Below are positions 1 through 64,000 of a stretch of DNA of 64,000 bases, one piece after another. Origin of the DNA: Candidatus Omnitrophota bacterium (GTDB lineage: Bacteria > Omnitrophota > Gorgyraeia > Gygaellales > Profunditerraquicolaceae); contig JAOAET010000055.1 in assembly GCA_026416665.1 (NCBI GenBank), positions 2,490-66,489 on the forward strand, read 5' to 3'. How positions within the stretch are numbered: position 1 is the stretch's first letter; each line of letters opens with the position of its first letter. The notes under the pieces were generated by a model. That model was given only the letters and a program-made list of their open reading frames with translations, was not told where the DNA came from and did not search any database. The position numbers were made by a program, and so were the translations under genes.

Positions 1-478
1 AAGGGGTAGAAGCTCCTAGAATTCCAACAGTTGCTTTTTTTAACTCATTATTTTTCTCTTTGGCTTTTTTAAAAACAGCTTCTAAAGCTGACCACGCTGT
101 AAAGTTAATTCCAGCTGTTATAGGAATCTTTAAATGTTTATAGAAAAAATTTTTTTTCGCGATAAAAAACTGATGGATAACTCCTAAACTGAGTATATGT
201 GCACCTAAGTCAGTTGCTATGAAACTTGCATTAATTAATTCTTCACTTAAGAGTTCCTCCTCTATTTTTTGTGTTGTGTCTTGCCAATAATTAGATAAAA
301 TATAATAAATCTTTAACTGTTCACTTGTGTCTGAAGTAAAAATAAACGGAGAACTGACTAAGAACTTTTTATGGCTTAAAAATTTTGTTGAAAAAAATTG
401 AGTAATTATTTGATATAGTGATAAAACTTTTCTTATCTGTGCAAAATCAATAGGATGGAAAAAATAAACAACTGTTCG
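1..478 (-). CDS. hypothetical protein; only the N-terminal part is in the window, the gene continues past the window start
   Basis: ATG at 478-476 and open minus-strand frame to position 1 (MRTVVYFFHPIDF...ATVGILGASTP). Not in the ORF track because no stop lies in the window. No family recognised. Confidence 0.3.
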
Positions 479-494
479 CATATTATTTTGGAAA

Positions 495-695
495 CTAAGA
501 GAGATTATTTGCAGTTGAGGTAGATAATTTCTGTTTGATCCAGCGGTCTATATATTTTTTGTGAAATCTCCAATCTGTTCCAATTTTAAAACCGGGTATT
601 ATTCCTTTACGAGCATAGCGGTGGACAGTTAAAGGATGAATATGTAAATACTCGGCTACTTCTTTAGTAGTTAAAATTTCTTTCTGTTTTTTCAT
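495..695 (-). CDS. small helix-turn-helix DNA-binding protein (excisionase/MerR-like HTH_17 family)
   Basis: 66 aa; LTTKEVAEYLHIHPLTVHRYARKGIIPGFKIGTDWRF matches the HTH_17 pattern. Confidence 0.6.
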   Translation of the reverse strand: MKKQKEILTTKEVAEYLHIHPLTVHRYARKGIIPGFKIGTDWRFHKKYIDRWIKQKLSTSTANNLS

Positions 696-806
696 TTTTT
701 CCTTTCTTTTAACATATCTAGCTTAACTTAGATTATATAAGTAAAATCAGATAGTGTCAATTAACCAATAATCAAAGAAAGCGAAAAATATAAAAAGATA
801 TTAAAA

Positions 807-1547
807 TCAAGGAATTTGATAATACTTTGCAATACAGTAAAGACCTTTAACAGTTAGATTAGGATCAATAATCTTCGCTTCCTCAGATAGGCAAGATAAA
901 AATTTACTTTGTCCACCTGTTAAAACTACTTTGGAATTGCCGATTTCTTTTTTTATTTTTTTTATTAAGCCGTCAATAAGACAGGTATAGCCAATGACAA
1001 TACCTGATATTATGCTTTCTTGAGTAGATGTACCAATAATTCTTCTGGGCAATCTAAGTTTTACTTTCGGTAGCAAAGCGGTTTTCTCAGCTAAGGCTTG
1101 TAAGCTCATTTCTAAACCAGGTAAAATCATACCACCTAGATATTCCTTTCTTTTAGACACAACATCCAAAGTAATTGCAGTTCCAACATCTACAGTTATT
1201 ACGGGATAACCATAAAGTTGGCAGGCAGCAAAGGCATTTACTAAGCGATCCTGACCAACCTTATGTGGAGGGTGGTAAAGGTTCTTGATAGGCACAGAAA
1301 TATTTTTACCGCAGATTAAAACAGGCACATTCTTGAACTTCTTAAGTGATAAGGAAACTTTTGGGGTAACGTCGGGAACAACACTTGAAATAATCACACC
1401 TTTTATATCAATTTTTAATAGATATTTCTTAAATAATGCTGAGTAATTTTTGCTTTTGGTAGGAATATTGAAACGTTTTTTTAAGGTTGAACCACTAAAT
1501 AAAGCGCAAGTTATATTACTGTTTCCAATATCTACTGCAAATAACAT
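807..1547 (-). CDS. coaX: type III pantothenate kinase
   Basis: N-terminal [10 protein letters not shown] and ASKHA/acetate-sugar-kinase fold motifs; 246 aa. Confidence 0.85.
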
Positions 1548-3526
1548 GGCGATTTATTTTCTAATGCCTCTTTTAGTCTTTTGATCTCATCACGTATTTG
1601 AGCAGCTTTTTCAAACTGCAGATTACGGCTAGCTAAATCCATCTGATGTTCTAATTCTGCAATATAAGTTCGTAGTTGATATTTGTCTTTTTCTTCACCG
1701 GTTAACTGTTGTACAAATTTCTCTGTTTTATCCCATTGTTCAATACCATCTTTGATGGCTTTTTGTATAGACCGAGGAGTAATTTTATATTTCTTATTAA
1801 AAGCAATCTGTATAGTCCTTCTTCTTTTTGATTCTTCTAGCGCTTTCCGCATTGATTCAGTTACTGTATCTGCATACATAATTACTTTGCCATTGATATT
1901 GCGGGCAGCACGGCCAGCTACTTGAATAAGAGAAGTTGTCGAGCGTAAAAAACCCTCTTTATCTGCATCAAGAATGGCTACTAAAGATACTTCCGGTAAA
2001 TCAATGCCTTCTCTTAGTAAGTTTATTCCAACCAAACAGTCAAATTCTTTACTTCGTAGTTGCCGGATTATTTTTTCACGTTCAATTGTTTGAATTTCAG
2101 AGTGTAAATATTTTACTCTCAATCCTGCCTGTTGTAAATATTGACTTAAGTCCTCTGCCATGCGTTTGGTAAGAGTGGTAACAATTACCCGTTCATTCCT
2201 AGAGGCGCAGATTCTGATTTCCCTTACCAAATCTTCTATTTGATGGTTAGTGGGTTTAATAATAATCTCTGGATCGACTATTCCAGTTGGTCGCACAAGT
2301 TGTTCTACAATGAACCCTTTGCTTTTCTTTAATTCATATTCAGCTGGGGTTGCCGAAACAAAGATAGTCTGACCGATAAGTTTCTCGAATTCGTCAAAAC
2401 GTAATGGACGATTATCTAAACAAGAAGGTAGACGAAATCCATATTCAACTAAAACCTCTTTTCTTGATTTATCTGCTTCATACATACCCCTAAGTTGCGG
2501 AATGGTAACATGAGATTCATCTATAATTACAACAAAGTTTTTAGGAAAATAATCTATTAGACACCAGGGACGGCTCCCTGGTGGTCTTCCGGATAGGTGG
2601 CGAGAATAATTCTCAATTCCATGACAATAACCTAGCTGACGAAGCATTTCCATATCATAGCGTGTTCTTTGGTTAAGTCTTTGTGCCTCTAAGAATTTAT
2701 TTAGTTTTTTGAAATAATCAAGACGCTCTTGTAATTCCTCTTCTATAGATTTTAATGCCATAGCAATTTTATCAGAGGCAACTAGAAAATGCTTAGCAGG
2801 ATATATAGCAATCTTCTCAAGTAAGGTGATTTTATTTCCTGAGATAGGATCAAGGAAAAATATTTTTTCTATTGTATCAGCAAAAAATTCTATTCGGATG
2901 GCAGTTTCTTTATAAGCAGGGAAAATGTCAACAACATCTCCTCTTACCCGTATTTTTCCACGGTTAAAGTCATAGTCATTACGTTCGTATTGAATTGAGA
3001 TAAGCTTACTAATAAGTTCATCACGATCAATTTTTTGCCCTCTTTTTACATAAACGACCATCCCTTCATATTCTTCAGGGGAGCCAAGATTGTATATACA
3101 TGATACAGAGGCAACGATTAATACATCCTGCCGGCTCATCAATGAACTTGTAGCAGAAAGACGCAAGCGGTCAAGGCGATCATTAATAGAAGAATCTTTT
3201 TCAATATAAGTATCTGTTGCTGGTATATAAGCTTCGGGTTGATAATAGTCATAATAGGAGACAAAATATTCAATGGCATTTTCAGGGAAAAATTCCTTAA
3301 ATTCAGAGTAAAGTTGTGCTGCTAATGTTTTATTGTGGGAAATAACTAAAATAGGTCGGTTGATTTTTTCAATAACATTGGCAAGTGTAAAAGTTTTTCC
3401 AGAACCGGTTACTCCCAGAAGTGTTTGAAATTGTCTACCTGATTTAAGGTATTCAACCAACTTTTTTATTGCCTGCGGTTGATCCCCACAGGGTTTGAAT
3501 TTTGAAACAAGTTTAAATTTTTCCAC
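1532..3526 (-). CDS. uvrB: excinuclease ABC subunit B
   Basis: 664 aa; [22 protein letters not shown] Walker A, helicase motifs, C-terminal UVR coiled coil. Confidence 0.95.
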
Positions 3527-3581
3527 AGTAATTAAGCCTTGGAAATAAAAGATTAGTGTCTATGAGAAAAGTATTTAGATT

Positions 3582-4469
3582 CTATCCAACGATATCCATC
3601 CCAATATCTATAGATTTAACAGAGTGGGTAAGTTCGCCAATAGAGATAATATCCACACCTGTTTCTGCAACTTGACGAACATTTTTTAAAGTAATTCCAC
3701 CCGACGCCTCAAGAAGCGTTTTAGGATGGTGGGATTTAGAGAAGTCAATACTATCACGGATTTTTACCGCTTCTTTTATATCTTCAATCGACATGTTATC
3801 TAACATAATGATATCGGGTTTAAATTTCAATGCATGCTTAAACTGCTCTAGGTTTTCCACTTCAATCTCAATCTTAAAGCCTTTAGGAACACTAGGAAGC
3901 TTCTGAATCCCTTGAGCGATTTGAATATGGCTGTCTTTAATGAGTATCATTTCATCGAGGCTAATTCTGTGGTTGACTCCATCGCCTATTCTTACTGCGT
4001 ATTTCTGAAGTTCCCTTAAACCAGGCATTGTTTTACGAGTATCGGTTATTTTTACTTTAAGAGGTTCTATTGCATCTACATACTCTCTTGTTTTAGTGGC
4101 AATACCTGAGAGCATACCGAGAAAATTTAATGCTACACGTTCAGCATGTAAGATATGTCGTGCATTACCTGTGACTTCAGAAATTACAGCATTGGGTTTA
4201 AGACGTTGACCCTCTTTTGCTTTTTCAATGAAGTTAATATTTTTATCCACCAGTTCAAATACTCTCTTTGCAATAGGAATACCACAGACTACACAATCTT
4301 GTTTTGTGATAATCTTAGCATGCGTTATTTTATTTTCGGGAATAGTTAGTTGGGTTGTGATGTCGCCACGACCGATATCCTCAATAAGGGCATGTCGGAT
4401 AATCGCATCAACATTGTTCCAGTTTAATTCTAGCTTTTTGTTAGTTATTGATTGTTTAATTGAGTGCAT
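3582..4469 (-). CDS. nadC: nicotinate-nucleotide pyrophosphorylase (carboxylating)
   Basis: 295 aa QPRTase family; ISLDEMILIKDSHI and MLDNMS motifs. Confidence 0.85.
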   Translation of the reverse strand: MHSIKQSITNKKLELNWNNVDAIIRHALIEDIGRGDITTQLTIPENKITHAKIITKQDCVVCGIPIAKRVFELVDKNINFIEKAKEGQRLKPNAVISEVTGNARHILHAERVALNFLGMLSGIATKTREYVDAIEPLKVKITDTRKTMPGLRELQKYAVRIGDGVNHRISLDEMILIKDSHIQIAQGIQKLPSVPKGFKIEIEVENLEQFKHALKFKPDIIMLDNMSIEDIKEAVKIRDSIDFSKSHHPKTLLEASGGITLKNVRQVAETGVDIISIGELTHSVKSIDIGMDIVG

Positions 4470-7179
4470 TTCTAACCGCCTTTAGTTTAAGAATAATTTG
4501 TTGAAGTTCATTTAACCTGTTTTTTTCCTTTTCTACAACCTCTTTTGGAGCTTTAGCTATAAAATCCTTATTTTCTAACATTCGCTTTTTTTGTTCTATT
4601 TCTTTTTCAACTTTATTTATTCTTTCTTCTAATTTCTTCTTTTCTTTTTCAACATCTACTAAACCTTTCAATGGGATGACTACATGAATTGTTTTAATGA
4701 TATTGGTCATTGTATAATCTTGATGTTTATAATTAAGTAAAATTTTAAGGTCCTTTATTTTTGCCAGACGTTTAAGTTGCAGAGAGAGTGATTCGAAAAA
4801 CATAGCTTGTTGTTTTGTTTCAGCATAAATAACTAATGGTATTTCAGTCTGTGGTAAGATTCCAATCTCAGCACGCATTGTTCTAATACCTGCAACAACT
4901 TCAAAGAACGTTGACATTGTTTCATCTAATTTTTTATCAATGAATTTCTCATCGGCTTGGGGCCATTTTTCTAGTATTAGAAATTTATCAGATTGGTTTA
5001 GTTTATGCCAAATTTCTTCGGTGATAAATGGCATAAAAGGATGCAACAACCGTAGAAATTGTTCCAATACACAAAATAATGTTTTTTGGTTTTGTGTATT
5101 TTTTATATCTGGTTTTATCATCTCTAAATACCAGTCACAGAACTCATGCCAGAAAAACTGATAAAGTTTATTTAGTGCGTCGTTAAAACGATATACATCA
5201 AGATTTTTAGTTACCTGTTTTATAGTTAAGTTTAATCTGCTTAAAATCCAACGATTAATAATATCTAGGTTTTCTTTATTATAAGCAGATATTTGTTCTT
5301 TATCGTTTAAATAAAAATTAAGTAAACAGAATCTTGCAGCATTCCAAATTTTGTTAGCGAAGTTTCTGCCTTGTTCAAAACGTTCTTTTGATAAATAGAC
5401 ATCCTGACCTTGAGCTGTAATCATAATCAAGCTTGCGCGTAAGGCATCTGCACCGTATTGTGCAATAATTTCTAAAGGGTCAATAATATTGCCTAGGGAT
5501 TTAGACATTTTCTTGCCTTCAATATCCCTGACAGTGCCGTGTATATATACGTCACGAAAAGGAATATCTTTAATAAATTCAAAACCGGCCATAATCATCC
5601 GTGCAACCCAAAAGAAAATAATTTCCTGAGCAGTGACTAAAACTGAAGTTGGATAAAAATATCTAAGTTCCTGTTGTTTTTTCTTTGTTTCTTCATTCTG
5701 ATAAGAAAATGGCCAGCCGAAGGTAGCAAACGGCCACAACCAGGATGAAAACCAGGTGTCTAGTACGTCTTCTTCTTGAAAGATATCTTTTGACCCACAG
5801 ACAGGACAACTGTCAGGTTTTTCTTTTGAGACAATCAAAGGACAATTTGAAATTTCCTTATCGATAGGTTTTCTTTCAGCTTCCGCAGATTGACAAGCAC
5901 GACAATAATAGACTGGAATACGATGCCCCCACCAGATCTGTCTTGATATACACCAGTCTTGTATATTTTCCATCCAATTAAGATATACTTTTTTCCAACG
6001 AGCAGGATAAAACTTTATTTTACCATCTTTTACCGCTTTAATAGCTGGTTCTGCTAATGGTCGCATTTTCACGAACCATTGTTTGGAAAGGTATGGTTCG
6101 ATGATGGTATGGCACCGATAGCAGTGGCCTACAGAGATAGTATAAGGTTCTATCTTTTCTAAAAGCCCTTTTTTCTTTAACTCCTCTACAATTACTTGTC
6201 GGGCTTCAAAACGGTCCATATTATAAAAGTGACCTGCTTGTTCATTCATTCTGCCATCAGGATTCATTACACAATTAAAATCTAGTTTATGCTTTTTAGC
6301 TATAATATAGTCATTAGGGTCATGGGCAGGGGTAATCTTTACAGCGCCTGTTCCGAATTTTTTGTCAATTGATTGGTCTGCGATAATTTTTATTGTTCTA
6401 TTAACCAGAGGTAAAAGTAGTTTTTTCCCAATTATACTTTTGTAACGTTTGTCAGAAGGGTTAACTGCAACAGCGCTGTCACCAAGCATTGTCTCTGGAC
6501 GTGTTGTAGCTACCACAATAAATTTTTCTGGATTATCTACAAAAGGATAGCGAAGATAATATAAATACCCTTCTATTTGCTGATGAGGTGCTTCTTCATC
6601 CGCTAAAGCTGTCTGACAGCGTGGACACCAATTAATGATATAATTCCCCTGATAGATAAGACCTTTATTATATAAGCGAACAAAAACTTCCTTAACAGCA
6701 TCTGAATATTCATCATCCATAGTAAAACGAAGACGTTGCCAATCACAGCTTGCACCCAAGGTTTTGAGTTGCCGGATAATAGTTGAGCCATACTGTTCTT
6801 TCCATTGCCAGACGCGTTCTAAGAATTTTTCTCTTCCCAAATCCTGACGTCTTAATCCTTCTTTAGCAATAGCTTTTTCTACTACATTTTGGGTAGCAAT
6901 ACCTGCATGGTCGGTTCCCGGCATCCAAAGAGTCTCTTCTTGTTTCATTTTGTGGTAGCGTATAAGTATATCTTGAATAGTATTATTTAAGGCATGTCCC
7001 ATATGTAGAATGCCAGTAACGTTAGGAGGGGGTATGACAATGCAAAAAGGTTTTTTGTTGGGGTTATATCTTGCAGAAAAAAGATGGTTTTCTTCCCAAA
7101 GTTTATACCAGCGCTGTTCCACTTCTTTGGGATTATATGCTTTTGCTAAGTCAACTGTAGAATTATTACGCTCTAACAT
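4456..7179 (-). CDS. valS: valine--tRNA ligase
   Basis: 907 aa; HMGH (HIGH) and KMSKS motifs, C-terminal coiled coil. Confidence 0.95.
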   Translation of the reverse strand: MLERNNSTVDLAKAYNPKEVEQRWYKLWEENHLFSARYNPNKKPFCIVIPPPNVTGILHMGHALNNTIQDILIRYHKMKQEETLWMPGTDHAGIATQNVVEKAIAKEGLRRQDLGREKFLERVWQWKEQYGSTIIRQLKTLGASCDWQRLRFTMDDEYSDAVKEVFVRLYNKGLIYQGNYIINWCPRCQTALADEEAPHQQIEGYLYYLRYPFVDNPEKFIVVATTRPETMLGDSAVAVNPSDKRYKSIIGKKLLLPLVNRTIKIIADQSIDKKFGTGAVKITPAHDPNDYIIAKKHKLDFNCVMNPDGRMNEQAGHFYNMDRFEARQVIVEELKKKGLLEKIEPYTISVGHCYRCHTIIEPYLSKQWFVKMRPLAEPAIKAVKDGKIKFYPARWKKVYLNWMENIQDWCISRQIWWGHRIPVYYCRACQSAEAERKPIDKEISNCPLIVSKEKPDSCPVCGSKDIFQEEDVLDTWFSSWLWPFATFGWPFSYQNEETKKKQQELRYFYPTSVLVTAQEIIFFWVARMIMAGFEFIKDIPFRDVYIHGTVRDIEGKKMSKSLGNIIDPLEIIAQYGADALRASLIMITAQGQDVYLSKERFEQGRNFANKIWNAARFCLLNFYLNDKEQISAYNKENLDIINRWILSRLNLTIKQVTKNLDVYRFNDALNKLYQFFWHEFCDWYLEMIKPDIKNTQNQKTLFCVLEQFLRLLHPFMPFITEEIWHKLNQSDKFLILEKWPQADEKFIDKKLDETMSTFFEVVAGIRTMRAEIGILPQTEIPLVIYAETKQQAMFFESLSLQLKRLAKIKDLKILLNYKHQDYTMTNIIKTIHVVIPLKGLVDVEKEKKKLEERINKVEKEIEQKKRMLENKDFIAKAPKEVVEKEKNRLNELQQIILKLKAVRNALN

Positions 7180-7370
7180 ACGTAGGTGCCATTCTGAGTT
7201 ATAGGTTTTTCATAATATTCGCAAGTGTAATTCTTTTCGGTAAGCACACCAAGTTGTTCTGCTAACTTATCAGCCAGTTTAAGGCATCCACTTCCCTTTA
7301 TCCCTTTTACTTGCAGTTTTACCTCTCCTTCTTCGGAAATAAATAGTTCTATCTCATGTTTCTGTGCCAT
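7173..7370 (-). CDS. DUF2997-like small protein
   Basis: 65 aa; GIKGSGCL...EYY pattern typical of DUF2997; overlaps valS start by 7 nt. Confidence 0.45.
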   Translation of the reverse strand: MAQKHEIELFISEEGEVKLQVKGIKGSGCLKLADKLAEQLGVLTEKNYTCEYYEKPITQNGTYVC

Positions 7371-7387
7371 TTTAGTCCCTTTTTATT

Positions 7388-7777
7388 CTAAGTCCATTTA
7401 CGAGCAACTAAACGAATGGTATTATACGCTATTTTTTCTTCTTCTGCAATAATATAACCTTGCTTTTTTAACTCTTCAACCACAGTAATATAAGCATACT
7501 TCTGACGGATTTGTTTGATAAAATCATCTTGTTTTTTTAATTGTTCACTATTAAGTCCATGAGAATCCGCAATGATTTGATATTCTCCTTTTTCATTCTT
7601 TTGGAATCCTATAGCCCTACCATTGTCATCGTAAGTAACAAACTCAACAGAGTAAATTCTGCCATCAGTGGTAGCCATACTTTTTATTTGTCTATATTCT
7701 CTACCTAACGCAATAAGTGATTGAATAAGTATAACCGCAAGTCGTATTTGAATTCCTATTCCAAAATGTCCCGACAT
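7388..7777 (-). CDS. DUF1257 (Ycf35-like) protein
   Basis: 129 aa starting MSGHFG, like the MSHFS start of the DUF1257/Ycf35 family. Confidence 0.5.
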   Translation of the reverse strand: MSGHFGIGIQIRLAVILIQSLIALGREYRQIKSMATTDGRIYSVEFVTYDDNGRAIGFQKNEKGEYQIIADSHGLNSEQLKKQDDFIKQIRQKYAYITVVEELKKQGYIIAEEEKIAYNTIRLVARKWT

Positions 7778-7789
7778 AAATTACCTGTT

Positions 7790-8494
7790 TTACTGTGTTA
7801 AATATAAACAGCTACGCACTTGAATAGCTATCCAAAAAAGTAGAGTAACAAGTCCTAAAACACGTAAAATAATCTGGAGTTTTATTTTTCTAATTTCTCT
7901 TTCCTGCTTTTGTCGTTGGTTTTCAATTTTTTCATTGTGTTGGCTTAACCAGTCATTAATTAACTCTTCGCTATAGCCTTCTCTTCTTATACGTTGCATA
8001 AGTTGTTTAATTGGCTCTGGAAGATTTTTATCAGTAGATTTATATATAACACCATCAATCTTTAGGGTAATAATATTTTCTTCAGCTGGTTTTACTTCAC
8101 TTGCGCCGTATAGATTAAAGTCACGACCACATACCCAACAATTTCTTCTTTCTTTTAGGTTAATTGCTCCACAGATACATCTTTTTAAAAGATCCTCCTG
8201 TCCGGTATAATCAGCAATATATTCCGAGTATATTTTACGATGGCAGTTCTGACAGGTTAAGGCGTTTTGACTGTTTTTTTCACCACAGAATGGGCAAGAA
8301 ATGAATCTTTGTTCTTGTTGTCCTGATTTTTCTAATGGACAGACCTTGTCCAGAAGACAGAATTCAACTATATGTTCATTTACTTCTAACCGTTCAAATC
8401 TTCTGTTTAATACAGATTTTTCTAAACAGGAAAAATCTTTTGGGGGACATGATTTGTTTTCAAGCCGTTCAAATCTCTTTAAAGATCTTCTCAT
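7790..8494 (-). CDS. double zinc-ribbon protein with C-terminal transmembrane anchor
   Basis: Two CxxC...CxxC pairs (CPFCG..CQNCH; CICG..CWVCG), repeated RFERLE, C-terminal hydrophobic helix LGLVTLLFWIAI. Confidence 0.5.
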   Translation of the reverse strand: MRRSLKRFERLENKSCPPKDFSCLEKSVLNRRFERLEVNEHIVEFCLLDKVCPLEKSGQQEQRFISCPFCGEKNSQNALTCQNCHRKIYSEYIADYTGQEDLLKRCICGAINLKERRNCWVCGRDFNLYGASEVKPAEENIITLKIDGVIYKSTDKNLPEPIKQLMQRIRREGYSEELINDWLSQHNEKIENQRQKQEREIRKIKLQIILRVLGLVTLLFWIAIQVRSCLYLTQ

Positions 8495-8500
8495 AAAAAA

Positions 8501-10045
8501 TTATAATTCTAATTTCCTCTCTTTACGAACTAATGCTGGCGGAGTAGTAGAACTTGCTGGACGTGCGCGGTCATGTGCCCATAAACGCAGCTTTTCTATT
8601 TCTTCTCTCATTGTTACGGATAAAGGCACACTTAGTTTTATGTTTTTAAGAATGTCTACAGTAGAAAGTTGACGTTCTTGTATAAAGGCATCGTAGAGCC
8701 CTGAGATTATTGCTTGTTCAATCTCTGCTCCACTAAAGCCAGCGGATTCTTCAGCAAGAAGTGGTATATCAAATTGTAAAGGGTCACGATTTCTTTTTCT
8801 TAGATGGATCTGAAATATCTGTTTACGTTCTTCAATGGATGGTAGATCTACAAAGAATATATCATCAAATCTACCTTTTCTTAGTAATTCAGGAGGTAAT
8901 AGAGAAACGGTGTTGGCAGTGGCTATAACAAACACTGGTGAGGTTTTTTCTTGTAACCACGTTAAAAAAGTACTAAATACTCTTGCGGAGGTTCCTGCAT
9001 CAGAAAAAGTGGAGCTTTGTATACCAGAAAGGCCTTTTTCTATCTCATCAATCCACAACACAATTGGTGCAAGTTGTTCAGCTGTTTTAATAGCACGCCT
9101 CATATTTTCTTCTGAAGAACCAACAATTCCAGAAAAAATAGCTCCAATATCTAATCTCAACAAAGGCAATTTCCAGAGACCAGCAACTGATTTTGCAGTT
9201 AGACTTTTACCACAGCCTTGAATCCCAATCAAAAGAAGTCCTTTAGGTTGAGGGATACCAAACTCCTCTGCTTTTTTACTAAAAGATAAACCTCTTTTAA
9301 TTAACCATTCTTTTAAGATATCCAGACCACCAATATTAGAAAATTCCTCTTGTGCTTCATAATACTCTAGAAACTTTGTCTTTCTAATTGCTTGTTTCTT
9401 TTCCTGCAAGATTCTGGGGATGTCCTTTTCACTTAAGGATTTGTCTTCTACGATTGAACGGGCAAAGGCATTTTCTACTTCTTGACGGGTAAGACCAAGT
9501 GCCGCCTTAATAAGTTTTTCCTTAGTTGTGTCATCCAACAAAATTTGAATATCTTGGTTTTTAGATAAAACGGTAATAATACCATTTAATAAATCCGCTA
9601 TCTCTTGGTAATCTGGTAAATCATAATCAATTACTACCAGGTCTTTTTCTAATTCAATAGGAACTGTTAATACCGGTGAAAGCATTATTAAAGTCTCATA
9701 GGTATTCTTAAGGTTTATTACAAGGTCTCGCAGTTTACGGATAATAGTATGGTCACCGAGAAAAGGATGAAAATCAAGTAAAACAATTAATGCCGGATCA
9801 GTCATTCTTTCGATATAACAAAGTGCGTTAAAAGGGTCTCTTGTGGCTTCATCGATTTTTGAAGGGTCATCTTCCAAACTGTGGATTCCTCTACAGATGG
9901 ACCACAAGAGTAACTTCTTTCTTCTTTCTTGAGACATTTCCTTTAATCTTTCCAATACCCGCATTTCTTCCCAGCTTACAATATAGATTAAAGGGTATCT
10001 AGAACGTATTAAAATATCAATTTCTTTATCATTCTTTAACGACAT
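8501..10045 (-). CDS. AAA+ ATPase, Ycf46-like
   Basis: 514 aa; Walker A GIQGCGKS, Walker B IVLWIDEIEK, sensor/arginine finger, long N-terminal domain as in cyanobacterial/plastid Ycf46. Confidence 0.75.
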   Translation of the reverse strand: MSLKNDKEIDILIRSRYPLIYIVSWEEMRVLERLKEMSQERRKKLLLWSICRGIHSLEDDPSKIDEATRDPFNALCYIERMTDPALIVLLDFHPFLGDHTIIRKLRDLVINLKNTYETLIMLSPVLTVPIELEKDLVVIDYDLPDYQEIADLLNGIITVLSKNQDIQILLDDTTKEKLIKAALGLTRQEVENAFARSIVEDKSLSEKDIPRILQEKKQAIRKTKFLEYYEAQEEFSNIGGLDILKEWLIKRGLSFSKKAEEFGIPQPKGLLLIGIQGCGKSLTAKSVAGLWKLPLLRLDIGAIFSGIVGSSEENMRRAIKTAEQLAPIVLWIDEIEKGLSGIQSSTFSDAGTSARVFSTFLTWLQEKTSPVFVIATANTVSLLPPELLRKGRFDDIFFVDLPSIEERKQIFQIHLRKRNRDPLQFDIPLLAEESAGFSGAEIEQAIISGLYDAFIQERQLSTVDILKNIKLSVPLSVTMREEIEKLRLWAHDRARPASSTTPPALVRKERKLEL

Positions 10046-10216
10046 AGAATTTCTTTATTTTAACCGCAATATAAAGAAAGTTTATTTTTCTCATTAATGC
10101 CAATTTTTCTAAGAAGGTCATAAATTTTACTGTTGGTATTTTCAATAAGTAAATTTCCCGATGGTTCAATATAAATTTCTATATAGTGGCTGTATTTAGA
10201 GTTGTTCTTAGAATAA

Positions 10217-11803
10217 CTATTTTGGTTGGCTTTTCTTTTTTTCATTATCCTTAAGCAGTTTATATTCAAAAGAGTCTGAAAGCGCTTGCCAGGAGGCCTC
10301 AATAATATTTTCTGATACGCCTATTGTATTCCAACTATCTTTTTCATCTTGTGACTGTATAAGCACACGCACTCTGGCGGCGGTTCCTTCCTTTTCATCA
10401 AGGACTCTCACTTTAAAATCAGATAGGTGCATCTCGGCTAATTTAGGATAAAAATTCATTAGAGCTTTTCTTAAGGCATTATCTAATGCGTTTACAGGGC
10501 CATCACCGTCTGCTGCGGTATGCTCAAGTTTACCTTTCACACGTAACTTAATAATTGCCTCAGTAGTTGCTTTTTTATTTGTTTCTTTATTTACCACTAC
10601 TCTGAAGCTTTCAAGTTTAAACATCTGATGAACCTTACTTAAGGCTTTTTTAAGAATCAATTCAAAGGATGCCTCTGCAGCTTCAAAGTGATAACCTTTC
10701 ATCTCTAGTTTCTGAAGTAGATTATGGAGTTTCTTTGTCTTAGGATCATCTTTAGTAAGATCAAGATTTAGCTCTTTGGCTAGAATGATAATACTGGATT
10801 TACCACCGAGTTCAGAGATAAGAATTCGACGCTTATTTCCCACTGCCTCAGGTGGAATATGTTCGTAGGAACGGCTATCTTTCATTACTGCATTTATATG
10901 AACCCCACCTTTATGGGCAAAGGCAGAATCGCCTACATAGGGTTGGTTATTAGCATGACGCATATTACTTACTTCGCTGACAAAATGGGAAACTTCTGTT
11001 GCCTTGGCAAGTTGTTCGTCACTGATACAATTAATACCTAATTTTAATTTCAAATTGGAGATTATAGGAATAAGGTCAGCATTTCCACAGCGTTCTCCAT
11101 AGCCATTGATTGTACCTTGACACATAGAACAACCTGCTTGAATTGCTGCTAGTGAGTTGGCTACAGCTACCCCTGCGTCATTGTGACAATGTATGCCAAG
11201 AGGTATTGTTATATTTTTCTTTACTTGTTTTATTGCTTCACTAATTTGGTCCGGTAAAGTGCCACCATTTGTGTCACAAAGTACCAGATAAGATGCCCCA
11301 GCTTGTTGTGCAGTTTTCAAACACTTAAGGGTATATTCAGGATTATCCTTATAGGCATCAAAAAAATGTTCAGCATCATAGAAAACTTTCAATCCTTTTT
11401 TTACTAAAAAAGAAATGCTGTCAGCAATCATCTCAAGATTTTCTTCAGGACTGACTTTTAAAACATTTTTAATATGTAAAAGCCAGGTTTTACCAAAGAT
11501 AGTTGCAAATTTTACTTTTGAATTGATAATATCATTTAAGTTTTTATCCCTGGCAGCTCTTATACCAGAACGGCGAGTTGAACCAAAAGCCACAATATGA
11601 CAGTTACCCAAAGATTTCTTGGCCATTATTTCAAAAAACTGGGCATCTTTAGGATTAGAACCAGGCCAGCCTCCCTCAATATAGTGAATACCAAATTCAG
11701 CTAGTTTTTCTGCAATGCGTATTTTGTCGGATAAAGAATAATTTATACCTTCGGCTTGGGAACCGTCTCTAAGAGTTGTATCATAAAGGATAACGTTTTT
11801 CAT
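10217..11803 (-). CDS. cimA: (R)-citramalate synthase / 2-isopropylmalate synthase family
   Basis: 528 aa; N-terminal LYDTTLRDGSQ HMGL-like TIM barrel plus C-terminal LeuA dimerisation domain. Confidence 0.8.
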   Translation of the reverse strand: MKNVILYDTTLRDGSQAEGINYSLSDKIRIAEKLAEFGIHYIEGGWPGSNPKDAQFFEIMAKKSLGNCHIVAFGSTRRSGIRAARDKNLNDIINSKVKFATIFGKTWLLHIKNVLKVSPEENLEMIADSISFLVKKGLKVFYDAEHFFDAYKDNPEYTLKCLKTAQQAGASYLVLCDTNGGTLPDQISEAIKQVKKNITIPLGIHCHNDAGVAVANSLAAIQAGCSMCQGTINGYGERCGNADLIPIISNLKLKLGINCISDEQLAKATEVSHFVSEVSNMRHANNQPYVGDSAFAHKGGVHINAVMKDSRSYEHIPPEAVGNKRRILISELGGKSSIIILAKELNLDLTKDDPKTKKLHNLLQKLEMKGYHFEAAEASFELILKKALSKVHQMFKLESFRVVVNKETNKKATTEAIIKLRVKGKLEHTAADGDGPVNALDNALRKALMNFYPKLAEMHLSDFKVRVLDEKEGTAARVRVLIQSQDEKDSWNTIGVSENIIEASWQALSDSFEYKLLKDNEKKKSQPK

Positions 11804-11820
11804 GGTTTTCCTTTTCTGGT

Positions 11821-13035
11821 TTAGCCTAAACCAAAAGCTGCATGCAATGCCCTTACTGCTTCTTCAGCGTATTTTTTCTTGATAATACAGGAGATGCTAA
11901 TATCAGAAGTAGAAATCATTTCAATATTTATCTTATGTTTGGCAAGACACTCAAACATCTTTGCTGCTACCCCAGGATAGGACTTCATGCCGACTCCTAC
12001 AATTGCCACCCGTGCAATATCTTGATCCTCAATAACTTCTCCTGCCTGTATACTTTCAGCGATTTTCTTGCTTACTTTTAGGGCTTTAGTTAAATTTGTC
12101 GAGGCAACAGTAAATGAAATATCGGTTTTTCGTGTACGACTTACATTCTGGACTATCATGTCAACATTAATTCCTGCTTCGGCTAACTCTTTAAATATTT
12201 GGGCAGCAATTCCAGGCTTGTCAGGAACATCACAGACAGTTATTTTTGCTTCATTTTTATTTAATGTGATACCGGTAATAAGTGCTTCTTCCATTCGTGG
12301 TGCCTCCTTTACAATCATTGTTCCAGGTGAATTATTAAATGATGAACGAACATGCAAGGGAACATTATATTTCATTGCAACCTCTATAGAGCGTGCTTGC
12401 ATAACTTGAGCTCCTAGTGAAGCCATCTCTAACATTTCTTCAAAAGTAATCATCTTTATTTTACGTGCACGGGGTTCTATACGCGGGTCCGTAGTATATA
12501 TACCATCAACATCAGTATATATCTCACACTCATCTGCTTTTAGAGCAGTAGCTAAAGCTACTGCAGTTAAATCCGAGCCACCTCGTCCAAGAGTGGTTAT
12601 GTCTTGGTCAACAGTTACTCCTTGAAAACCAGCAACTATGACGATTTTACCTTCTTTTAAGGCTTTTTTTATACGCTCGGTGTTTATTTTAAGTATTCTT
12701 GCCTTTGTATGATTGGCATCAGTAATAATACCTACTTGCATGCCAGTAAAAGAGATTGCTTCACAGTCAATGGCATGCAGAGCCATTGCAAGTAATGCTA
12801 CAGAAATTTGTTCACCTGTGGATACAAGCATATCGTGTTCTCGCTCTGACGGCTCAGGATTAATTTTATGTGCTAATTCAATCAATTCATCGGTTGTATC
12901 TCCCATCGCAGAAACAACCACAACCAGCGAATTGCCTTTTTTATGATAACTCGATATACGTTGGGCGACGTTTTTAATTCTTTCGACATTAGCTACGGAA
13001 GAACCTCCATATTTCTGAACAATAAGTTTTCCCAT
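11821..13035 (-). CDS. lysC: aspartate kinase
   Basis: 404 aa; KYGGSSV amino-acid kinase N-terminus, tandem C-terminal ACT domains. Confidence 0.9.
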
Positions 13036-13040
13036 TTAGT

Positions 13041-13451
13041 TTATTTACCTCCTTTTCTATGTCTTATATAACTTATGCCAACTCGGTAATTTTCGGAATT
13101 AGGTAATTGGTTACAGTAGACAACCTTACCCCATACACTCGAAGCCTCCTGAAAACTGGTAAAAGGAAACCTTACCAGAAGCTTTATTGTAGTTTTCTTT
13201 ATTTGCTTTGGACTATAAAAAGAAATACCACCTACATTAATATCATTAACGAGAAACTCCGTATCCGAGGCAATATCTTCAGGTTCAACTATCTTGCAAG
13301 TAATTGCTTTCTGGGAAGGAATTTTTATACGTGCCCAGCGTCTTCTGGTTTTCTTTTTTTTATTAAAGGAAGAAGTAACGACATAAATAATAGCAAGAAA
13401 AGACACTGAGATTAAAAAAATAATAACTAAAACAAATACATTATGATTCAT
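13041..13451 (-). CDS. PilZ domain protein (c-di-GMP receptor family) with N-terminal TM helix
   Basis: RRRWARIKIP (RxxxR) and NDINVGGISF (DxSxGG) PilZ motifs. Start moved to the second Met so the overlap with apgM is small. Confidence 0.6.
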   Translation of the reverse strand: MNHNVFVLVIIFLISVSFLAIIYVVTSSFNKKKKTRRRWARIKIPSQKAITCKIVEPEDIASDTEFLVNDINVGGISFYSPKQIKKTTIKLLVRFPFTSFQEASSVWGKVVYCNQLPNSENYRVGISYIRHRKGGK

Positions 13452-14682
13452 CTGTTTGCCTCCTTGACAAAAAATTATTATCAAAATCGTTTTTTATAAA
13501 GTGTTCCATAAGCTGATAACCTCTTTCCAAAAATAAAGTTGATTTCTCAGCTTCTTTTTCACTAAAAGTTTTAAATCCTTTTCCCGTAATACCTTCTCCG
13601 AATATGCAAAACGGAACAGGGTCAGCGGTGTGGGTACGAAGACTTAGTGGTGTAGGATGGTCTGGTAAAATTAACATGCGAAGATTTCCTTTTTGTTTAT
13701 ATCTTTCAAGGCATGCACCTACTATAAATTGGTCAAAGCGCTCAATAGCAGTAATTTTTTCCCGAATGTCTCCGTTGTGTCCAGCTTCGTCTGGTGCTTC
13801 AACATGGACAAAGACAAAATCGTGATTACTAAGGGAGTTTAACGCCGCCTCAGCTTTACCGGCATAATTTGTATCGTAATACCCGGTAGCCCCAGGAACG
13901 GAAATCACTTCCAAACCAACTAATTTACCCATACCTTTGATAAGATCAACTGCAGAAATAACGCTTCCAGTTATGCCAAACTTTTCTTTAAAAAGAGGTA
14001 GATTAGGTTTTTTCCCTTGTCCCCATAGCCAAATCATATTAGCAGGATTTTCACCTAAGTCAATACGAACTTGATTAATTTCATGTTCAGCAAGGATTTT
14101 ACGGGATTCCTGCATTAGGTTGATGACAAGATCGGCATTTTCGCCACGAGGTAAATTTTTATTGATACTTTGATTTACAATATCATGAGGAGCAACACAC
14201 TTTAAGGCATCCAGCTTTTTTTTACTTCCATTACGAAACAAAACAAGATGGCGATAACTTATTCCCGCATAAAAGCGAATTTCTTTATTGCCAAGTTTTT
14301 GGTCTAGCCATTTTATAATATTTTGTGCTTCTTTAGTAGAGATATGTCCTGCACTGTAATCAACAAGTCTATCATCAACAGCGGTGATGAGATTACAGCG
14401 AAAAGCGACATCGTCGTTTTCCAATTCAATACCCATATTTGCAGCTTCTAGAGGACCTCTTCCTGAATAATAAATTTGTGGGTCATAACCAAGAATTGAC
14501 ATATTGGCTACATCTGAGGCAGGTGTCATATTGGGTGGTATGGTTTTTACTTTTCCCAATATTCCAAATTTTGCACAATAATCCATATTAGGTTTTTGGG
14601 CGACTTCTAAAGGGGTTCGACCTTGTAGTTCTACTACAGGATAATCTGCCATTCCATCAGGGATTAATACAATGTACTTCAT
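13441..14682 (-). CDS. apgM: 2,3-bisphosphoglycerate-independent phosphoglycerate mutase, archaeal type
   Basis: 413 aa; MKYIVLIPDGMADYP N-terminus typical of the ApgM/cofactor-independent PGM family. Confidence 0.85.
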   Translation of the reverse strand: MKYIVLIPDGMADYPVVELQGRTPLEVAQKPNMDYCAKFGILGKVKTIPPNMTPASDVANMSILGYDPQIYYSGRGPLEAANMGIELENDDVAFRCNLITAVDDRLVDYSAGHISTKEAQNIIKWLDQKLGNKEIRFYAGISYRHLVLFRNGSKKKLDALKCVAPHDIVNQSINKNLPRGENADLVINLMQESRKILAEHEINQVRIDLGENPANMIWLWGQGKKPNLPLFKEKFGITGSVISAVDLIKGMGKLVGLEVISVPGATGYYDTNYAGKAEAALNSLSNHDFVFVHVEAPDEAGHNGDIREKITAIERFDQFIVGACLERYKQKGNLRMLILPDHPTPLSLRTHTADPVPFCIFGEGITGKGFKTFSEKEAEKSTLFLERGYQLMEHFIKNDFDNNFLSRRQTDES

Positions 14683-15330
14683 TTAATTCCTTCCAAAGTA
14701 TTGATTTAAAAGTTTCGTCAACTTTTTTGCCAGTTCTTCGCGCGAGTGTAAAGGTCCAATGGTTTGAGTGCCATCAGTTATAAATGCTAAATAATCAGAA
14801 TCTATAAAAGTATTGGCGACTGCTATATGAGTTTTTGAACGTTTAAGAAAAGCTTTTGTTTTAGTAAGAAGATTGTGTTTGGTGGCATTAGGTTCATATT
14901 TAAAACCTACCAAAAGCATCCCTGGATCCAAGGCACGAACTTCCTCAATTATTTTGGGGGTTGGTTTTAGTTTAATTGACCAGCTTTTTAATTCCGAACT
15001 GACTTTTTTTGTATACATCTTTATTGGTCGGTAATCTGAAACCGAGGCAGAGTGAATCATTACGTCAAAACGCTTTTTTTTCATAAGTTTTTTTAAGATA
15101 TTACGAAGCTCATCAAAGAATGAAAAGCGAATGACTTGTATACCTTTTACTTTTGGTTCTTGTGCGCAAGGACCAAGAATTAAAGTTACTTTAGCGCCGT
15201 GTTTTGCCAATTCTTTTGAGATAAGTACTCCATTTTTTCCTGTAGCAGTATTAGAAATAACCCGTACACTATCCAAAGCTACCCATGTCGGCCCACCAGT
15301 TACTAAAATCTTTTTGTTCTTTAAACTCAT
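14683..15330 (-). CDS. coaB: phosphopantothenate--cysteine ligase (stand-alone CoaB domain)
   Basis: 215 aa; KILVTGGPT...SNTATGKNG DFP/CoaB motifs; no CoaC flavoprotein domain. Confidence 0.75.
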   Translation of the reverse strand: MSLKNKKILVTGGPTWVALDSVRVISNTATGKNGVLISKELAKHGAKVTLILGPCAQEPKVKGIQVIRFSFFDELRNILKKLMKKKRFDVMIHSASVSDYRPIKMYTKKVSSELKSWSIKLKPTPKIIEEVRALDPGMLLVGFKYEPNATKHNLLTKTKAFLKRSKTHIAVANTFIDSDYLAFITDGTQTIGPLHSREELAKKLTKLLNQYFGRN

Positions 15331-15332
15331 CT

Positions 15333-16406
15333 TTAGTATCCTATTTCTTTAAGAATTGCTTTTTTTTCTGCAACTACAACTTTAGGTTTTCCGATTGTTT
15401 GTAAAGCACAATCAGGGTCTTTTAGACCGTGGCCAGTAAGCACACAAACGATAGTAGGACTTTCTTTTTTAGGTTTATTTTTTTTAAAGTATCCCTGTAG
15501 AGAAAGTTTAATAATGCCTGCTACTGATGCACAGGATGCAGGTTCAGCAAAAATTCCGTCTTTACTTGCCAACTGTTGGTAGGCTGAAATGATTTCTTGA
15601 TCACTGACCATCTCTATTAGTCCACCTGACTCATTCCGAGCTTTTTCAGCTTGTTCCCAACTAGCGGGATTACCTATACGAATAGCAGTAGCAATGGTTT
15701 GAGGATTGGCAATAGGATAACCTCTCACAATAGGTGCAGCCCCTTCTGCCTGAAAACCAAGCATCTTAGGTAAAAAATTTATTTTTCCATGCGAAAAATA
15801 CTCTTGATAGCCTTTCCAGTAAGCAGTGATATTTCCGGCATTTCCAACAGGAATTGCATGGAAGTCAGGGGCTTGGTTTAATTCATCACAGATTTCAAAA
15901 CTTCCTGTTTTTTGGCCTTCTATACGATAAGGATTCAAAGAATTTACCAAAGTAATTGGATATTCTGAGGTTATTTCACGAACAAGCTTAAGTGCATCGT
16001 CAAAGTTACCTTCTACTGCTAAGACTTCTGCTCCATGAATCATTGCTTGGCTAAGTTTTCCCAAGGCAATATGACCATTGGGGATAAGTACAAAACAACA
16101 AAGACCAGCTTTAGCAGCATAGGCAGCAGCAGAAGCAGAGGTGTTACCAGTGGAGGCACACATGACTGCTGTGGCTTTTTCTTCAAGGGCTTTAGAAATT
16201 GCTACAGTCATACCCCTATCTTTAAAAGACCCAGTGGGGTTTACGCCTTCAAATTTTAGATATACCCTATATCCATTGCCAATAATTTTGCTTAAGTAAG
16301 ATGAATAAATAAGTGGTGTGTTACCTTCGTTTAAAGTAACAATAGGAGTTTTTTCACTTATTGGCAGAAATTGTTTATATCTGTGAATAATTCCTTGATA
16401 AGACAT
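15333..16406 (-). CDS. thrC: threonine synthase
   Basis: 357 aa PLP enzyme; NPTGSFKDRG lysine motif. Confidence 0.9.
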   Translation of the reverse strand: MSYQGIIHRYKQFLPISEKTPIVTLNEGNTPLIYSSYLSKIIGNGYRVYLKFEGVNPTGSFKDRGMTVAISKALEEKATAVMCASTGNTSASAAAYAAKAGLCCFVLIPNGHIALGKLSQAMIHGAEVLAVEGNFDDALKLVREITSEYPITLVNSLNPYRIEGQKTGSFEICDELNQAPDFHAIPVGNAGNITAYWKGYQEYFSHGKINFLPKMLGFQAEGAAPIVRGYPIANPQTIATAIRIGNPASWEQAEKARNESGGLIEMVSDQEIISAYQQLASKDGIFAEPASCASVAGIIKLSLQGYFKKNKPKKESPTIVCVLTGHGLKDPDCALQTIGKPKVVVAEKKAILKEIGY

Positions 16407-16408
16407 AT

Positions 16409-17704
16409 TTAAAGTTCCTCTATTCTTATAGCAACTGATTTTTCCTTTATTACTGGTAATTTGTCAATTTCTACTAATGCCTGACGGAGATGTCTTTCTT
16501 TTGCTTCGTGAATTACCATAACGATAGGCACAGATTTTGCCTTATGACGTTCCTTTTGGGTTACCGAAGCAATACTTATGTTATAACGGGCTAATATACT
16601 GGAAATTTTTGCCAAAACACCAGGTTTATCTAACGCAGTGAATCTTATATAGTAACGGCTTTCAAATTCGTCTGGATTTCTTAATCTTTTGATACTTGAG
16701 TCTACCAGGGTATTTAAGGTTGGCCTAAACATCCCTGCTTTTAAATCCTGAATAACATCGACAATATCAGATACAACTGCAGAAGCAGCAGAGCTTTGAC
16801 CTGCTCCTGGTCCTGAAAATAATAAATCACCCGCAAGATCTGAGCAGACATATATGGCATTATTTACCCCATTTACCGCAGCTAGTGGATGTCTATTATT
16901 AATAAGGGCAGGATGAACTCTTACCTCTAACGAATCTGTTTTTCGTTTAGCTACCGCCAGAAGTTTTATTGCTAAATTTAACTCTTGGGCATATCTAATG
17001 TCTGCTAATGATAAAGAAGAAATTCCCTCCCGCCAGACATCTTTCATATTTACAAATCTTCCAAAAGCAAGGTATGTCAATAGAATCAATTTATGTGCAG
17101 AGTCAACACCTTCAATATCAAGAGTGGGGTCTTTTTCCGCGAAACCACGTTCCTTCGCAAGATGAAGTGCTTCATTAAAAGAACAGTGGCTTTCTGACAT
17201 ACAAGAAAGTACAAAATTAGAAGTTCCATTAACGATGCCAAAAACAGAGTGAAATTTGTTGGCTACCAGTCCTTCTCTTAATGATTTAATAATCGGAATA
17301 CCAGCACCTACTGATGCCTCAAAGTAAATATTCTTATTACAGTCGAGGGCGTGAGTAAACAACTGCTGACCATATTCAGCTAACAAGGCCTTGTTGGCAG
17401 TTACTACGTTTTTACCTTTTTTTAGTGCTTCGAATATGTATTCATAGGCAGGGTGTATTCCCCCAATTAATTCTACAACTATATCTATCTGTGGGTCATT
17501 AATAATGTCATAGGCATTTTTAGTAAAGATTTTCTCAGAGACATGGACATTATGTTTTCTTTTTAAGTTTATATCACATATTCTTTTTATCTGAATGCTA
17601 CTGCCAATCTTTTGTGCTAACATAAAACGGCGTTCATTAAGTATCCGTACCACTCCACTGCCTACATTTCCTAAACCAATAATACCTAGGTTAAACTCTT
17701 TCAT
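16409..17704 (-). CDS. hom: homoserine dehydrogenase
   Basis: 431 aa; GIIGLGNVGSG Rossmann, catalytic domain and C-terminal ACT domain. Confidence 0.9.
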   Translation of the reverse strand: MKEFNLGIIGLGNVGSGVVRILNERRFMLAQKIGSSIQIKRICDINLKRKHNVHVSEKIFTKNAYDIINDPQIDIVVELIGGIHPAYEYIFEALKKGKNVVTANKALLAEYGQQLFTHALDCNKNIYFEASVGAGIPIIKSLREGLVANKFHSVFGIVNGTSNFVLSCMSESHCSFNEALHLAKERGFAEKDPTLDIEGVDSAHKLILLTYLAFGRFVNMKDVWREGISSLSLADIRYAQELNLAIKLLAVAKRKTDSLEVRVHPALINNRHPLAAVNGVNNAIYVCSDLAGDLLFSGPGAGQSSAASAVVSDIVDVIQDLKAGMFRPTLNTLVDSSIKRLRNPDEFESRYYIRFTALDKPGVLAKISSILARYNISIASVTQKERHKAKSVPIVMVIHEAKERHLRQALVEIDKLPVIKEKSVAIRIEEL

Positions 17705-17715
17705 ATAACTTCCTC

Positions 17716-18072
17716 TTATTTTTTATTACTATAATATTCTACTGTTCTATTTAATATGGCACGATGATTTTCGTCTATTGCCTGAAACTCTAAGTGAGTA
17801 TCGTAAATAAGGTCCTTGGTGATTTCCACTGAACGCACAACCTTTCCTATTAACATAATAGGATTACGTTCGAAAGGAAGGCGTATCTCTACTGCAAGTA
17901 CTGTTCCATCTTCAAACCTTCTATTTGTTGTAAGTAACATACCTCCTATAGAAAGATTCTTAGTTTGGGTAATATCTATATTATTTGCTTCATCGAGAAT
18001 GCGGTAAGAAACAATAAAACGACCTTTTATTCTGGTATATCTTCTACGTTCAGGGCCTATATATGAGTTCAT
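17716..18072 (-). CDS. PilZ domain protein
   Basis: 118 aa; RRRYTRIK (RxxxR) and LSIGGMLL (DxSxGG-like). Confidence 0.65.
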   Translation of the reverse strand: MNSYIGPERRRYTRIKGRFIVSYRILDEANNIDITQTKNLSIGGMLLTTNRRFEDGTVLAVEIRLPFERNPIMLIGKVVRSVEITKDLIYDTHLEFQAIDENHRAILNRTVEYYSNKK

Positions 18073-18149
18073 ATACCACTCCTTTCTTTGAACCGTTAAG
18101 AATAATAAGGATTGTAGAGAACAGATATAAATATTTTTTATTTAGCGGT

Positions 18150-18509
18150 CTATTTGTCTTGATAATTTTTGATAACCCAGTTAATATATTCTTTTAAAAT
18201 ATTTTGTGTTTCTTTATTAGTTTCAACAAATTGAATACGGGTTAGAAAAGTATTGTTAGAATCTGTATTTTCTGATGCCACAACTTTACCCTTGACTTCT
18301 GTTAAATCAAAAGGACGAGAAGGTATTTTAATTCGTAATACTATAGTATCAGAAGGATTAAATCTTTTACCTGTTAGAAGTGATACGCCTGTTTCACTTA
18401 TATCACGCACTGTGGAGATGTCCCATTTTGGAAGATTTCCCTCCTCAAAAAAACTATATTGGATAAAAAGAGAAGACTTTATACGGAAAGCTTTTCTTTT
18501 TTCTTCCAT
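18150..18509 (-). CDS. PilZ domain protein
   Basis: 119 aa; RKAFRIK and DISETGVSLL motifs. Confidence 0.65.
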   Translation of the reverse strand: MEEKRKAFRIKSSLFIQYSFFEEGNLPKWDISTVRDISETGVSLLTGKRFNPSDTIVLRIKIPSRPFDLTEVKGKVVASENTDSNNTFLTRIQFVETNKETQNILKEYINWVIKNYQDK

Positions 18510-18539
18510 ATTATTCTCTTAGAAATTCAGTTGTATTTG

Positions 18540-18615
18540 TCGGGGCGAGTGGACTTGAACCACCGACCTCTTGAACCCCATTCAAGCGCTCTAATCCAAA
18601 CTGAGCCACGCCCCG
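18540..18615 (-). tRNA. tRNA-Pro (anticodon GGG)
   Basis: Cloverleaf read by hand: acceptor CGGGGCG/CGCCCCG, anticodon loop AUGGGGU, T-arm GGTTCAAGTCC; no encoded CCA. Confidence 0.8.
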
Positions 18616-18627
18616 AATATTTCTTTG

Positions 18628-19641
18628 TTATTCTTCTTTTTTAGCTCGCAACATTAATTTTCGTACTGCCTTAACAGGGCTGACACCTTTATATAAAATA
18701 TTATATACCTGCTTGGTAATAGGCATCTCAACATTTTTTTGTTTTGCCAAAGAGACCACTGCTTTTACAGTAGGTACACCTTCAGCAACCATCTGCATAT
18801 TTTTCAATATCTGTCTAAGAGTTTTGTTTTGTCCAATTTGTTCACCCACAAATCTATTACGACTGTAGGGGCTAAAACAAGTAGTAATCAGGTCACCTAA
18901 TCCACTTATTCCACTGAAAGTTTCTCTCTTTGCACCTAAACAAACTCCAAGACGCGCAATTTCGACTAGGCCACGACAGACCAAAGCAGCTTTGGCATTA
19001 GTGCCCATACCTAAACCGTCAGCAATACCGCAAGAAATAGCGATTATATTCTTTAAAGCACCGCCTAGCTCTACACCTATTACATCATCCGATGTATACA
19101 CCCTGAAGCGTTCACTCATAAATATATCTTGTAGTAAGAAGCGTAATTTTTTATCTTCTGAAGCAATCACAACAGAGGTAGGTAAATTTTGACTTACTTC
19201 TTTCACAATTGTGGGACCAGATAATACTGCTAACTTAACATTACCCAGTTCTTCTTTTACGACCTCAGACATTCTTTTACAAGAAGCTATTTCTATGCCT
19301 TTAGCGACACTGACAAAAATTTTCTTATGGATTTCTTCTATTGCAACTTCTCTCTTTAGGGTTCTTAAAACTAAGCGCATATACTTAGAGGGGATAGCAA
19401 GTACAACAACCTGTGTTTTTTCTACTGCTTTATTTATATCCGAAGTAATAATTATTTTTTTAGGAATTCTGACACCTGGAAGAAATTTAGGATTTACCCT
19501 ATTTTTGTCAAGAAAAAATGCATAATCTCTAAAAGCACTCCATAAAGTTACTGTAAAACCTTTTTGGTGAAGTAAGATAGCTAAGGTTGTACCCCACCCC
19601 CCATCACCTAAGATACAGATGTTCTGTATTTGGCTAAGCAT
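18628..19641 (-). CDS. gpsA: NAD(P)H-dependent glycerol-3-phosphate dehydrogenase
   Basis: 337 aa; ILGDGGWGTTLA N-terminal Rossmann motif. Confidence 0.9.
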   Translation of the reverse strand: MLSQIQNICILGDGGWGTTLAILLHQKGFTVTLWSAFRDYAFFLDKNRVNPKFLPGVRIPKKIIITSDINKAVEKTQVVVLAIPSKYMRLVLRTLKREVAIEEIHKKIFVSVAKGIEIASCKRMSEVVKEELGNVKLAVLSGPTIVKEVSQNLPTSVVIASEDKKLRFLLQDIFMSERFRVYTSDDVIGVELGGALKNIIAISCGIADGLGMGTNAKAALVCRGLVEIARLGVCLGAKRETFSGISGLGDLITTCFSPYSRNRFVGEQIGQNKTLRQILKNMQMVAEGVPTVKAVVSLAKQKNVEMPITKQVYNILYKGVSPVKAVRKLMLRAKKEE

Positions 19642-20029
19642 CTGGGCCTAAAAGACGAGTTTTCTCAGTTATCTCCTGAGAGTCTTTTTCGCGAATAGTT
19701 AAAAATTTTACACCTATATCAAAACTTGTATCAGAAATTTGTTGAATTCTGACTACTTTGGCTATAATACCATGCTGATAAATTAAGGAATAGCGTTCTA
19801 TTTCCGCACAAAATGTTAATACACTTCTATCAAAGGATAACCATACAATGTCATTGATATTTACGGGTTGTTTAATAGTACAACGTAAACCTTTATTACT
19901 AACATCAACGGTATATCCCTGAAAAAGTTTAAGTAATGTTTCTGGTTTACAGACTTTATAAGATAATGGCGAAGAATAGGGAATACGAACAAATTCTCTA
20001 CGTTCTGGTCCTTCATAATTTTCTGACAT
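19634..20029 (-). CDS. PilZ domain protein
   Basis: 131 aa; RREFVRIP and DVSNKGL motifs. Confidence 0.6.
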   Translation of the reverse strand: MSENYEGPERREFVRIPYSSPLSYKVCKPETLLKLFQGYTVDVSNKGLRCTIKQPVNINDIVWLSFDRSVLTFCAEIERYSLIYQHGIIAKVVRIQQISDTSFDIGVKFLTIREKDSQEITEKTRLLGPDA

Positions 20030-20038
20030 ATATCACCT

Positions 20039-20791
20039 TTATGCTATAACTAAATCCTGCTTGTTGGTACGTATTTTTGCTAATTCCCAACTGTAATCAT
20101 AAAGATGTAGCCCTTTACTTACAGCAATAATTTCTCCGTCGCTTACCCCAATTTCTTCTGCCATATACTGTTTCACCAGTTGTAGGCCACCTAAATTAGA
20201 AGGAAAACCACTCCATAAATCCCATGAACGGAAGTATAAAATAAAATGCAGTTTTCCATAGCGAATGCGTGTATCAATAAGTCTTAGACAAGGGGGATCG
20301 TCTAGTTTAAGGTCAGAGGGCATGCCGATTTCCATAGTAGCTTGATTTGTACCAAATCCTTTATTTTTATATATGGCGATTACTTCCTCTATCTGATTAC
20401 AGTCCAAAGGAATCTCTTTTATCATCTCTTTTCCATTTACTCTTTCTTTGATACGAGCTTTAGGAGCTACTAGTCGTTCACCATAGGTGTAGTCTTCTGT
20501 TTCTGTTTTTTGGCCAGTTAACAGATAACTGAGATAACTATTAATGTATTCCATATCTGTAGGTGCGGGGATACACATTCCTTCGGGTATAATTGGTATA
20601 ATTTGATGGGCAGGTTGCCGAACCCGGACTGTTACAAAATCAAATTCAAGTCTTTTTTGTCCTTTATAACTACCTTGTGTAATAGTATAAACATATCCTT
20701 TTTCGAGAATCTGAGATAAGCACTGAAACCAGGCATCATCTAAATCAAAGGCATCAATGAAAACTGGTTCTAAAAATTGTTTTTCTACCAT
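20039..20791 (-). CDS. thymidylate synthase family protein (divergent ThyA-like)
   Basis: 250 aa; DDPPCLRLID (catalytic Cys in a PPC context) and RSWDLWSGFPSNLGG (compare ThyA RSCDVFLGLPFNIAS). Confidence 0.6.
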   Translation of the reverse strand: MVEKQFLEPVFIDAFDLDDAWFQCLSQILEKGYVYTITQGSYKGQKRLEFDFVTVRVRQPAHQIIPIIPEGMCIPAPTDMEYINSYLSYLLTGQKTETEDYTYGERLVAPKARIKERVNGKEMIKEIPLDCNQIEEVIAIYKNKGFGTNQATMEIGMPSDLKLDDPPCLRLIDTRIRYGKLHFILYFRSWDLWSGFPSNLGGLQLVKQYMAEEIGVSDGEIIAVSKGLHLYDYSWELAKIRTNKQDLVIA

Positions 20792-20804
20792 ATTTCTTAC
20801 CTAA

Positions 20805-20875
20805 AGCGGGAGACCGGAATCGAACCGGCATATATAGCTTGGAAGGCTATTGTTCTACCATTGAACTACTCCCGC
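20805..20875 (-). tRNA. tRNA-Gly (anticodon UCC)
   Basis: Acceptor GCGGGAG/CTCCCGC, anticodon loop CUUCCAA, T-arm TTCGATTCC. Confidence 0.8.
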
Positions 20876-20938
20876 ATAAAAGTTTTACAATTAAGCAAAA
20901 TTTTTACTTTTTCACAACTTTAAATCTATGGTTAAGGA

Positions 20939-21025
20939 TGGTGGGCAGGAAAGGATTCGAACCTTTGAAGCGCCTAGCGCAACAGATTTACAGTCTGTCC
21001 CCTTTAGCCACTTGGGTACCTGCCC
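20939..21025 (-). tRNA. tRNA-Tyr (anticodon GUA)
   Basis: Long variable arm, anticodon loop CUGUAAA, encoded CCA, T-arm GGTTCGAATCC. Confidence 0.8.
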
Positions 21026-21035
21026 ACTTTCAAAG

Positions 21036-21108
21036 AGCCGGCTAGAGGAATCGAACCCCCGACCCGCTGTTTACAAAACAGCTGCTCTACCTGCTGAGCT
21101 AAGCCGGC
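21036..21108 (-). tRNA. tRNA-Thr (anticodon UGU)
   Basis: Acceptor GCCGGCT/AGCCGGC, anticodon loop UUUGUAA, T-arm GGTTCGATTCC. Confidence 0.8.
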
Positions 21109-21980
21109 AATCTTCTTGAACATTTTTTAATTGCATTGGGAATATTCGTAATAATATCAGAGGCGGTCATCGCTATCTGAGTAAATTTTTTGCTAGCAAT
21201 ATCACCTGCTAAACCATGTAAATAAACTCCATACTTGGCAGCATCAAAAGCATTTAAACCTTGCGCACGAAATGCAGCAATAATTCCTGTTAAGACATCA
21301 CCACTACCGCCCTTTGCCATTCCTGGATTTCCTGTATTATTTACAAATATTCCATTGAGGTTACTTGCTACAATTGTTTCATAACCTTTTAACACAAGAA
21401 TTACATTATACCTACGAACAAATTCCAGTGCAATATTTTTTCTGTCTTTTTGAATTTTATCAACTGAGATATGTAAAAGACGCGCCATTTCTCCGGGATG
21501 AGGAGTTAAGATAATATCTTGCTTCCTATTTTTAATTAATTCTAGATGACCCACAAGGGCATTTATTCCATCAGCATCAATTACTTGAGGACAGGATACT
21601 TCTTTAATTACTTTTCTAATAAATCTTTGGGTTTGTGACTCCTGGGTTAGTCCACATCCAATTGCTAATACATCTATATTTTTTAAAAAACTTTTTATTT
21701 GATTAAAACACGATAAAGATAATGTGCCATTTTTAGTATCTTTAAGTGGTAAAGTCATTATCTCTTTGGGTTTTTTCTTTAAGAAAATATTAACAATAGA
21801 ACGAGGAATAGCTACTGTAACCAATCCCGTTCCACTTCGAGAAGCAGCTTCCGCAGCTAACGCTACTGCTCCAGAAAAACGAAGCGAACCACCAACAATT
21901 AAAACATGGCCATAATCACCTTTATGGGAGTTTTTTTTCCTGAGTAACAATTGCGGAGGCAACTGCATAGTTTTTAACAT
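21099..21980 (-). CDS. nnr: ADP-dependent NAD(P)H-hydrate dehydratase (YjeF C-terminal family)
   Basis: HKGDYGHVLIVGGS and GGSGDVLTGIIAAF motifs. The start is uncertain: the ORF track begins at 22058, but an internal Met near 21980 limits overlap with acpS. Confidence 0.7.
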   Translation of the reverse strand: MLKTMQLPPQLLLRKKNSHKGDYGHVLIVGGSLRFSGAVALAAEAASRSGTGLVTVAIPRSIVNIFLKKKPKEIMTLPLKDTKNGTLSLSCFNQIKSFLKNIDVLAIGCGLTQESQTQRFIRKVIKEVSCPQVIDADGINALVGHLELIKNRKQDIILTPHPGEMARLLHISVDKIQKDRKNIALEFVRRYNVILVLKGYETIVASNLNGIFVNNTGNPGMAKGGSGDVLTGIIAAFRAQGLNAFDAAKYGVYLHGLAGDIASKKFTQIAMTASDIITNIPNAIKKCSRRLPA

Positions 21981-22290
21981 GCGAAATTGATATGTAAATG
22001 GTATAATTTTTTGCTTTATTATTTTGTACAAGACAATATGGTTTTCCTTCTTCATCATTAAAAATTTGAACTTCCTTAAAGGATAATTTTGGGTTACCTA
22101 AGGCTTTAAAAATTGCTTCTTTTGCTGCAAAACGACCTGCTAAATGTTGATACGGAACATGTTTTGTCTTAGCAAATTCTATCTCCTCAGTAGTAAATAT
22201 TCTTTTAAGAAAAGAATCACCCCATTTTTCTATGGCTCTGCGAAGTCGGGTTACTTCGGTTATATCTACCCCTGTTCCGATAATTTTCAT
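21922..22290 (-). CDS. acpS: holo-[acyl-carrier-protein] synthase
   Basis: 122 aa; MKIIGTGVDITEV...AAKEAIFKALG 4'-phosphopantetheinyl transferase motifs. Confidence 0.85.
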   Translation of the reverse strand: MKIIGTGVDITEVTRLRRAIEKWGDSFLKRIFTTEEIEFAKTKHVPYQHLAGRFAAKEAIFKALGNPKLSFKEVQIFNDEEGKPYCLVQNNKAKNYTIYISISHVKNYAVASAIVTQEKKLP

Positions 22291-23009
22291 ATTGATTTTT
22301 CTGTTATGATTTTTTTCATCTGGGCGACAGCATTAAATAACCCAATTATTGCTGCCCGACAGACAATAGAATAACCAATATTTAGCTCTTCAATAACATT
22401 AATAGAGGAAATTGCTCCTACGTTATTATAATCTAAACCATGGCCAGCATATACATGAAGACCTAGGTTATGCGCATAGTATACTGCTTCTTTTATTTGT
22501 CTAAGATTCTTTTTTAAACTGTGAGGTGTTCGGGCATTAGCATAATGGCCTGTATGCAGTTCTATGCGATGAACACCCAGTTTCAAACACGCATCAATCT
22601 GTTCCTTGATTGGGTCAATAAATAAACTTACAGCAATGTTTCTTTTCTCTAGTCTTCTGATTACCCTAACAATTTTATAAAAGTTTTTTAAAACATCTAG
22701 TCCCCCTTCTGTGGTTACTTCTTGTCTTTTTTCTGGGACAATAGTTGCCTGGTCAGGTTTGACTTTTTCACAAAATCTTACTATATCTTCTGCAGATGAC
22801 ATTTCTAAATTAAGTTTTGTTGTAATGGCCTTTCGTAATAGAAGCACGTCGGTATCCTGTATGTGGCGTCGGTCCTCACGTAGGTGCACAACAATAGAAT
22901 CAGCACCTGCTTGTTCACAAATAAGTGCTGCTTCAACAATGTTGGGTTCTTTACCTTTTCGTAGTTGTCTTAACGAGGCAATATGGTCGATATTAACACC
23001 TAAACGCAT
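22287..23009 (-). CDS. pdxJ: pyridoxine 5'-phosphate synthase
   Basis: 240 aa; LGVNIDHIASLRQ, DSIVVHLREDRRHI, HAGHGL motifs. Confidence 0.9.
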   Translation of the reverse strand: MRLGVNIDHIASLRQLRKGKEPNIVEAALICEQAGADSIVVHLREDRRHIQDTDVLLLRKAITTKLNLEMSSAEDIVRFCEKVKPDQATIVPEKRQEVTTEGGLDVLKNFYKIVRVIRRLEKRNIAVSLFIDPIKEQIDACLKLGVHRIELHTGHYANARTPHSLKKNLRQIKEAVYYAHNLGLHVYAGHGLDYNNVGAISSINVIEELNIGYSIVCRAAIIGLFNAVAQMKKIITEKSI

Positions 23010-23156
23010 TATATCACTTTTAATTTTTTTATGATTTTAGGACACCAAATTTAATTAAATACCACAGGAGTACAGCTAACAGAAGCGAGATTATTTTCAA
23101 ACCAGTATTGTAAGTAAATAAATGCTTTAAGCGGAATTTCTGTTTCTTCATAACTT

Positions 23157-23924
23157 TTAATATTTCAGAAAGCTTTTTATTTTCTGAAACAATTCTTCTC
23201 TACTCAAATCTTTATATAATTTTCCTTGAAAAACTAAAGATACATCGCCACGTTCTTCAGAGACAATAATCACCACGGCATCAGTTTCATTGCTTAATCC
23301 CAAAGCTGCTCGGTGTCGTGTGCCAAAAATTCTACTTATATCGGTATTTTCTGGAAGAGGGAATATACAACCGGCGGCACGTATTCTGTTTTGTTGAATA
23401 ATTATTCCACCGTCGTGCAATATATTATTAGGGCTAAAAATTGCTTCTATTAATTCTGCAGAGATTTTTGCATCAAGCTCTACACCGTTTTCCGCATAAG
23501 CAGAAAGAGATTCTCGATTTTCTATGGCAATCAATGCCCCTATTTTTTTTCTGCACAAAATATCAGTGGCTTTAGTTATTTCTTTAAGGATTACATCTGT
23601 ATCTTCTTCCGGTATGTTAATGGCAAAAAAATGTTGCTGTCCTAGTTTAGCAAAACCTTGTCTTATTTCGGGGTGGAATATAATTAAGGCAGCAATTACG
23701 GATATCGCAAACAGTTTATTTAGAAGCCAAGATACAGTAGTAAGTTCTGCGACTTGTGCAACTAAATACAAAAGCACTAAAATAAGAATTCCTCTGAAAA
23801 CCTGTCGTGCGCGGCTACTGGCAAACAAGAGAATCAGAAGATGATAAATAATAAACCAGAGAATACTAATTTCGATAATAGGTTTCAAAAAAAAGAAAAT
23901 TTTCTGTAGATTCGTTTCGATCAT
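23157..23924 (-). CDS. cdaA: diadenylate cyclase (c-di-AMP synthase), membrane-anchored CdaA type
   Basis: Three N-terminal TM helices plus DAC domain with DGA(GG)II, RHRAALGLSNETDA, IIVSEERG motifs. Confidence 0.85.
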   Translation of the reverse strand: MIETNLQKIFFFLKPIIEISILWFIIYHLLILLFASSRARQVFRGILILVLLYLVAQVAELTTVSWLLNKLFAISVIAALIIFHPEIRQGFAKLGQQHFFAINIPEEDTDVILKEITKATDILCRKKIGALIAIENRESLSAYAENGVELDAKISAELIEAIFSPNNILHDGGIIIQQNRIRAAGCIFPLPENTDISRIFGTRHRAALGLSNETDAVVIIVSEERGDVSLVFQGKLYKDLSREELFQKIKSFLKY

Positions 23925-25129
23925 AAGTAGTGTGCCGTTTTAATTGCAAACGTAAGCTTAAGTGCATCTTGTATTGCTTTTACATCATGAACTCTTAAAA
24001 TATTTGCGCCTTGATTTGCTGCCCACACACAAGAGGCAATGGTTCCGTATAAGCGTCCTTCTGGTGGTTGTGAGATGATTTTTCCAATAAAAGATTTTCT
24101 TGAAGTCCCAATTACTATTGGTAAACCAAGAGTTTTAAAGTCAGCAAGGTACTTAAGAATAGTAAGATTGTGTTCTAAAGTTTTACCAAAACCAATACCT
24201 GGATCTATCATTAAAGAGTCAATATCAATACCATCAGCCATGGCAATCTTTATTCTTTTAGTAAAAAATGACATAATATCATTTACTACATTTTTGTAAG
24301 TAGGATTACGTTGCATAGTACGTGGATTGCCTTTCATATGCATAATAATACAGCCGGCGCGATACTGCTTAATTATCTTACGCATCTTAGGGTCACACAA
24401 ACCAGTTACATCATTAATAATATTTGCTCCTGCCTCAAGGGCCTCTTTAGCTACTTGTGGTTTATAGGTATCCACCGATAAAGGAATTTTAATTTCTTGA
24501 GAAATGCGGCGAACTACAGGGATTATCCTACGTAATTCCTCTTTTACATCTACAGGTTTGGCTTGGGGGCGAGTTGACTCCCCTCCTATATCAAGTATAT
24601 CGGCCCCCTCTGAAATTTTTCTATGACAGTTTTCTATAATTGTTTCAATGTTTTGATTAGCTAAGCCGTCACCACTGAAAGAATCAGGTGTAATATTTAT
24701 GATACCCATTATCAGTGGTTTATTTTTTATTATATCGATCTGACGCTTCGCACACTTTATACAATAGTTATCAGCGTTTTCCTGGTGAATAATTTTGTCT
24801 AATAGCTGCGTAACTTCTGATAATCCGAAAGGTTGTATTTTTAATTTTTCCAATAATCTTTTGTATTGAGAATGATTACCTATTAACACACAATAAGCTT
24901 TTTTAGATTTTCCAATAAGAATATTTTTAGGAACCGCAACATCTCCACCGCAGGAAAGCATCTCTTGTTTTAAAATAAGACAAGCAGAATAGACTAGTGG
25001 ACCGAGATAAATAAGATATTGCATTGTTTTGTCTTGCATAATGCGAATACCATAAGAATGAACCAAAAGGGAAGAAAAAATCTCTTCTATATCTTTTTTA
25101 TTTTGAATATGAAGGATGCGGGCTAGCAT
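23921..25129 (-). CDS. folP: dihydropteroate synthase with an extra N-terminal domain of about 130 aa
   Basis: GIINITPDSFSGDG and DIGGESTRP pterin-binding motifs in residues ~135-402; the N-terminal 130 aa have no recognisable family. Confidence 0.85.
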   Translation of the reverse strand: MLARILHIQNKKDIEEIFSSLLVHSYGIRIMQDKTMQYLIYLGPLVYSACLILKQEMLSCGGDVAVPKNILIGKSKKAYCVLIGNHSQYKRLLEKLKIQPFGLSEVTQLLDKIIHQENADNYCIKCAKRQIDIIKNKPLIMGIINITPDSFSGDGLANQNIETIIENCHRKISEGADILDIGGESTRPQAKPVDVKEELRRIIPVVRRISQEIKIPLSVDTYKPQVAKEALEAGANIINDVTGLCDPKMRKIIKQYRAGCIIMHMKGNPRTMQRNPTYKNVVNDIMSFFTKRIKIAMADGIDIDSLMIDPGIGFGKTLEHNLTILKYLADFKTLGLPIVIGTSRKSFIGKIISQPPEGRLYGTIASCVWAANQGANILRVHDVKAIQDALKLTFAIKTAHYL

Positions 25130-26989
25130 CTATACGACGTCTTGTTTTTGTATTCCTAGTAAATTTTTTACTGTCTGGCCATCTAAGACCTCTTTCGTCA
25201 GAAGTGTTTCTGAAAGAGTTCTTAGTTTGTCTTGATTTTGTCTGAGAAGTTCCAATGCCCTTGCATAACATAAATCAACAATACGTTTTACTTCTTCATC
25301 AATAAGATGTGCGGTCTGTTCACTATAATTACGTTCCTCAATAATATCTCTCCCTAAAAAAATTAACCCTTCTCTTTTACCTAAGGTGATATTCCCTAGA
25401 CGTTCGGACATTCCAAACTGGGTTACCATTTTTCTCGCAGTATGTGTTGCAGTTTCAAGATCATTTTGAGCACCTGTAGTAACAGTATTAAGCATAATCT
25501 CTTCTGCTGCTCTACCACCAAGCATCATTGTTATCTCATCAAGCAGTTGTTGTTTAGTCCAATAGTGTCTATCTTCGAGAGGCGGAGTAAAGGTATAACC
25601 TCCTGCCATACCACGCGGTATAATAGAGACTTTTTTCACCGGGTTTACCTCAGGCAACAAAAGTGATAACAGGCTATGTCCTGACTCATGAAGAGCAGTA
25701 ATACGTTTTTCTTTTTCTGACATAATGTGACTTTTTTTCTCAGGACCCATTAAAACACGTTCAATAGATTGTTCAAAATCTATCATTTCAATAGCATCTT
25801 TATTTCTTCGGGCAGCCAACAAAGCAGCCTCGTTACAAAGATTAGCTAAGTCTGCACCTGAGAAACCAGGTGTTTGGCTTGCTAGAGATTTTAAATCTAC
25901 GTTGGGATGAAGTTTTAATTTTTTAGTATGAACTTTTAAAATTTCTTCTCTCCCTTTTATATCTGGTAAATTAACTACAATATGCCGGTCAAATCTGCCA
26001 GGTCTAAGTAATGCCTGGTCAAGGGTATCAGGTCTATTGGTTGCCGCAATGAGAATGAGACCTCCTGTTGTGTCAAAACCATCCATTTCCACTAACAGGG
26101 CATTTAAAGTTTGTTCACGTTCATCATGTCCACCACCAATTCCGGCAAACCGCTGTCTTCCGACTGCATCGATTTCGTCAATAAAGATAATTGCACCTTT
26201 ACCTGAGGCACGGGCAGCACGCCTGCCTTGTTCAAAAAGGTCGCGCACACGGCTTGCTCCTACTCCTACAAACATCTCTACAAAATCTGACCCTGAAATA
26301 CTGAAAAATGGAACTCCTGCCTCTCCTGCTACTGCTTTGGCAATAAGTGTTTTTCCGCAACCTGGAGGACCTACTAGAAGAACACCTTTAGGAATTTTAC
26401 CTCCAAGTTTTTGAAATTTTTTGGGGTCTTTTAAAAACTCAATAACTTCTTTAAGTTCCTCTTTGGCTTCATCTACACCAGCAACATCTTGAAAGGTAAC
26501 CCGATTAGCAGATTTTTCTGAATGAACCTTAGGATTAATCTTTCCAAAGGACATTATTCGGTTTCCTATTTGTTCACCCCGAGAAGCCATTAGCCACCAA
26601 AAAAGAATTAGTAAAGCAACTGGTAAAAGGTTGATAAGTAAAACACCTACTAATCTAGGTGGTTTTATTTCAAACCGTTCGACATTATTACGTAGTAGGT
26701 CAAGAAGCACTTGGTCATTTTCAGGAATATTCACCAGAAAGTCTGTTCCATCTTTTAATTTGCCAGTCAGAACCGTCTCAGTCTTTACTACAGACTGAAT
26801 TTGATTAGTGGGTTTTGGTTCTTTTGCTAAATTATAAAATTCTGAATACGGTATCTCTTTGGTTTTCATCATTTGCGGAAGTGGTGAAAAAATAAAAAGG
26901 TATATTAAAGCAAGAAGTAAAAACCACCCCCATGGAATACGTTTTAAAGGTTTATTCTTTTTGGTTAATCTATTCCCGTTACTATTCAT
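25130..26989 (-). CDS. ftsH: ATP-dependent zinc metalloprotease FtsH
   Basis: 619 aa; TM anchor, AAA domain ([17 protein letters not shown]), HESGH zinc site. Confidence 0.95.
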
Positions 26990-27068
26990 ACCTACTCCTT
27001 TTAGATGTTTGCCTTATTATATACATAACTTATTTCAAAATCAAGAAGTTACTGAATATTTATTTTTA

Positions 27069-28043
27069 CTATGATTTACTAGATTCTCTATAAAAAAATT
27101 CTATTGTATTTGCTTTTTTTCTTACGCTAATATCTGCTGGTAGATCTACAATTGAACCTTCTTTTTCATAATAACAAAGATTTTCTATTAACTGTATATG
27201 CCTGAAAGTAAGCTTTCGGCTATCTCCTTTAAGGCGTACATACATCAATCTTATTAATTGTCTTGCGATAGCTGGGTGCAATGAAGAAAGTTTTTTAAGA
27301 CAGATGCGTTTAACATTTTTTCTAGGAAGAAATTTTTCAGTTGAATGTAAAATAAAGTCATAATCAAAACGAACACTGTCTGCTAACTGCGAAAGCAATG
27401 TTTTAATAGCTGGTGTGAAATTTTTTTCTAAGTAAGGGATTAAATGATTTCTAATTTTATTCCTAAAAAAAATGTCTTTTAAATTGGTATGGTCAATACG
27501 AGGAATGATTTTTTTCCTTCTTAAAAAATATTCAATTTGAGACCTTGAAACCTCAAGCAATGGACGGATAAAGCGTATCCCAAATAAATTACGACATGGA
27601 CAAATAGCTGCTAATCCTTGTAGTCCTGTTCCTCGTAGTAGACGCATTAATACTGTCTCTGCTTGGTCATCAAGTGTGTGGCCTAAGGCTATAGCATTAG
27701 CGAACTTAAGTTTTGCCACCCGACATAGAAAAGAAATACGTTCATTTCTTAAATATTCTTCCAATGAGCCAGCAATGTTTTTTTTCTTTATTTTACCTAT
27801 GGTGTAGTCTACTGCCAGTTTGTTACAAAGTTTTATTACAAATTTTTTATCATCTTGAGCTTCTTTTCGTAAGCCGTGGTCAAAGTGGGCAACATGAATT
27901 TTCAATTTATACTCTTTTTGGAGAGCAATAAGACATAAAAGTAAAGCTACTGAATCAGGGCCTCCTGAAACCCCAACAACCACTCTGTCATTTAGCTTTA
28001 GCAGATGATATTTTTCTACAGTTTCCTTCACATGTTTAAGCAT
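27069..28043 (-). CDS. tilS: tRNA(Ile)-lysidine synthetase
   Basis: 324 aa; PP-loop SGGPDS, HFDHGLR motif. Confidence 0.9.
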   Translation of the reverse strand: MLKHVKETVEKYHLLKLNDRVVVGVSGGPDSVALLLCLIALQKEYKLKIHVAHFDHGLRKEAQDDKKFVIKLCNKLAVDYTIGKIKKKNIAGSLEEYLRNERISFLCRVAKLKFANAIALGHTLDDQAETVLMRLLRGTGLQGLAAICPCRNLFGIRFIRPLLEVSRSQIEYFLRRKKIIPRIDHTNLKDIFFRNKIRNHLIPYLEKNFTPAIKTLLSQLADSVRFDYDFILHSTEKFLPRKNVKRICLKKLSSLHPAIARQLIRLMYVRLKGDSRKLTFRHIQLIENLCYYEKEGSIVDLPADISVRKKANTIEFFYRESSKS

Positions 28044-28087
28044 ATTAAAGAAATAGATACAGTAGATTCATATCTAACAGATATAAA

Positions 28088-28615
28088 TTATTTATTATTT
28101 TTTTTAAAAGTCACCATAAAAAAATTTACCAAACATATTAAACCAAAAAGAAAATAGCAAAAAAGTGTAAGCCATACTCCGATGAGTAAATTTACTTTTA
28201 CTACAGCCTTATCTAAATTAGTTGTCAAAATTTTTAAAGTTGTGCCAGTAGCTATAGCTATGCTAATGATTCCTACTAATAGGTTAATCCATTTATTTCT
28301 GCCCAGAAATAACATTAATAAGAGAAAGAAAATTGAAAATCCTGGAACAAGCCAGATTAGGTAACTTTTCTTATCGACATTTTTAATAGATGGGTTAAAT
28401 ATTTGAACAATCGTAATTATCAATTTAGATTCAGAGCTGTTGGCAAGAATAGGGACCTGGAAACCGCTAATGGTAATCAGGGGATTTGTTGGTTTAGCCA
28501 AGATTTTACTTATACTACTTGTCACAATAGTTTCCACTCCAACCCATGGTAAAAAAAACGCAATGAATATAACTAAAGTTAAAATTACTATGGTAATCTT
28601 AGAGACCATATTCAT
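28088..28615 (-). CDS. hypothetical integral membrane protein
   Basis: 175 aa, four or five hydrophobic helices, no family recognised. Confidence 0.4.
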   Translation of the reverse strand: MNMVSKITIVILTLVIFIAFFLPWVGVETIVTSSISKILAKPTNPLITISGFQVPILANSSESKLIITIVQIFNPSIKNVDKKSYLIWLVPGFSIFFLLLMLFLGRNKWINLLVGIISIAIATGTTLKILTTNLDKAVVKVNLLIGVWLTLFCYFLFGLICLVNFFMVTFKKNNK

Positions 28616-28813
28616 TTTTACCTCCTTTTAGATAACAAACTTAATATGACTTAGATACCAAATAACTCTTTTGCAATTAAAAAATATTTTCCCGTAACAT
28701 AAAAACTAAGAAGAGAAAAATTTTTTATTTTTGATTTTAATTAAGAAGAAGTTTTTTCCTAAAAATGTGGTCGTTTTTTAGTAGATGGCTCACCAATAAA
28801 TAGTTAGGATTAG

Positions 28814-28887
28814 TGGCGGAGAGTGGATTTAAACCACCGACCAAGCGGGTATGAGCCGCCTGCTCTATCGGGCTGAGCTACTCCGCC
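28814..28887 (-). tRNA. tRNA with CAU anticodon, most like tRNA-Ile2 (lysidine type); elongator tRNA-Met not excluded
   Basis: Acceptor GGCGGAG/CTCCGCC with G1-C72, so not an initiator. Anticodon arm GGCGG-CUCAUAC-CCGCU and variable loop UGGUC closely match E. coli ileX rather than metT. Lies two genes from tilS. Confidence 0.7.
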
Positions 28888-29022
28888 ATTCTTAATTTAT
28901 GGAGTTGTTTATATTATCAAAAAAATCTTCTTAATGCAATAATTTTACATTACCCATTATCACATTATTTATTACCATATAATATTATAAAACATTTTTA
29001 TGATTATGCTATAATAAATTTT

Positions 29023-29595
29023 ATGAAAAAAATATTAATGTTTTTTTATCTAGGAGTAGTGTTTATTACTGGTTGTGCCTATTTGGGGTATTTAAAAGAC
29101 CCTTTTGAAAATATACCTAATTTTTATAAAGTATCTGAAAACCTCTACCGTGGTGGTCAGCCCAAAGAAGCTGGTTTTAGGTTTTTAAAACAACTGGGTA
29201 TTAAAACAGTAGTAAGTCTTCGTGGTAAAAATTATCATGTTGAGTTAGAACGAAAAATAATTGAAAACATGGGGATGAATTTTTTTTCTATACCTTTGAG
29301 TGTATATCAGCAACCTGAAGAGAAACAAGTATTGGAGTTTCTAGAAATATTATTGAAGAGAGAATACCAACCTGTGTTTGTTCATTGTGATAGTGGACGC
29401 GATAGAACTGGAGCAATGATTGCTATGTATCGGGTCGTAGTAGATGGGTGGACAATAAAACAAGCTTATCGTGAAGCGCGTAAGTTTGGATTTTTCCCTT
29501 ACCGCAGTAGAGAAGCGCCGTTAAAGATGTTTATACATCAACTTAAAGATAAAAAGATTTATTTTGAAAAAGCCCGGCAGTTAAAAAATGAATAA
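29023..29595 (+). CDS. lipoprotein, dual-specificity/tyrosine phosphatase-like (CX5R)
   Basis: Signal peptide with lipobox FITGC; active-site loop VHCDSGRDRTG (HCxxGxxRT). Confidence 0.65.
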   Translation: MKKILMFFYLGVVFITGCAYLGYLKDPFENIPNFYKVSENLYRGGQPKEAGFRFLKQLGIKTVVSLRGKNYHVELERKIIENMGMNFFSIPLSVYQQPEEKQVLEFLEILLKREYQPVFVHCDSGRDRTGAMIAMYRVVVDGWTIKQAYREARKFGFFPYRSREAPLKMFIHQLKDKKIYFEKARQLKNE

Positions 29596-29944
29596 AAAAA
29601 TTATATTAATAACTTGGATAGTAATTTTATTTTATCAACAGACAGCTTTTGCTTATACCATTGAGCACCATCTTATTAATATGGGAAGGGATGCACTTAA
29701 TGTGTTAGCAAGTCCAATTAAGGCAATTTTCTTTAAAGGCCCGCAGGATATAAAAAGGATGTGGCAGTATGAAGTATACGGTAAAGAAAAACCACAAAAA
29801 AGAGGTTTATGGCGATATCGCTTGTATGCTTTATGGCGAGCTCCAGCAGTAGAATTAAAAGCTGGCGTGGATGGAGTGGTTCAATCAATAACTTATTTAG
29901 GCAGTTTTAGCAAAGAGTTACTATCCATATTTTTCGGGGACTAA
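29588..29944 (+). CDS. secreted hypothetical protein
   Basis: 118 aa; N-terminal signal peptide (ILFYQQTAFA), start overlaps upstream gene (ATGA). Confidence 0.4.
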   Translation: MNKKIILITWIVILFYQQTAFAYTIEHHLINMGRDALNVLASPIKAIFFKGPQDIKRMWQYEVYGKEKPQKRGLWRYRLYALWRAPAVELKAGVDGVVQSITYLGSFSKELLSIFFGD

Positions 29945-30012
29945 ATTTATCGTAACTTATTTGTAAATCAACAAGTTATATGCTATAATTTAAGTGGAGG
30001 AAGATAGGAAAA

Positions 30013-30456
30013 ATGAAAAAAGTAATAAGAAGTATTACAGTTGTGGCTTCCCTGTTATTTTGTATTGGCAGCGTTGGTGCAGAGGATTTTCATCTTTTAA
30101 ATCAACCACCTTATAAAAATGGAAATAACACTGAGATTGAACAGTCAATTTCAGAATGGATTGAAGAGAGTCGAACACAGCATAAAAATACTGAGGAAGA
30201 AAAGACAAATTGGTTTTCTCTATTTGAAAGGTTAAAATCTAAAGCATTTGCCGTTGACATTAGTGAACAACATAAGCTACGTGAAGACTGGCGTGATATG
30301 CTAGGTTTTGACATGTTTTATCCGTATTTTAAACTAAAAGACTTAGAAGATATTGTAAAAGAAAAGACACGGTTGAATTTCTTAAATTTTGAAGGTAAAG
30401 CAGAAATTAACGAACGTTCTAGAGAACTCCATTACATTTTTAGAAAGAAGTTTTAA
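30013..30456 (+). CDS. secreted hypothetical protein
   Basis: 147 aa; signal peptide ending VGA-ED, charged/acidic mature part; RBS GGAGGAAGATAGG upstream. Confidence 0.4.
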   Translation: MKKVIRSITVVASLLFCIGSVGAEDFHLLNQPPYKNGNNTEIEQSISEWIEESRTQHKNTEEEKTNWFSLFERLKSKAFAVDISEQHKLREDWRDMLGFDMFYPYFKLKDLEDIVKEKTRLNFLNFEGKAEINERSRELHYIFRKKF

Positions 30457-30513
30457 GAAGTAAGAAGTCTTTACTTGTAAAAAACAAATTAACCAAAATA
30501 TAATTATAGTTTT

Positions 30514-30903
30514 TTATTTCTTAAAGATGTGTTTTGAGAATAAAATTATACCAACAGCAACTGCATTAAGGCTGGCTAAAAGTACAACTGCCGCAGCAAT
30601 ATCTTTGACTAGTTTAATTAAGGTATGATATTTACGTGTAGTCATATCAATTAAAAGCTCAATAGCGGTATTAAACATTTCTGCCATAAATACTACAGTA
30701 ATAGTTAAGCACAGAGTTATTAGCTCTATCCCCTTTAACCTAAAATAGATACCAAGTAAAAATGCAGCAATACCCGTTAGAAAGATAATACGCATGTTTC
30801 GATGGTATAAAAAAAGATAGACGATACCGTTTAAAGCTAAGGTAAGACTTTCCAAAAAACCGTGAAAATGAAAAATTCTCCGAAAAACTTTAAACCTACG
30901 CAT
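30514..30903 (-). CDS. dgkA: diacylglycerol kinase / undecaprenol kinase family
   Basis: 129 aa, three TM helices, EMFNTAIE motif of the DgkA family. Confidence 0.8.
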   Translation of the reverse strand: MRRFKVFRRIFHFHGFLESLTLALNGIVYLFLYHRNMRIIFLTGIAAFLLGIYFRLKGIELITLCLTITVVFMAEMFNTAIELLIDMTTRKYHTLIKLVKDIAAAVVLLASLNAVAVGIILFSKHIFKK

Positions 30904-31234
30904 TTGACCTTATGATGATAAAAAAAAGTAAAATAATTATTAGTGCAGAGACAATGTAAAAATCATTGAAATAAAAAAAATCAATTAACTTATCCCAGAG
31001 GCTTTCTTGTTTCAAAGAAGATAACACGATTGGTTGTTTCTGTTTAAACTCTTCGATTTGTTGGCGTTGGAAACGCAGATACTGACCACCGATTTTATAG
31101 GCAGGTATTTTCCCTTCCTCAGCCAAGTCAATGACTTCTTTTTCAGAACACTTAAGTATCTGCGCTACTTCACGAACAGTTAATAATTTATCCTTAGACA
31201 TTTTTATTTGCTTATTTTGCCTGAAGCAATCCAA
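30896..31234 (-). CDS. membrane-anchored HTH_17 (excisionase/MerR-like) DNA-binding protein
   Basis: LLTVREVAQILKCSEKEVIDLAEEGKIPAYKIGGQYLRF HTH followed by a C-terminal TM helix (IVSALIIILLFFIII). Confidence 0.5.
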   Translation of the reverse strand: MDCFRQNKQIKMSKDKLLTVREVAQILKCSEKEVIDLAEEGKIPAYKIGGQYLRFQRQQIEEFKQKQPIVLSSLKQESLWDKLIDFFYFNDFYIVSALIIILLFFIIIRSNA

Positions 31235-31707
31235 GCATCAATTGCCTTGCGTTCAAATCTCCATTCGTTAGCCTGTTTTATAGCCGGGATCTTTCCTTGA
31301 TTAGCCCAATCAATAATAGTATTGATTTCAACTTCTAAATAACGAGCCAACTCTTCCGCAGAAAGAATCTCTGCCAACATCTGACAGCGGCCGTTAAATA
31401 TACCTCCATCAGAAATAATAAGACGATTAGGATAAATATCTCCATCTACGACAGCCGTAGAAAGTATTTCCAAACTTTCACGAGCAGTAATTTTACCTCG
31501 CACTTTACCTTCAATGATGATAGTATCACCGATTATATCCGCAGTAACCATTGCGTTAGGACCGATAGTTAACACACCTCTTGCATCCAGTGTCCCTTCA
31601 AACTTTCCATTAATCTTTAAGTTAACAGGATCCTTAAAAGTAAGTGTTCCTTGCATCGAGGCATCTACGTCTAGAAATTTTTCATCTATTTTTCTACGAA
31701 GGGCCAT
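31204..31707 (-). CDS. bactofilin domain fused to a C-terminal HTH_17 DNA-binding domain
   Basis: Residues ~20-110 have a bactofilin (DUF583) beta-helix repeat pattern (GxxEGxLxxxGxLxIG...VxGDIxGDxIIIxGKVxG). The C-terminus LSAEELARYLEVEINTIIDWANQGKIPAIK..WRF is an excisionase-type HTH. Confidence 0.6.
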   Translation of the reverse strand: MALRRKIDEKFLDVDASMQGTLTFKDPVNLKINGKFEGTLDARGVLTIGPNAMVTADIIGDTIIIEGKVRGKITARESLEILSTAVVDGDIYPNRLIISDGGIFNGRCQMLAEILSAEELARYLEVEINTIIDWANQGKIPAIKQANEWRFERKAIDAWIASGKISK

Positions 31708-32158
31708 ATTCCTCCTCCTTACTGTTTGGTTTGTTAAGTAGCCTTTTTTCGGCTTTTCTTAAAATAAATAGGCATATTAATGTAAGTATAGTGGTGATAA
31801 AACTAGCATTATAGAAACCAACACCAACAGCAAGCCCTATACCTGAGACCACCCACAGACTTGCTGCTGTAGTTAAACCTTTTATTTCCTCTTTTTCACG
31901 AATAATCGCTCCAGCACCTAAGAATCCAATACCCGTTATTATTCCCGCAGCAATTCTTGCAGGGTCTATTGCAGTTACATCTTTATATATAACAAAAACA
32001 TACTGTGATGTCAACATAATAAGACAGGAGCCTAAAGAAACTAAAATATGAGTTCTTAAACCCGCCGCTCTACGTTGCATTTGTCGTTCCAAACCAATCA
32101 ACCCACCAAGAATAACTGAAAGGATTAAGCGAACGGTTACTACACTATCAGTCAACAT
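31694..32158 (-). CDS. MgtC/SapB family membrane protein
   Basis: 154 aa; LGGLIGLERQ...RAAGLRTHILV MgtC signature. Confidence 0.75.
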   Translation of the reverse strand: MLTDSVVTVRLILSVILGGLIGLERQMQRRAAGLRTHILVSLGSCLIMLTSQYVFVIYKDVTAIDPARIAAGIITGIGFLGAGAIIREKEEIKGLTTAASLWVVSGIGLAVGVGFYNASFITTILTLICLFILRKAEKRLLNKPNSKEEEYGPS

Positions 32159-32182
32159 ATTAGACTCCCCTGGTTATGCCTA

Positions 32183-33130
32183 TTAAAATTTCTTATACTT
32201 AAAATATCCGTGCGCTGCTACCATAGCAGCGTTATCAGTGCATAATTCTTTAGGAGCGAAAACAACACGTAAGCCGAAGCGAGAAGATTCTTTATCAAAA
32301 AGCTGGCGAAAAAAATTATTTGCTGCTACTCCACCACCTACTACTATAGTTTTTACCCTATAGCTGTTTGCGGCAAAAATAGCTTTCTTAATTAAAACAG
32401 TAAATATACTGTATTGGAAACTAGCACAGATATCCTTTTTCTGTTGGTCGTGAATTTTTCTATATTTTTTTGTTTCATAAAGTACCGCTGTTTTTATCCC
32501 ACTAAAACTAAATTCAAAAGGTAATTTAGTATTAGAACACTTAAATTTATATCGAAGGGGGTTACCATTCCTTGCTTCACGTTCAATTGCTGGACCACCT
32601 GGATATCCTAAATTCAAGATTTTAGCAACTTTATCAAAGGCTTCGCCGCAAGCATCATCCTTGGTTGCTCCTAGAAATTTAAATCTGTTATAACCTGATA
32701 AGTAGTAAAGACTCGTATGCCCGCCTGAGACGACCAAAGCAATTAAAGGAAAAAGTGGATTTTCTTTTATCAGGCAAGAAAATATATGACTATGTATATG
32801 GTCGACTCCAAGACAAGGAATGTTTAAACAGGTACCGATAGCATGAGCAAAAGATATGCCAACCAATAAAGAGCCTATTAAACCTGGTTTTTGTGTGTAA
32901 GCAATCAGTTCTATGTCGTTATAACTGATATCTGCTTTCGTTAATGCCTCTTGTACAACAAAAGATATTGCTTCCAGCTGTTTACGAAAAGCTATTTCAG
33001 GGATAATTCCCCCAAAACGTCTGTGGTAAGATAGACTAGAGATTATTACAGATGATAGGATATGTTTTCCATTTTCTACCACGGCTGCTGCTGTTTCATC
33101 ACAGGATGTCTCAATTCCCAATACTTTCAT
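32183..33130 (-). CDS. tsaD: tRNA N6-adenosine threonylcarbamoyltransferase
   Basis: MKVLGIETSCDETAAAVV Kae1/TsaD N-terminus, HxxxH metal site. Start set at the Met that avoids overlap with the upstream gene. Confidence 0.9.
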   Translation of the reverse strand: MKVLGIETSCDETAAAVVENGKHILSSVIISSLSYHRRFGGIIPEIAFRKQLEAISFVVQEALTKADISYNDIELIAYTQKPGLIGSLLVGISFAHAIGTCLNIPCLGVDHIHSHIFSCLIKENPLFPLIALVVSGGHTSLYYLSGYNRFKFLGATKDDACGEAFDKVAKILNLGYPGGPAIEREARNGNPLRYKFKCSNTKLPFEFSFSGIKTAVLYETKKYRKIHDQQKKDICASFQYSIFTVLIKKAIFAANSYRVKTIVVGGGVAANNFFRQLFDKESSRFGLRVVFAPKELCTDNAAMVAAHGYFKYKKF

Positions 33131-33140
33131 AGCTTTATTT

Positions 33141-33953
33141 TTAATGGACAAGTTCAGAGACAAAAACAAACCTGTATCCCTTTTTTGCTAGTCGTGGTAT
33201 TTCTTCCTTTAGTGCCATTAAGGTTACTTTTCGGTCATGGCCAATACCTATAGCAAAGCCATTTTGTTGTGCTTTTTCCGCTAATATCTCAAGCTGCTTT
33301 TGAATATTTGCAGAATCTAAAATATTATCTAGAAAAATATCTCTACGTGCATAAGGAATCTTCTTCTTTTGAGCTATTTGCTCACAGACTGAATTTGGGG
33401 TAACGAGGCTATCAATAAAAAATAATTTCCTTTTCCTAATTTCATCTAATACTATCTCCATAGTTTTGTAATCTTCAGTTGCTTTTGAGCCCATATGGTT
33501 TGAAACACCACGGATATGAGGTATATTTTTAATCTGAGAGTTAATAATAAAACGAATAGATGTTTCATCAAGCGTAGTAGTTATCGTATTTGGTTCCAGA
33601 TGTTTTTCGTCATAAGGTTCCAGAGGCAAATGTAATATAAGTTGGAAATTCATCCGATGAAGTTGTTCAGCAATCTGTCTAGAATATGGTGCCTCCGGTA
33701 GAATTGAGAAAGTAAGGGGATAGTTAAAACCTTCTAAAATTTGTAAGTTATTAAATGTATATCCAGCATCATCAATAACAATAGCTATTTTCCCCTTATA
33801 AAGTTTTTTTGCACGCAGGTCAAATTTTGTAGGTTTTCTAACAGCAGAAATTGGGTTGGCTATTTGTTTTCTTTGAATACCAATAATTATTGCCTCTACT
33901 AGACATAAGGCAAAAAGCAACCCGATTATTGCCTGATATACCTTCTCTTTCAT
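33141..33953 (-). CDS. divergent polysaccharide deacetylase family protein (YibQ-like)
   Basis: 270 aa; N-terminal TM helix, IAIVIDDAGY and GVSNHMGS motifs. Confidence 0.75.
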   Translation of the reverse strand: MKEKVYQAIIGLLFALCLVEAIIIGIQRKQIANPISAVRKPTKFDLRAKKLYKGKIAIVIDDAGYTFNNLQILEGFNYPLTFSILPEAPYSRQIAEQLHRMNFQLILHLPLEPYDEKHLEPNTITTTLDETSIRFIINSQIKNIPHIRGVSNHMGSKATEDYKTMEIVLDEIRKRKLFFIDSLVTPNSVCEQIAQKKKIPYARRDIFLDNILDSANIQKQLEILAEKAQQNGFAIGIGHDRKVTLMALKEEIPRLAKKGYRFVFVSELVH

Positions 33954-35242
33954 TTATTTTTTTGAATTGATTGATATAATCGAATTCCTTTTATAATGTC
34001 AACAGCGCGCATAAGCTGATTATCAGTTCGGTATGATTCTTCTTTTATTACTTTGTCATTCTCTACTTTTTTTTCAATTTGTTCAAATATCTGCTGAGGT
34101 GCCAAAGTATTTTTCTGTTGGATAGACTCTTCCTGTTGAGTCAATTCAATTTTTCCTTCTTCAACTATAATATCAGGTTGAACACCTACACCATGAATAA
34201 CTTTGTTGGATGGGGTAAAATATTTACTAGTGGTAAGTCTTAGTGCAGAACCATCCTGTAGTGGCAGAATCGTTTGGACAGAACCTTTACCGAAAGATTT
34301 GGTCCCAACAATTATGGCGCGTTTATAATCTTGTAACGCAGCAGCAACAATTTCGCTACCTGAAGCCGAACCTTCATTAATCAGAACAATGATAGGTATA
34401 TCAACAATGGGATTAGTGGCATTGCTTGAAAAACTCATATTTTGAGAAGTAATGCGACCTTTTGTGGAAACAATGACCTTTCCCTTTTCCAAAAACTGCT
34501 CAGCAACTTGAACAGCAGAATCTAACAGTCCGCCGGGATTATTACGTAAATCTAAAATTAAAGCATTCATACCCTCTTTTTTTAATCTCTCAAGTGCACG
34601 AATTAAATCCTGTGCAGTGTTCTCCCTAAATTCAATAAGACGTATATAACCGATTTTATCTTCAAGTATCTTCGCTTCTTTAATATCTTGGATTTTGATG
34701 ACTCCCCGCACAATGCGAAATTCCATAAGCTTTTTTTCTTGTTCTCTTAAGATAGTAATTGTAACAGGTTCACCTACCCTACCACGTAATTTCTTTACAG
34801 CATCAGTAAGAGACATATCCCTGGTAAGATCATTATTGATTTTCACAATACGGTCGTTAGCTTTAATTCCTGCTTTCCAAGCAGGAGTATCTTCAATCGG
34901 AGTAACTACTGTCAATAACCCATCCTTAATGGTGATCTCTATTCCTAAGCCACCAAATTTTCCTTCAGTATCAACCTTAAGTTCATTATAGGTGTCAGGG
35001 TCAAGAAATTGGCTATGGGGGTCAAGTGAAGAAAGCATTCCCTTTAAGGCTCCATAGATAAGCTCTTTAGGTTTGACTTCTTCTACATAATCTGTTTGAA
35101 TTATGGATAGTGCATCGGAGAATAACTCTACTTGTTTGTACAATTCGTTCACTTTTCTTTTATCTTGAACAGCCCTTCCTAAAGATAAAAATGTCAATGA
35201 GAAAGAAATCACCAGCATTATTGCTAATAACTTATTACGCAT
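33950..35242 (-). CDS. ctpA: carboxyl-terminal processing protease (S41)
   Basis: 430 aa; signal peptide, PDZ domain, GSASGSEI catalytic serine region. Confidence 0.9.
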   Translation of the reverse strand: MRNKLLAIMLVISFSLTFLSLGRAVQDKRKVNELYKQVELFSDALSIIQTDYVEEVKPKELIYGALKGMLSSLDPHSQFLDPDTYNELKVDTEGKFGGLGIEITIKDGLLTVVTPIEDTPAWKAGIKANDRIVKINNDLTRDMSLTDAVKKLRGRVGEPVTITILREQEKKLMEFRIVRGVIKIQDIKEAKILEDKIGYIRLIEFRENTAQDLIRALERLKKEGMNALILDLRNNPGGLLDSAVQVAEQFLEKGKVIVSTKGRITSQNMSFSSNATNPIVDIPIIVLINEGSASGSEIVAAALQDYKRAIIVGTKSFGKGSVQTILPLQDGSALRLTTSKYFTPSNKVIHGVGVQPDIIVEEGKIELTQQEESIQQKNTLAPQQIFEQIEKKVENDKVIKEESYRTDNQLMRAVDIIKGIRLYQSIQKNK

Positions 35243-36680
35243 TTTCTAGCCTCCGTCTTAACATATCTTGAACAAGTTTAGGGTTTGCCTTTCCATTTGT
35301 CTTTTTCATCACTTGTCCAACTAAAAACATAATAGAATTAGTTTTACCTTTTTTATATTCCAAAATAATTTGAGGATTTTCTTGAAGTACCTGCTCTACT
35401 TCTTTAGTTAAAGTAGATTCGTCAGAAATCTGAATGAGGTTTTTTTCCTTCACTATAGTTAATGCATTTTTACCCGTATCGATCATTTCTGTTAATACCG
35501 ACTTTGCCGCAAGATTTGAAATCTTTGCATTTTCTACTAAATCAATAAGTTCACATAAGGCATCTGCTGATACAGGGATTTCGGATAAATTTTTTCCTCT
35601 CTGATTAGCTTCTTGAGTTAATGGCCCAATTAACCAGTTAGCTACAGTCTTCTTATCTTTTTTAGGATAGGCTTTTAGCCGTTCTTCTGCATAGTCAGCA
35701 ATATTTTTTTCTAAGGTTAATTGCCGGGCATCGGCGTAATTTAAATTAAATTCCCGCATAAAACGTTCCATTCTTGCCTTGGGTAACTCTGGTATACTTG
35801 CGCGAATCTCGTCTAACAATTGGTTTGTGATAATAACAGGTGGAATGTCGGGCTCAGGAAAATAACGATAATCTTTTGCTTCTTCTTTACTACGCATAGC
35901 AAAAGTTCTCTGTTTTTTTTCATCCCAGAGGCGTGTTTCTTGTTCAATAGTTTCTTCTGCTTCTAATAATTCCTTTTGCCTTTTTATTTCAAATGTTAAG
36001 GCATCCCTTACCGCTTTAAAGGAGTTAAGATTTTTAATTTCTGTTTTTACTCCCAGCTGCTTTGTCCATTTAGGTCTTAAAGAAATATTAGCGTCACAGC
36101 GCAAGGAACCTTTTTCCATATCGCAGTCGGAAACATCTAAGTATGAAATAATTCCTTTCAAGGTTGTTAAATACTCGTATGCCTCTTCGGGTGAAAAGAT
36201 ATCGGGTTCAGTAACAATTTCTAATAAAGGTATTCCTGTGCGGTTGTAATCAATAAAAGTTAGTTCATTGGTATGGATAAGTTTACCCGCATCTTCCTCA
36301 AGATGCGCTCGACGTATACCTATTTTCTTTACATTTCCGTTACCGCTTATTTCAAGATACCCATTTTTGGCAACAGGTAACTCATATTGTGAAATCTGAA
36401 AATTTTTGGGTAAATCAGGATAATAGTAATGTTTACGGTCAAAACGAATAAGTTCTCCGATTGAACAGTTTAAGGCAAGCCCTACTTTTATTGCGTATTT
36501 TAGTGCTATCTTATTTAAAACCGGTAATACTCCAGGTAATCCTAGGCACACTGGACAAATTTGGCTGTTAGCTGGGGCCCCAAAATCTGTTCGACAACCA
36601 CAAAATATTTTAGTCTGGGTTTTAAGCTGTACATGTACTTCTAAGCCGATAACTGGTTCATATTGGATATTTATATTCAT
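35235..36680 (-). CDS. gatB: Asp-tRNA(Asn)/Glu-tRNA(Gln) amidotransferase subunit B
   Basis: 481 aa; GLEVHVQL, GatB/YqeY C-terminal domain. Confidence 0.95.
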   Translation of the reverse strand: MNINIQYEPVIGLEVHVQLKTQTKIFCGCRTDFGAPANSQICPVCLGLPGVLPVLNKIALKYAIKVGLALNCSIGELIRFDRKHYYYPDLPKNFQISQYELPVAKNGYLEISGNGNVKKIGIRRAHLEEDAGKLIHTNELTFIDYNRTGIPLLEIVTEPDIFSPEEAYEYLTTLKGIISYLDVSDCDMEKGSLRCDANISLRPKWTKQLGVKTEIKNLNSFKAVRDALTFEIKRQKELLEAEETIEQETRLWDEKKQRTFAMRSKEEAKDYRYFPEPDIPPVIITNQLLDEIRASIPELPKARMERFMREFNLNYADARQLTLEKNIADYAEERLKAYPKKDKKTVANWLIGPLTQEANQRGKNLSEIPVSADALCELIDLVENAKISNLAAKSVLTEMIDTGKNALTIVKEKNLIQISDESTLTKEVEQVLQENPQIILEYKKGKTNSIMFLVGQVMKKTNGKANPKLVQDMLRRRLENA

Positions 36681-36682
36681 AT

Positions 36683-38146
36683 TTACAATGGTGGTTTTTG
36701 TTTATGCCATTGAGTATGCATTTGATAAGCATGGGCCACACGAAAAAGCATCTCTTCATCAAATGCCTTACCAATAATTTGTAATCCTACTGGAAGTTTA
36801 TTTTTTGTGAAACCACAACATAAAGATATAGCGGGTACCCCTGCTAAATTTGCTGATATAGTAAATATATCTGATAGATACATCTGTAAAGGATTGTTGA
36901 CCTTCTCGCCTATTGCAAAAGCAGTAGTCGGAGAGGTAGGAGTAACTAAACAATCAACATATTTAAACACATCTTCGAAATCTTTTTTTATAAGGGTTCT
37001 TACTTTCTGAGCCCGTAGATAGTAGGCATCGTAATAGCCATGAGATAATACAAATGTCCCCAAAAGTATCCTTCTTTTAACTTCTGCACCAAATCCTCTC
37101 CCACGAGTTTTTGAGTACATAGAGATTAAATTTTCTGATTCAAGACGCAGACCGTAGCGCACACCGTCAAATCGGGCGAGATTTGAGCTTGCTTCAGCAG
37201 TAGCAATAATATAATAAACCGGAACAGCATAATGAGTGTGTTTAAGTTCTACATTTTTAATTGTAGCACCAAGTTTTTTAAGTTCTTCAATCGCCTCATA
37301 AACAATTGTTTTAACTTCTTCATCGATGCCTTCAACAAAATATTCTTTAGGTATTCCTATAGTAATACCTTTTATATCTTTTTCTAGAGCAGCAATATAA
37401 TTGGGGACTTCTATGTTTATTGTAGTAGAATCTTTAGGGTCATAACCCGCAATTACCTGTAAAAGCAAAGCACAGTCATGAACATCCTTTGCCAAAGGAC
37501 CTATCTGGTCAAGGCTTGAGGCAAAAGCAATCAAACCATAACGTGACACTCTACCATAAGTGGGTTTCATGCCTACTACTCCACAAAAACAGGCAGGTTG
37601 TCGGATAGACCCTCCTGTGTCAGAACCAATAGCCAAAATTGTTTCTGAGGCACTGACTGCTGCAGCTGAACCGCCAGAAGAGCCACCAGCGACTTTTGTT
37701 TTATCCCAAGGATTGCGTGTTGGGCCAAAACAGGAGTTCTCAGTAGAAGAACCAAAGGCAAACTCATCCATATTAGTTTTTGCTGCCAAGATTATGGCGC
37801 CGGCTTCTTTTAGTTTTGTAATTACCGTTGCATCGTAAGGTGGTCTAAATCCTTGTAAAATTTGTGAGCAACACTCGGTTAGGAAATTTTCGGTACAGAT
37901 GTTATCTTTAATAGCAACAGGTATGCCGTCTAAAATCTTTTCGCATGATGTGGTAATTGTATGTTGATTAATTGTCTCTACAGGAAATCTGTTACTATCT
38001 AAGCGAACAAAAGCCTTTATCTGGTTTTCCACCTTTTTAATGCGTTGTGAAATAGAATCTAAAATTTGTTGAGCATTTATTTCTTTTGTTTTAAGCAGAG
38101 ATAGTAAATGATGAGCAGTTAAATCACAAAGTTCCATTTTAATCAA
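36683..38146 (-). CDS. gatA: Asp-tRNA(Asn)/Glu-tRNA(Gln) amidotransferase subunit A
   Basis: 487 aa; amidase signature GGSSGGSAAAV...GSDTGGSIR. Confidence 0.95.
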   Translation of the reverse strand: MIKMELCDLTAHHLLSLLKTKEINAQQILDSISQRIKKVENQIKAFVRLDSNRFPVETINQHTITTSCEKILDGIPVAIKDNICTENFLTECCSQILQGFRPPYDATVITKLKEAGAIILAAKTNMDEFAFGSSTENSCFGPTRNPWDKTKVAGGSSGGSAAAVSASETILAIGSDTGGSIRQPACFCGVVGMKPTYGRVSRYGLIAFASSLDQIGPLAKDVHDCALLLQVIAGYDPKDSTTINIEVPNYIAALEKDIKGITIGIPKEYFVEGIDEEVKTIVYEAIEELKKLGATIKNVELKHTHYAVPVYYIIATAEASSNLARFDGVRYGLRLESENLISMYSKTRGRGFGAEVKRRILLGTFVLSHGYYDAYYLRAQKVRTLIKKDFEDVFKYVDCLVTPTSPTTAFAIGEKVNNPLQMYLSDIFTISANLAGVPAISLCCGFTKNKLPVGLQIIGKAFDEEMLFRVAHAYQMHTQWHKQKPPL

Positions 38147-38426
38147 TAACCTTTCTTACTACAAAAAAACTGTCTTTTTTTCTAGGGGCGTTAGCAAGAG
38201 ATTTTTCTAAAGGAAAAGATGTAATAGGTAGGTCCTCTCTTAAAACATTGGTAATATCTACTGCATAACTAGTAGGAGTTACATTGGCAATATCAACTTT
38301 TTTAAGTTGATCGATAAAATCAAGTATTGTCTGAAGCTGCTGAGATAGATTCTGCAGCTCATTTTCATTTAGGTCAAGACGGCTTAATTTTGCTACGTAT
38401 TGTAAGGTTTGGCTTAATGGTTTCAT
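38139..38426 (-). CDS. gatC: Asp-tRNA(Asn)/Glu-tRNA(Gln) amidotransferase subunit C
   Basis: 95 aa; position and size typical of GatC, overlaps gatA start. Confidence 0.85.
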   Translation of the reverse strand: MKPLSQTLQYVAKLSRLDLNENELQNLSQQLQTILDFIDQLKKVDIANVTPTSYAVDITNVLREDLPITSFPLEKSLANAPRKKDSFFVVRKVID

Positions 38427-38513
38427 AATTTATTAAGATTTAATCATTTGGAAAATTATATTATCACCAATTTCCCAAAAAGTCAAGAAAGCCACCGAAC
38501 TGTAGCTTTATCA

Positions 38514-38541
38514 TTGACAAAGTTATGAATTATCTTAAAAT
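38514..38541 (+). promoter_or_regulatory. candidate sigma70-type promoter (TTGACA-16-TAAAAT) for the 1078-aa gene
   Basis: -35 TTGACA 38514-38519, -10 TAAAAT 38536-38541, RBS AAGGAG about 10 nt before the ATG at 38595. Confidence 0.35.
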
Positions 38542-38594
38542 AATAAGTTATGTTAATTAACCAATAATTTAATATATTTCAAAGGAGTAAGCAA

Positions 38595-41500
38595 ATGCGC
38601 CAAAATTCAAGAGATAAAGAAGTAAGATACAAGTTAACTGAGACGGGAAAATTTATCATAGAAAATTATAATTCTGCAAAACCTTTAGCAAATTTTTTCC
38701 CTGGTATTGCAGGTAAATACGGCATCCCGATGTGGGTTTTTTATGTAAACCGTGGTCAAGGTATAGCTTGTTTTGGAATCGACGGGAAAGACCATGCTAT
38801 TTTAGAGTTTCAACCTGCAAATAAAGCATGGCAACAGACTTCTATTCTTGGCTTTAGAACATTCATAAAATGCCACTCTAACCGCAGATGTTTCTACTAC
38901 GAACCTTTTCACAATGGTCTATCTAATTTAGAATATAAAATTTTCAATTATATATGTATGAGTTCTTATGATCTACAATTAGAAGAGATTAATTATACGA
39001 TTGGTTTGAAAACATCGGTGAAATACTTTACGATTCCTAATGATATTTTTGCTGCATTAGTTCGAGTTGTTACTATAGAGAATATATCTGATAAACCTAT
39101 AGAGCTAGAAATAATAGATGGTTTACCACGAATTGTGCCTTATGGAATTGCCAATCTCTTTTTGAAAAAACTGTCGCGCACTATTGAGGCTTGGATGCAT
39201 GTTGAAAATTTAACCAGATCAATACCTTTCTATAAGATTGATGTGGATCCTATTGATCGCCCTTATGTGTTAAAGATTAAAGGTGGCAATTTCTATATGG
39301 CCTTTAAGGAATGTAACTCAAACTTTCAAATAATTAAACCAATAGTGGATCCTGATATCATTTTCGGGCTAATTAATGACTTTTCGATTCCGCGTTTATT
39401 TCTTTCTTCTGAAAACTTTATTTATCCAAAACAGCAACAAATTCAATGTAAAACACCTTGTGGATTTCTACATACTAATTTTAAACTTGATATTAAAAAT
39501 AAACAAACCTATTTTAGTGTAATCGGTCACTGTAAAGATTTGGATGAACTTAATAAAAAAGTAACTAAAAAAATTCTCACTGTTGGTTACCTTAACGAGA
39601 AGGAAAAAGAAAATGAACAGATAATTAAAGAATTACAAAATGAAATTAAAACTAACTCTAGTTCTTGGGCATTTGACTATTATTGTCAACAGACTTATCT
39701 AGACAATCTTTTGCGTGGCGGTACACCTGTAACATTTTCTTTGGCGCAGAATAAAGCGGTCTTTTATCTTTATTCACGTAAACATGGTGACCTTGAAAGA
39801 GACTACAACAAGTTTCAAATTCAACCAACTTATTTTTCGCAAGGTAATGGTAATTATCGTGATATTAACCAAAATCGTCGAGTTGATGTATGGTTTCATC
39901 CAGAAATAAAGGATTTCAATATCATTGTTTTCTTAAATCTTATACAACTTGATGGCTTTAATCCTTTGGTAGTCAAAGGGGCATCTTTTACTGTTGATGA
40001 TTGGCAAAATTTACAGCTTTCTTTAAATAAGGTGATGAAGGAAGAAGATTGTAAGAGAGTTCTCTCTTTTTTGGAAAAACCGTTTACGCCTGGAAGTTTG
40101 GTTATGTTTGTTAAAGAAATGCAAATAAAAATAAAACTAACCTATGATGAATTAATTGCTTTAGTAATAGGTTATTGTCATCAGAACTTTGAAGCAGAAC
40201 ACGGTGAGGGATTTTGGATAGACCATTGGCATTACAATCTTGATCTTTTGGAAAATTATTTTAATCTTTACCCAGAGGAGCTAAGAAATTTAGTTTTTGA
40301 TAAAAAAGTTTTTACATTCTATGACAACTGGCATGTAGTTGCCCCTAGGAGTAAAAAATATGTATTATATGAAGGTAAATTACGCCAACTAAATTCAGTT
40401 GTGATTGATGAAGAAAAGAAAAAATTAATCATTTCCCGTAAAAGTTTTGTACATTGCGTTCATTCGGAGTTTGGTTTAGGTTCTGTTTATTATACTACAC
40501 TTATAAATAAACTGTTTTGTATCTTAGTAAACAAGTTGGCTAGCTTCGATCCATTTGGAGTGGGTATAGAGATGGAGGCAGATAAACCTAATTGGTTTGA
40601 TGCTTTAAATGGTCTACCTGCTCTATTTGGTTCCTCTAGTTGTGAGACATTTGAATTAAAAAGACTTTGTTTATTTCTAAAAAAATTAATTTTACAAGCT
40701 AAGGTAGAAAAATTCTATCTTTGTTCAGAAATTTATGAATTTCTGATGGCAGTTTCGGAATGCATAAATGAGTACTTCTCAACAGGTGATGTAACGCGTG
40801 ATATGGATTATTGGGATAAAACTTATTGCTTGAAAGAATCTTTCCGTGAAAAAATAAAACTAGGGGTAAGCGGTAATGAAAATGAGTTTACCGCAAAAGA
40901 TGCTTTAGCTATTTTAGAATCCGCCATAAAAAAGATAGATGTCGCTTTAGCCGCCTCAAGGTATCCGAATAAACCGCTGTATTGTGGTTATTTTATTAAT
41001 GAACCCCTGGAGTATCAATCAGAGAAAGGAGTTATTAAACCTAAGCGGTTTAAACAATACCGATTAGCGAATTTCCTTGAAGCACAAGTGCATGCGCTTA
41101 GAGTTATAGATAATCAAAAAGATGCTAAAATAATTTACCAAGCAACTAGAAATAGTTCTCTTTATGATAAGAAATTAAAAATGTATCGAGTAACTGGTTC
41201 GCTAAAGAAAATGCCGCTTGAGATTGGTCGCTGTACTGCATTTACTGCTGGTTGGCTTGAAAATCAGTCTGTTTGGTTACATATGGAATATAAATATTTG
41301 CTAGAAGTTCTTAAGAAAGGTCTTTATAAAGAGTTCTATCAGGATTTAAGAAATTGTTTAGTTTGTTTCCAGGAACCTGAAGTGTATGGACGAAGTATTC
41401 TAGAAAACTCTTCTTTTATTGTTTCCAGTGCTTTTCCCTATCCTAAGCTTCACGGAAACGGTTTTGTTGCAAGACTTTCGGGGTCAACAGCGGAGTTCTT

Positions 41501-41831
41501 AGAAATGTGGTTACGTATGAACGTAGGTAATCAACCTTTCTTTTTAGATGAAAAAGAACAATTAAGTTTTCGCCTTGCTCCTATTTTGGCAGGATGGCTT
41601 TTTTCAAAGGATAAAAAATATTCATTTAAATTTTTGGGGACCATTACCATAACTTATTATAATTCCTCTAGAAAAGATACATTTGGTGGAAAAGCAGTAA
41701 AACCAGTTAAAGTTATTCTGAAAAACCAGCAAACTACTGTTGCAGAATTTAATTCAAATATAGTCCCCGCCCCTTATGCTGAGCAAATTCGTAACCGCCA
41801 AATTACTGATATAGATGTAATCCTTGCTTAG
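38595..41831 (+). CDS. large hypothetical protein (1078 aa); possibly a glycoside hydrolase/phosphorylase-like multidomain protein
   Basis: Long uninterrupted ORF with its own promoter and RBS, no signal peptide, Trp/Tyr-rich. No diagnostic motif could be assigned by eye. Confidence 0.5.
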   Translation: MRQNSRDKEVRYKLTETGKFIIENYNSAKPLANFFPGIAGKYGIPMWVFYVNRGQGIACFGIDGKDHAILEFQPANKAWQQTSILGFRTFIKCHSNRRCFYYEPFHNGLSNLEYKIFNYICMSSYDLQLEEINYTIGLKTSVKYFTIPNDIFAALVRVVTIENISDKPIELEIIDGLPRIVPYGIANLFLKKLSRTIEAWMHVENLTRSIPFYKIDVDPIDRPYVLKIKGGNFYMAFKECNSNFQIIKPIVDPDIIFGLINDFSIPRLFLSSENFIYPKQQQIQCKTPCGFLHTNFKLDIKNKQTYFSVIGHCKDLDELNKKVTKKILTVGYLNEKEKENEQIIKELQNEIKTNSSSWAFDYYCQQTYLDNLLRGGTPVTFSLAQNKAVFYLYSRKHGDLERDYNKFQIQPTYFSQGNGNYRDINQNRRVDVWFHPEIKDFNIIVFLNLIQLDGFNPLVVKGASFTVDDWQNLQLSLNKVMKEEDCKRVLSFLEKPFTPGSLVMFVKEMQIKIKLTYDELIALVIGYCHQNFEAEHGEGFWIDHWHYNLDLLENYFNLYPEELRNLVFDKKVFTFYDNWHVVAPRSKKYVLYEGKLRQLNSVVIDEEKKKLIISRKSFVHCVHSEFGLGSVYYTTLINKLFCILVNKLASFDPFGVGIEMEADKPNWFDALNGLPALFGSSSCETFELKRLCLFLKKLILQAKVEKFYLCSEIYEFLMAVSECINEYFSTGDVTRDMDYWDKTYCLKESFREKIKLGVSGNENEFTAKDALAILESAIKKIDVALAASRYPNKPLYCGYFINEPLEYQSEKGVIKPKRFKQYRLANFLEAQVHALRVIDNQKDAKIIYQATRNSSLYDKKLKMYRVTGSLKKMPLEIGRCTAFTAGWLENQSVWLHMEYKYLLEVLKKGLYKEFYQDLRNCLVCFQEPEVYGRSILENSSFIVSSAFPYPKLHGNGFVARLSGSTAEFLEMWLRMNVGNQPFFLDEKEQLSFRLAPILAGWLFSKDKKYSFKFLGTITITYYNSSRKDTFGGKAVKPVKVILKNQQTTVAEFNSNIVPAPYAEQIRNRQITDIDVILA

Positions 41832-41888
41832 TTTTTATAAATATTGTGTTTTTTAAAAAAACAAAGTTGGCTATTTATAAAATTTTTC

Positions 41889-41916
41889 TTGAAAAGATCA
41901 GATTCTGTGTTATACT
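41889..41916 (+). promoter_or_regulatory. candidate promoter (TTGAAA-16-TATACT) driving the riboswitch leader
   Basis: -35 at 41889-41894, -10 at 41911-41916, about 40 nt upstream of the GEMM-like element. Confidence 0.3.
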
Positions 41917-41959
41917 TTTTTTTGGAAATAAGAAATCTTTGAAATCTAGGTAGTCCTAC

Positions 41960-42050
41960 TGATAAAGGCAAACTAGCAGAAATGCTAGGGCGCAAAGCGA
42001 CAGACCCGCTTACTTAAATGGGTGGCTGCGCTGCCAAAGGGGAAGATGTA
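41960..42050 (+). ncRNA. candidate c-di-GMP-I (GEMM) riboswitch aptamer
   Basis: GGCAAAC-[CUAGC AGAAAU GCUAG hairpin]-GGGCGCAAAGCG matches the GEMM-I core; compare Vc2 GGGCAAACC-[hairpin with GAAA]-GGGACGCAAAGCC. A second hairpin CAGACCC...GGGUGGCUG follows. It is a GC-rich island in AT-rich intergenic DNA. Confidence 0.5.
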
Positions 42051-42057
42051 CTAAAAA

Positions 42058-42086
42058 CCCTAAAGAAAGCCTTTAGGGTTTTTTTG
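42058..42086 (+). terminator. intrinsic terminator; candidate riboswitch expression platform
   Basis: CCCUAAAG-AAAGC-CUUUAGGG hairpin followed by UUUUUUU. Confidence 0.55.
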
Positions 42087-42089
42087 TTG

Positions 42090-42186
42090 CCCTAGCTTAG
42101 GTTTGCCCGCCTGCCGCGTAGGCGGTCTGCCAATTTTTTGGTTGCGTTTAATGCGGCAGGTCGAAAAGTAGGCTAGGGTTTTTTAA
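42090..42186 (+). promoter_or_regulatory. long GC-rich imperfect hairpin ending in a U-tract (second terminator or attenuator) just before the RBS
   Basis: CCCUAGC...CCUGCCGC[loop]GCGGCAGG...GCUAGGG then UUUUUUAA; RBS AAGGAGGAG at 42201. Confidence 0.4.
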
Positions 42187-42215
42187 TTTATCTTATGATT
42201 AAGGAGGAGACGGTT

Positions 42216-42479
42216 ATGGGTGAGTATACAAATGAAAAAAGCCAAAGGGTAGTTACGTTTCTTACGCGTGAAGAAGTAGATTTTCTTGATAAATTAGGAA
42301 AAGATGCACTTTTTAGTTCAGGTACTAAACTTTCACGGGCAAAACTTATTGCTTGGATAGTGGATATTCTTCGTGGTCTAAAAATTAACGGAGAGAATCT
42401 AAAAGAACCTAAAGACCTTGAGCAGAGAATTATTAAGAGTTTAAAGCTGTTGGAGAATAATTCTTTACAGCCAGAGTAA
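42216..42479 (+). CDS. small ribbon-helix-helix-like putative regulator
   Basis: Strong RBS AAGGAGG 8 nt upstream. The ORF-track start at 42195 would put the RBS inside the gene. RVVTFL beta-strand then two helices (REEVDFLDKL; SRAKLIAWIVDIL). Confidence 0.45.
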   Translation: MGEYTNEKSQRVVTFLTREEVDFLDKLGKDALFSSGTKLSRAKLIAWIVDILRGLKINGENLKEPKDLEQRIIKSLKLLENNSLQPE

Positions 42480-42556
42480 ACAAGGATGCTACACATATAA
42501 ATGAGTAAAGCCCGGAGGGAAAAACCCACCAGCCACGGAAGGACAAAGGGATATTT

Positions 42557-42874
42557 ATGGATAGAGCGGGAAGAAAAACAATAATTTTGATGTGTATGAT
42601 TATATTTGGCTATGGAAGCATATGTTTTTCAAATGATAGTGTGCGGATAAAAATTTCCTGCTCTATCCCTGCTATCCCAGGGGTGAATGCTCCACCACAA
42701 GAGTCTTCTTCACAGTTTTCGGTTGTTGCTATTGATCCTAAGAATAGATTAGACGAAGAACCACGGCTTGATGACCCTACTTCATCCCAGAAATCTGATC
42801 AAATTCAAGAGGAAAAACAAGAAATAAGTAAAGGAGGTGTAATTGTTTTGGTTAAATCAGTTTATAGTAAATAA
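42557..42874 (+). CDS. small secreted hypothetical protein
   Basis: 105 aa; N-terminal signal peptide (IILMCMIIFGYGSICFS), Pro/Ser/Glu-rich mature region. Confidence 0.4.
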   Translation: MDRAGRKTIILMCMIIFGYGSICFSNDSVRIKISCSIPAIPGVNAPPQESSSQFSVVAIDPKNRLDEEPRLDDPTSSQKSDQIQEEKQEISKGGVIVLVKSVYSK

Positions 42875-42910
42875 ATAAAAAATAGTTATTAGGGATTGGT
42901 TCTTAATCGG

Positions 42911-42945
42911 CTCTTTTAAAGAGCCTTTTCTTTTACTTTTTTAAC
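42911..42945 (+). terminator. intrinsic terminator for the plus-strand small genes, overlapping the stop codon of the convergent usher-like gene
   Basis: GGCUCUUU-UAA-AGAGCC hairpin followed by UUUUCUUUUACUUUUUU. Confidence 0.35.
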
Positions 42946-45813
42946 TGGGATATTATAGACAATGGTTGAGCCTTCTTCAAGTGTAATATCCTTGTAAATA
43001 CTAACTTCCGGGAGGTATTCAGTGGGAAGACTTGAAAGATCAAGTGTTAAACGGTAAAAACCTGCTTTAATTTTATTAAATAGATACAAACCACTACTAT
43101 CTGTTACTGCTTGAATATCAGGGGTAATGAATATCCTAACTTTAGATAAGGGTATATCAACACTGCCAAATTTTCCATCTTCGTCCACATCCTCAAAAAC
43201 TATACCGCGTATTTCTGTTTTTATAGCTAATCCAAAATCAACACGGCTGACTTGTGATTGAAAGACAGTTACTTCTTGTTTCTCAGGAGTAGTTAATACG
43301 TAGTTAGTAGGAATAGAAGCTGGATCAATACTTACTAGTATACTTTTCCCTTTTACTTTAGGAAATAGGAAATAACCATTTTTGTTGGAAATACGTGTTT
43401 GGCTAATGGACGTGATTATTACTATATCGCTAATAGGCGGGTCCTCTATATCTCTTATGCCATCAGCATCTATATCTTTAAAGACATATCCCTCAATCAT
43501 CCCAACAGGAAGCCATTTGAACCCTGTATCCCAGAGATACCTTACTCCTGCGCGGATGTCCCATTCTGCCCATTTAGTTTTATTTTTATCTTCAGGCCAA
43601 ATCCAACGCAAACGACTGGATAAATATGTCTGTAGTTCATCTTTTATGCTGTAAGATAATTCTTGATACCACTCCAGATAATCTTGCCCTGCAAGAAGAC
43701 ATATTGGAGAGGATGTCTTTTCTTCATTACGATAAACTAGGCGCTCTGTTAAGAAAAATGGTGTAGTTTTAAGTTGGCTATTAAAATCAAAACCAGTTTC
43801 AATTGCCCAAGGTTGTGCCTGTTCATCAGAATAGATACGTTTTGTCCAATTGGTTTCGTGGCTTAAGAAATAATATAATTGACCAATTAAACCGATTCTA
43901 AAACCCGTAAGTAACTTATGATTATAGTAATCAATTTCAGAAGAATTTTTATAAGAATAATTTTGGTAGCGATAGGTAAAATAAGTATTTAAGCGTTGTA
44001 TACTTTTAGAAATGTGGTATAAACCAACCCCTATGTTATGAGCAACCAAAGCAGTTAAACGGCCTGGGTTATTCAAAAAGGTATAATCAACCCTTGCGCG
44101 AGTTTGTGAGTTTAAATATGTTGTAACATCTATAAAAAAATCTTGATTATATTTAGAAGTTTTAGAAGGATTTGGGTAGCGGCGATCGCGAAAGATATCA
44201 AGACTTGTTTGTATATCTAACCAACTTACTGGGTTTAAGCTTAAGGTGCTAAGTATCCCCAGTTCACCTGCTCTCCAACCCAAACCTGTAAGAGAAAAAA
44301 ATGAAGTAGAAATATTGCGTATTTGATTGTGGAGTTTAAAATAGTTAGCTGTTAGTCCGAAATCAATTAGATTAGCAAAATGTTTACTATCAAAAGCAGA
44401 TTCCCAGATTAATTGTTTTCTTTGATGTTCAAATTGAAATTTAACATCATAAGTGTTTTTAGGTAAATTTTTGTCTCTGTCTTTTCCATATCCAAAGAAA
44501 CTTGAAAATTCGTATCTTTGTCCCAATACAGGATTAAAACTAAAATTAATGCCAGATAAATAAATATTTCGTTCTTGGTTATACTGCGGTAAAACAAATG
44601 AACTCCATAAGCCACTTGCGCGTTCTTGTCCCCAAAAGATATTGTAGTCAAACATATTCTTTTTAACTGGTGAATAAAACTGAAATCCACGAAGATATGC
44701 ACCACCAAAAGAAAGATTAGAAAGAGTGGGAGTAAAATCCACAGCACGTAAAGAAAAACCACGAAACTTTTGCCATATACCATTGTCTAACGCTATACTT
44801 AATGACCAAGGATTCTCTAACGAATTTTCCATTTGCTGTAAAATAAACTTACTCGAAAATAAACCGTAAGGAGTTTCACCACTTATTGATAAGTTATGTG
44901 TATAGAGATAGTAAGAGCGTTCCAGATTGCTTAGATTTTTTCCGTCATAGTAAGAAAGCCAATCGACGTTATATTCAATTTTAAAATTACGCATCTTTTC
45001 TTGCTTTTGTGCAATTTCTTCAGCATATGTAGGTTCTGTTGGTTTAGGTGGAATAACATAAATCTTAATAGTATAGCGATTGGTTTGGTCCCAAATATGT
45101 AAAACAGTAGAGCCATATTCTTTAGCAAATAAAGAAATTTGATTATTGTTGATACGCTTTATTAATATTATATTTGGATTTAACAAAAGAAACCTTTGTA
45201 TTTCATCTACTTCTACAATTGCGGTTTTGCCTCTTTCCAGTTGAATTTCTTCATCTTTTAAGCTAAAATTTATTTTTTTAGTAATTCCCTCTTGATTATT
45301 TGTTTCTACCTTTTGAGGGAATTCTTTATCTATGGATTTGTCTTTTTGGTTTTTTGAGGGAGAAATTTTTTGAGAAGAAACTCTTTGAGAAGAAACTGTA
45401 TCTTGTTTAAAGTTATATTCTGAATTGACTTCTAATTGCCCTAAGCCAGTTATTCTGTTAGATAGTTTTTGAGTGTTCGAAAAGTTGTTAAGTGGAACAG
45501 TATCTTCTGGGTAAAAAGCTTTTATGGGTTCTTCTGAATTATTAGAAAATATAAAAGATTTTTGTTTTGTAGTTAAATAATTAATATATTCTTTTGCAGG
45601 TGTAAAATCCGGATTTGCCAGAAGTGCCTTTTTAAATTCCTGCAAAGCCAAGTCATAACGGCCAGCATTATAATACTTAATTCCTGCTTCAAAAAAAAAT
45701 TCACAGGCAAGGTACGAAGCATATATCGGGGGTATTTGAATTAAAAAGACTCCTATGCTAATAAAAAGATATGTAAATATACGAAAGTAACTTATTAATT
45801 TGATGCCTGCCAT
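42916..45813 (-). CDS. outer-membrane usher-like protein: signal peptide, TPR motif, beta-barrel region, two C-terminal Cna-B/SdrD-B-like domains
   Basis: 965 aa. N-terminal TPR-like YYNAGRYDLALQEFKKALLANPDF. Central ~550 aa with alternating aromatic/polar beta-strand pattern. C-terminal GYVFKDIDADGIRD...NKNGYFLF and GIVFEDVDEDGKFG...DSSGLYLFNKIKAGFYRL repeats. Confidence 0.55.
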   Translation of the reverse strand: MAGIKLISYFRIFTYLFISIGVFLIQIPPIYASYLACEFFFEAGIKYYNAGRYDLALQEFKKALLANPDFTPAKEYINYLTTKQKSFIFSNNSEEPIKAFYPEDTVPLNNFSNTQKLSNRITGLGQLEVNSEYNFKQDTVSSQRVSSQKISPSKNQKDKSIDKEFPQKVETNNQEGITKKINFSLKDEEIQLERGKTAIVEVDEIQRFLLLNPNIILIKRINNNQISLFAKEYGSTVLHIWDQTNRYTIKIYVIPPKPTEPTYAEEIAQKQEKMRNFKIEYNVDWLSYYDGKNLSNLERSYYLYTHNLSISGETPYGLFSSKFILQQMENSLENPWSLSIALDNGIWQKFRGFSLRAVDFTPTLSNLSFGGAYLRGFQFYSPVKKNMFDYNIFWGQERASGLWSSFVLPQYNQERNIYLSGINFSFNPVLGQRYEFSSFFGYGKDRDKNLPKNTYDVKFQFEHQRKQLIWESAFDSKHFANLIDFGLTANYFKLHNQIRNISTSFFSLTGLGWRAGELGILSTLSLNPVSWLDIQTSLDIFRDRRYPNPSKTSKYNQDFFIDVTTYLNSQTRARVDYTFLNNPGRLTALVAHNIGVGLYHISKSIQRLNTYFTYRYQNYSYKNSSEIDYYNHKLLTGFRIGLIGQLYYFLSHETNWTKRIYSDEQAQPWAIETGFDFNSQLKTTPFFLTERLVYRNEEKTSSPICLLAGQDYLEWYQELSYSIKDELQTYLSSRLRWIWPEDKNKTKWAEWDIRAGVRYLWDTGFKWLPVGMIEGYVFKDIDADGIRDIEDPPISDIVIITSISQTRISNKNGYFLFPKVKGKSILVSIDPASIPTNYVLTTPEKQEVTVFQSQVSRVDFGLAIKTEIRGIVFEDVDEDGKFGSVDIPLSKVRIFITPDIQAVTDSSGLYLFNKIKAGFYRLTLDLSSLPTEYLPEVSIYKDITLEEGSTIVYNIPVKKVKEKAL

Positions 45814-46679
45814 GAAATTAAATTCCCCTTATCATCAATTTCTATAGCAATTTCTTTCACAATTATTGGACCTCCTTTGAATCCAGTCTCTTCTTGTGAT
45901 TTCCCTGCATCAAATGTCATTACAATGTCATATATTCCTTTTAATAATTTTTGATGACATATTGCCTCAATTAAGTGACTATCTCCAGGTAAAGTATATA
46001 CCCGATTGAATTCTCCTCTACAGAAAACCATCCCTTGTTTATCCAAAATATGAAATTGACCATCTAATGTTATATCTTGATTACCAATATTATGTATTAT
46101 ACCTGTTAACTTTAAAGCTAAAGATTCTTTATCTTGTAATATTGATAAAGAATTGAAGGTTATATCACGTTTCAATGGTTCAACATCAATATAGAAAAGT
46201 GAACCTATGCGTAATTTAATATTCATTTCTGTACCTTGACGAGATTGGTTACCTATATCTGTTTCAAAGAAAAGAACAGTGACATAAGTTCCCTCAGCTT
46301 GAGAGGGGACCTTTATGGTATACTTTACTTTTTGTTTACTTATAGCAGGCAAGATAAATTCATTAGGGAAAAAACTAATCCATCGCGATGCAGAACGTGG
46401 CAATGTTCCAGAAGGGTAAAAATCTTTTGCTCCATCATGTGAACTAGTATATATCCAGTCTTGAGCATAGACCTTAACGAGAATATCCTGATTAGTGGGA
46501 TTCTCTACTTCAATGGTACTACTTTTTGTTTCATTGGGTTTAAGTAATAAACGAATCTTTGTATGGTCAAGATTAAGACTAGCTGGAAAAATACAAGATA
46601 TAAAAAAGGGATTAAAAAAGATTAAACAAACTACACAAAAAATTTTTATATAATTTTGATAAGAATTGCCTTTGTGCAT
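45795..46679 (-). CDS. PapD-like periplasmic pilus chaperone
   Basis: Signal peptide. LDHTKIRLL...SSTIEVENPTNQDILVKVYAQDWI aligns with PapD LDRTRAVF...SMTLDISNDNKQLPYLAQAWI. MNIKLRIGSLFYIDV matches the chaperone IKLFYRP motif. Confidence 0.6.
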   Translation of the reverse strand: MHKGNSYQNYIKIFCVVCLIFFNPFFISCIFPASLNLDHTKIRLLLKPNETKSSTIEVENPTNQDILVKVYAQDWIYTSSHDGAKDFYPSGTLPRSASRWISFFPNEFILPAISKQKVKYTIKVPSQAEGTYVTVLFFETDIGNQSRQGTEMNIKLRIGSLFYIDVEPLKRDITFNSLSILQDKESLALKLTGIIHNIGNQDITLDGQFHILDKQGMVFCRGEFNRVYTLPGDSHLIEAICHQKLLKGIYDIVMTFDAGKSQEETGFKGGPIIVKEIAIEIDDKGNLISWQASN

Positions 46680-46749
46680 AATCTTTTATTCAATAGTTTT
46701 TTATTTTTTATAAGGCGCCCCTGTTTATTAAACAAGAGCGCCTTTATTT

Positions 46750-47343
46750 TTATTGCGGAGTTAGAGTTAAATAAACTGAACCGCTATAATTTCCGGGAGT
46801 TTTATTTTGTGAAATTGGCGTTACTCCACTGTTATCTCCACTTCCGGTAGCAATACCATAGTATATTCTTAACCAGCCATTTTGTAAGTCGTTTTTTGTA
46901 TAGTATTTTCCATTACTGTTGGCATAACTGACATAGCCATTAGTCAAGTTTGCGGCAGAAGTGTTAGTAATTTGACGAACAAAAGATACATTGATGTGAT
47001 TATCCAAATTACTGCCACCTGGTCCGGTTACTGATTCAGCATTGTGGGTTACAGTCCAGTTTGCTGCATTTGTGTTTATTCCAACATCAACGAAGAAATA
47101 ATATAGTGAACGAAATATACGGTAAGTATTATCCAATTGTAATTGCCCAAAGTTGATTTCACTTGCAGGTTCATATACTGAGGGATTGCCTACCGTTACG
47201 CGAGTAATAGCCGCTGTAATACTAGAAACATTGCCTATAGTAGCACGAACAGGGATATTTGCGGTTCGAATTTGGGCATAGACAGCTGCGGTTACACTCA
47301 TGGTCAGGATAAGACACAGCATTTTGGTTATAATTTTTTTCAT
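46750..47343 (-). CDS. secreted pilin-like subunit (Csu/spore-coat-protein-U-like)
   Basis: 197 aa; signal peptide, Ser/Thr/Asn/Gly-rich beta-rich sequence, C-terminal GNYSGSVYLTLTPQ resembling the SCPU-domain terminal strand. Confidence 0.45.
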   Translation of the reverse strand: MKKIITKMLCLILTMSVTAAVYAQIRTANIPVRATIGNVSSITAAITRVTVGNPSVYEPASEINFGQLQLDNTYRIFRSLYYFFVDVGINTNAANWTVTHNAESVTGPGGSNLDNHINVSFVRQITNTSAANLTNGYVSYANSNGKYYTKNDLQNGWLRIYYGIATGSGDNSGVTPISQNKTPGNYSGSVYLTLTPQ

Positions 47344-47387
47344 AATTTTTCACCCCCTTTCTTTGCTGATGTCCACACTTTTTTGGT

Positions 47388-48758
47388 TCAACACTCTGAA
47401 ATTATATAGGTAATAGAGGTTGTGTATTCTCCTGCGGGTATCTCTAACGAAGGAATAAGTTCATAAATAATAGTAAATGAATCAGGAGAACCTTTTTTGT
47501 CAGAGACAAATAAAACGGTTTCTTGTGTTTCAACTGGTATAGGATCAATAAATTTTAGATTTCCTTTAGTATCGTTACTTACTAAACGCATTCTGAAATT
47601 TTTTTTTGGAATGGTTACTCCATCCTTATTAACTAATTCCGAACTAAGTTTTTGACTTACTTGGTAGGATTTGCCACTATTTGAAATAATAGTTAGTTTT
47701 ACTTCATTTGTTTGTATCTGAAAAACATTCGGTTTTACATCAAATTCTATTATACCTGATTTTGTGGGTTCGGCAATTAAATTGAAGACTTTGGGGATAT
47801 TAAATTCAAGATCATATTCTTTAAGTATTTTCTGGATATTGTTATAGTCATTAACAAATAAAGAAAGTCTACAATGGTATTTACCTGTTTTAAACCTATC
47901 GGGGTTCAATAAACTATAAACAATGGTTAAATAATCAGTTTTTTCAGAAATTCTTGAAGTATATATTATTTCGGGCTTTAAAGATAAAGGTCTAAGTAAA
48001 GTTTTATTAGCATCTTTATCTTTTTGTAAAAAACACTGAATAGTATTTTCTGGCAAGATATCCGAATACTGATTTTGGCAAGCACAAGAAAGCATTTGAG
48101 AAATTGTTAATGGATAAGAGTAAGTGTTGGTAATTCTTAGTTCACAGAAACCACTTAGCGAGCCATCGGGTTGAGGCGTAAGTCGTAATAAAGAAGATTC
48201 AGGAAAAAATTCTATCTGGATATTCTGGTTTTGTTTTACTTCAACAGATATAGGTAAGATAATTGTTATTGGCATAACTTGTGACTGAATAGGTTCTAAA
48301 GTAAAAGCAAATCTTCCTTTGTAAAAACCCGGAGAAAAAGGTCCGGATAGACTGTATACTAAACGAAATGAATCAGATGAGCCGTTTGAATCAGAGGTAT
48401 ACAAAATATTTCTAGTTAAGGAAACTTCTGTTGGGTCAGATAAACGCAAGCTACCAAAAAGATTACTACCTCTTAGGGTAAAAACAGTTAATTGATGCGG
48501 TTTAATAGTTACACCCTCTGTATTAGTCAAAGGGTCAAGTAAGGTTTGTACTACTTGATATTGGCTTCCAATATCTGAGGTAATATTAATTATCAATTCT
48601 TTAGAAATAGTTTGCTGGCTGGCACTAATAGAACCAAAGCGCAGTTCAAAACCACCTTCTAATGGTCGTGCTGAAATAGAAAAAGCAGCCTCCGCTAAAT
48701 GAAAAGATAAAATCAATCCAGCTAATATAAGTAAAATAGAAACAAAAAGTTTTTTCAT
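47388..48758 (-). CDS. secreted protein with two tandem Ig-like domains (candidate tip adhesin or minor subunit)
   Basis: 456 aa; signal peptide. Internal duplication: residues ~30-140 and ~330-450 share SxxYQVxQxL...GVTI...DP..V...LxxSDxxGSxDSFxxxYxL. Confidence 0.5.
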   Translation of the reverse strand: MKKLFVSILLILAGLILSFHLAEAAFSISARPLEGGFELRFGSISASQQTISKELIINITSDIGSQYQVVQTLLDPLTNTEGVTIKPHQLTVFTLRGSNLFGSLRLSDPTEVSLTRNILYTSDSNGSSDSFRLVYSLSGPFSPGFYKGRFAFTLEPIQSQVMPITIILPISVEVKQNQNIQIEFFPESSLLRLTPQPDGSLSGFCELRITNTYSYPLTISQMLSCACQNQYSDILPENTIQCFLQKDKDANKTLLRPLSLKPEIIYTSRISEKTDYLTIVYSLLNPDRFKTGKYHCRLSLFVNDYNNIQKILKEYDLEFNIPKVFNLIAEPTKSGIIEFDVKPNVFQIQTNEVKLTIISNSGKSYQVSQKLSSELVNKDGVTIPKKNFRMRLVSNDTKGNLKFIDPIPVETQETVLFVSDKKGSPDSFTIIYELIPSLEIPAGEYTTSITYIISEC

Positions 48759-48932
48759 CTTTTTATAGTTTAAGAGTTGATATTTTTTTGTTATAGGAAA
48801 TCTACAATAAAAAAAACCGAAACGACCCTTCTTATTCCTCTATCGTTCCGGCCTCCCTATTTATTCCCCAAACCGGTTTCTTTATGTTTTAAAGTATAGC
48901 TCTTTTTTCAAATTAAGTCAAGATAATTCACC

Positions 48933-51716
48933 TTAAAATCTTCGTCTATAATATAAACGAATAATATGTTGTGTATCAATAGTCTGTAAGCCACCGCCAA
49001 AAGGATCAGCAACAGTTAATTCCAATAATGGATAATTAGGTGATACACCGTAATCAAAAACTAACTCGTCGTCCTCACAGAAGCGATATCTTGTCTCAAA
49101 AAATATATTATGGTGACCTACCTTCTTAGAATCACCTGCTAATATTCGATCGAGGTCATTCCACATTGAATAAGTATAGCGCAGATATAATCCTAACTTT
49201 TTCAAGGGCAAATAGCCAATTTCAACCCCAAAGTGATTTATATCGTCAGATATTGGTCCTGCCTGCTCAAACTCATTACGGGTATAATCAAGGTAGATTT
49301 CCAGCTTTTCAATGGGTAAAAAGCGCACACCAATTTTAAAGATATCATAAAAAGGATACGGTGGCTGAGGAAATAAATGTTGGTCATACAGAAATACACG
49401 GTCTCTTAAATAGGTTTTTCCAGCTTCATAATACACCCAAGATGGTTGCGCACTATTTAAAATACCACGAGGAAAGTTATCATAGGCAACGGTATAATCA
49501 TTAGTGCGTTCGTATATTCCATTTACTGTTAGCCAATCAGTAAAGGCATATTCTAGGCCAAAAGAACCAGTTTTAAGAGATGGGTCTTTTCCATCAGCAA
49601 TAGGAGTTAATGACCAATCAGTTAAATAAATACCGGTTTTTGCATCATAAATAAAAGGGTCTACTGCCGCTTTTGTTTTTGGCATATCCTGATAAATTCC
49701 CAGAATTTTACCTGTAAGGTTATCAGTGATGTGCCAGGTTAGTTCATCTCGTGTAACAGTTTCAACATACTTACCGTCAGTAGTATGGACATTGCGGATA
49801 TCAAAAAGATTATCTACTTTTTCTTTCCAAGAGGCCTCCCACCGTAAACCTATTACGTCTCTTCCAATATCAATACCATCTCCAATTGCAAATGGTTTAA
49901 TATCGCTGTAACTAGAAGGTGGATAATAAAGTCCACTGTAAAAATATTCAAGTGGTCTTCTAAAATGGATATGTCGACTCCAGAATTGGTCACGTCTTGT
50001 TTGGTGGTAATTTGCTAGTGCTGGGTCAAATCCCTCATCCATATGAGATGCAAATAGCCTTATTTTAGAGAAAAATTCTTCGTTTTTTTCTGGTTGAATT
50101 GCATCATAAGACGTATCCAAAATTGACTGTCCAGGATAGCGGGTTACTAAAGAAAAATAGTATGCATTTCCACGTGCTTTGCTTCTAAAGACACTATTAG
50201 TCAAATCGTATTCTGAGGCAGAGTGTGCTACTTCAACAGCTAACTTTATCCCTTCTATTACTTCATAGAGCGCGTCAACACCAAGTACATTATTACGCAT
50301 ATCAGTTGAAGATTCATCTTCATTAAAGCCAAGGCGTAGAGTATGGATTGCACCAATTTTTATATTATCTGATAAAGACTGAACCAGACGCGTTGCTCCT
50401 GCAATATTATCATAATCAGAGTAATCTTGCCAAGGATCTTTCGGAGATGCCCAACTGGTGCTAAATTTTGTATAGTCGGTTGGTTTTGCCTCTAGAGTCA
50501 AACCGCGTAGTTGAGTTAATCTTACTCCGTTTGAATCGCGCACCATAAAGGAAATAGAATTATTCCAATAACCTTTTCTGAAACTGACTGGACTTGCGTT
50601 AGAATTAAAATTACCTGGTTGCCATTTTCTTAACCAAGGAGAATCTTCCCAGTAAATATGATTATTAGAAAGTTTTAGAGGGTCATCGGAGGTATATGCT
50701 TGGGCTTCGGTAGCAAAAGGAAATATACGAATACTTAAAACATCAGCAGTTTTATAATCTACCCACAGCTCTCTAACTGGTTGAATTTCACGATGGATTT
50801 TTAATTCTGGAATAGTAAATATATTTCCCCAAGTAGAAGTTATGGTGGTGGGAACAGTCTTTCCATCTTTTACTTTTATTTCAGGGATATTGAATGAATC
50901 TCCATTTAACAGTGTATATACCGACTCGTTAAGGATTCTTGAGGTATTTGACCAATATTTTAATTGTATTTTTGCACTGTCTCCGCCATCACCTGTTAGA
51001 GTAATGCTATCTGTTTTACCAATGAATGTCCACGGGTCAAAATTTATACCTGTGTGGAATCCAAAACCCTCTTGTGTCTCGGGTGTATCAATATTAAACT
51101 TCAAACGGCTATAAATAGCGGGATCAAAGGTATTTTCTTTTCTATTTAATCCTTCTTGCGACTGAATTCGCCAATTCTTCTCATTTAAATCAAAGTTTGC
51201 CCTTTTGGCAATTAAGTGATCATCCTCATAACCTAAAGCTAATTGTAATTGTCCTGAGATATTTACTGCATCGGATTTTTCTTTTTGAGCAGATATGGAT
51301 TCTTCTTTAGGTACTTGAAACTGGGCAAAACCAGGTGAATAATGTTCAGGATATTTTTGTGCTAATTGCGTTTTTTCATCTTCAAAAGAGGTTCTACTTA
51401 ATTTTTCAAGGGTTAAAGTAATAATCTCTTCTCTAGTTAATGATTTTTTAACCTGAGGATAACATTTCTTTTCAGTTATTTTCTGTATTGGTGGTTCGGT
51501 AAGTTTTTCTATGTATTCTAAAGCGGTAGGATTATTAGGGTCAACCAACAAAACTTTTTTAAATTCGTGTAAGGCCTCTTGATAGGAACCGTTTTTATAA
51601 TAATTAATACCCATTTCAATAAGGGCATTTACTGCTTGAGATTGCGCATTTACATAAATAGGATAAGCAAAGATAATTGCACAAATAATCAAAATCATTT
51701 TTATTGTTCTTTCCAT
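48933..51716 (-). CDS. outer-membrane beta-barrel protein with N-terminal TPR motif (paralogue of 42916..45813)
   Basis: 927 aa; signal peptide. INYYKNGSYQEALHEFKKVLLVDPNNPTALEYIEKLT matches the other protein's YYNAGRYDLALQEFKKALLANPDFTPAKEYINYLT. Large aromatic-rich beta region ending in C-terminal ...YYRRRF. Confidence 0.6.
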   Translation of the reverse strand: MERTIKMILIICAIIFAYPIYVNAQSQAVNALIEMGINYYKNGSYQEALHEFKKVLLVDPNNPTALEYIEKLTEPPIQKITEKKCYPQVKKSLTREEIITLTLEKLSRTSFEDEKTQLAQKYPEHYSPGFAQFQVPKEESISAQKEKSDAVNISGQLQLALGYEDDHLIAKRANFDLNEKNWRIQSQEGLNRKENTFDPAIYSRLKFNIDTPETQEGFGFHTGINFDPWTFIGKTDSITLTGDGGDSAKIQLKYWSNTSRILNESVYTLLNGDSFNIPEIKVKDGKTVPTTITSTWGNIFTIPELKIHREIQPVRELWVDYKTADVLSIRIFPFATEAQAYTSDDPLKLSNNHIYWEDSPWLRKWQPGNFNSNASPVSFRKGYWNNSISFMVRDSNGVRLTQLRGLTLEAKPTDYTKFSTSWASPKDPWQDYSDYDNIAGATRLVQSLSDNIKIGAIHTLRLGFNEDESSTDMRNNVLGVDALYEVIEGIKLAVEVAHSASEYDLTNSVFRSKARGNAYYFSLVTRYPGQSILDTSYDAIQPEKNEEFFSKIRLFASHMDEGFDPALANYHQTRRDQFWSRHIHFRRPLEYFYSGLYYPPSSYSDIKPFAIGDGIDIGRDVIGLRWEASWKEKVDNLFDIRNVHTTDGKYVETVTRDELTWHITDNLTGKILGIYQDMPKTKAAVDPFIYDAKTGIYLTDWSLTPIADGKDPSLKTGSFGLEYAFTDWLTVNGIYERTNDYTVAYDNFPRGILNSAQPSWVYYEAGKTYLRDRVFLYDQHLFPQPPYPFYDIFKIGVRFLPIEKLEIYLDYTRNEFEQAGPISDDINHFGVEIGYLPLKKLGLYLRYTYSMWNDLDRILAGDSKKVGHHNIFFETRYRFCEDDELVFDYGVSPNYPLLELTVADPFGGGLQTIDTQHIIRLYYRRRF

Positions 51717-51744
51717 AATTTTTCTCCTTAAATTAAATATAAAA

Positions 51745-51860
51745 AAAATACCGGACTTGACCCCTTAAATTTTTCAGAAATCCGGTATTATTTTTGTCCG
51801 TGGCTAAACTTCTGGCTACCTCCTACCAGAAACCGGACACAATCTATTATACTATTTTTT
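51745..51860 (-). promoter_or_regulatory. promoter plus structured leader/attenuator in front of the 927-aa outer-membrane protein gene
   Basis: Minus-strand TTAATA-17-TATAAT (-10 at 51846-51851). The leader GUGUCCGGUUUCUGG...CCACGGACA hairpin is followed by AUACCGGAUUU[19-nt loop]GAAGUCCGGUAU + U8, and the CCGGA segments allow mutually exclusive pairings. RBS AAGGAG before the ATG at 51716. Confidence 0.35.
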
Positions 51861-51869
51861 TTACTTTTA

Positions 51870-52208
51870 TTAAGTATATTTCATCATTTCTTTAGGAATG
51901 GCGCATAGCAGAATTTTTAATGTATGCATAAAAGTTATAAGATAAACTCTACCATTTGAAACCGCATAGACACTACCTTTCATCCTACAAAAAAATTTTT
52001 CGATTTTTTCTTTAGTATTTCTTTCTTTTAATACTGCAAGAATCGGTGGTTGTTTTTCAATTTGCTTGTCAGTTACTTCTTTTACTATGTAAATAAAATG
52101 TCTACGAATGATAGTACGCGTTCCTTCTTTATCAAAAATTTCTGAACTAGAAAGTATCTTCCGTTTGTGGTCAGGAGAAGTTAAATTTCTGAAGACGAGG
52201 TCCCGCAT
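51870..52208 (-). CDS. hypothetical protein
   Basis: 112 aa ORF preceded by a GC-rich leader; no family recognised. Confidence 0.35.
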   Translation of the reverse strand: MRDLVFRNLTSPDHKRKILSSSEIFDKEGTRTIIRRHFIYIVKEVTDKQIEKQPPILAVLKERNTKEKIEKFFCRMKGSVYAVSNGRVYLITFMHTLKILLCAIPKEMMKYT

Positions 52209-52330
52209 ATTTTTTCACTTTTTATGGTCGGGCCACAATCAAATTATAGATTTATACGGTGACCCGACCATCCCCTTACCTTCCTTTTCCGCTACCCAGC
52301 GGACTGACTGGTGGGGTGTTTTATTTACAT
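52209..52330. other. GC-rich structured island, candidate cis-regulatory RNA or small RNA
   Basis: In AT-rich surroundings. Plus strand: GGUCGGG...CCCGACC hairpin and CACCCC...GGGGUG hairpin + UUUUAUUU. Minus strand: CCGCU-GGGU-AGCGG and CCAG...CUGG helices in the 5' UTR of the 112-aa gene. Confidence 0.3.
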
Positions 52331-52506
52331 ATATTATTCTTTATTAAATATTTATTAAATTTTTTATTAATTTTATAAAAAAATTATTTTTTTCTTTTTG
52401 TAAAAAGTAGAATTTAGTAACCAGTTCTACCTATATATATGCATTTAAATTATAACCTGAAATTTCTATATTTTCAAGTAAATAAGGAATTTTTATGAAA
52501 GCCTTT

Positions 52507-53142
52507 TCATAATTGCTTTCTTTTTCCAAAATCAAGAGGTTTTTCCTCACCTTTTAATATACGTTTTAAATTTGATTTGTGCCTATATAAAACAAAAGTT
52601 GACAAAAATAAGCATGTAAAGATTACAAAAGTTGGTTGTTTATAAATAACACAAAGCAAAGGAAGAAATAAAGCTGAAATTATAGACGCAACTGAAACAA
52701 TGCGGGTTAAAGTAAAGATTAAAATCCAAATTAAAATTAGTATAATAAGTATCATACCTAAATGGGGTAAATACAAGGATAGACCCCACAGAACCCCAAT
52801 ACTTGTGGCAATACCTTTTCCACCTTTAAAACGTAAAAATATAGTTAAACTATGTCCGATAACGCAGAGAATGCCTGAAATAACCAAAACTGTTTCCCAA
52901 GGGAGAAAACCAGTCCTATAAAATTTATTAGCCAATATAATAGTAAACAGTCCCTTTGTAACGTCTAAGAATAACACTAATAAACCAATCGGTTTTCCCA
53001 GAACACGGAAGGCATTAGTGGCTCCTACATTTCCGGAACCGTATCTTCTTATATCAATGCCTCTTAGAATTTTCCCAAAGATGTAGGCAAAAGGAATAGA
53101 ACCTAAAAAATAACTAAGAAGAAATATGGTTATCGTTTGCAT
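52507..53142 (-). CDS. plsY: glycerol-3-phosphate acyltransferase (acyl-phosphate dependent)
   Basis: 211 aa; LLSYFLGSIPFAYIFGK...GSGNVGATNAFR. Confidence 0.9.
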   Translation of the reverse strand: MQTITIFLLSYFLGSIPFAYIFGKILRGIDIRRYGSGNVGATNAFRVLGKPIGLLVLFLDVTKGLFTIILANKFYRTGFLPWETVLVISGILCVIGHSLTIFLRFKGGKGIATSIGVLWGLSLYLPHLGMILIILILIWILIFTLTRIVSVASIISALFLPLLCVIYKQPTFVIFTCLFLSTFVLYRHKSNLKRILKGEEKPLDFGKRKQL

Positions 53143-53671
53143 AAAGTAGTTTAAACCCTTTTACGATATAATCTATTCCTGAGATAATAGTAAAAATTAT
53201 AGCAATTGACCAAAATATAAAGGAGATTTTTAACTGTAGTAATATACTAATTACAGAAAGCATCTGAAAAGTGGTAGTTAATTTTCCCCACCATGTAGGT
53301 CGTATATCTATTCTTTGTTTTACCATAAATAAAACTACCACTCCGAGAATAATAAGTAGGTCTCTACTTATTACAATAAAAACTACAAATAAGGGAAAAC
53401 GAATAGGAAAAGATACAAAATATAAACAAATAAAAGCGCTGATTAAGAGCAATTTATCACCAAGCGGATCTAAAATAAGCCCAGCAGATGAGTGTTGCTT
53501 TGAAGTGCGGGCAATAAAACCATCAATAGCATCCGAAATAACCGCAGCCAAAAAAATTGCAAGCGCAACCCAACGCAAGTATTGGTGATTAGAATCGTAA
53601 TAAAGAATACTAGCAATAAAAAAAGGCACGCTTAAAATCCTAAAGGTAGAGACCTTATTAGCTAAATTCAT
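53114..53671 (-). CDS. pgsA: CDP-diacylglycerol--glycerol-3-phosphate 3-phosphatidyltransferase
   Basis: CDP-alcohol phosphatidyltransferase motif DAIDGFIAR...GLILDPLGDKLL. Start set at the Met giving a 4-nt overlap with lepB. Confidence 0.8.
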   Translation of the reverse strand: MNLANKVSTFRILSVPFFIASILYYDSNHQYLRWVALAIFLAAVISDAIDGFIARTSKQHSSAGLILDPLGDKLLLISAFICLYFVSFPIRFPLFVVFIVISRDLLIILGVVVLFMVKQRIDIRPTWWGKLTTTFQMLSVISILLQLKISFIFWSIAIIFTIISGIDYIVKGFKLLYANDNHISS

Positions 53672-54294
53672 TTTAGAATCCTTATCCGCCAAGGTGGCCA
53701 ATAAATTAATATTGCTTTACCAACAATATTTTGGTAAGGCACAAATCCCCAGTAACGCGAATCCTGCGAGGAACCAGAATTGTCTCCTAACACAAAATAA
53801 CTGTTTTCAGGCACAAGAATTTTTTGATTTCGTTTCCCATATTTACAGAAAGAATCAATATCCCGACAGTTATAATAATAATTTTTACGAAAAACTGGGT
53901 CAGTTAATTCTTGTTCGTTTACGTAAATAGAACCATTTCTTATTTCTACGGTTTCTCCACCTTGCGCAACCAGGCGTTTAATAAAATCTTTTTTTGGGTC
54001 GGAAGGAGCAACGAAAACAATAATATCCCCCCTTTTAGGTTGCCGTAGAGCGGGTAAACGGAAATTTGTAAAGGGGACTTTTGCACCGTAAATAAATTTA
54101 TTAACTAAAATAGCATCGCCTTCTAAAAGAGTATTGCGCATTGAACCTGTAGGTATCTTAAAGGCTTGAATGATAAAAGTTCGAATAAATAAAGCCAAGA
54201 TTAAAGCGACAACAATTGATTCCACCCATTCCTTAATAACTGCTTTAATTTTGTTTTTATTATATTTATCATTTTTATTTTTCTTATTATCCAT
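53668..54294 (-). CDS. lepB: signal peptidase I
   Basis: S26 motifs GSMRNTL, GDIIVFVAP, KRLVA...GDNSGSSQDSRYWG. Start at MDNKKNK is more likely than the upstream extension, which would overlap the lepA end. Confidence 0.8.
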   Translation of the reverse strand: MDNKKNKNDKYNKNKIKAVIKEWVESIVVALILALFIRTFIIQAFKIPTGSMRNTLLEGDAILVNKFIYGAKVPFTNFRLPALRQPKRGDIIVFVAPSDPKKDFIKRLVAQGGETVEIRNGSIYVNEQELTDPVFRKNYYYNCRDIDSFCKYGKRNQKILVPENSYFVLGDNSGSSQDSRYWGFVPYQNIVGKAILIYWPPWRIRILK

Positions 54295-54310
54295 AATAAC
54301 TCCTCTTCTA

Positions 54311-56110
54311 TTACTGAATTTTAAGGACTTCCAGAAATGCCTCTTGGGGAATCTCAACTTTCCCAAAGGTCTTTAAGCGCTTTTTTCCTTTCTTTTGAAT
54401 TTCCCAGAGTTTACGCTTGCGTGTAATATCCCCTCCATAACATTTTGCTGTAACATTTTTTCCTACAGGACGAATTCTTTCTGAAGCAATTATCTGAGAG
54501 CCGATAGCGGCTTGAACTACTACTTCAAAAAGTTGTCTTGGAATAAGTTCTTTTAGTTTACTAACCAAGGCACGTGCCTTTGCCTCTGCTTTCTCTTTTG
54601 GCAGAAGTGAAGAAAAGGCATCACATATTTGACCATTAAGCAGCACATCCAATTTTACAAGTTTGGTTGGATAGTAGTCTTTGAACTCATAATCAATGGA
54701 GCCATAGCCCCTCGTAAGAGATTTTATACGGTCATAGAAATCTACAATGATTTCAGAAAGAGGTATCTCAAACTGTATTTTAACCCTGTTTTGCCCAAGA
54801 TGTTCTTGCGATATGAAATTTCCTCGTCGTGACTTAACCAATTCACATACCGGTTCAATAGAATCAACGGGGATAATAACCAACAAATTCACATACGGCT
54901 CATAGGATTCAACTATTGAACCTGGATCTGGGAATTTTGCAGGGGTATCTACTTCTAAAATAGTTCCATCGGTGACTTTGATACGATAAGACACATTTGG
55001 TACAGTTAAGATAAGATTTAGATTATATTCACGTTCAAGACGTTCCTGAACAATCTCCATATGTAAAAGTCCTAAGAATCCACAACGAAAACCTGTTCCA
55101 AATGACTGTGAGTTTTCAGGTTCAAAAACAAAAGATGCATCAGATAGTTTTAATTTCTCCATTGCCTCTCTTAAATCAGAAAAGTCACTTGCATTTACCG
55201 GATAAATACCACAGAAAACCAGTGGTTTGACTGATTTGAACCCAGCTAATGGTGTTAAACAAGGATTTTTTACATCAGTAATTGTATCTCCTATAGTAAT
55301 TTCACGAGGTTGCCGAATATTTGCGGTCAAATAACCTACTTCTCCGCAAGAAAGAGATTCGACCGCAGAATACTTTAAATCCTTAAAAATGCCTAATTCT
55401 TCTACTTTGTAGACATTTCCTGAATGCATTAATTTTATTTGAGTATGATTGGTTAATGTGCCATCTACTACTCTGACAAAAACAACAACACCTTTGTAGA
55501 TATCGTAGCGACAATCAAAAACAAGCGCTTTAAGTGGATGATCAGGTTCACCTTGTGGAGGAGGCACCACTGCAATTACACGCTCAAGAATTTCTAAGAC
55601 TCCCCTTCCTTCTTTTGCTGAAGCTAGAATAATTTCATCTTCTCTAAATCCTAAAACAGATTGAACTTCTTCTTTAACTTTAGGTAAATCAATAGATGGT
55701 AAATCAATTTTGTTAATTACAGGAATAATTTCCAAATTTGCTTCAAGAGCAAGGTAATAATTTGCAACGGTCTGTGCCTCAATTCCTTGGCCTGCATCTA
55801 TTAATAAAATGGCACCTTCACAGGCAGCCAGTGATTTTGATACTTCGTAGGTAAAGTCAACGTGGCCTGGTGTATCAATAAGGTTTAAAGTATAAGTTTT
55901 TCCATCTTTAGAATTATATTGTAAGCGCACGGTTGATGCCTTGATAGTAATACCTCGTTCGCGTTCTAATTCCATATCGTCCAGAACTTGCTCTTTAGCA
56001 GTTCGACGATCTAAGGCTCCTGTTAATTCTAAAATGCGGTCAGCTAAAGTAGATTTACCATGGTCAATATGGGCAATAATACAAAAATTTCTAATAAGGG
56101 ATTTATCCAT
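54311..56110 (-). CDS. lepA: elongation factor 4
   Basis: 599 aa; IIAHIDHGKSTLADR GTPase G1, LepA C-terminal domain. Confidence 0.95.
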   Translation of the reverse strand: MDKSLIRNFCIIAHIDHGKSTLADRILELTGALDRRTAKEQVLDDMELERERGITIKASTVRLQYNSKDGKTYTLNLIDTPGHVDFTYEVSKSLAACEGAILLIDAGQGIEAQTVANYYLALEANLEIIPVINKIDLPSIDLPKVKEEVQSVLGFREDEIILASAKEGRGVLEILERVIAVVPPPQGEPDHPLKALVFDCRYDIYKGVVVFVRVVDGTLTNHTQIKLMHSGNVYKVEELGIFKDLKYSAVESLSCGEVGYLTANIRQPREITIGDTITDVKNPCLTPLAGFKSVKPLVFCGIYPVNASDFSDLREAMEKLKLSDASFVFEPENSQSFGTGFRCGFLGLLHMEIVQERLEREYNLNLILTVPNVSYRIKVTDGTILEVDTPAKFPDPGSIVESYEPYVNLLVIIPVDSIEPVCELVKSRRGNFISQEHLGQNRVKIQFEIPLSEIIVDFYDRIKSLTRGYGSIDYEFKDYYPTKLVKLDVLLNGQICDAFSSLLPKEKAEAKARALVSKLKELIPRQLFEVVVQAAIGSQIIASERIRPVGKNVTAKCYGGDITRKRKLWEIQKKGKKRLKTFGKVEIPQEAFLEVLKIQ

Positions 56111-56771
56111 CTTGCTTCTTGATTTCTTCTAACATCTTTTGAACCACTTCTTCTATAGTAAGATTAGTTGTGTCAATATAGATTGCATCAGGTGCACGAC
56201 GTAAAGGTGCAATATCGCGGGTAGAATCAATAGTATCACGGTTTCTTAAATCCTCTGCAACCTGTTCGTAAGAGACATCTTTAACACCTAAATTAATAAG
56301 GTCAAGATAGCGACGTTTTACCCTTTCAGAAAAACTGGCATCTATATAAAACTTTTTTTGGGCATTAGGAAAAACCACTGTTCCAATATCACGCCCATCC
56401 AAAATACAGTTTTGTTTTTCTGCAATACGCCTCTGCAGACAAACCATTATTTGTCGAACCTCTTTAATTTTAGCAATTAAGGAAACACTTTGGGTTACTC
56501 TGGGTTGACGAATTGCTAAGGATACATCAACATCATCTAAAATTACTTTTGTTATCGATGTCTTATCAGTGACCAATTCTATTTTTGTATTACGCGCAAC
56601 CTCAATTATCCGTTCAATATTTTCAAAATCAATTTTATTATCTAGGATTTTTAAGGTTAATGCCCGATACATAGCACCCGTGTCTATGTATAAAAAACCC
56701 AGCTGGTCTGCCAAACGTTTTGCTACGGTGCTTTTTCCGGCACCAGCTGGTCCATCAATAGCAATAATCAC
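56103..56771 (-). CDS. cmk: cytidylate kinase
   Basis: 222 aa; [17 protein letters not shown]...YIDTGAMYRA. Confidence 0.9.
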   Translation of the reverse strand: MIIAIDGPAGAGKSTVAKRLADQLGFLYIDTGAMYRALTLKILDNKIDFENIERIIEVARNTKIELVTDKTSITKVILDDVDVSLAIRQPRVTQSVSLIAKIKEVRQIMVCLQRRIAEKQNCILDGRDIGTVVFPNAQKKFYIDASFSERVKRRYLDLINLGVKDVSYEQVAEDLRNRDTIDSTRDIAPLRRAPDAIYIDTTNLTIEEVVQKMLEEIKKQDG

Positions 56772-57601
56772 TTAAGAAATCCCTCCCTTTTTCTTTTTGC
56801 AGAAAAAATAATTTTTCTTAAAAGAAATTTATTTTTTTCATAAATTGCTTTTTTAAAAAATAAAAATTTTTTTTCGAAGCTATCCATAGCTGATAGTAAT
56901 GCTGATTTATTTTCTAAAAAAATATCTGACCAAAGATTAGCATCAGAGCCTGCGATTCTGGTCATTTCTTTAAAACTAGGTGGTGCAAGTTTTGATTCCT
57001 CTTTGGTAATTATGTTCATTAGAGAAAAAGCAATGGCGTGAGGTAGATGGCTTAGTCGTCCAAGTATCTTATCATGTTTTTCGGCACTCATTTCTACAAC
57101 GTTGCACCCTACCATTTTCCATAGTTGAACTATTTTTTTCTTTGCTGTTAAATTAGTTTTTTTTGTAGGTGTAACTATACATATACTTCCTTTAAAAAGT
57201 TCAGCGTTTGCATAAATAATTCCTCTTTTCTCAGAACCAGCTAGAGGATGGCTGCCTAAATAAAAATTAAAATATTTTTCGAATTCTTTAACAATATTTT
57301 CTTTGGTACTTGACACATCGCTAATTATTACTTCGGGTTTTACAATTTTTGCGATAAGAGGTGCTATTTCATAGCAGACACTTGGTGGAGTAGCAACAAT
57401 TACGCATTCGGCATCATTTATATCTTTAAGCGAACGAGAAACTCGGTAGAATATGCCCATTTTTTGGGCGATTATTTCACTACTCTTATGTCGACATACA
57501 CCAATTATCCGTTTACAAAGTTTGTATTTTTTAATAGCTAATGCCAGCGACCCTCCAATAAGGCCTGTTCCTACAATGGCAATATTTTCAAATAGTATCA
57601 T
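56768..57601 (-). CDS. tyrA: prephenate/arogenate dehydrogenase
   Basis: 277 aa; [16 protein letters not shown] Rossmann, TyrA family layout. Confidence 0.8.
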
Positions 57602-58617
57602 AGAATAGTTCTATCTACCGCTTCTGCAATACGCCGTAATTCTTGCATTAGCGATGAAAAATTTTCAGGAACCAATGACTGTGCCCCATCGGAGAAGGCT
57701 TCTTCGGGTTTTGAATGCACTTCAATCATTAACCCATCACACCCTGCTGCAACCCCTGCTCTAGCTAAAGCAGCCACCAATCCCCACTTACCCGCTGCGT
57801 GGCTTGGATCAACGATAATTGGTAAATGTGAAAGTTGTTTTACTGCAGGAACTGCAGTAATATCTAAGGTATTGCGGCTAAAATCTTCGAAAGTTCGAAT
57901 ACCCCTCTCACAAAGAAGTACATTGAAGTTTCCCGCAGAGAGGATGTATTCAGCGGACATAAGCAACTCTTTAATCGTAGAAGAAAGGCCACGTTTTAAG
58001 AGAACAGGTTTTTGAGTGGCACCGACTTCTTTAAGAAGACTAAAATTTTGCATATTTCTTGCACCAATTTGTAAAATATCTACATAACGTGCCACTAAAT
58101 CTACATCCCGAGGGTCCATTACTTCAGAAACAGTAACCAATTGTAAGGTTTCGCCTACCTCTTTAAGCCATTTTAATCCTTCTTCACCGATTCCTTGAAA
58201 ACTATAAGGCGAAGTTCGTGGTTTAAATGCCCCTCCCCGCAGTACTTGTGCGCCTGCTTTTTTAACTGCAGAAGCTATCTCGAAAAGAAGATCTTTATTC
58301 TCCACAGCACAAGGTCCTGCCATAATTACAATTTCTCTTGAGCCAATTTTTACTCCTTTGCCCACATTAATTACTGAGTTTTCTGGTTTAAATTCACGCG
58401 ACACAAGTTTATACGGTGCCAAAACCGGCATTACCTTTTCTACACCAGGGAAAACTTCTAAGGGTGTTACCTGAAGTAAATCCTCAGGACCGATGACACC
58501 GATAATGGTGCGTTCTGTTCCTTTTGAGATATGTACCTTTAAACCCAGCTTTTGAACTTTTTCAATTATGTGGTCTATCTGTTGTTGTGTGGCATCTGGC
58601 CGAAGGACAATTATCAT
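57598..58617 (-). CDS. aroF: 3-deoxy-7-phosphoheptulonate synthase (class I-beta) with N-terminal ferredoxin-like regulatory domain
   Basis: 339 aa. N-terminal ~65 aa ACT/FL-like domain ([33 protein letters not shown]) as in the Thermotoga-type enzyme, then a DAHPS/KDO8PS TIM barrel ([11 protein letters not shown]). Confidence 0.85.
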
Positions 58618-58620
58618 ATT

Positions 58621-59712
58621 CTATCCTTTCTTTGCTAATAAAACTTTCTCCAGTTTTTTTATAAAATAAGCGTTTTCTTCAGCAGTGCCAATAGTAACTC
58701 GAATATGGGTATTTAAGTTATATTGTTTCATATCTCTTACAATAACTCCTTCTTTAAGAAGTTCTTGAAATACTTCCCAACAATCTCTGCCAACGTCAAC
58801 TAAAATAAAATTAGTCACTGACTTAACATAAGCCAGTCCTAAACGTTCTAATTGCTGATAAAGATAATACTTACCTTCTAAAGTAAGAGTCCGAGTTTTT
58901 TTAAGGAAGAGTTTATCTGAAAGTGCCGCTTCAGCGCCAACTTGAGCAAGCATATTCACGTTAAAAGGTTGTCTTGTTTTTTCCATATATTGAGTGAATT
59001 TTTCGTCAGCAATACAATAACCAACACGTAATCCTGAAAGTCCATAAGCTTTAGAAAAGGTTTTTAAGGTTATAACCGGTTTATCAAGATAAGATATGCC
59101 AGTAGGATAATCTTTTACATCGATAAATGTGTCATAAGCTTCATCTAACACTACCAAGGCATGTTCAGGTAATGCAGTTAAGAAATTTTCTAGTTCATTT
59201 TTGTTTACATAGGTTCCTGTAGGATTATTGGGATTGGCAATAAAAATAATTTTGGTCTTAGAATTTACTTTCTTTCGCAAGCCATTTAAATCGTAGCGAA
59301 AATCTTTAAGTGGCACAGTAAAGACTTGCCGATTATTAATTGTAGCAATAATTTGGTATTCTACGAAAGTAGTCTCAGAAGTAATAATGTTCTCATCCTC
59401 ATTGACAAATGTTTTTATTATAATATCAATTAACTCATCTGACCCATTACCAATTACGAAGTTTTGTGATTTTAAATTATAATGTTTGGCTAAACTTTGT
59501 TTTAGATAGTAATTATTTGAATCCGGATAGCGGTTTATATTTCCAATAACTTTTTGGATTGCAGAAACCGCCTTAGGCGATGGACCAAAAGGATTTTCAT
59601 TAGAAGCTAATTTTATTACTCTTCGAAGCCCAAGTTGACGTTTAGTTTCCTCTATTGGTTTCCCCGCCACATACGGCGACAAATTTTCAATATTTTTTCT
59701 AACCCACTTCAT
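58621..59712 (-). CDS. hisC: histidinol-phosphate / aromatic aminotransferase (class II)
   Basis: 363 aa; LASNENPFGPSP, KAYGLSGLRVGY PLP-lysine region. Confidence 0.8.
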   Translation of the reverse strand: MKWVRKNIENLSPYVAGKPIEETKRQLGLRRVIKLASNENPFGPSPKAVSAIQKVIGNINRYPDSNNYYLKQSLAKHYNLKSQNFVIGNGSDELIDIIIKTFVNEDENIITSETTFVEYQIIATINNRQVFTVPLKDFRYDLNGLRKKVNSKTKIIFIANPNNPTGTYVNKNELENFLTALPEHALVVLDEAYDTFIDVKDYPTGISYLDKPVITLKTFSKAYGLSGLRVGYCIADEKFTQYMEKTRQPFNVNMLAQVGAEAALSDKLFLKKTRTLTLEGKYYLYQQLERLGLAYVKSVTNFILVDVGRDCWEVFQELLKEGVIVRDMKQYNLNTHIRVTIGTAEENAYFIKKLEKVLLAKKG

Positions 59713-60784
59713 AATTGTCCTCAGATGCTGGATACGACCCCAGTATCTTTAAGAATTTACATCTACCCTCTAATATTTCTAAAGACTTTTTTATATACCG
59801 ATGGTTCTGATGTCCTTCTAAATCAATAAAGAAATAATAATCCCATGCCTTCTTTTTAGAAGGCCGAGATTCTATCTTACTTAAGTTGACACCAAATCGT
59901 TTAAAAGGTTCAAGCATCTCATAAAGGGCGCCAACTTTATCTTTTATAGAGAACATAAGAGAAGTTTTATCATGACCAGTAGGTTTAGGTTGAGTTTTTC
60001 CGATTACGAAAAAACGTGTAATATTATGTCCAGAATCTTGGATATTGTGAGCAATAATAGGTAGTTGATATAATTCAGCGGCTAAAGTAGAAGCAATAGC
60101 TGCTGATTTTTTTTGTTTTGCCGCTTCTTGAGCCGCATGAGTAGTACTTGAAACTTCAATAAGTTGAGCTTTGGGTAAATTTTTTTGTAACCATAACCTG
60201 CATTGACCAAAAACCATCGGGTGAGAGTAGATTCGTTCAACTTCACCTATGGGGAAATGAGATAAAAGATTATGACTAATTTCTAATAATATCTGAGCAC
60301 AGATTTTTAAATCAGAGTCGATAAACATATCCAGTGTATGAGTAACCGCACCTTCAATAGAATTTTCAATTGGTACAACCCCATAATCAGCATTATTTTT
60401 TTCAACCTCAACAAAAACTGATGAAATAGAATCACATGCTTGATAGTTTACCAGAGAACCAAACTTTTTAAGCGCAGCTTGATGAGTAAAGGTAGCGGCA
60501 GGACCAAGATAGGCAATAACTAAAGGTTTTTCTAAAGCTAGACTTGAAGACATAATTTCACGATAGATACTGGTTACCGCTTTAGAAGTAAGTGGGGGCT
60601 TTACAAGTTGAGATACTCTTCTTAGAACATATTGTTCGCGGTCAGGACAATAAATACTGGTGTTTTCTTTTGTTTTTAACTGGCCTATTGCCGAAGAAAT
60701 TTTTGCCCTTTCAACAAGAAGCTTTATAATATTTCGGTCAAGTTTATCAATTGCTTTACGCAGTTTTACCAGTTCCTTTTTCAT
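59699..60784 (-). CDS. pheA: bifunctional chorismate mutase / prephenate dehydratase
   Basis: N-terminal CM domain (LRKAIDKLDRNIIKLLVERAKIS), PDT domain, C-terminal ACT. Start at the second Met avoids a long overlap with scpB. Confidence 0.85.
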   Translation of the reverse strand: MKKELVKLRKAIDKLDRNIIKLLVERAKISSAIGQLKTKENTSIYCPDREQYVLRRVSQLVKPPLTSKAVTSIYREIMSSSLALEKPLVIAYLGPAATFTHQAALKKFGSLVNYQACDSISSVFVEVEKNNADYGVVPIENSIEGAVTHTLDMFIDSDLKICAQILLEISHNLLSHFPIGEVERIYSHPMVFGQCRLWLQKNLPKAQLIEVSSTTHAAQEAAKQKKSAAIASTLAAELYQLPIIAHNIQDSGHNITRFFVIGKTQPKPTGHDKTSLMFSIKDKVGALYEMLEPFKRFGVNLSKIESRPSKKKAWDYYFFIDLEGHQNHRYIKKSLEILEGRCKFLKILGSYPASEDNYEVG

Positions 60785-61454
60785 CTTTTTCACACATCTT
60801 GTTGTTTTGCAAATTGTTAAATTGTTCTGCAAATGACTGTTGTTGTTCTGCGTTAGGAGGAAATTTTTCCATTTTGGGTAACTCTTCCAAAGAATTTAAA
60901 CCAAAATACTCAAGAAATACCCGCGTGGTGCCATATACTTTAGGTCTTCCAGGGGTTTTCTTATGTCCCAACACTCGAATTAAATTACGCTCCTGAAGTG
61001 TTTTTATAACGCCATCTATATTTACTTTTCTTAATACCTCTATTTCAGATTTAGAAATAGGTTGTTTATATGCAATAATAGCTAATGTTTCCATCGCCGC
61101 TTGAGAAAGCCTTTCTTGATTTTGAGGCCCCTTGTATAATCTGCGTAAAAAATGAGAAAAATGAGGGGAGGCAATCATTTGGAATCCACCCGCAACCTCA
61201 CAGATACGTATCCCTCTATTTGATTGTTCGTATTCTTCCTTCAATTCTAATACTTTTTTAAGCAATGTTTGGGAATCTACATAATTAAAAATCCGACGAA
61301 TCTGGTCACAAGATATTGGTTTATCAGTTGAAAATAATACTGCTTCGATGGCTGCTTTAAGGTTATCTTCAGGAATATTTTCAAAAGGTCTTTTATCATA
61401 AATACTCTCTTTTTGTTTTGACTCAACTATAATATCCTTCATTTTATCTTTCAA
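60756..61454 (-). CDS. scpB: segregation and condensation protein B
   Basis: 232 aa; AIEAVLFSTDKPIS, winged-helix repeats. Confidence 0.85.
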   Translation of the reverse strand: MKDKMKDIIVESKQKESIYDKRPFENIPEDNLKAAIEAVLFSTDKPISCDQIRRIFNYVDSQTLLKKVLELKEEYEQSNRGIRICEVAGGFQMIASPHFSHFLRRLYKGPQNQERLSQAAMETLAIIAYKQPISKSEIEVLRKVNIDGVIKTLQERNLIRVLGHKKTPGRPKVYGTTRVFLEYFGLNSLEELPKMEKFPPNAEQQQSFAEQFNNLQNNKMCEKDEKGTGKTA

Positions 61455-62076
61455 TTCTTTTTTGTTTGTACACTTCGTTTAATAATTCCTCTGTGGATTT
61501 TAGTTCTTTTTTTGTGTGTTCCAAAACCCTAGCGATCATTTGTATTGCTTCATGTTTTTTATAACCCAATTGTAATAACACAGCTAAAGCTTCTTCTTGA
61601 CTATCTCGAGAAACTTTTTCAATAGAAGCGGTCTGACTGTCTTTTAGTAATCCGAACTTTGCAACTTTATTTTGTAGTTTTGCTATAATTTCTTTAGCCC
61701 TCTGAGTACCAATCCCAGGAAGGGATTTTAGAAATTCAATATTTGCTTCATCTATAGCTCTGGCAATTTCAGAGATAGGTTTATTAAGAGCTTTTAAAGC
61801 TGCCTTAGGACCAATTCCCGAAACAGTAATAAAACTTTCAAAAAATTCTTTTTCGATGTTATTAGTAAAACCAATAAGAACAGGTATACTACGAGAAGGA
61901 TCTGTTTGGTAATAATGATAAGTTACTAAACTAACCTGTAAACCCTCCTTTACTGTGGAATTAAGGCGCTCCATTACAGTTAAAGGTAAGAAAACTTCAT
62001 AGGTTAATCCATTAACATCTATTAATAAATAATTTTCACCTATTTGTTTTATGGTTCCTGTAATTCTGGCTATCAT
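61444..62076 (-). CDS. ruvA: Holliday junction branch migration complex subunit RuvA
   Basis: 210 aa; MIARITGTI..., HhH motifs GIGPKAA/GIGTQRA. Confidence 0.9.
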   Translation of the reverse strand: MIARITGTIKQIGENYLLIDVNGLTYEVFLPLTVMERLNSTVKEGLQVSLVTYHYYQTDPSRSIPVLIGFTNNIEKEFFESFITVSGIGPKAALKALNKPISEIARAIDEANIEFLKSLPGIGTQRAKEIIAKLQNKVAKFGLLKDSQTASIEKVSRDSQEEALAVLLQLGYKKHEAIQMIARVLEHTKKELKSTEELLNEVYKQKRIER

Positions 62077-62567
62077 ATATTAAAGATATGTTTCCTTGAG
62101 GTGATATTATTATAGGCAACTGCTAACGCAAGTGCATCGCTGGCATCCTCAGAATATTCGCAAGGTAATGAACGGAATTGGCAACTTATCATGCGTTTTA
62201 TCTGTTGTTTTGAAGCCAGCCCTTTTCCCACAATAGCTTTTTTAACTCTAGTTGCAGGCAGTTCTTCAATTTTTATACCACAAGAGGCCGCTGCAAGTAA
62301 AAAAACACCACGTGCATGTCCTAAAATAAATGCAGTTGTTGGATGACGATAATGTACATAAACTTTCTCAATCACCATGATATCGGGACGGAATTGTTTT
62401 ATTATTTTGATTGCTTCTTCATAAAGCAGTAATAAACGCCTTGCGAAAGTTTCTTTATATTCGGTTTTGATTGTTCCTGCACAAAGTAAGGTTTGTTTAT
62501 TCTTTGTAGATTCAATAATACTAAAACCTGTTACCGTTAAAGCTGGGTCTATCCCTAGTATTCTCAT
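62073..62567 (-). CDS. ruvC: crossover junction endodeoxyribonuclease RuvC
   Basis: 164 aa; ILGIDPALTVTGFSII, RNase H-fold catalytic acids. Confidence 0.9.
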   Translation of the reverse strand: MRILGIDPALTVTGFSIIESTKNKQTLLCAGTIKTEYKETFARRLLLLYEEAIKIIKQFRPDIMVIEKVYVHYRHPTTAFILGHARGVFLLAAASCGIKIEELPATRVKKAIVGKGLASKQQIKRMISCQFRSLPCEYSEDASDALALAVAYNNITSRKHIFNI

Positions 62568-63319
62568 TACTGCCCACTTGAAATTTGTTCCATAATTTCA
62601 TCAGGGATATCAAAATTTGCATATACCTGTTGAACATCATCGTGTTCTTCTAGAGCATCAATCAGTGCTAATACAGCTTTTGCATCGGTTGCATTTAGTT
62701 TTATAGTGCTAGAAGGAACCATTGTTATTTCTGCCTGCTCCCAAGGAATTCCTTTCTTCTGAAGAGCTTGTTTAACATTTTCAAAATCCTGAGGTTTTGA
62801 ATATATTTCATAGGTATCCGATTCACTTTTAACATCTTCAGCGCCAGCATCTAACACTATTGATAATAACTCGTCTTCACTAATAATTTCTTTTTTTACG
62901 CTGATACATCCTTTCATCGAAAACATCCAAGAAACCGATCCGCTTCCTGCTAAGTTACCATTTTTCTTTGACATAATGTTGCGAATCTCAGCAGTTGTGC
63001 GATTTTTATTATCGGTAATAGCCTCAATAAGTAATGCTACACCTGCTGGTGCATAACCTTCATAGGTGACTGACTCATAAGTAACACCTGGTAATTCACC
63101 TGTTCCGCGCTTAATAGCCATCTTTATATTTTCCTGAGGCATATTGGCCTCTTTGGCGCGAGCAATGGCAGTTCGTAATTTGGCATTAGTTTCGGGATTA
63201 CCTCCTCCTTCTCGCGCGGCAACCGTAATTTCTTTAATAATTTTAGTATACATCGCGCCTTTTTTGGCATCAGCAGCTGCTTTTTTTGCCTTATTAGTTT
63301 TCCATTTTGAATGACCTGA
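62567..63319 (-). CDS. yebC: YebC/PmpR family DNA-binding transcriptional regulator
   Basis: MSGHSKWKTNKAKKAAADAKKG N-terminus with RBS GGAGGAA. The ORF-track start at 63547 is an artefactual extension into rnpB. Confidence 0.9.
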   Translation of the reverse strand, partial: SGHSKWKTNKAKKAAADAKKGAMYTKIIKEITVAAREGGGNPETNAKLRTAIARAKEANMPQENIKMAIKRGTGELPGVTYESVTYEGYAPAGVALLIEAITDNKNRTTAEIRNIMSKKNGNLAGSGSVSWMFSMKGCISVKKEIISEDELLSIVLDAGAEDVKSESDTYEIYSKPQDFENVKQALQKKGIPWEQAEITMVPSSTIKLNATDAKAVLALIDALEEHDDVQQVYANFDIPDEIMEQISSGQ

Positions 63320-63354
63320 CATTATTCCTCCTTGTTTATTTTCGTTAATTAATG

Positions 63355-63716
63355 AAATCGGACAGGCAGCATAAGCCGGGTTCTGTCTATTGTGTGTGGC
63401 CATTTTTCTTAAGATCTCTGTTACCAGTAGATCTTTTGCAGCCAACCCGAGACTCATATCGGAGGGGGCTTCTCCTTGTCTCCTATTTGGCCTTGCTCCA
63501 CGTAGAGATTGCGACGTTTCACCTCGTAGCATGATTAAGTTTACCACGATATTCTCGGTAAACCTAATTTGCTACTACTCGTCTCTGTAGCTCTAATCCT
63601 CTTTAAGTAATAACTTACTTAAAGGGTCGGGTGTTACCCGCTACGTTGCCCACTGGAGCCCGGACTTTCCTCCCTTCTGACAAAGCAGAAGAGTAGCCAC
63701 CTGCTGCCTGCTCCTT
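63355..63716 (-). ncRNA. rnpB: RNase P RNA (bacterial type A)
   Basis: Minus-strand GGAGGAAAGUCCGGGCUCC (P4) at 63650-63668, ...GGGUAACACCCG..., 3' ACAGAACCCGGCUUAUGCUGCCUGUCCG pairing with 5' GGAGCAGGCAGC (P1). About 360 nt, GC-rich. Confidence 0.85.
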
Positions 63717-64000
63717 CATATATTCCTTGATAGCCTCAGAAGCTAACTTATCTGCACGGTTGTTTTCTAAACGAGGTATATGTTCTATAACAACCTTTTT
63801 AAATTTAGAAATTAAATTTTGTGCTTCGTTATAAAGTTGTTTAAGCCTTGGGTGTTGCACTTTATATATATTTTTAAGCTGGCGACATAATAGTTCACTA
63901 TCAGTTCTTACTATGACAACATCAGGTTTTAAATGATAGGCTTGTTCCAAGCCAGAAAGTAAAGCAGTGTATTCAGCAACATTATTGGTATTATGACCAA
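63615..64000 (-). CDS. RNase H (type 1) family protein, N-terminus outside the window
   Basis: GHNTNNVAEYTALLSGLE ... IEHIPRLENNRADKLASEAI RNase HI motifs. The frame stays open to the window end. The C-terminal 30 codons overlap the rnpB 5' region. Confidence 0.6.
   Translation of the reverse strand, partial: GHNTNNVAEYTALLSGLEQAYHLKPDVVIVRTDSELLCRQLKNIYKVQHPRLKQLYNEAQNLISKFKKVVIEHIPRLENNRADKLASEAIKEYMKEQAAGGYSSALSEGRKVRAPVGNVAGNTRPFK

Follow-up and report, generated by a model that had tools for sequence, protein, structure and literature searches.

Gene Organization at the Locus

The window analyzed here, a stretch of 64,000 nucleotides from an Omnitrophota MAG, carries four genes that encode a 514-aa Ycf46-type AAA+ ATPase (8501-10045), a 234-aa protein with two zinc ribbons and a C-terminal membrane anchor (7790-8494), a 129-aa DUF1257 (Ycf35-type) protein (7388-7777), and a 65-aa DUF2997 protein (7173-7370). 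All four ORFs are present at these coordinates in the ORF listing of the window, and these, like every other feature of the window given coordinates below, lie on the minus strand. The sequence confirms the tight packing reported in an earlier note on this DNA: intergenic gaps from the ATPase to DUF2997 measure 6, 12, and 17 nt, and the DUF2997 gene overlaps by 7 nt (ATGTTAG) the start of valS (4456-7179), a neighbor outside the module whose product, a 907-aa valyl-tRNA synthetase, matches the Pfam models tRNA-synt_1, Anticodon_1, and Val_tRNA-synt_C. In the source record the DUF1257 gene is already annotated as such, and the zinc-ribbon gene is listed as "hypothetical protein N2606_07245."

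A further small conserved ORF of 61 aa (10060-10245), absent from the four-gene description given in the earlier note, precedes the ATPase start by 14 nt, with its own start located within the last codons of cimA. Its product has a basic N-terminus, a "YIEIYIEPSG" hairpin, and a C-terminal LYCG; homologs occupy the same position in loci L001/L007, L005, and L006, all ending in [YF]CG, and the L001 homolog is called as a gene. The protein has no match in Pfam or PHROGs, and comparison with the DUF2997 hairpin gave a non-significant score of 4.4 bits. It is possible that this ORF constitutes a fifth member of the Omnitrophota version of the module.

In Omnitrophota the module is situated inside a long, syntenic, co-directional, and tightly packed array of housekeeping genes (apgM-ask-cimA-...-valS-nadC-uvrB). 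The expectation of a conserved gene neighborhood holds for the ATPase/DUF1257/DUF2997 module, which is conserved across phyla, but not for the four-gene order with valS, which was found only in Omnitrophota (L001, L002, L005, and L007). As the module has other neighbors elsewhere, the coupling to valS is best described as local genome compaction and not as a feature of the module. That the module works together with valS, perhaps in quality control of translation or ValRS, might be read from the 7-nt overlap, from the identical order in four other Omnitrophota loci, and from the tRNA-modification genes that accompany two further loci (L004 with tgt and queA, L090 with queC). However, valS is absent near all non-Omnitrophota loci, cimA, the small ORF, valS, and nadC likewise overlap or abut within the packed array, and the junction of DUF2997 and valS in L001 is a 28-nt gap with no overlap. 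Given this absence of conservation, a tie to valS is already largely refuted and is considered extremely improbable.

The Ycf46-Type ATPase

The ATPase matches PF00004 (AAA) with 97.9 bits, well above the Pfam cut-off of 21.2, and is 73% identical to its counterparts in other Omnitrophota and 45-58% identical, over its full length, to those of other phyla. A classical AAA domain, predicted to be active, spans residues 234-447 (8705-9346) and resembles p97 D2 in profile comparison (E about 1e-61). Within it are found the Walker A box GIQGCGKS (9203-9226), the Walker B box VLWIDEIE (9038-9061), the pore-loop region SGIVGSSE (9110-9133), and the arginine-finger box LLRKGRFD (8864-8887), and the protein is predicted from sequence to possess one catalytically competent classical AAA domain. 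The pore loop contains Ile-Val where an aromatic residue is usual, such that processive threading by this ATPase is not assured.

The long N-terminal domain that the earlier note had ascribed to this ATPase is present, at roughly 230 aa. An AlphaFold2 model of the ATPase (pLDDT 81.8) aligns with D1+D2 of p97/Cdc48/Drg1/Rix7 over about 570 columns (E about 1e-19, TMq 0.56-0.63). Because this alignment to p97/Cdc48 runs end to end, the N-domain (residues 1-222, 9380-10045; about 220-230 residues) is predicted to adopt a degenerate D1 fold in the place that D1 takes in p97/Cdc48, an assignment that depends on a single AlphaFold2 model whose input alignment was shallow. Comparison of the N-domain with the AAA domain by hhalign was not significant (E = 0.17); it did show faint sequence similarity to the lid/SRH region.

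Distribution in Cellular and Viral Genomes

A genome scan located the ATPase in at least 597 species-representative genomes, including those of Myxococcota, Chloroflexota, Firmicutes, Actinobacteria, Spirochaetes, and Asgard and methanogenic archaea. The loci examined comprised the best 80 of these at least 597 relatives together with L001-L004, obtained from encoding-contig look-ups. Of 85 sources searched with iterated HMMs, 40 have DUF1257 adjoining the ATPase, 42 have DUF2997, and 39 have both, the last drawn from about 15 phyla including archaea (among them Elusimicrobia, Planctomycetota, Myxococcota, KSB1, Firmicutes, Actinobacteria, Melainabacteria, and Asgard archaea). Where paired with the ATPase, the two small genes share its strand and in most cases follow it immediately.

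Similarly, full-length relatives of the ATPase are present on 105 IMG/VR contigs; among the 80 viral loci examined, DUF1257 was detected in 27 and DUF2997 in 30. The isolated Rhizobium phage RHph_I4 has the order ATPase, 212-aa hypothetical protein, DUF1257, DUF2997, and all three proteins of the trio match PHROGs families of unknown function (phrog_20456 for DUF1257 and phrog_23133 for DUF2997). Since the trio is widespread in bacteria, archaea, and phages, its presence in a non-photosynthetic heterotroph, which the earlier note had singled out, is ordinary. In photosynthetic lineages, freshwater red algae have preferentially lost a set of plastid genes that includes both ycf35 and ycf46 (PMC5940233), the cyanobacterial ycf46 operon responds to stress and (p)ppGpp by induction (10.1101/2025.07.21.665879; PMC7496141), and cyanobacterial ycf46 is unlinked to the duf2997-ycf35-fed7 cluster (PMC4284462; 10.1101/2025.07.21.665879).

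The DUF1257 and DUF2997 Proteins

Both small proteins match the Pfam models named for them in the earlier note: the DUF1257 protein, which begins with MSGHFG as described, scores 67.5 bits against PF06868 (cut-off 22.2), and the 65-aa DUF2997 protein, which contains the motif GIKGSGC (7284-7304), scores 45.9 bits against PF11211 (cut-off 24.1). An AlphaFold2 model of the DUF1257 protein (pLDDT 86.6) resembles no solved structure significantly (Foldseek E of 0.06 at best, TM no higher than 0.43), and no sequence relatives were found in the PDB. Ser2 of DUF1257 is invariant in its family alignment and is usually followed by His. In DUF2997, G15, G26, and C29 are invariant throughout a set of 29 sequences covering many phyla. 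The viral locus L095 encodes a natural DUF1257-DUF2997 fusion.

The invariant G..G..C of DUF2997 is also what might be expected were the two small proteins, DUF2997 with its invariant Cys and DUF1257 with its invariant N-terminal Ser, to take part in redox, metal, or radical chemistry, binding metal or Fe-S or carrying a radical, with the ATPase as maturation or insertion factor. A homolog of the NrdG glycyl-radical activase, scoring below the NrdG cut-off, is the neighbor of the ATPase at 15 loci distributed over five phyla, and the cyanobacterial duf2997-ycf35 genes cluster with the ferredoxin gene fed7 (PMC4284462). However, no radical-SAM or ferredoxin gene lies near the module in the window or in most loci, a single Cys per 65-aa DUF2997 is a thin basis for a cluster, and glycyl radicals would not suit oxygenic cyanobacteria and plastids. 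Moreover, the ATPase belongs to the classical clade, unlike known metal-insertion AAA+ proteins, which are of the MoxR clade. A role in such chemistry is therefore judged very unlikely.

The Zinc-Ribbon Protein and a Terminal Motif

Examination of the zinc-ribbon protein bears out its description as a tail-anchored protein with two zinc ribbons and a repeated RFERLE motif. The two motifs occupy residues 7-12 (8459-8476) and 32-37 (8384-8401), and are followed by the first Cys4 set (C67/C70/C81/C84), the second (C106/C108/C119/C122), which is invariant in the family alignment, a conserved domain of the form "IDGxxYxSxDxxLP...EGYS...W" (residues 146-182, 7949-8059), and a hydrophobic C-terminal transmembrane segment (residues 208-226, 7817-7873; mean Kyte-Doolittle 2.33). 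The match to the Pfam model DZR (21.8 bits) is under its cut-off of 27.3, and no curated Pfam or NCBIfam model beyond generic zinc ribbons covers the family, which an exhaustive HMMER search of 1.84 billion proteins resolved into 78 clusters at 50% identity. Within the family alignment R32, F33, L36, and E37 are nearly invariant. Genes of the family immediately follow that of the ATPase both in Omnitrophota and in all six distant members checked (L085, L086, L090-L093). A fourth subunit of a fixed module was considered and rejected, as the family pairs with the ATPase alone in these six; the zinc-ribbon protein is a separate partner class of the ATPase, pairing with it on its own.

The RFERLE repeat noted earlier is a real conserved motif and, judged by sequence comparison, an instance of a terminal RFxx[LI]E motif common to unrelated proteins encoded beside the ATPase. 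Strict RFE.LE occurs 19 times in 805,000 residues, with 17 of the matches in ATPase-adjacent, same-strand ORFs, and RF..[LI]E was observed 18 times in ORFs whose start lies just past the ATPase gene, as compared with 0.67 ± 0.81 expected from residue shuffles (shuffle maximum 5); these counts derive from six-frame ORFs and not from curated gene calls, and are not independent events because the loci are phylogenetically related. The motif is carried by SNF2 helicases, NHL propellers, an SbcC-like ATPase, pentapeptide proteins, ComEA-like HhH proteins, and zinc-ribbon/TM proteins, and also by phage proteins, Corndog gp92 among them. The ATPase has two kinds of recurrent genomic partner: the DUF1257+DUF2997 pair, and RFxx[LI]E proteins of unrelated architecture, with the motif at the extreme N- or C-terminus, to which the zinc-ribbon protein of the window belongs. 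Neither class was found within the fetched flanks of 26 of the 85 sources.

A constant core beside variable accessory genes (SNF2 helicase, SbcC-like ATPase, eCIS_core/DUF4157, pentapeptide, FHA, NrdG-like radical-SAM) is also reminiscent of a conflict system, either anti-phage defence or phage counter-defence, in which the ATPase would sense or activate variable effectors. The module is common in phages, L091 adjoins a BrnT/CopG toxin-antitoxin pair, and the ATPase scores 90.6 bits against PADLOC IetA; this match, however, covers the generic AAA domain only (residues 257-487), the IetS protease was not found, and the small proteins have no PADLOC match. Also at odds with a conflict system are the 45-58% identity of the ATPase across phyla, unusual for defence genes, the vertical synteny of the Omnitrophota module between cimA and valS, and, as per the literature, plastid retention and stress induction in cyanobacteria. 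Such a role is considered quite unlikely.

The C-Terminal Tail of the ATPase

The ATPase ends in ERKLEL-COOH (8504-8521), conforming to the pattern R-x-[LIVM]-[ED]-[LIFVMW], and is the sole ORF in the window with such a tail. Among cellular loci, the tail is present in 27 of 39 ATPases adjoining DUF1257/DUF2997 as compared with 3 of 39 without the pair (Fisher p = 2e-8), a correlation that was not reproduced in viral loci. Tails are lineage-matched: ATPases ending in RKLEL have neighbors ending in RFxxLE[L]D, and those ending in GRTIDF have neighbors ending in GRVIDF or ERxxDL. C-terminal tails were counted on 29 of 1576 same-strand ORFs, as compared with 6 of 1730 ORFs on the opposite strand and an expectation of 2.3 ± 1.5 from shuffles; these counts, too, derive from six-frame ORFs of phylogenetically related loci.

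These tails raise the possibility that the DUF1257·DUF2997 pair, and not the ATPase, is a receptor hub for C-terminal R-x-L-E-L tails: a small platform, perhaps ring-shaped and seated at the exit face of the D2 ring, to which both the ATPase and accessory proteins would bind by their tails, with the ATPase then acting on whatever the hub receives. Such a hub could be likened to the 20S proteasome, which docks HbYX tails, or to TPR co-chaperones, which dock EEVD tails. Favoring it are the cellular correlation above, the tail-less ATPases of loci with only the ATPase and zinc-ribbon protein (L090-L093), the finding that proteins with C-terminal tails come nearly all from loci containing DUF1257/DUF2997, the fusion of the two small proteins, which argues for joint action, and their invariant residues, which suggest a defined functional site. 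Conversely, N-terminal RFxxLE proteins (SNF2, NHL, zinc-ribbon) are mostly beside ATPases without DUF1257/DUF2997 nearby, viral ATPases are often tailed without a detectable pair nearby, the correlation of tail and pair may be partly phylogenetic, and the DUF1257 fold, which has no counterpart among solved structures, offers no structural indication of a peptide-binding groove. Overall, a hub of this kind appears unlikely.

Proposed Mechanism

In the mechanism that we favor, in which the ATPase itself is the motor, a hexamer would hydrolyze ATP to unfold, extract, or remodel its clients, and the RFxxLE and RxLE[L] terminal peptides would serve as docking or recognition elements, comparable perhaps to the VIM/VBM/SHP motifs and HbYX tails of p97/Cdc48/PAN or to the MIM motifs of Vps4 clients. 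Candidate receptors for the motif are the D1-like domain, DUF1257/DUF2997, or a protein encoded elsewhere. DUF1257 and DUF2997, whose natural fusion suggests joint action, may together form a small cofactor or regulator, and possibly the partner onto which the C-terminal tail of the ATPase docks. The zinc-ribbon protein would display two RFERLE peptides at the membrane's cytoplasmic face, and could therefore either recruit the motor to the membrane or be its client. Taken together, the window may hold the Omnitrophota version of a widespread Ycf46-type AAA+ remodelling system, a Cdc48-like motor that reads terminal docking peptides, an interpretation to which we assign slightly less than even confidence.

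Gene order and genomic setting

The four open reading frames described in the earlier note lie as it placed them, on the minus strand between positions 7173 and 10045: an AAA+ ATPase of 514 aa (8501-10045; PF00004 and ORF reading), a Cys-rich zinc-ribbon protein of 234 aa (7790-8494; ORF reading), a DUF1257 protein of 129 aa (7388-7777; Pfam PF06868), and a DUF2997 protein of 65 aa (7173-7370; Pfam PF11211). The gaps of 6, 12, and 17 nt between them, and the 7-nt overlap between the DUF2997 stop and the start of valS (7179), are likewise read from the sequence. In the public record the DUF1257 gene is already named as such, and the zinc-ribbon gene is entered as hypothetical. By its best homologues the window belongs to an Omnitrophota MAG. 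A further small ORF of 61 aa, ending LYCG (10060-10245, minus strand), starts within the end of cimA, lies 14 nt upstream of the ATPase gene, and holds a conserved position in other Omnitrophota. Its homologues directly 5' of the ATPase in Omnitrophota loci L001 (5764-5970), L005 (5813-5983), and L006 (89-355) have in common an N-terminus of basic character, the hairpin pattern 'Y[IL]EI.I.xSG', and [YF]CG as an invariant C-terminal ending. Searches of Pfam and PHROGs with this ORF gave no match, and its candidacy as a DUF2997 paralogue was rejected (4.4 bits over 15 residues, not significant).

The first 28 kb of the window form a tightly packed, co-directional array on the minus strand in which gene boundaries overlap or abut, valS overlapping nadC, and the apparent 'translational coupling' to valS is a consequence of this compaction. 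GC skew is evenly negative over positions 1-28000, and becomes positive at approximately 28-30 kb and 38-48 kb. Since promoter and terminator scans gave counts no higher than those in shuffled sequence, the operon boundaries are undefined.

The order small ORF, ATPase, zinc-ribbon protein, DUF1257, DUF2997, valS recurs in four other Omnitrophota loci (L001, L002, L005, and L007), which share with the window a wider synteny, apgM-ask-cimA ... valS-nadC-uvrB. The proposal that a four-gene module is read into valS holds for these loci and fails both in Omnitrophota locus L006, which departs from this order, and in all other phyla examined; no valS adjacency was found outside the Omnitrophota among the loci fetched (the best 80 of at least 597, and further loci). 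The emphasis placed on valS was misplaced. Among these loci a zinc-ribbon gene between the ATPase and DUF1257 genes, with valS downstream, is found only in Omnitrophota. The association with valS in the window has no special meaning, and a valS-specific role for the module is scarcely credible. The window copy of the module is ordinary and vertically inherited.

Distribution of the ATPase-DUF1257-DUF2997 trio

When an alignment of the ATPase was scanned against one genome per GTDB species, at least 597 relatives were confirmed (of 600 candidate stretches), and the best 80 loci were taken. These best 80 of at least 597 represent approximately 15 phyla at full-length identities of 45-58%, and include Armatimonadota, Planctomycetota, Myxococcota, Chloroflexota, Spirochaetes, KSB1, Nitrospinota, Bacteroidia, Firmicutes (Paenibacillus, Aneurinibacillus, Romboutsia), Actinobacteria (Micromonospora, Dactylosporangium, Microbacterium), MAGs labelled Melainabacteria or Cyanobacteria, and Asgard and methanogenic archaea. 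HMMs built from the window proteins and iterated over six-frame ORFs of the fetched loci located both DUF1257 and DUF2997 on the ATPase strand, mostly directly downstream, in 39 of 85 sources from approximately 15 phyla (the best 80 of at least 597, and further loci). The trio is therefore a truly conserved module. Adjacency on one strand in unrelated lineages, in viral loci, and in Rhizobium phage RHph_I4 bears out what the earlier note had proposed, namely that the module is real. The stress laid upon its presence in a non-photosynthetic heterotroph was not warranted, as occurrence in heterotrophs is the rule rather than the exception. A literature search found neither the ATPase-DUF1257-DUF2997 association nor the terminal motif discussed below described, and DUF1257 and DUF2997 rarely mentioned.

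The module extends to viruses. Full-length ATPase relatives are present on 105 IMG/VR contigs, and among the 80 viral loci fetched from these, DUF1257 was detected in 27 and DUF2997 in 30. A further 80 records of isolated phages match the ATPase: Rhizobium phage RHph_I4 is annotated with the order ATPase, 212-aa hypothetical protein, DUF1257, DUF2997, and in the cluster O mycobacteriophages (Corndog gp96) the ATPase appears on its own. Each of the three core proteins has a match among PHROGs families of unknown function, that of the ATPase being phrog_8638 (513 bits over its full length). One IMG/VR contig (L095, 4197-4778) has a natural fusion, in which a canonical DUF1257 (MSHITTV...) and DUF2997 (residues 129-184) are joined in a 193-aa ORF.

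Seven Myxococcota loci (L029, L034, L036, L037, L040, L044, and L077) have an extended operon encoding, firstly, an FHA/coiled-coil protein, the ATPase, DUF1257, and DUF2997, and secondly an eCIS_core protein (DUF4157, HExxH), a pentapeptide-repeat protein, and a protein whose last residues are RFSLLELD. Structural genes for contractile injection are absent from the vicinity of these operons.

The DUF1257 and DUF2997 proteins

Both family assignments proved sound. The DUF1257 protein scores 67.5 bits against PF06868 (cut-off 22.2) over profile positions 5-103 of 103, in agreement with its source record, and the DUF2997 protein scores 45.9 bits against PF11211 (cut-off 24.1) with the conserved G...G..C core in place. 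The AlphaFold2 model of DUF1257 (pLDDT 86.6) consists of a beta-sheet and one long helix; a Foldseek comparison with the PDB returned nothing significant, the best match being the AMPK alpha C-terminal domain (E = 0.06, TM 0.39), and PDB profile searches with DUF1257 and DUF2997 gave noise only (E at least 0.02). In the DUF2997 protein a beta-hairpin leads into a G-x-K-G-x-x-C loop, after which come a helix and one more strand, and the window protein has all of G15, G26, and C29, which are invariant in 29 sequences.

DUF1257 corresponds to the Ycf35 family, essentially all members of which are reported to bear an N-terminal MSH motif (PMC13060386). Ser2 is invariant in 25 sequences and the canonical N-terminus is MSHFT, which appears to agree with that motif. 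In members from Omnitrophota, Elusimicrobia, and Planctomycetota the histidine has moved or is missing, and the window protein begins MSGH (MSGHFG) rather than the canonical MSH (PMC13060386). Residues 7-25 of the window DUF1257 (positions 7703-7759), GIGIQIRLAVILIQSLIAL, are unusually hydrophobic (mean Kyte-Doolittle 1.94) and are modelled with high confidence as a strand and a helix.

A redox or metal role for the module would draw upon two associations. In cyanobacteria, duf2997-ycf35 is a known gene pair that clusters with the ferredoxin gene fed7 (PMC4284462). Elsewhere, 15 loci have beside the ATPase a gene of approximately 198 aa encoding an NrdG-like radical-SAM protein of the glycyl-radical activase type, with scores of 105-120 bits that fall below the 126-bit NrdG cut-off. 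These loci (L004 5381-5956; L030, L033, L059-L061, L064, L065, L067, L068, L070, L071, L073, L076, and L078) represent five phyla: Elusimicrobia, Spirochaetes, Melainabacteria, Firmicutes, and Actinobacteria. While these neighbours keep such a role alive, the window has neither a radical-SAM nor a ferredoxin neighbour, and we regard a redox or metal function as highly improbable.

The zinc-ribbon protein and a second module

The description of the second gene product as a tail-anchored protein with two zinc ribbons and a repeated RFERLE motif stands in most respects. Two Cys4 sets are evident, RFERLE occurs at residues 7-12 and 32-37, and residues 208-226 of 234 form the sole hydrophobic segment (mean Kyte-Doolittle 2.33), such that by hydropathy the protein is predicted to be tail-anchored, with one segment within about 30 residues of the C-terminus and no signal peptide. 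A formal domain assignment did not succeed, the match to PF12773 DZR (21.8 bits) lying below the Pfam cut-off of 27.3, a threshold that its close relatives P0179 and P0287 pass.

An exhaustive HMMER search of 1.84 billion representatives recovered only 78 clusters of relatives, and no curated model covers the family. Its plan consists of two RF[DE]xLE motifs approximately 22 residues apart, of which the second is nearly invariant; one or two zinc ribbons with invariant C106, C108, C119, and C122; one or two copies of an 'IDGxxYxSxDxxLP...EGYS...W' domain; and usually a hydrophobic C-terminal anchor, which the family alignment shows to be kept in most members though not all. A metagenome scan with a narrow alignment of the family yielded 5 loci, 2 of them real relatives. 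The distant members with readable context (two soil metagenome contigs, one Elusimicrobia genome, and three other contigs) all lie directly downstream of a 502-512-aa ATPase (6/6) that is 52-57% identical to the window ATPase, and none has DUF1257 or DUF2997 beside it (6/6). The ATPase and zinc-ribbon protein thus constitute a second, independent module, and the Omnitrophota have both modules merged.

Architecture of the ATPase

The identification of the first gene product as an AAA+ ATPase with a long N-terminal domain on the Ycf46 plan is well supported. Residues 234-447 form a classical-clade AAA domain (PF00004, 97.9 bits, Pfam cut-off 21.2) with intact Walker A (GIQGCGKS), Walker B (VLWIDEIE), and RxGRFD arginine box (LLRKGRFD), the second-region-of-homology arginines included, and its nearest solved relatives are the D2 domains of p97/Cdc48 (E about 1e-61). 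The N-domain (residues 1-222) is conserved, as expected of the Ycf46 plan of a long N-terminal domain and a single AAA domain in about 500 aa: at least 20 of its residues are invariant in 55 sequences, among them E26, E27, R29, D91, R103, and R106, with H93 nearly so. Alignments to the best 80 of at least 597 genomes are full-length (residues about 7-500), with identities of 49% to a Cyanobacteria-labelled MAG (L057) and 46-47% to Melainabacteria, and the name given to relatives in their source records is the generic 'SpoVK/Ycf46/Vps4 family'.

No solved structure was matched by the sequence of the N-terminal 230 residues. In the AlphaFold2 model of the ATPase (pLDDT 81.8) the N-domain has an alpha/beta core of five strands and, after it, a bundle of four helices, and Foldseek aligns the whole model over approximately 570 columns to D1+D2 of p97, Cdc48, Drg1, and Rix7 (E about 1e-19, TMq up to 0.63). 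Because the whole-chain model aligns to both domains, the long N-terminal domain may be read as a degenerate, D1-like pseudo-ATPase domain with invariant residues of its own. A recognizable sequence duplication of the AAA domain was rejected: hhalign of the N-domain against the AAA domain gave E = 0.17, which is not significant, with a suggestive register in which 'VPIELEK..DLVVIDYDLP ... GLTRQEVENA' of the N-domain is set against 'LPPELLRKGRFD..IFFVDLP ... GFSGAEIEQA' of the active domain.

Terminal motifs on neighbours and on the ATPase

The RFERLE motif of the zinc-ribbon protein belongs to a terminal motif, RFxx[LI]E, that recurs on proteins encoded beside the ATPase. Of 19 instances of the strict form RFE.LE across 805,000 residues of six-frame ORFs, 17 fall in same-strand, ATPase-adjacent ORFs. 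In ORFs starting just downstream of the ATPase, RF..[LI]E was observed 18 times, as compared to 0.67 ± 0.81 in residue shuffles, and a broader C-terminal pattern was found in 29 of 1576 same-strand ORFs, as compared to 2.3 ± 1.5 in shuffles and 6 of 1730 ORFs on the opposite strand. N-terminal carriers are SNF2 helicases with a zinc ribbon (Chloroflexota), NHL propellers (Armatimonadota), and zinc-ribbon/coiled-coil/TM proteins (Myxococcota). C-terminal carriers are a Myxococcota family (...RFSLLELD), spirochaete proteins (...RFGKLEMD), an archaeal SbcC-like ATPase (...ERFEKLEI), pentapeptide proteins, and several phage proteins including Corndog gp92 (...HRFSQLEH). Across the 64-kb window the terminal RF..[LI]E is found solely on the zinc-ribbon protein.

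The phage operons that contain the ATPase in Mycobacterium phage Corndog (L174, 3920-7664) and in viral locus L120 (816-4869) encode small proteins ending in the motif, three of those in L120 ending SRF..[LI]E; neither DUF1257 nor DUF2997 was detected in the Corndog genes tested. In four loci from Myxococcota/Deltaproteobacteria (L013, L018, L021, and L075) an RFxxLE/TM protein encoded downstream of the ATPase sits within a much longer six-frame ORF overlapping the ATPase gene, which is probably a high-GC artefact, reflecting few stop codons, and not a fusion.

The ATPase itself ends in a related tail, found in the window on no other protein: ...ERKLEL in the window, ...GERKLEL in Myxococcota, and ...RGGRTLDF in Firmicutes, Actinobacteria, Melainabacteria, and Methanosphaera. 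Among cellular loci the tail is present in 27 of 39 with DUF1257/DUF2997 and in 3 of 39 without the pair (p = 2e-8, the counts not being phylogenetically independent), and it is lacking from ATPases of zinc-ribbon-only loci. The tail is frequent in viral loci too, but there the cellular correlation with the pair is not reproduced. A variant in which DUF1257 and DUF2997 would themselves be the receptor for the tag we consider unlikely. The tails of neighbours are matched by lineage, such that where the ATPase ends GRTIDF, adjoining ComEA-like HhH membrane proteins end GRVIDF or ERxxDL. In a rumen bacterium (L059, 299-5341), seven consecutive paralogues of approximately 230 aa upstream of the ATPase combine a TM segment with a ComEA-like HhH, and each ends ER.[LIV]D[LIF].

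Comparison with known systems

By sequence (D2, E about 1e-61) and by fold (D1+D2), the best match of the ATPase is to p97/Cdc48/VAT and the related Drg1/Afg2 and Rix7, type-II AAA+ segregases that work with the adaptor motifs VIM, VBM, and SHP box and with HbYX-type C-terminal tails. Similarities include membership of the same classical clade with its RxGRFD arginine-finger box, a conserved C-terminal tail on the ATPase, and a short linear motif common to partner proteins of unrelated architecture. Despite these similarities, the domain equivalent to D1 has no Walker A, Walker B, or arginine fingers, and a double-psi-barrel N-domain is missing. The putative docking motif RFxx[LI]E / R-x-L-E-L-COOH bears no sequence relation to VIM, VBM, SHP, or HbYX, and in place of UBX/Npl4-type adaptors the partners comprise DUF1257, DUF2997, and a membrane protein with zinc ribbons.

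Terminal tags are recognized by ClpX, in the case of ssrA, and by other AAA+ unfoldases, and Vps4 recognizes the MIM motifs of ESCRT-III. The likeness to the present system, peptide motifs at an extreme N- or C-terminus on unrelated putative clients encoded beside a ring ATPase, would be one of logic only, as no MIT domain or known tag-binding adaptor is found here.

The cyanobacterial and plastid Ycf46 proteins (slr0374, Synpcc7942_0417) have equal length and the same domain plan, and relatives are named SpoVK/Ycf46/Vps4. In cyanobacteria, however, ycf46 lies in its own three-gene stress operon and ycf35/duf2997 with fed7, whereas the window has one array that includes the zinc-ribbon protein. 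That three-gene operon responds to many stresses, and requires (p)ppGpp in S. elongatus (PMC7496141; 10.1101/2025.07.21.665879). Freshwater red algae have preferentially lost certain plastid genes, ycf35 and ycf46 among them (PMC5940233). Phenotypes in CO2 and stress responses known from phototrophs cannot simply be transferred to the window module.

A role in biological conflict finds its nearest counterpart in the IetAS defence system, to whose IetA models (PADLOC/NCBIfam) the AAA domain of the ATPase scores 77-91 bits. Membership was rejected (77.4 bits as compared to the 510-bit NCBIfam cut-off) because the match is confined to the generic AAA domain and the IetS protease partner is absent, with no protease gene in the window array; we judge a conflict-system role quite improbable. 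The cargo-loading ATPases Pvc15 and Afp15 of eCIS recognize N-terminal leader sequences. A Cdc48-like ATPase, putative clients with terminal signals, and the eCIS_core (DUF4157) protein of the Myxococcota loci resemble this arrangement, but sheath, tube, and baseplate genes occur in none of the loci and the window has no eCIS_core gene.

A general model and its implications

Upon the established gene content, conservation, motif enrichment, and predicted folds a general model can be placed, which we favor with slightly less than even confidence. The ATPase would work as a Cdc48-like motor in the form of a hexamer, and terminal RFxxLE or RxLEL peptides would mark its clients or adaptors; the zinc-ribbon protein of the window would display two RFxxLE peptides at the membrane; and DUF1257 and DUF2997 would act together as a single cofactor, to which the ATPase tail might dock. 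It is possible, though somewhat doubtful, that RFxx[LI]E / R-x-L-[ED]-[LIF]-COOH is a new terminal code, for docking or as a degron, that a Ycf46-type, p97-like ATPase system reads, and that DUF1257 and DUF2997 are tail-docked partners of a new kind.

What follows for the window is modest: it holds an ordinary copy of a system that is widespread. The value of the finding resides in regularities at the level of the family: a p97-like architecture, two classes of partner, and a terminal motif code. Ycf46 and Ycf35, for decades orphan 'hypothetical chloroplast reading frames', are now linked genomically across bacteria, archaea, and phages, and the ATPase can provisionally be assigned, from its predicted model, a p97-like tandem architecture with a degenerate D1. 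The six-residue terminal motif on neighbouring proteins, along with the tail of the ATPase itself, provides a testable handle and points to candidate clients or adaptors, including SNF2 helicases, an SbcC-like ATPase, and ComEA-like DNA-binding and zinc-ribbon membrane proteins; tractable systems are available in Synechocystis, Paenibacillus, Micromonospora, mycobacteriophage Corndog, and Rhizobium phage RHph_I4. The Ycf46-type system that would read such a code would be common to bacteria, archaea, plastid-bearing lineages, and phages. Should the docking or degron code prove true, the orphans ycf46 and ycf35 would be two halves of one protein-remodelling pathway, the clients of which could be read from genomes by their tags.

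Follow-up and report, generated by a model that had tools for sequence, protein, structure and literature searches.

The window that we analyzed is a 64,000-nucleotide stretch of DNA from a Candidatus Omnitrophota bacterium. As an earlier note on this DNA had described, a GC-rich element lies in it between the end of an ORF for a 1078-aa protein (41831) and the start codon of a small gene encoding 87 aa; its features are collected in Table 1. Following the small gene is an ORF for a 105-aa protein, the probable second gene of an operon, whose product would be a small exported protein, and a terminator scan marks a terminator-like hairpin after it (42909-25).

Transcription of the element would start from a sigma-70-type promoter that the earlier note had placed about 40 nt upstream of the aptamer. 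A consensus scan located this promoter about 41 nt upstream, with 10/12 agreement to the consensus and a transcription start expected near 41923-25, and TTGAAA-N16/17-TATACT is kept upstream of the aptamer in approximately 26 of 34 related loci. The 5′ leader carries a small hairpin and a box, TTGACAATTAGGnnnnCCTACTG, that is conserved in relatives, and the leader is more stably folded than every one of 200 dinucleotide shuffles (z -4.1). Downstream of the aptamer are two terminator-like elements, T1 and T2, and a Shine-Dalgarno (SD) sequence, and this order of aptamer, T1, T2, and SD recurs nearly throughout the relatives.

Table 1. Positions, in the window, of the riboswitch leader, its structural elements, and the genes downstream
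Feature	Position	Strand	Basis
Promoter TTGAAA-N16-TATACT, TG extended -10, sigma-70-type	41889-41916	+	consensus scan
5′ leader, small hairpin TAGG-tagt-CCTA	41942-41957	+	sequence, conservation, unconstrained fold
c-di-GMP-I (GEMM-I) aptamer	41958-42039	+	RF03167 match, covariation
P1	41960-61 with 42035-36		
Core G-C/G-C pairs	41968-69 with 41992-93		
P1a, GAAA loop	41973-78 with 41983-88		
P1b	41996-42006 with 42021-32		
T1, terminator-like: A5 + hairpin + T7	42053-42085	+	sequence, folds, conservation
T2, terminator-like: long imperfect hairpin + T6	42089-42184	+	folds, sequence
Predicted switching (anti-aptamer) sequence, the T2 5′ arm	42089-42107	+	complementarity, folds
SD AAGGAGG (42201-07) and 87-aa gene (ATG 42216, stop 42477-79)	42201-42479	+	
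Probable second operon gene, 105 aa, N-terminal hydrophobic signal-like segment	42557-42925	+	ORF

Structure and covariation of the aptamer

Searching both strands of the whole 64-kb window with cmscan at gathering thresholds returned a single riboswitch match, the aptamer listed in Table 1. The best model was RF03167 (c-di-GMP-I-GGC), which aligned over positions 1-80 of 80 with a score of 68.7 bits (gathering score 59) and an E-value of 3.8e-14. One more model of the same clan, CL00126, scored above its own gathering score on the window and was masked by clan competition. The earlier note had proposed a class I c-di-GMP riboswitch, with a conserved core made up of GGCAAAC, a hairpin, and GGGCGCAAAGCG. 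This significant match to the c-di-GMP-I clan bears out the proposal, and the core, GGCAAAC-TAGCAGAAATGCTA-GGGCGCAAAGCG, is present at 41967-41999.

We then compared the element with 34 standard homologous aptamers. Across these, 93.7% of cells are paired in the Rfam structure, compared with 28-43% in slid-alignment controls. Compensatory changes occur in 11 of the 21 aptamer pairs, and 0 of 500 shuffles matched these values; the helices thus covary in homologous intergenic regions, which was the check suggested with the original proposal. P1 is a weak helix, with 70.6% pairing across the 34 homologues. By Vc2 numbering, we take the ligand contacts G20, A47, and C92 to be G41967, A41994, and C42034 in the window. 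These contact nucleotides are found in 33/34, 34/34, and 34/34 aligned homologues, respectively, and all 34 share CGCAAA as well as the CC to which C92 belongs. A47 is the nucleotide that stacks between the two guanines of c-di-GMP.

The P1/P1a/P1b fold is the same as that of RF01051 riboswitches such as Cd1 of Clostridioides difficile and Vc2 of Vibrio cholerae, with which the window also shares the invariant core (AAAGGCAAAC ... CGCAAAG ... GCC) and the triad G20/A47/C92. Unlike in those systems, the P1b helix is a short one without an 11-nt tetraloop receptor. The GNRA tetraloop of P1a docks into a P1b receptor in type 1 c-di-GMP-I members only; in the window the P1a loop is GAAA (GUAA in most relatives), and P1b has no counterpart of the CUAA...UAUG receptor in the RF01051 consensus. 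Model score, covariation, and contact nucleotides indicate that the element is a genuine class I c-di-GMP aptamer, for which ligand binding is predicted.

Tandem terminators and predicted switching

T1 has an 8-bp stem (CCCTAAAG/CTTTAGGG, 42058-65 with 42071-78) with the loop AAAGC, followed by T7 at 42079-85. T2 is a longer hairpin (42089-42178) with the 3′ arm GCTAGGG (42172-78) and T6 at 42179-84, approximately 16 nt before the SD. Both are G+C-containing hairpins with U-tracts, at which termination is predicted from sequence. A simple terminator scanner missed both, probably because the A-tract of T1 pairs into its U-tract and because T2 is long. The tandem terminators of the earlier note, including the second imperfect hairpin with its U-tract just before the ribosome-binding site, are both present, and they are kept in most of 44 related loci obtained from a scan of species-representative genomes. 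In most of these relatives, a hairpin and U-tract abut the SD.

The 5′ arm and loop of T2 are complementary to the two strands of the aptamer core. In the window, GCCCTAGC (42089-96) can pair with GCTAGGGC of the aptamer (41984-91), and GTTTGCC (42101-07) with its GGCAAAC (41967-73). In most relatives, the T2 5′ arm complements the P1a 3′ strand together with GGGCGC, and GTTTGCC, which can pair with the invariant GGCAAAC, is often found in the T2 loop or 3′ part. The pairing partners vary between loci: L026 has the T2 arm GCGCCCTGGCA opposite the aptamer sequence TGCTAGGGCGC, while L028 and L031 have CGCCGGGGCGC/GCGCCCCGGCG as a complementary aptamer/T2-arm pair that covaries with the window's version. 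Similarly, the loop-closing pair of P1a changes from A-U to G-C in L016, L028, and L031, and is matched by an A-to-G change in the T2 arm.

Permutation tests point to both pairings, with a sum of 610 against a null of 477 ± 14 for P1a-3′/GGGCGC (~9 sd; p ≤ 0.05 in 14/30 loci) and of 531 against 428 ± 13 for J1/2-GGCAAAC (~8 sd; p ≤ 0.05 in 11/30 loci), though these statistics overstate independence because the loci are phylogenetically related. RNAduplex runs of the whole aptamer against T1 and T2 gave long, loopy duplexes, with a clear peak for T2 only, at the P1a 3′ strand and GGGCGC; z-scores of the duplex energies against dinucleotide shuffles were only moderate.

Folding of the window's transcript through T2 gives two distinct structures. 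In the unconstrained fold (-100.3 kcal/mol), 41967-74 and 41984-92 are paired with 42089-42107, leaving both the aptamer core and the base of T2 unformed. When the aptamer is enforced (-91.9 kcal/mol), T1 and T2 are both formed. The gap of ~8 kcal/mol between these folds is of a size that could be paid by tight ligand binding. Once the aptamer is unfolded, the 5′ leader can pair with the T2 3′ arm, and in the ligand-free fold it does so right before the U-tract; such a long-range helix might still terminate transcription to some degree. The full-leader minimum free energy (MFE) structure shows the T2 switch in ~8/30 loci, which is weak evidence either way because switching in the c-di-GMP-I class is considered to be under kinetic control.

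We consider it likely that the element is a canonical c-di-GMP-I riboswitch that controls the two-gene operon by transcription attenuation, with OFF logic, in a locus kept throughout Omnitrophota. Without c-di-GMP, the T2 5′ arm would invade the aptamer core, so that T2 could not form and RNA polymerase would read into the gene. Binding of c-di-GMP would keep the aptamer folded and leave the arm free to close T2, stopping transcription at its T6 tract. High c-di-GMP would then mean less of a small DNA-binding protein that, in the biology we infer, acts on the adjoining surface-structure genes. The logic follows from the anti-aptamer being the 5′ arm of T2 itself: a ligand-locked aptamer would release the terminator, and an ON switch is rejected on these grounds. 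Cd1 of Clostridioides difficile is likewise an OFF switch with an intrinsic terminator, and the window resembles it in having an intrinsic terminator after the aptamer and, probably, the same logic.

In the window, T1 is present in the predicted folds with and without the aptamer enforced, and its removal costs 9.4 kcal/mol. If T1 terminates efficiently, little transcript would reach T2. Of the two terminators, both present and conserved, T2 is thus the only one in the window with a clear alternative structure that depends on ligand. Here, T1 is probably a partial attenuator or a pause passed by every transcript, as judged from the folds; in part of the family, it is possibly ligand-gated.

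The conservation of T1 bears on this last point. Its stem, CCCTA..TAGGG (CCCUAAAG/CUUUAGGG), occurs once per locus and at the same position in 30 of the 44 loci, with near variants elsewhere, and its sequence is kept at a divergence at which helices without such constraint, P1b among them, change freely. The T1 loop often ends in UUGCC, and loop and 3′ arm together complement the invariant aptamer sequence UAAAGGCAA; in some relatives (L021, L014) the complement to the aptamer, at UAAAGGCAAAC, reaches 12 nt. In L017, L023, L028, L029, and L031, the MFE structure of a transcript ending at T1 has pairing between T1 and the aptamer in place of the T1 hairpin, and in L014 and L041, T1 is the sole terminator, with the gene directly after it. 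Complements of J1/2-GGCAAAC are, as noted above, enriched in the leaders. These features would suit a two-checkpoint OFF switch in which a single aptamer gates both terminators, each with its own anti-aptamer, and in which two successive chances of termination would let a ligand that binds slowly exert tighter or more sensitive control. We regard this arrangement as possible but doubtful. The window's complement is 7 nt only, set against a T1 favored by the 9.4 kcal/mol given above, and unbiased RNAduplex mapping finds no single consistent T1 target on the aptamer across loci. Furthermore, a local hairpin closed by a 5-nt loop would be expected to form faster than a distal pairing, and there is no clean compensatory change between T1 and J1/2, because J1/2 is nearly invariant.

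Two terminator-like hairpins per aptamer, the first with a family-wide conserved sequence, set the window apart from RF01051 systems. Repeated terminators in one leader are also a feature of tandem c-di-GMP-I riboswitches (doublets and triplets), in which, according to PMC9481103, each expression platform is paired with its own aptamer and the repeated terminator checkpoints are thought to sharpen the response. The window differs in having one aptamer for its two terminators, a layout absent from the tables of tandem arrangements that we consulted in that source (PMC9481103). Our literature searches returned no description of the Omnitrophota element or of a single aptamer with tandem terminators, and those on Omnitrophota and c-di-GMP returned nothing relevant.

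T1 looks strong (8-bp stem, A5 and U7 flanks), is ligand-independent in the window, and is second only to the aptamer in sequence conservation within the leader, all of which could also be expected if aptamer and T1 mainly made up a stand-alone short RNA ended constitutively at T1, a c-di-GMP-binding sRNA or sponge for which control of the gene is secondary. An abundant riboswitch-derived RNA has been reported from Bdellovibrio and would be a parallel. We find this reading unlikely, since the sequences after T1 complement the aptamer core and covary with it, which makes sense only on one shared transcript. In addition, a consensus scan finds no promoter-like site between T1 and the gene, and the aptamer is linked to the gene in 43/44 loci, including the two in which the gene directly follows T1.

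Finally, the T1 palindrome is a conserved inverted repeat adjoining the gene of a very conserved ribbon-helix-helix (RHH)-like protein, and might serve as a DNA operator for that protein, with autoregulation by roadblock instead of or besides termination. This is very unlikely, and we reject it as the main reading of T1: depending on the locus, the half-sites are separated by a loop of 2 to 9 nt, which favors an RNA hairpin over a rigid dimer operator; a U-tract follows every copy; and no second copy of the inverted repeat, for example at other promoters, is found in the 64-kb window or in the 6-kb related loci.

Canonical class or GGC variant

The likely reading, a canonical c-di-GMP-I riboswitch, has to be set against the best match to a variant model. 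By comparing the consensus lines of RF01051 (...GGGGACGC-A-AAgCc... cUgCCgaa, with ACGCAAA in the core) and RF03167 (...GGGACGC-G-AAgCc... cUGCcgaag, with ACGCGAA in the core), we derived a diagnostic position: the ligand-contacting cores differ solely at the nucleotide after the closing G-C pair, position 47. The window has A at this position (CGCAAAG at 41991-97), as do all 34 aligned homologues. Weinberg et al. (PNAS, 2017) reportedly defined the variant, and the 'GGC' in its name would refer to positions 20/47/92.

The RF01051 score for the window is not displayed owing to clan competition, and close relatives alternate between RF01051 (62-69 bits) and RF03167 (59-69 bits). The preference for RF03167, with which the window shares a compact P1b architecture, is best explained by this short P1b without the tetraloop-receptor motif rather than by the diagnostic nucleotide. 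Because the diagnostic G47 is absent, we file the element as canonical c-di-GMP-I and not as a GGC variant; by its binding-site nucleotides it is of the class named in the earlier note, although the best Rfam model is RF03167 and not RF01051. Although RF03167 scores best for the window and for about half of the relatives, it is highly improbable that the element is a c-di-GMP-I-GGC variant with an altered pocket that might sense a ligand other than c-di-GMP, given the A at 41994 and in every aligned homologue, the flipping of relatives between the two models at similar scores, and the second clan model that passes on the window. A c-AMP-GMP riboswitch (GEMM-Ib, A at position 20) is ruled out by the G at 41967; among relatives, only L033 has A at this position. 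More generally, when a variant model gives the best Rfam match, its label should be adopted only after the diagnostic nucleotide has been checked.

The presumed target gene family

In contrast to RF01051 systems, the target of this canonical riboswitch is an uncharacterized Omnitrophota protein family. A hypothetical protein from a Candidatus Omnitrophica MAG has the same sequence as the 87-aa product, for which there are 487 close homologues; those with a named source are nearly all from Omnitrophota, one being labeled Deltaproteobacteria. A profile search of 1.84 billion representatives gave 212 clusters only. The protein has no match in Pfam, NCBIfam, or PDB sequences, hhalign against six RHH sequences gave a probability below 1%, and a Foldseek search returned nothing significant. 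With a deeper alignment, AlphaFold reaches a pLDDT of 84.4 (56 for AF2 with a shallow alignment), and this confident model has an extended segment at 10-17, with the invariant RVVTFL, and three helices, at 18-35, 41-54, and 65-83, the last of them an additional one. At the level of fold, the modeled protein looks ribbon-helix-helix-like, in keeping with the earlier description of the downstream gene as RHH-like.

Longer homologues suggest what the domain may do. Among 13 that were scanned, 12 have a C-terminal PilZ domain and 3 an N-terminal receiver (REC) domain, the latter carrying the 87-aa-type domain in the output position. These fusions link the domain to c-di-GMP signaling independently of the riboswitch and support an effector role. 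CdbA of Myxococcus xanthus is a ribbon-helix-helix protein that binds c-di-GMP (PMC7156744). The 87-aa protein has no detectable sequence similarity to CdbA, and we propose that c-di-GMP here acts instead on the mRNA, or via the fused PilZ domain in relatives.

Aptamer and gene are consistently found together. Rfam models of clan CL00126 detect an aptamer upstream of the 87-aa-type gene in 40 of the 44 loci, directly in 39 and at 829 nt in L043, and L002, L015, and L039 have an aptamer that the model misses because of an insertion of 40-110 nt. This places an aptamer upstream of the small gene in 43/44 loci; in the remaining locus, L018, only 126 nt of sequence precede the gene. The gene for the 1078-aa protein upstream, which is homologous to a GH161 phosphorylase (PDB 9qqk, E 2e-230), is kept in 29/44 loci, and a homologue of the small signal-peptide-like protein is encoded downstream of the small gene in 24/44.

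A convergent gene for a 965-aa TPR/pil_N/SdrD_B outer-membrane protein adjoins the riboswitch and gene in 32/44 loci. The earlier note had tied the element to a pilus-like locus; synteny with this TPR/pil_N gene supports the tie, but the locus is weakly pilus-like, the 'fimbrial' character of the neighbors coming from one pil_N domain and weak matches. From synteny and fold, we infer that the 87-aa protein may be a regulator of this locus. Elsewhere in the window, three of the four stand-alone PilZ genes that had been claimed were found, at 17716-18072, 18150-18509, and 19634-20029, and no fourth was present among the window ORFs scanned. The three PilZ genes speak for c-di-GMP signaling in this organism and so for the likely reading of the riboswitch.

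Tentatively, and with somewhat less than even confidence, we put forward two linked readings: that the 87-aa protein is an undescribed RHH-like c-di-GMP output domain, and that a single aptamer gates two terminators. The domain would come under c-di-GMP control via a riboswitch in its stand-alone form (in Omnitrophota) or via PilZ fusion (in other bacteria), with a third form behind a phospho-receiver, and each of the two terminators would carry its own anti-aptamer sequence.

The c-di-GMP-I switch type is known; what is unusual is the conserved two-terminator platform in Omnitrophota. One aptamer with two terminators, including the sequence-conserved T1 hairpin, is a natural system for asking whether sequential checkpoints sharpen or sensitize a kinetic switch, and the PilZ and receiver fusions mark the domain as a signaling output domain worth characterizing. 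Omnitrophota are almost entirely uncultured. A single gene family that has a c-di-GMP riboswitch in all 43 related loci with enough upstream sequence, in a neighborhood of a GH161-type glucan phosphorylase gene and large outer-membrane or surface-structure genes, offers a testable entry into the c-di-GMP-controlled behavior of these bacteria.

Departures from the Rfam aptamer model

Eight homologous aptamers (L002, L015, L019, L020, L022, L027, L038 and L039, among the related Omnitrophota loci) carry a structured insertion of 40-110 nt that lies between the 3′ strand of P1a (GGG A/C) and the GGGGCAAAG core, where the Rfam model has no domain. Five of the eight score just above the RF01051 cut-off (35-37 bits), and the other three (L002, L015 and L039) go entirely undetected. 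At L033:2795-2874, an aptamer upstream of a gene from the same family as the 87-aa gene of the window, the position equivalent to the ligand-contacting G20 is an A rather than a G (TAAGAGCAAAC). This substitution is the signature of c-AMP-GMP-sensing GEMM-I variants.

Conserved elements flanking the aptamer

Both a TTGAAA-N16/17-TATACT promoter and a transcribed box immediately 5′ of the aptamer, TTGACAATTAGGnnnnCCTACTG, are conserved (window 41889-41957; loci L001-L044, ~40-110 nt upstream of the aptamer). The TAGG/CCTA hairpin of this box is in competition with an extended P1, and in the predicted ligand-free fold of the window the box pairs with the 3′ arm of T2, the second terminator-like hairpin.

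The stem sequence of the first such hairpin, T1 (window 42058-42085; CCCUAAAG/CUUUAGGG), is kept at the equivalent position in ~30 loci, in genomes whose proteins are only ~60-70% identical. Unlike the stem, the T1 loop varies among loci. This conservation of the stem sequence is not fully covered by any explanation tested.

Gene context and domain architecture

The family of the 87-aa protein has no Pfam model. Among metagenomic proteins without known taxonomy, its domain is fused to a C-terminal PilZ domain (P0159, P0168, P0174, P0177, P0178, P0181, P0184, P0193, P0202, P0216, P0227 and P0238) or preceded by an N-terminal response-regulator receiver (REC) domain (P0190, P0233 and P0239). Elsewhere in the window, three PilZ genes form a cluster that also includes genes for glycerol-3-phosphate dehydrogenase and a tRNA (18540-18615). 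The combination of bactofilin and HTH_17 in the 167-aa protein is an unusual fusion. Two listed ORFs (62567-63547 and 63615-63950) overlap the RNase P RNA and are therefore probably spurious in part.

Features of the window and of the insertion-bearing loci
Feature	Position	Strand	Remarks
1078-aa gene upstream of riboswitch	38595-41831	+	match to solved GH161 beta-1,3-glucan phosphorylases
Run of large genes	42916-51716	-	convergent with riboswitch operon
Insertion-bearing aptamers	~200-330 nt upstream of gene, each locus		e.g. L020:2771-2889, L022:2731-2877
Three single-domain PilZ genes	17716-20029	-	118, 119, 131 aa
RNase P RNA, bacterial class A	63358-63711	-	162.5 bits
167-aa protein	31204-31707	-	bactofilin + C-terminal HTH_17 (excisionase-type)

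The 1078-aa gene is in synteny with the riboswitch in 29 of the 44 loci; its product has no Pfam match and aligns with PDB 9qqk and 9h8v at E ~2e-230. The run of large genes encodes two TPR-headed proteins ~930-965 aa long, of which one contains the domains pil_N, SdrD_B and CarboxypepD_reg, together with proteins of 294, 197 and 456 aa that have signal-peptide-like N-termini and no family match. This run may represent an undescribed surface or pilus-like apparatus.
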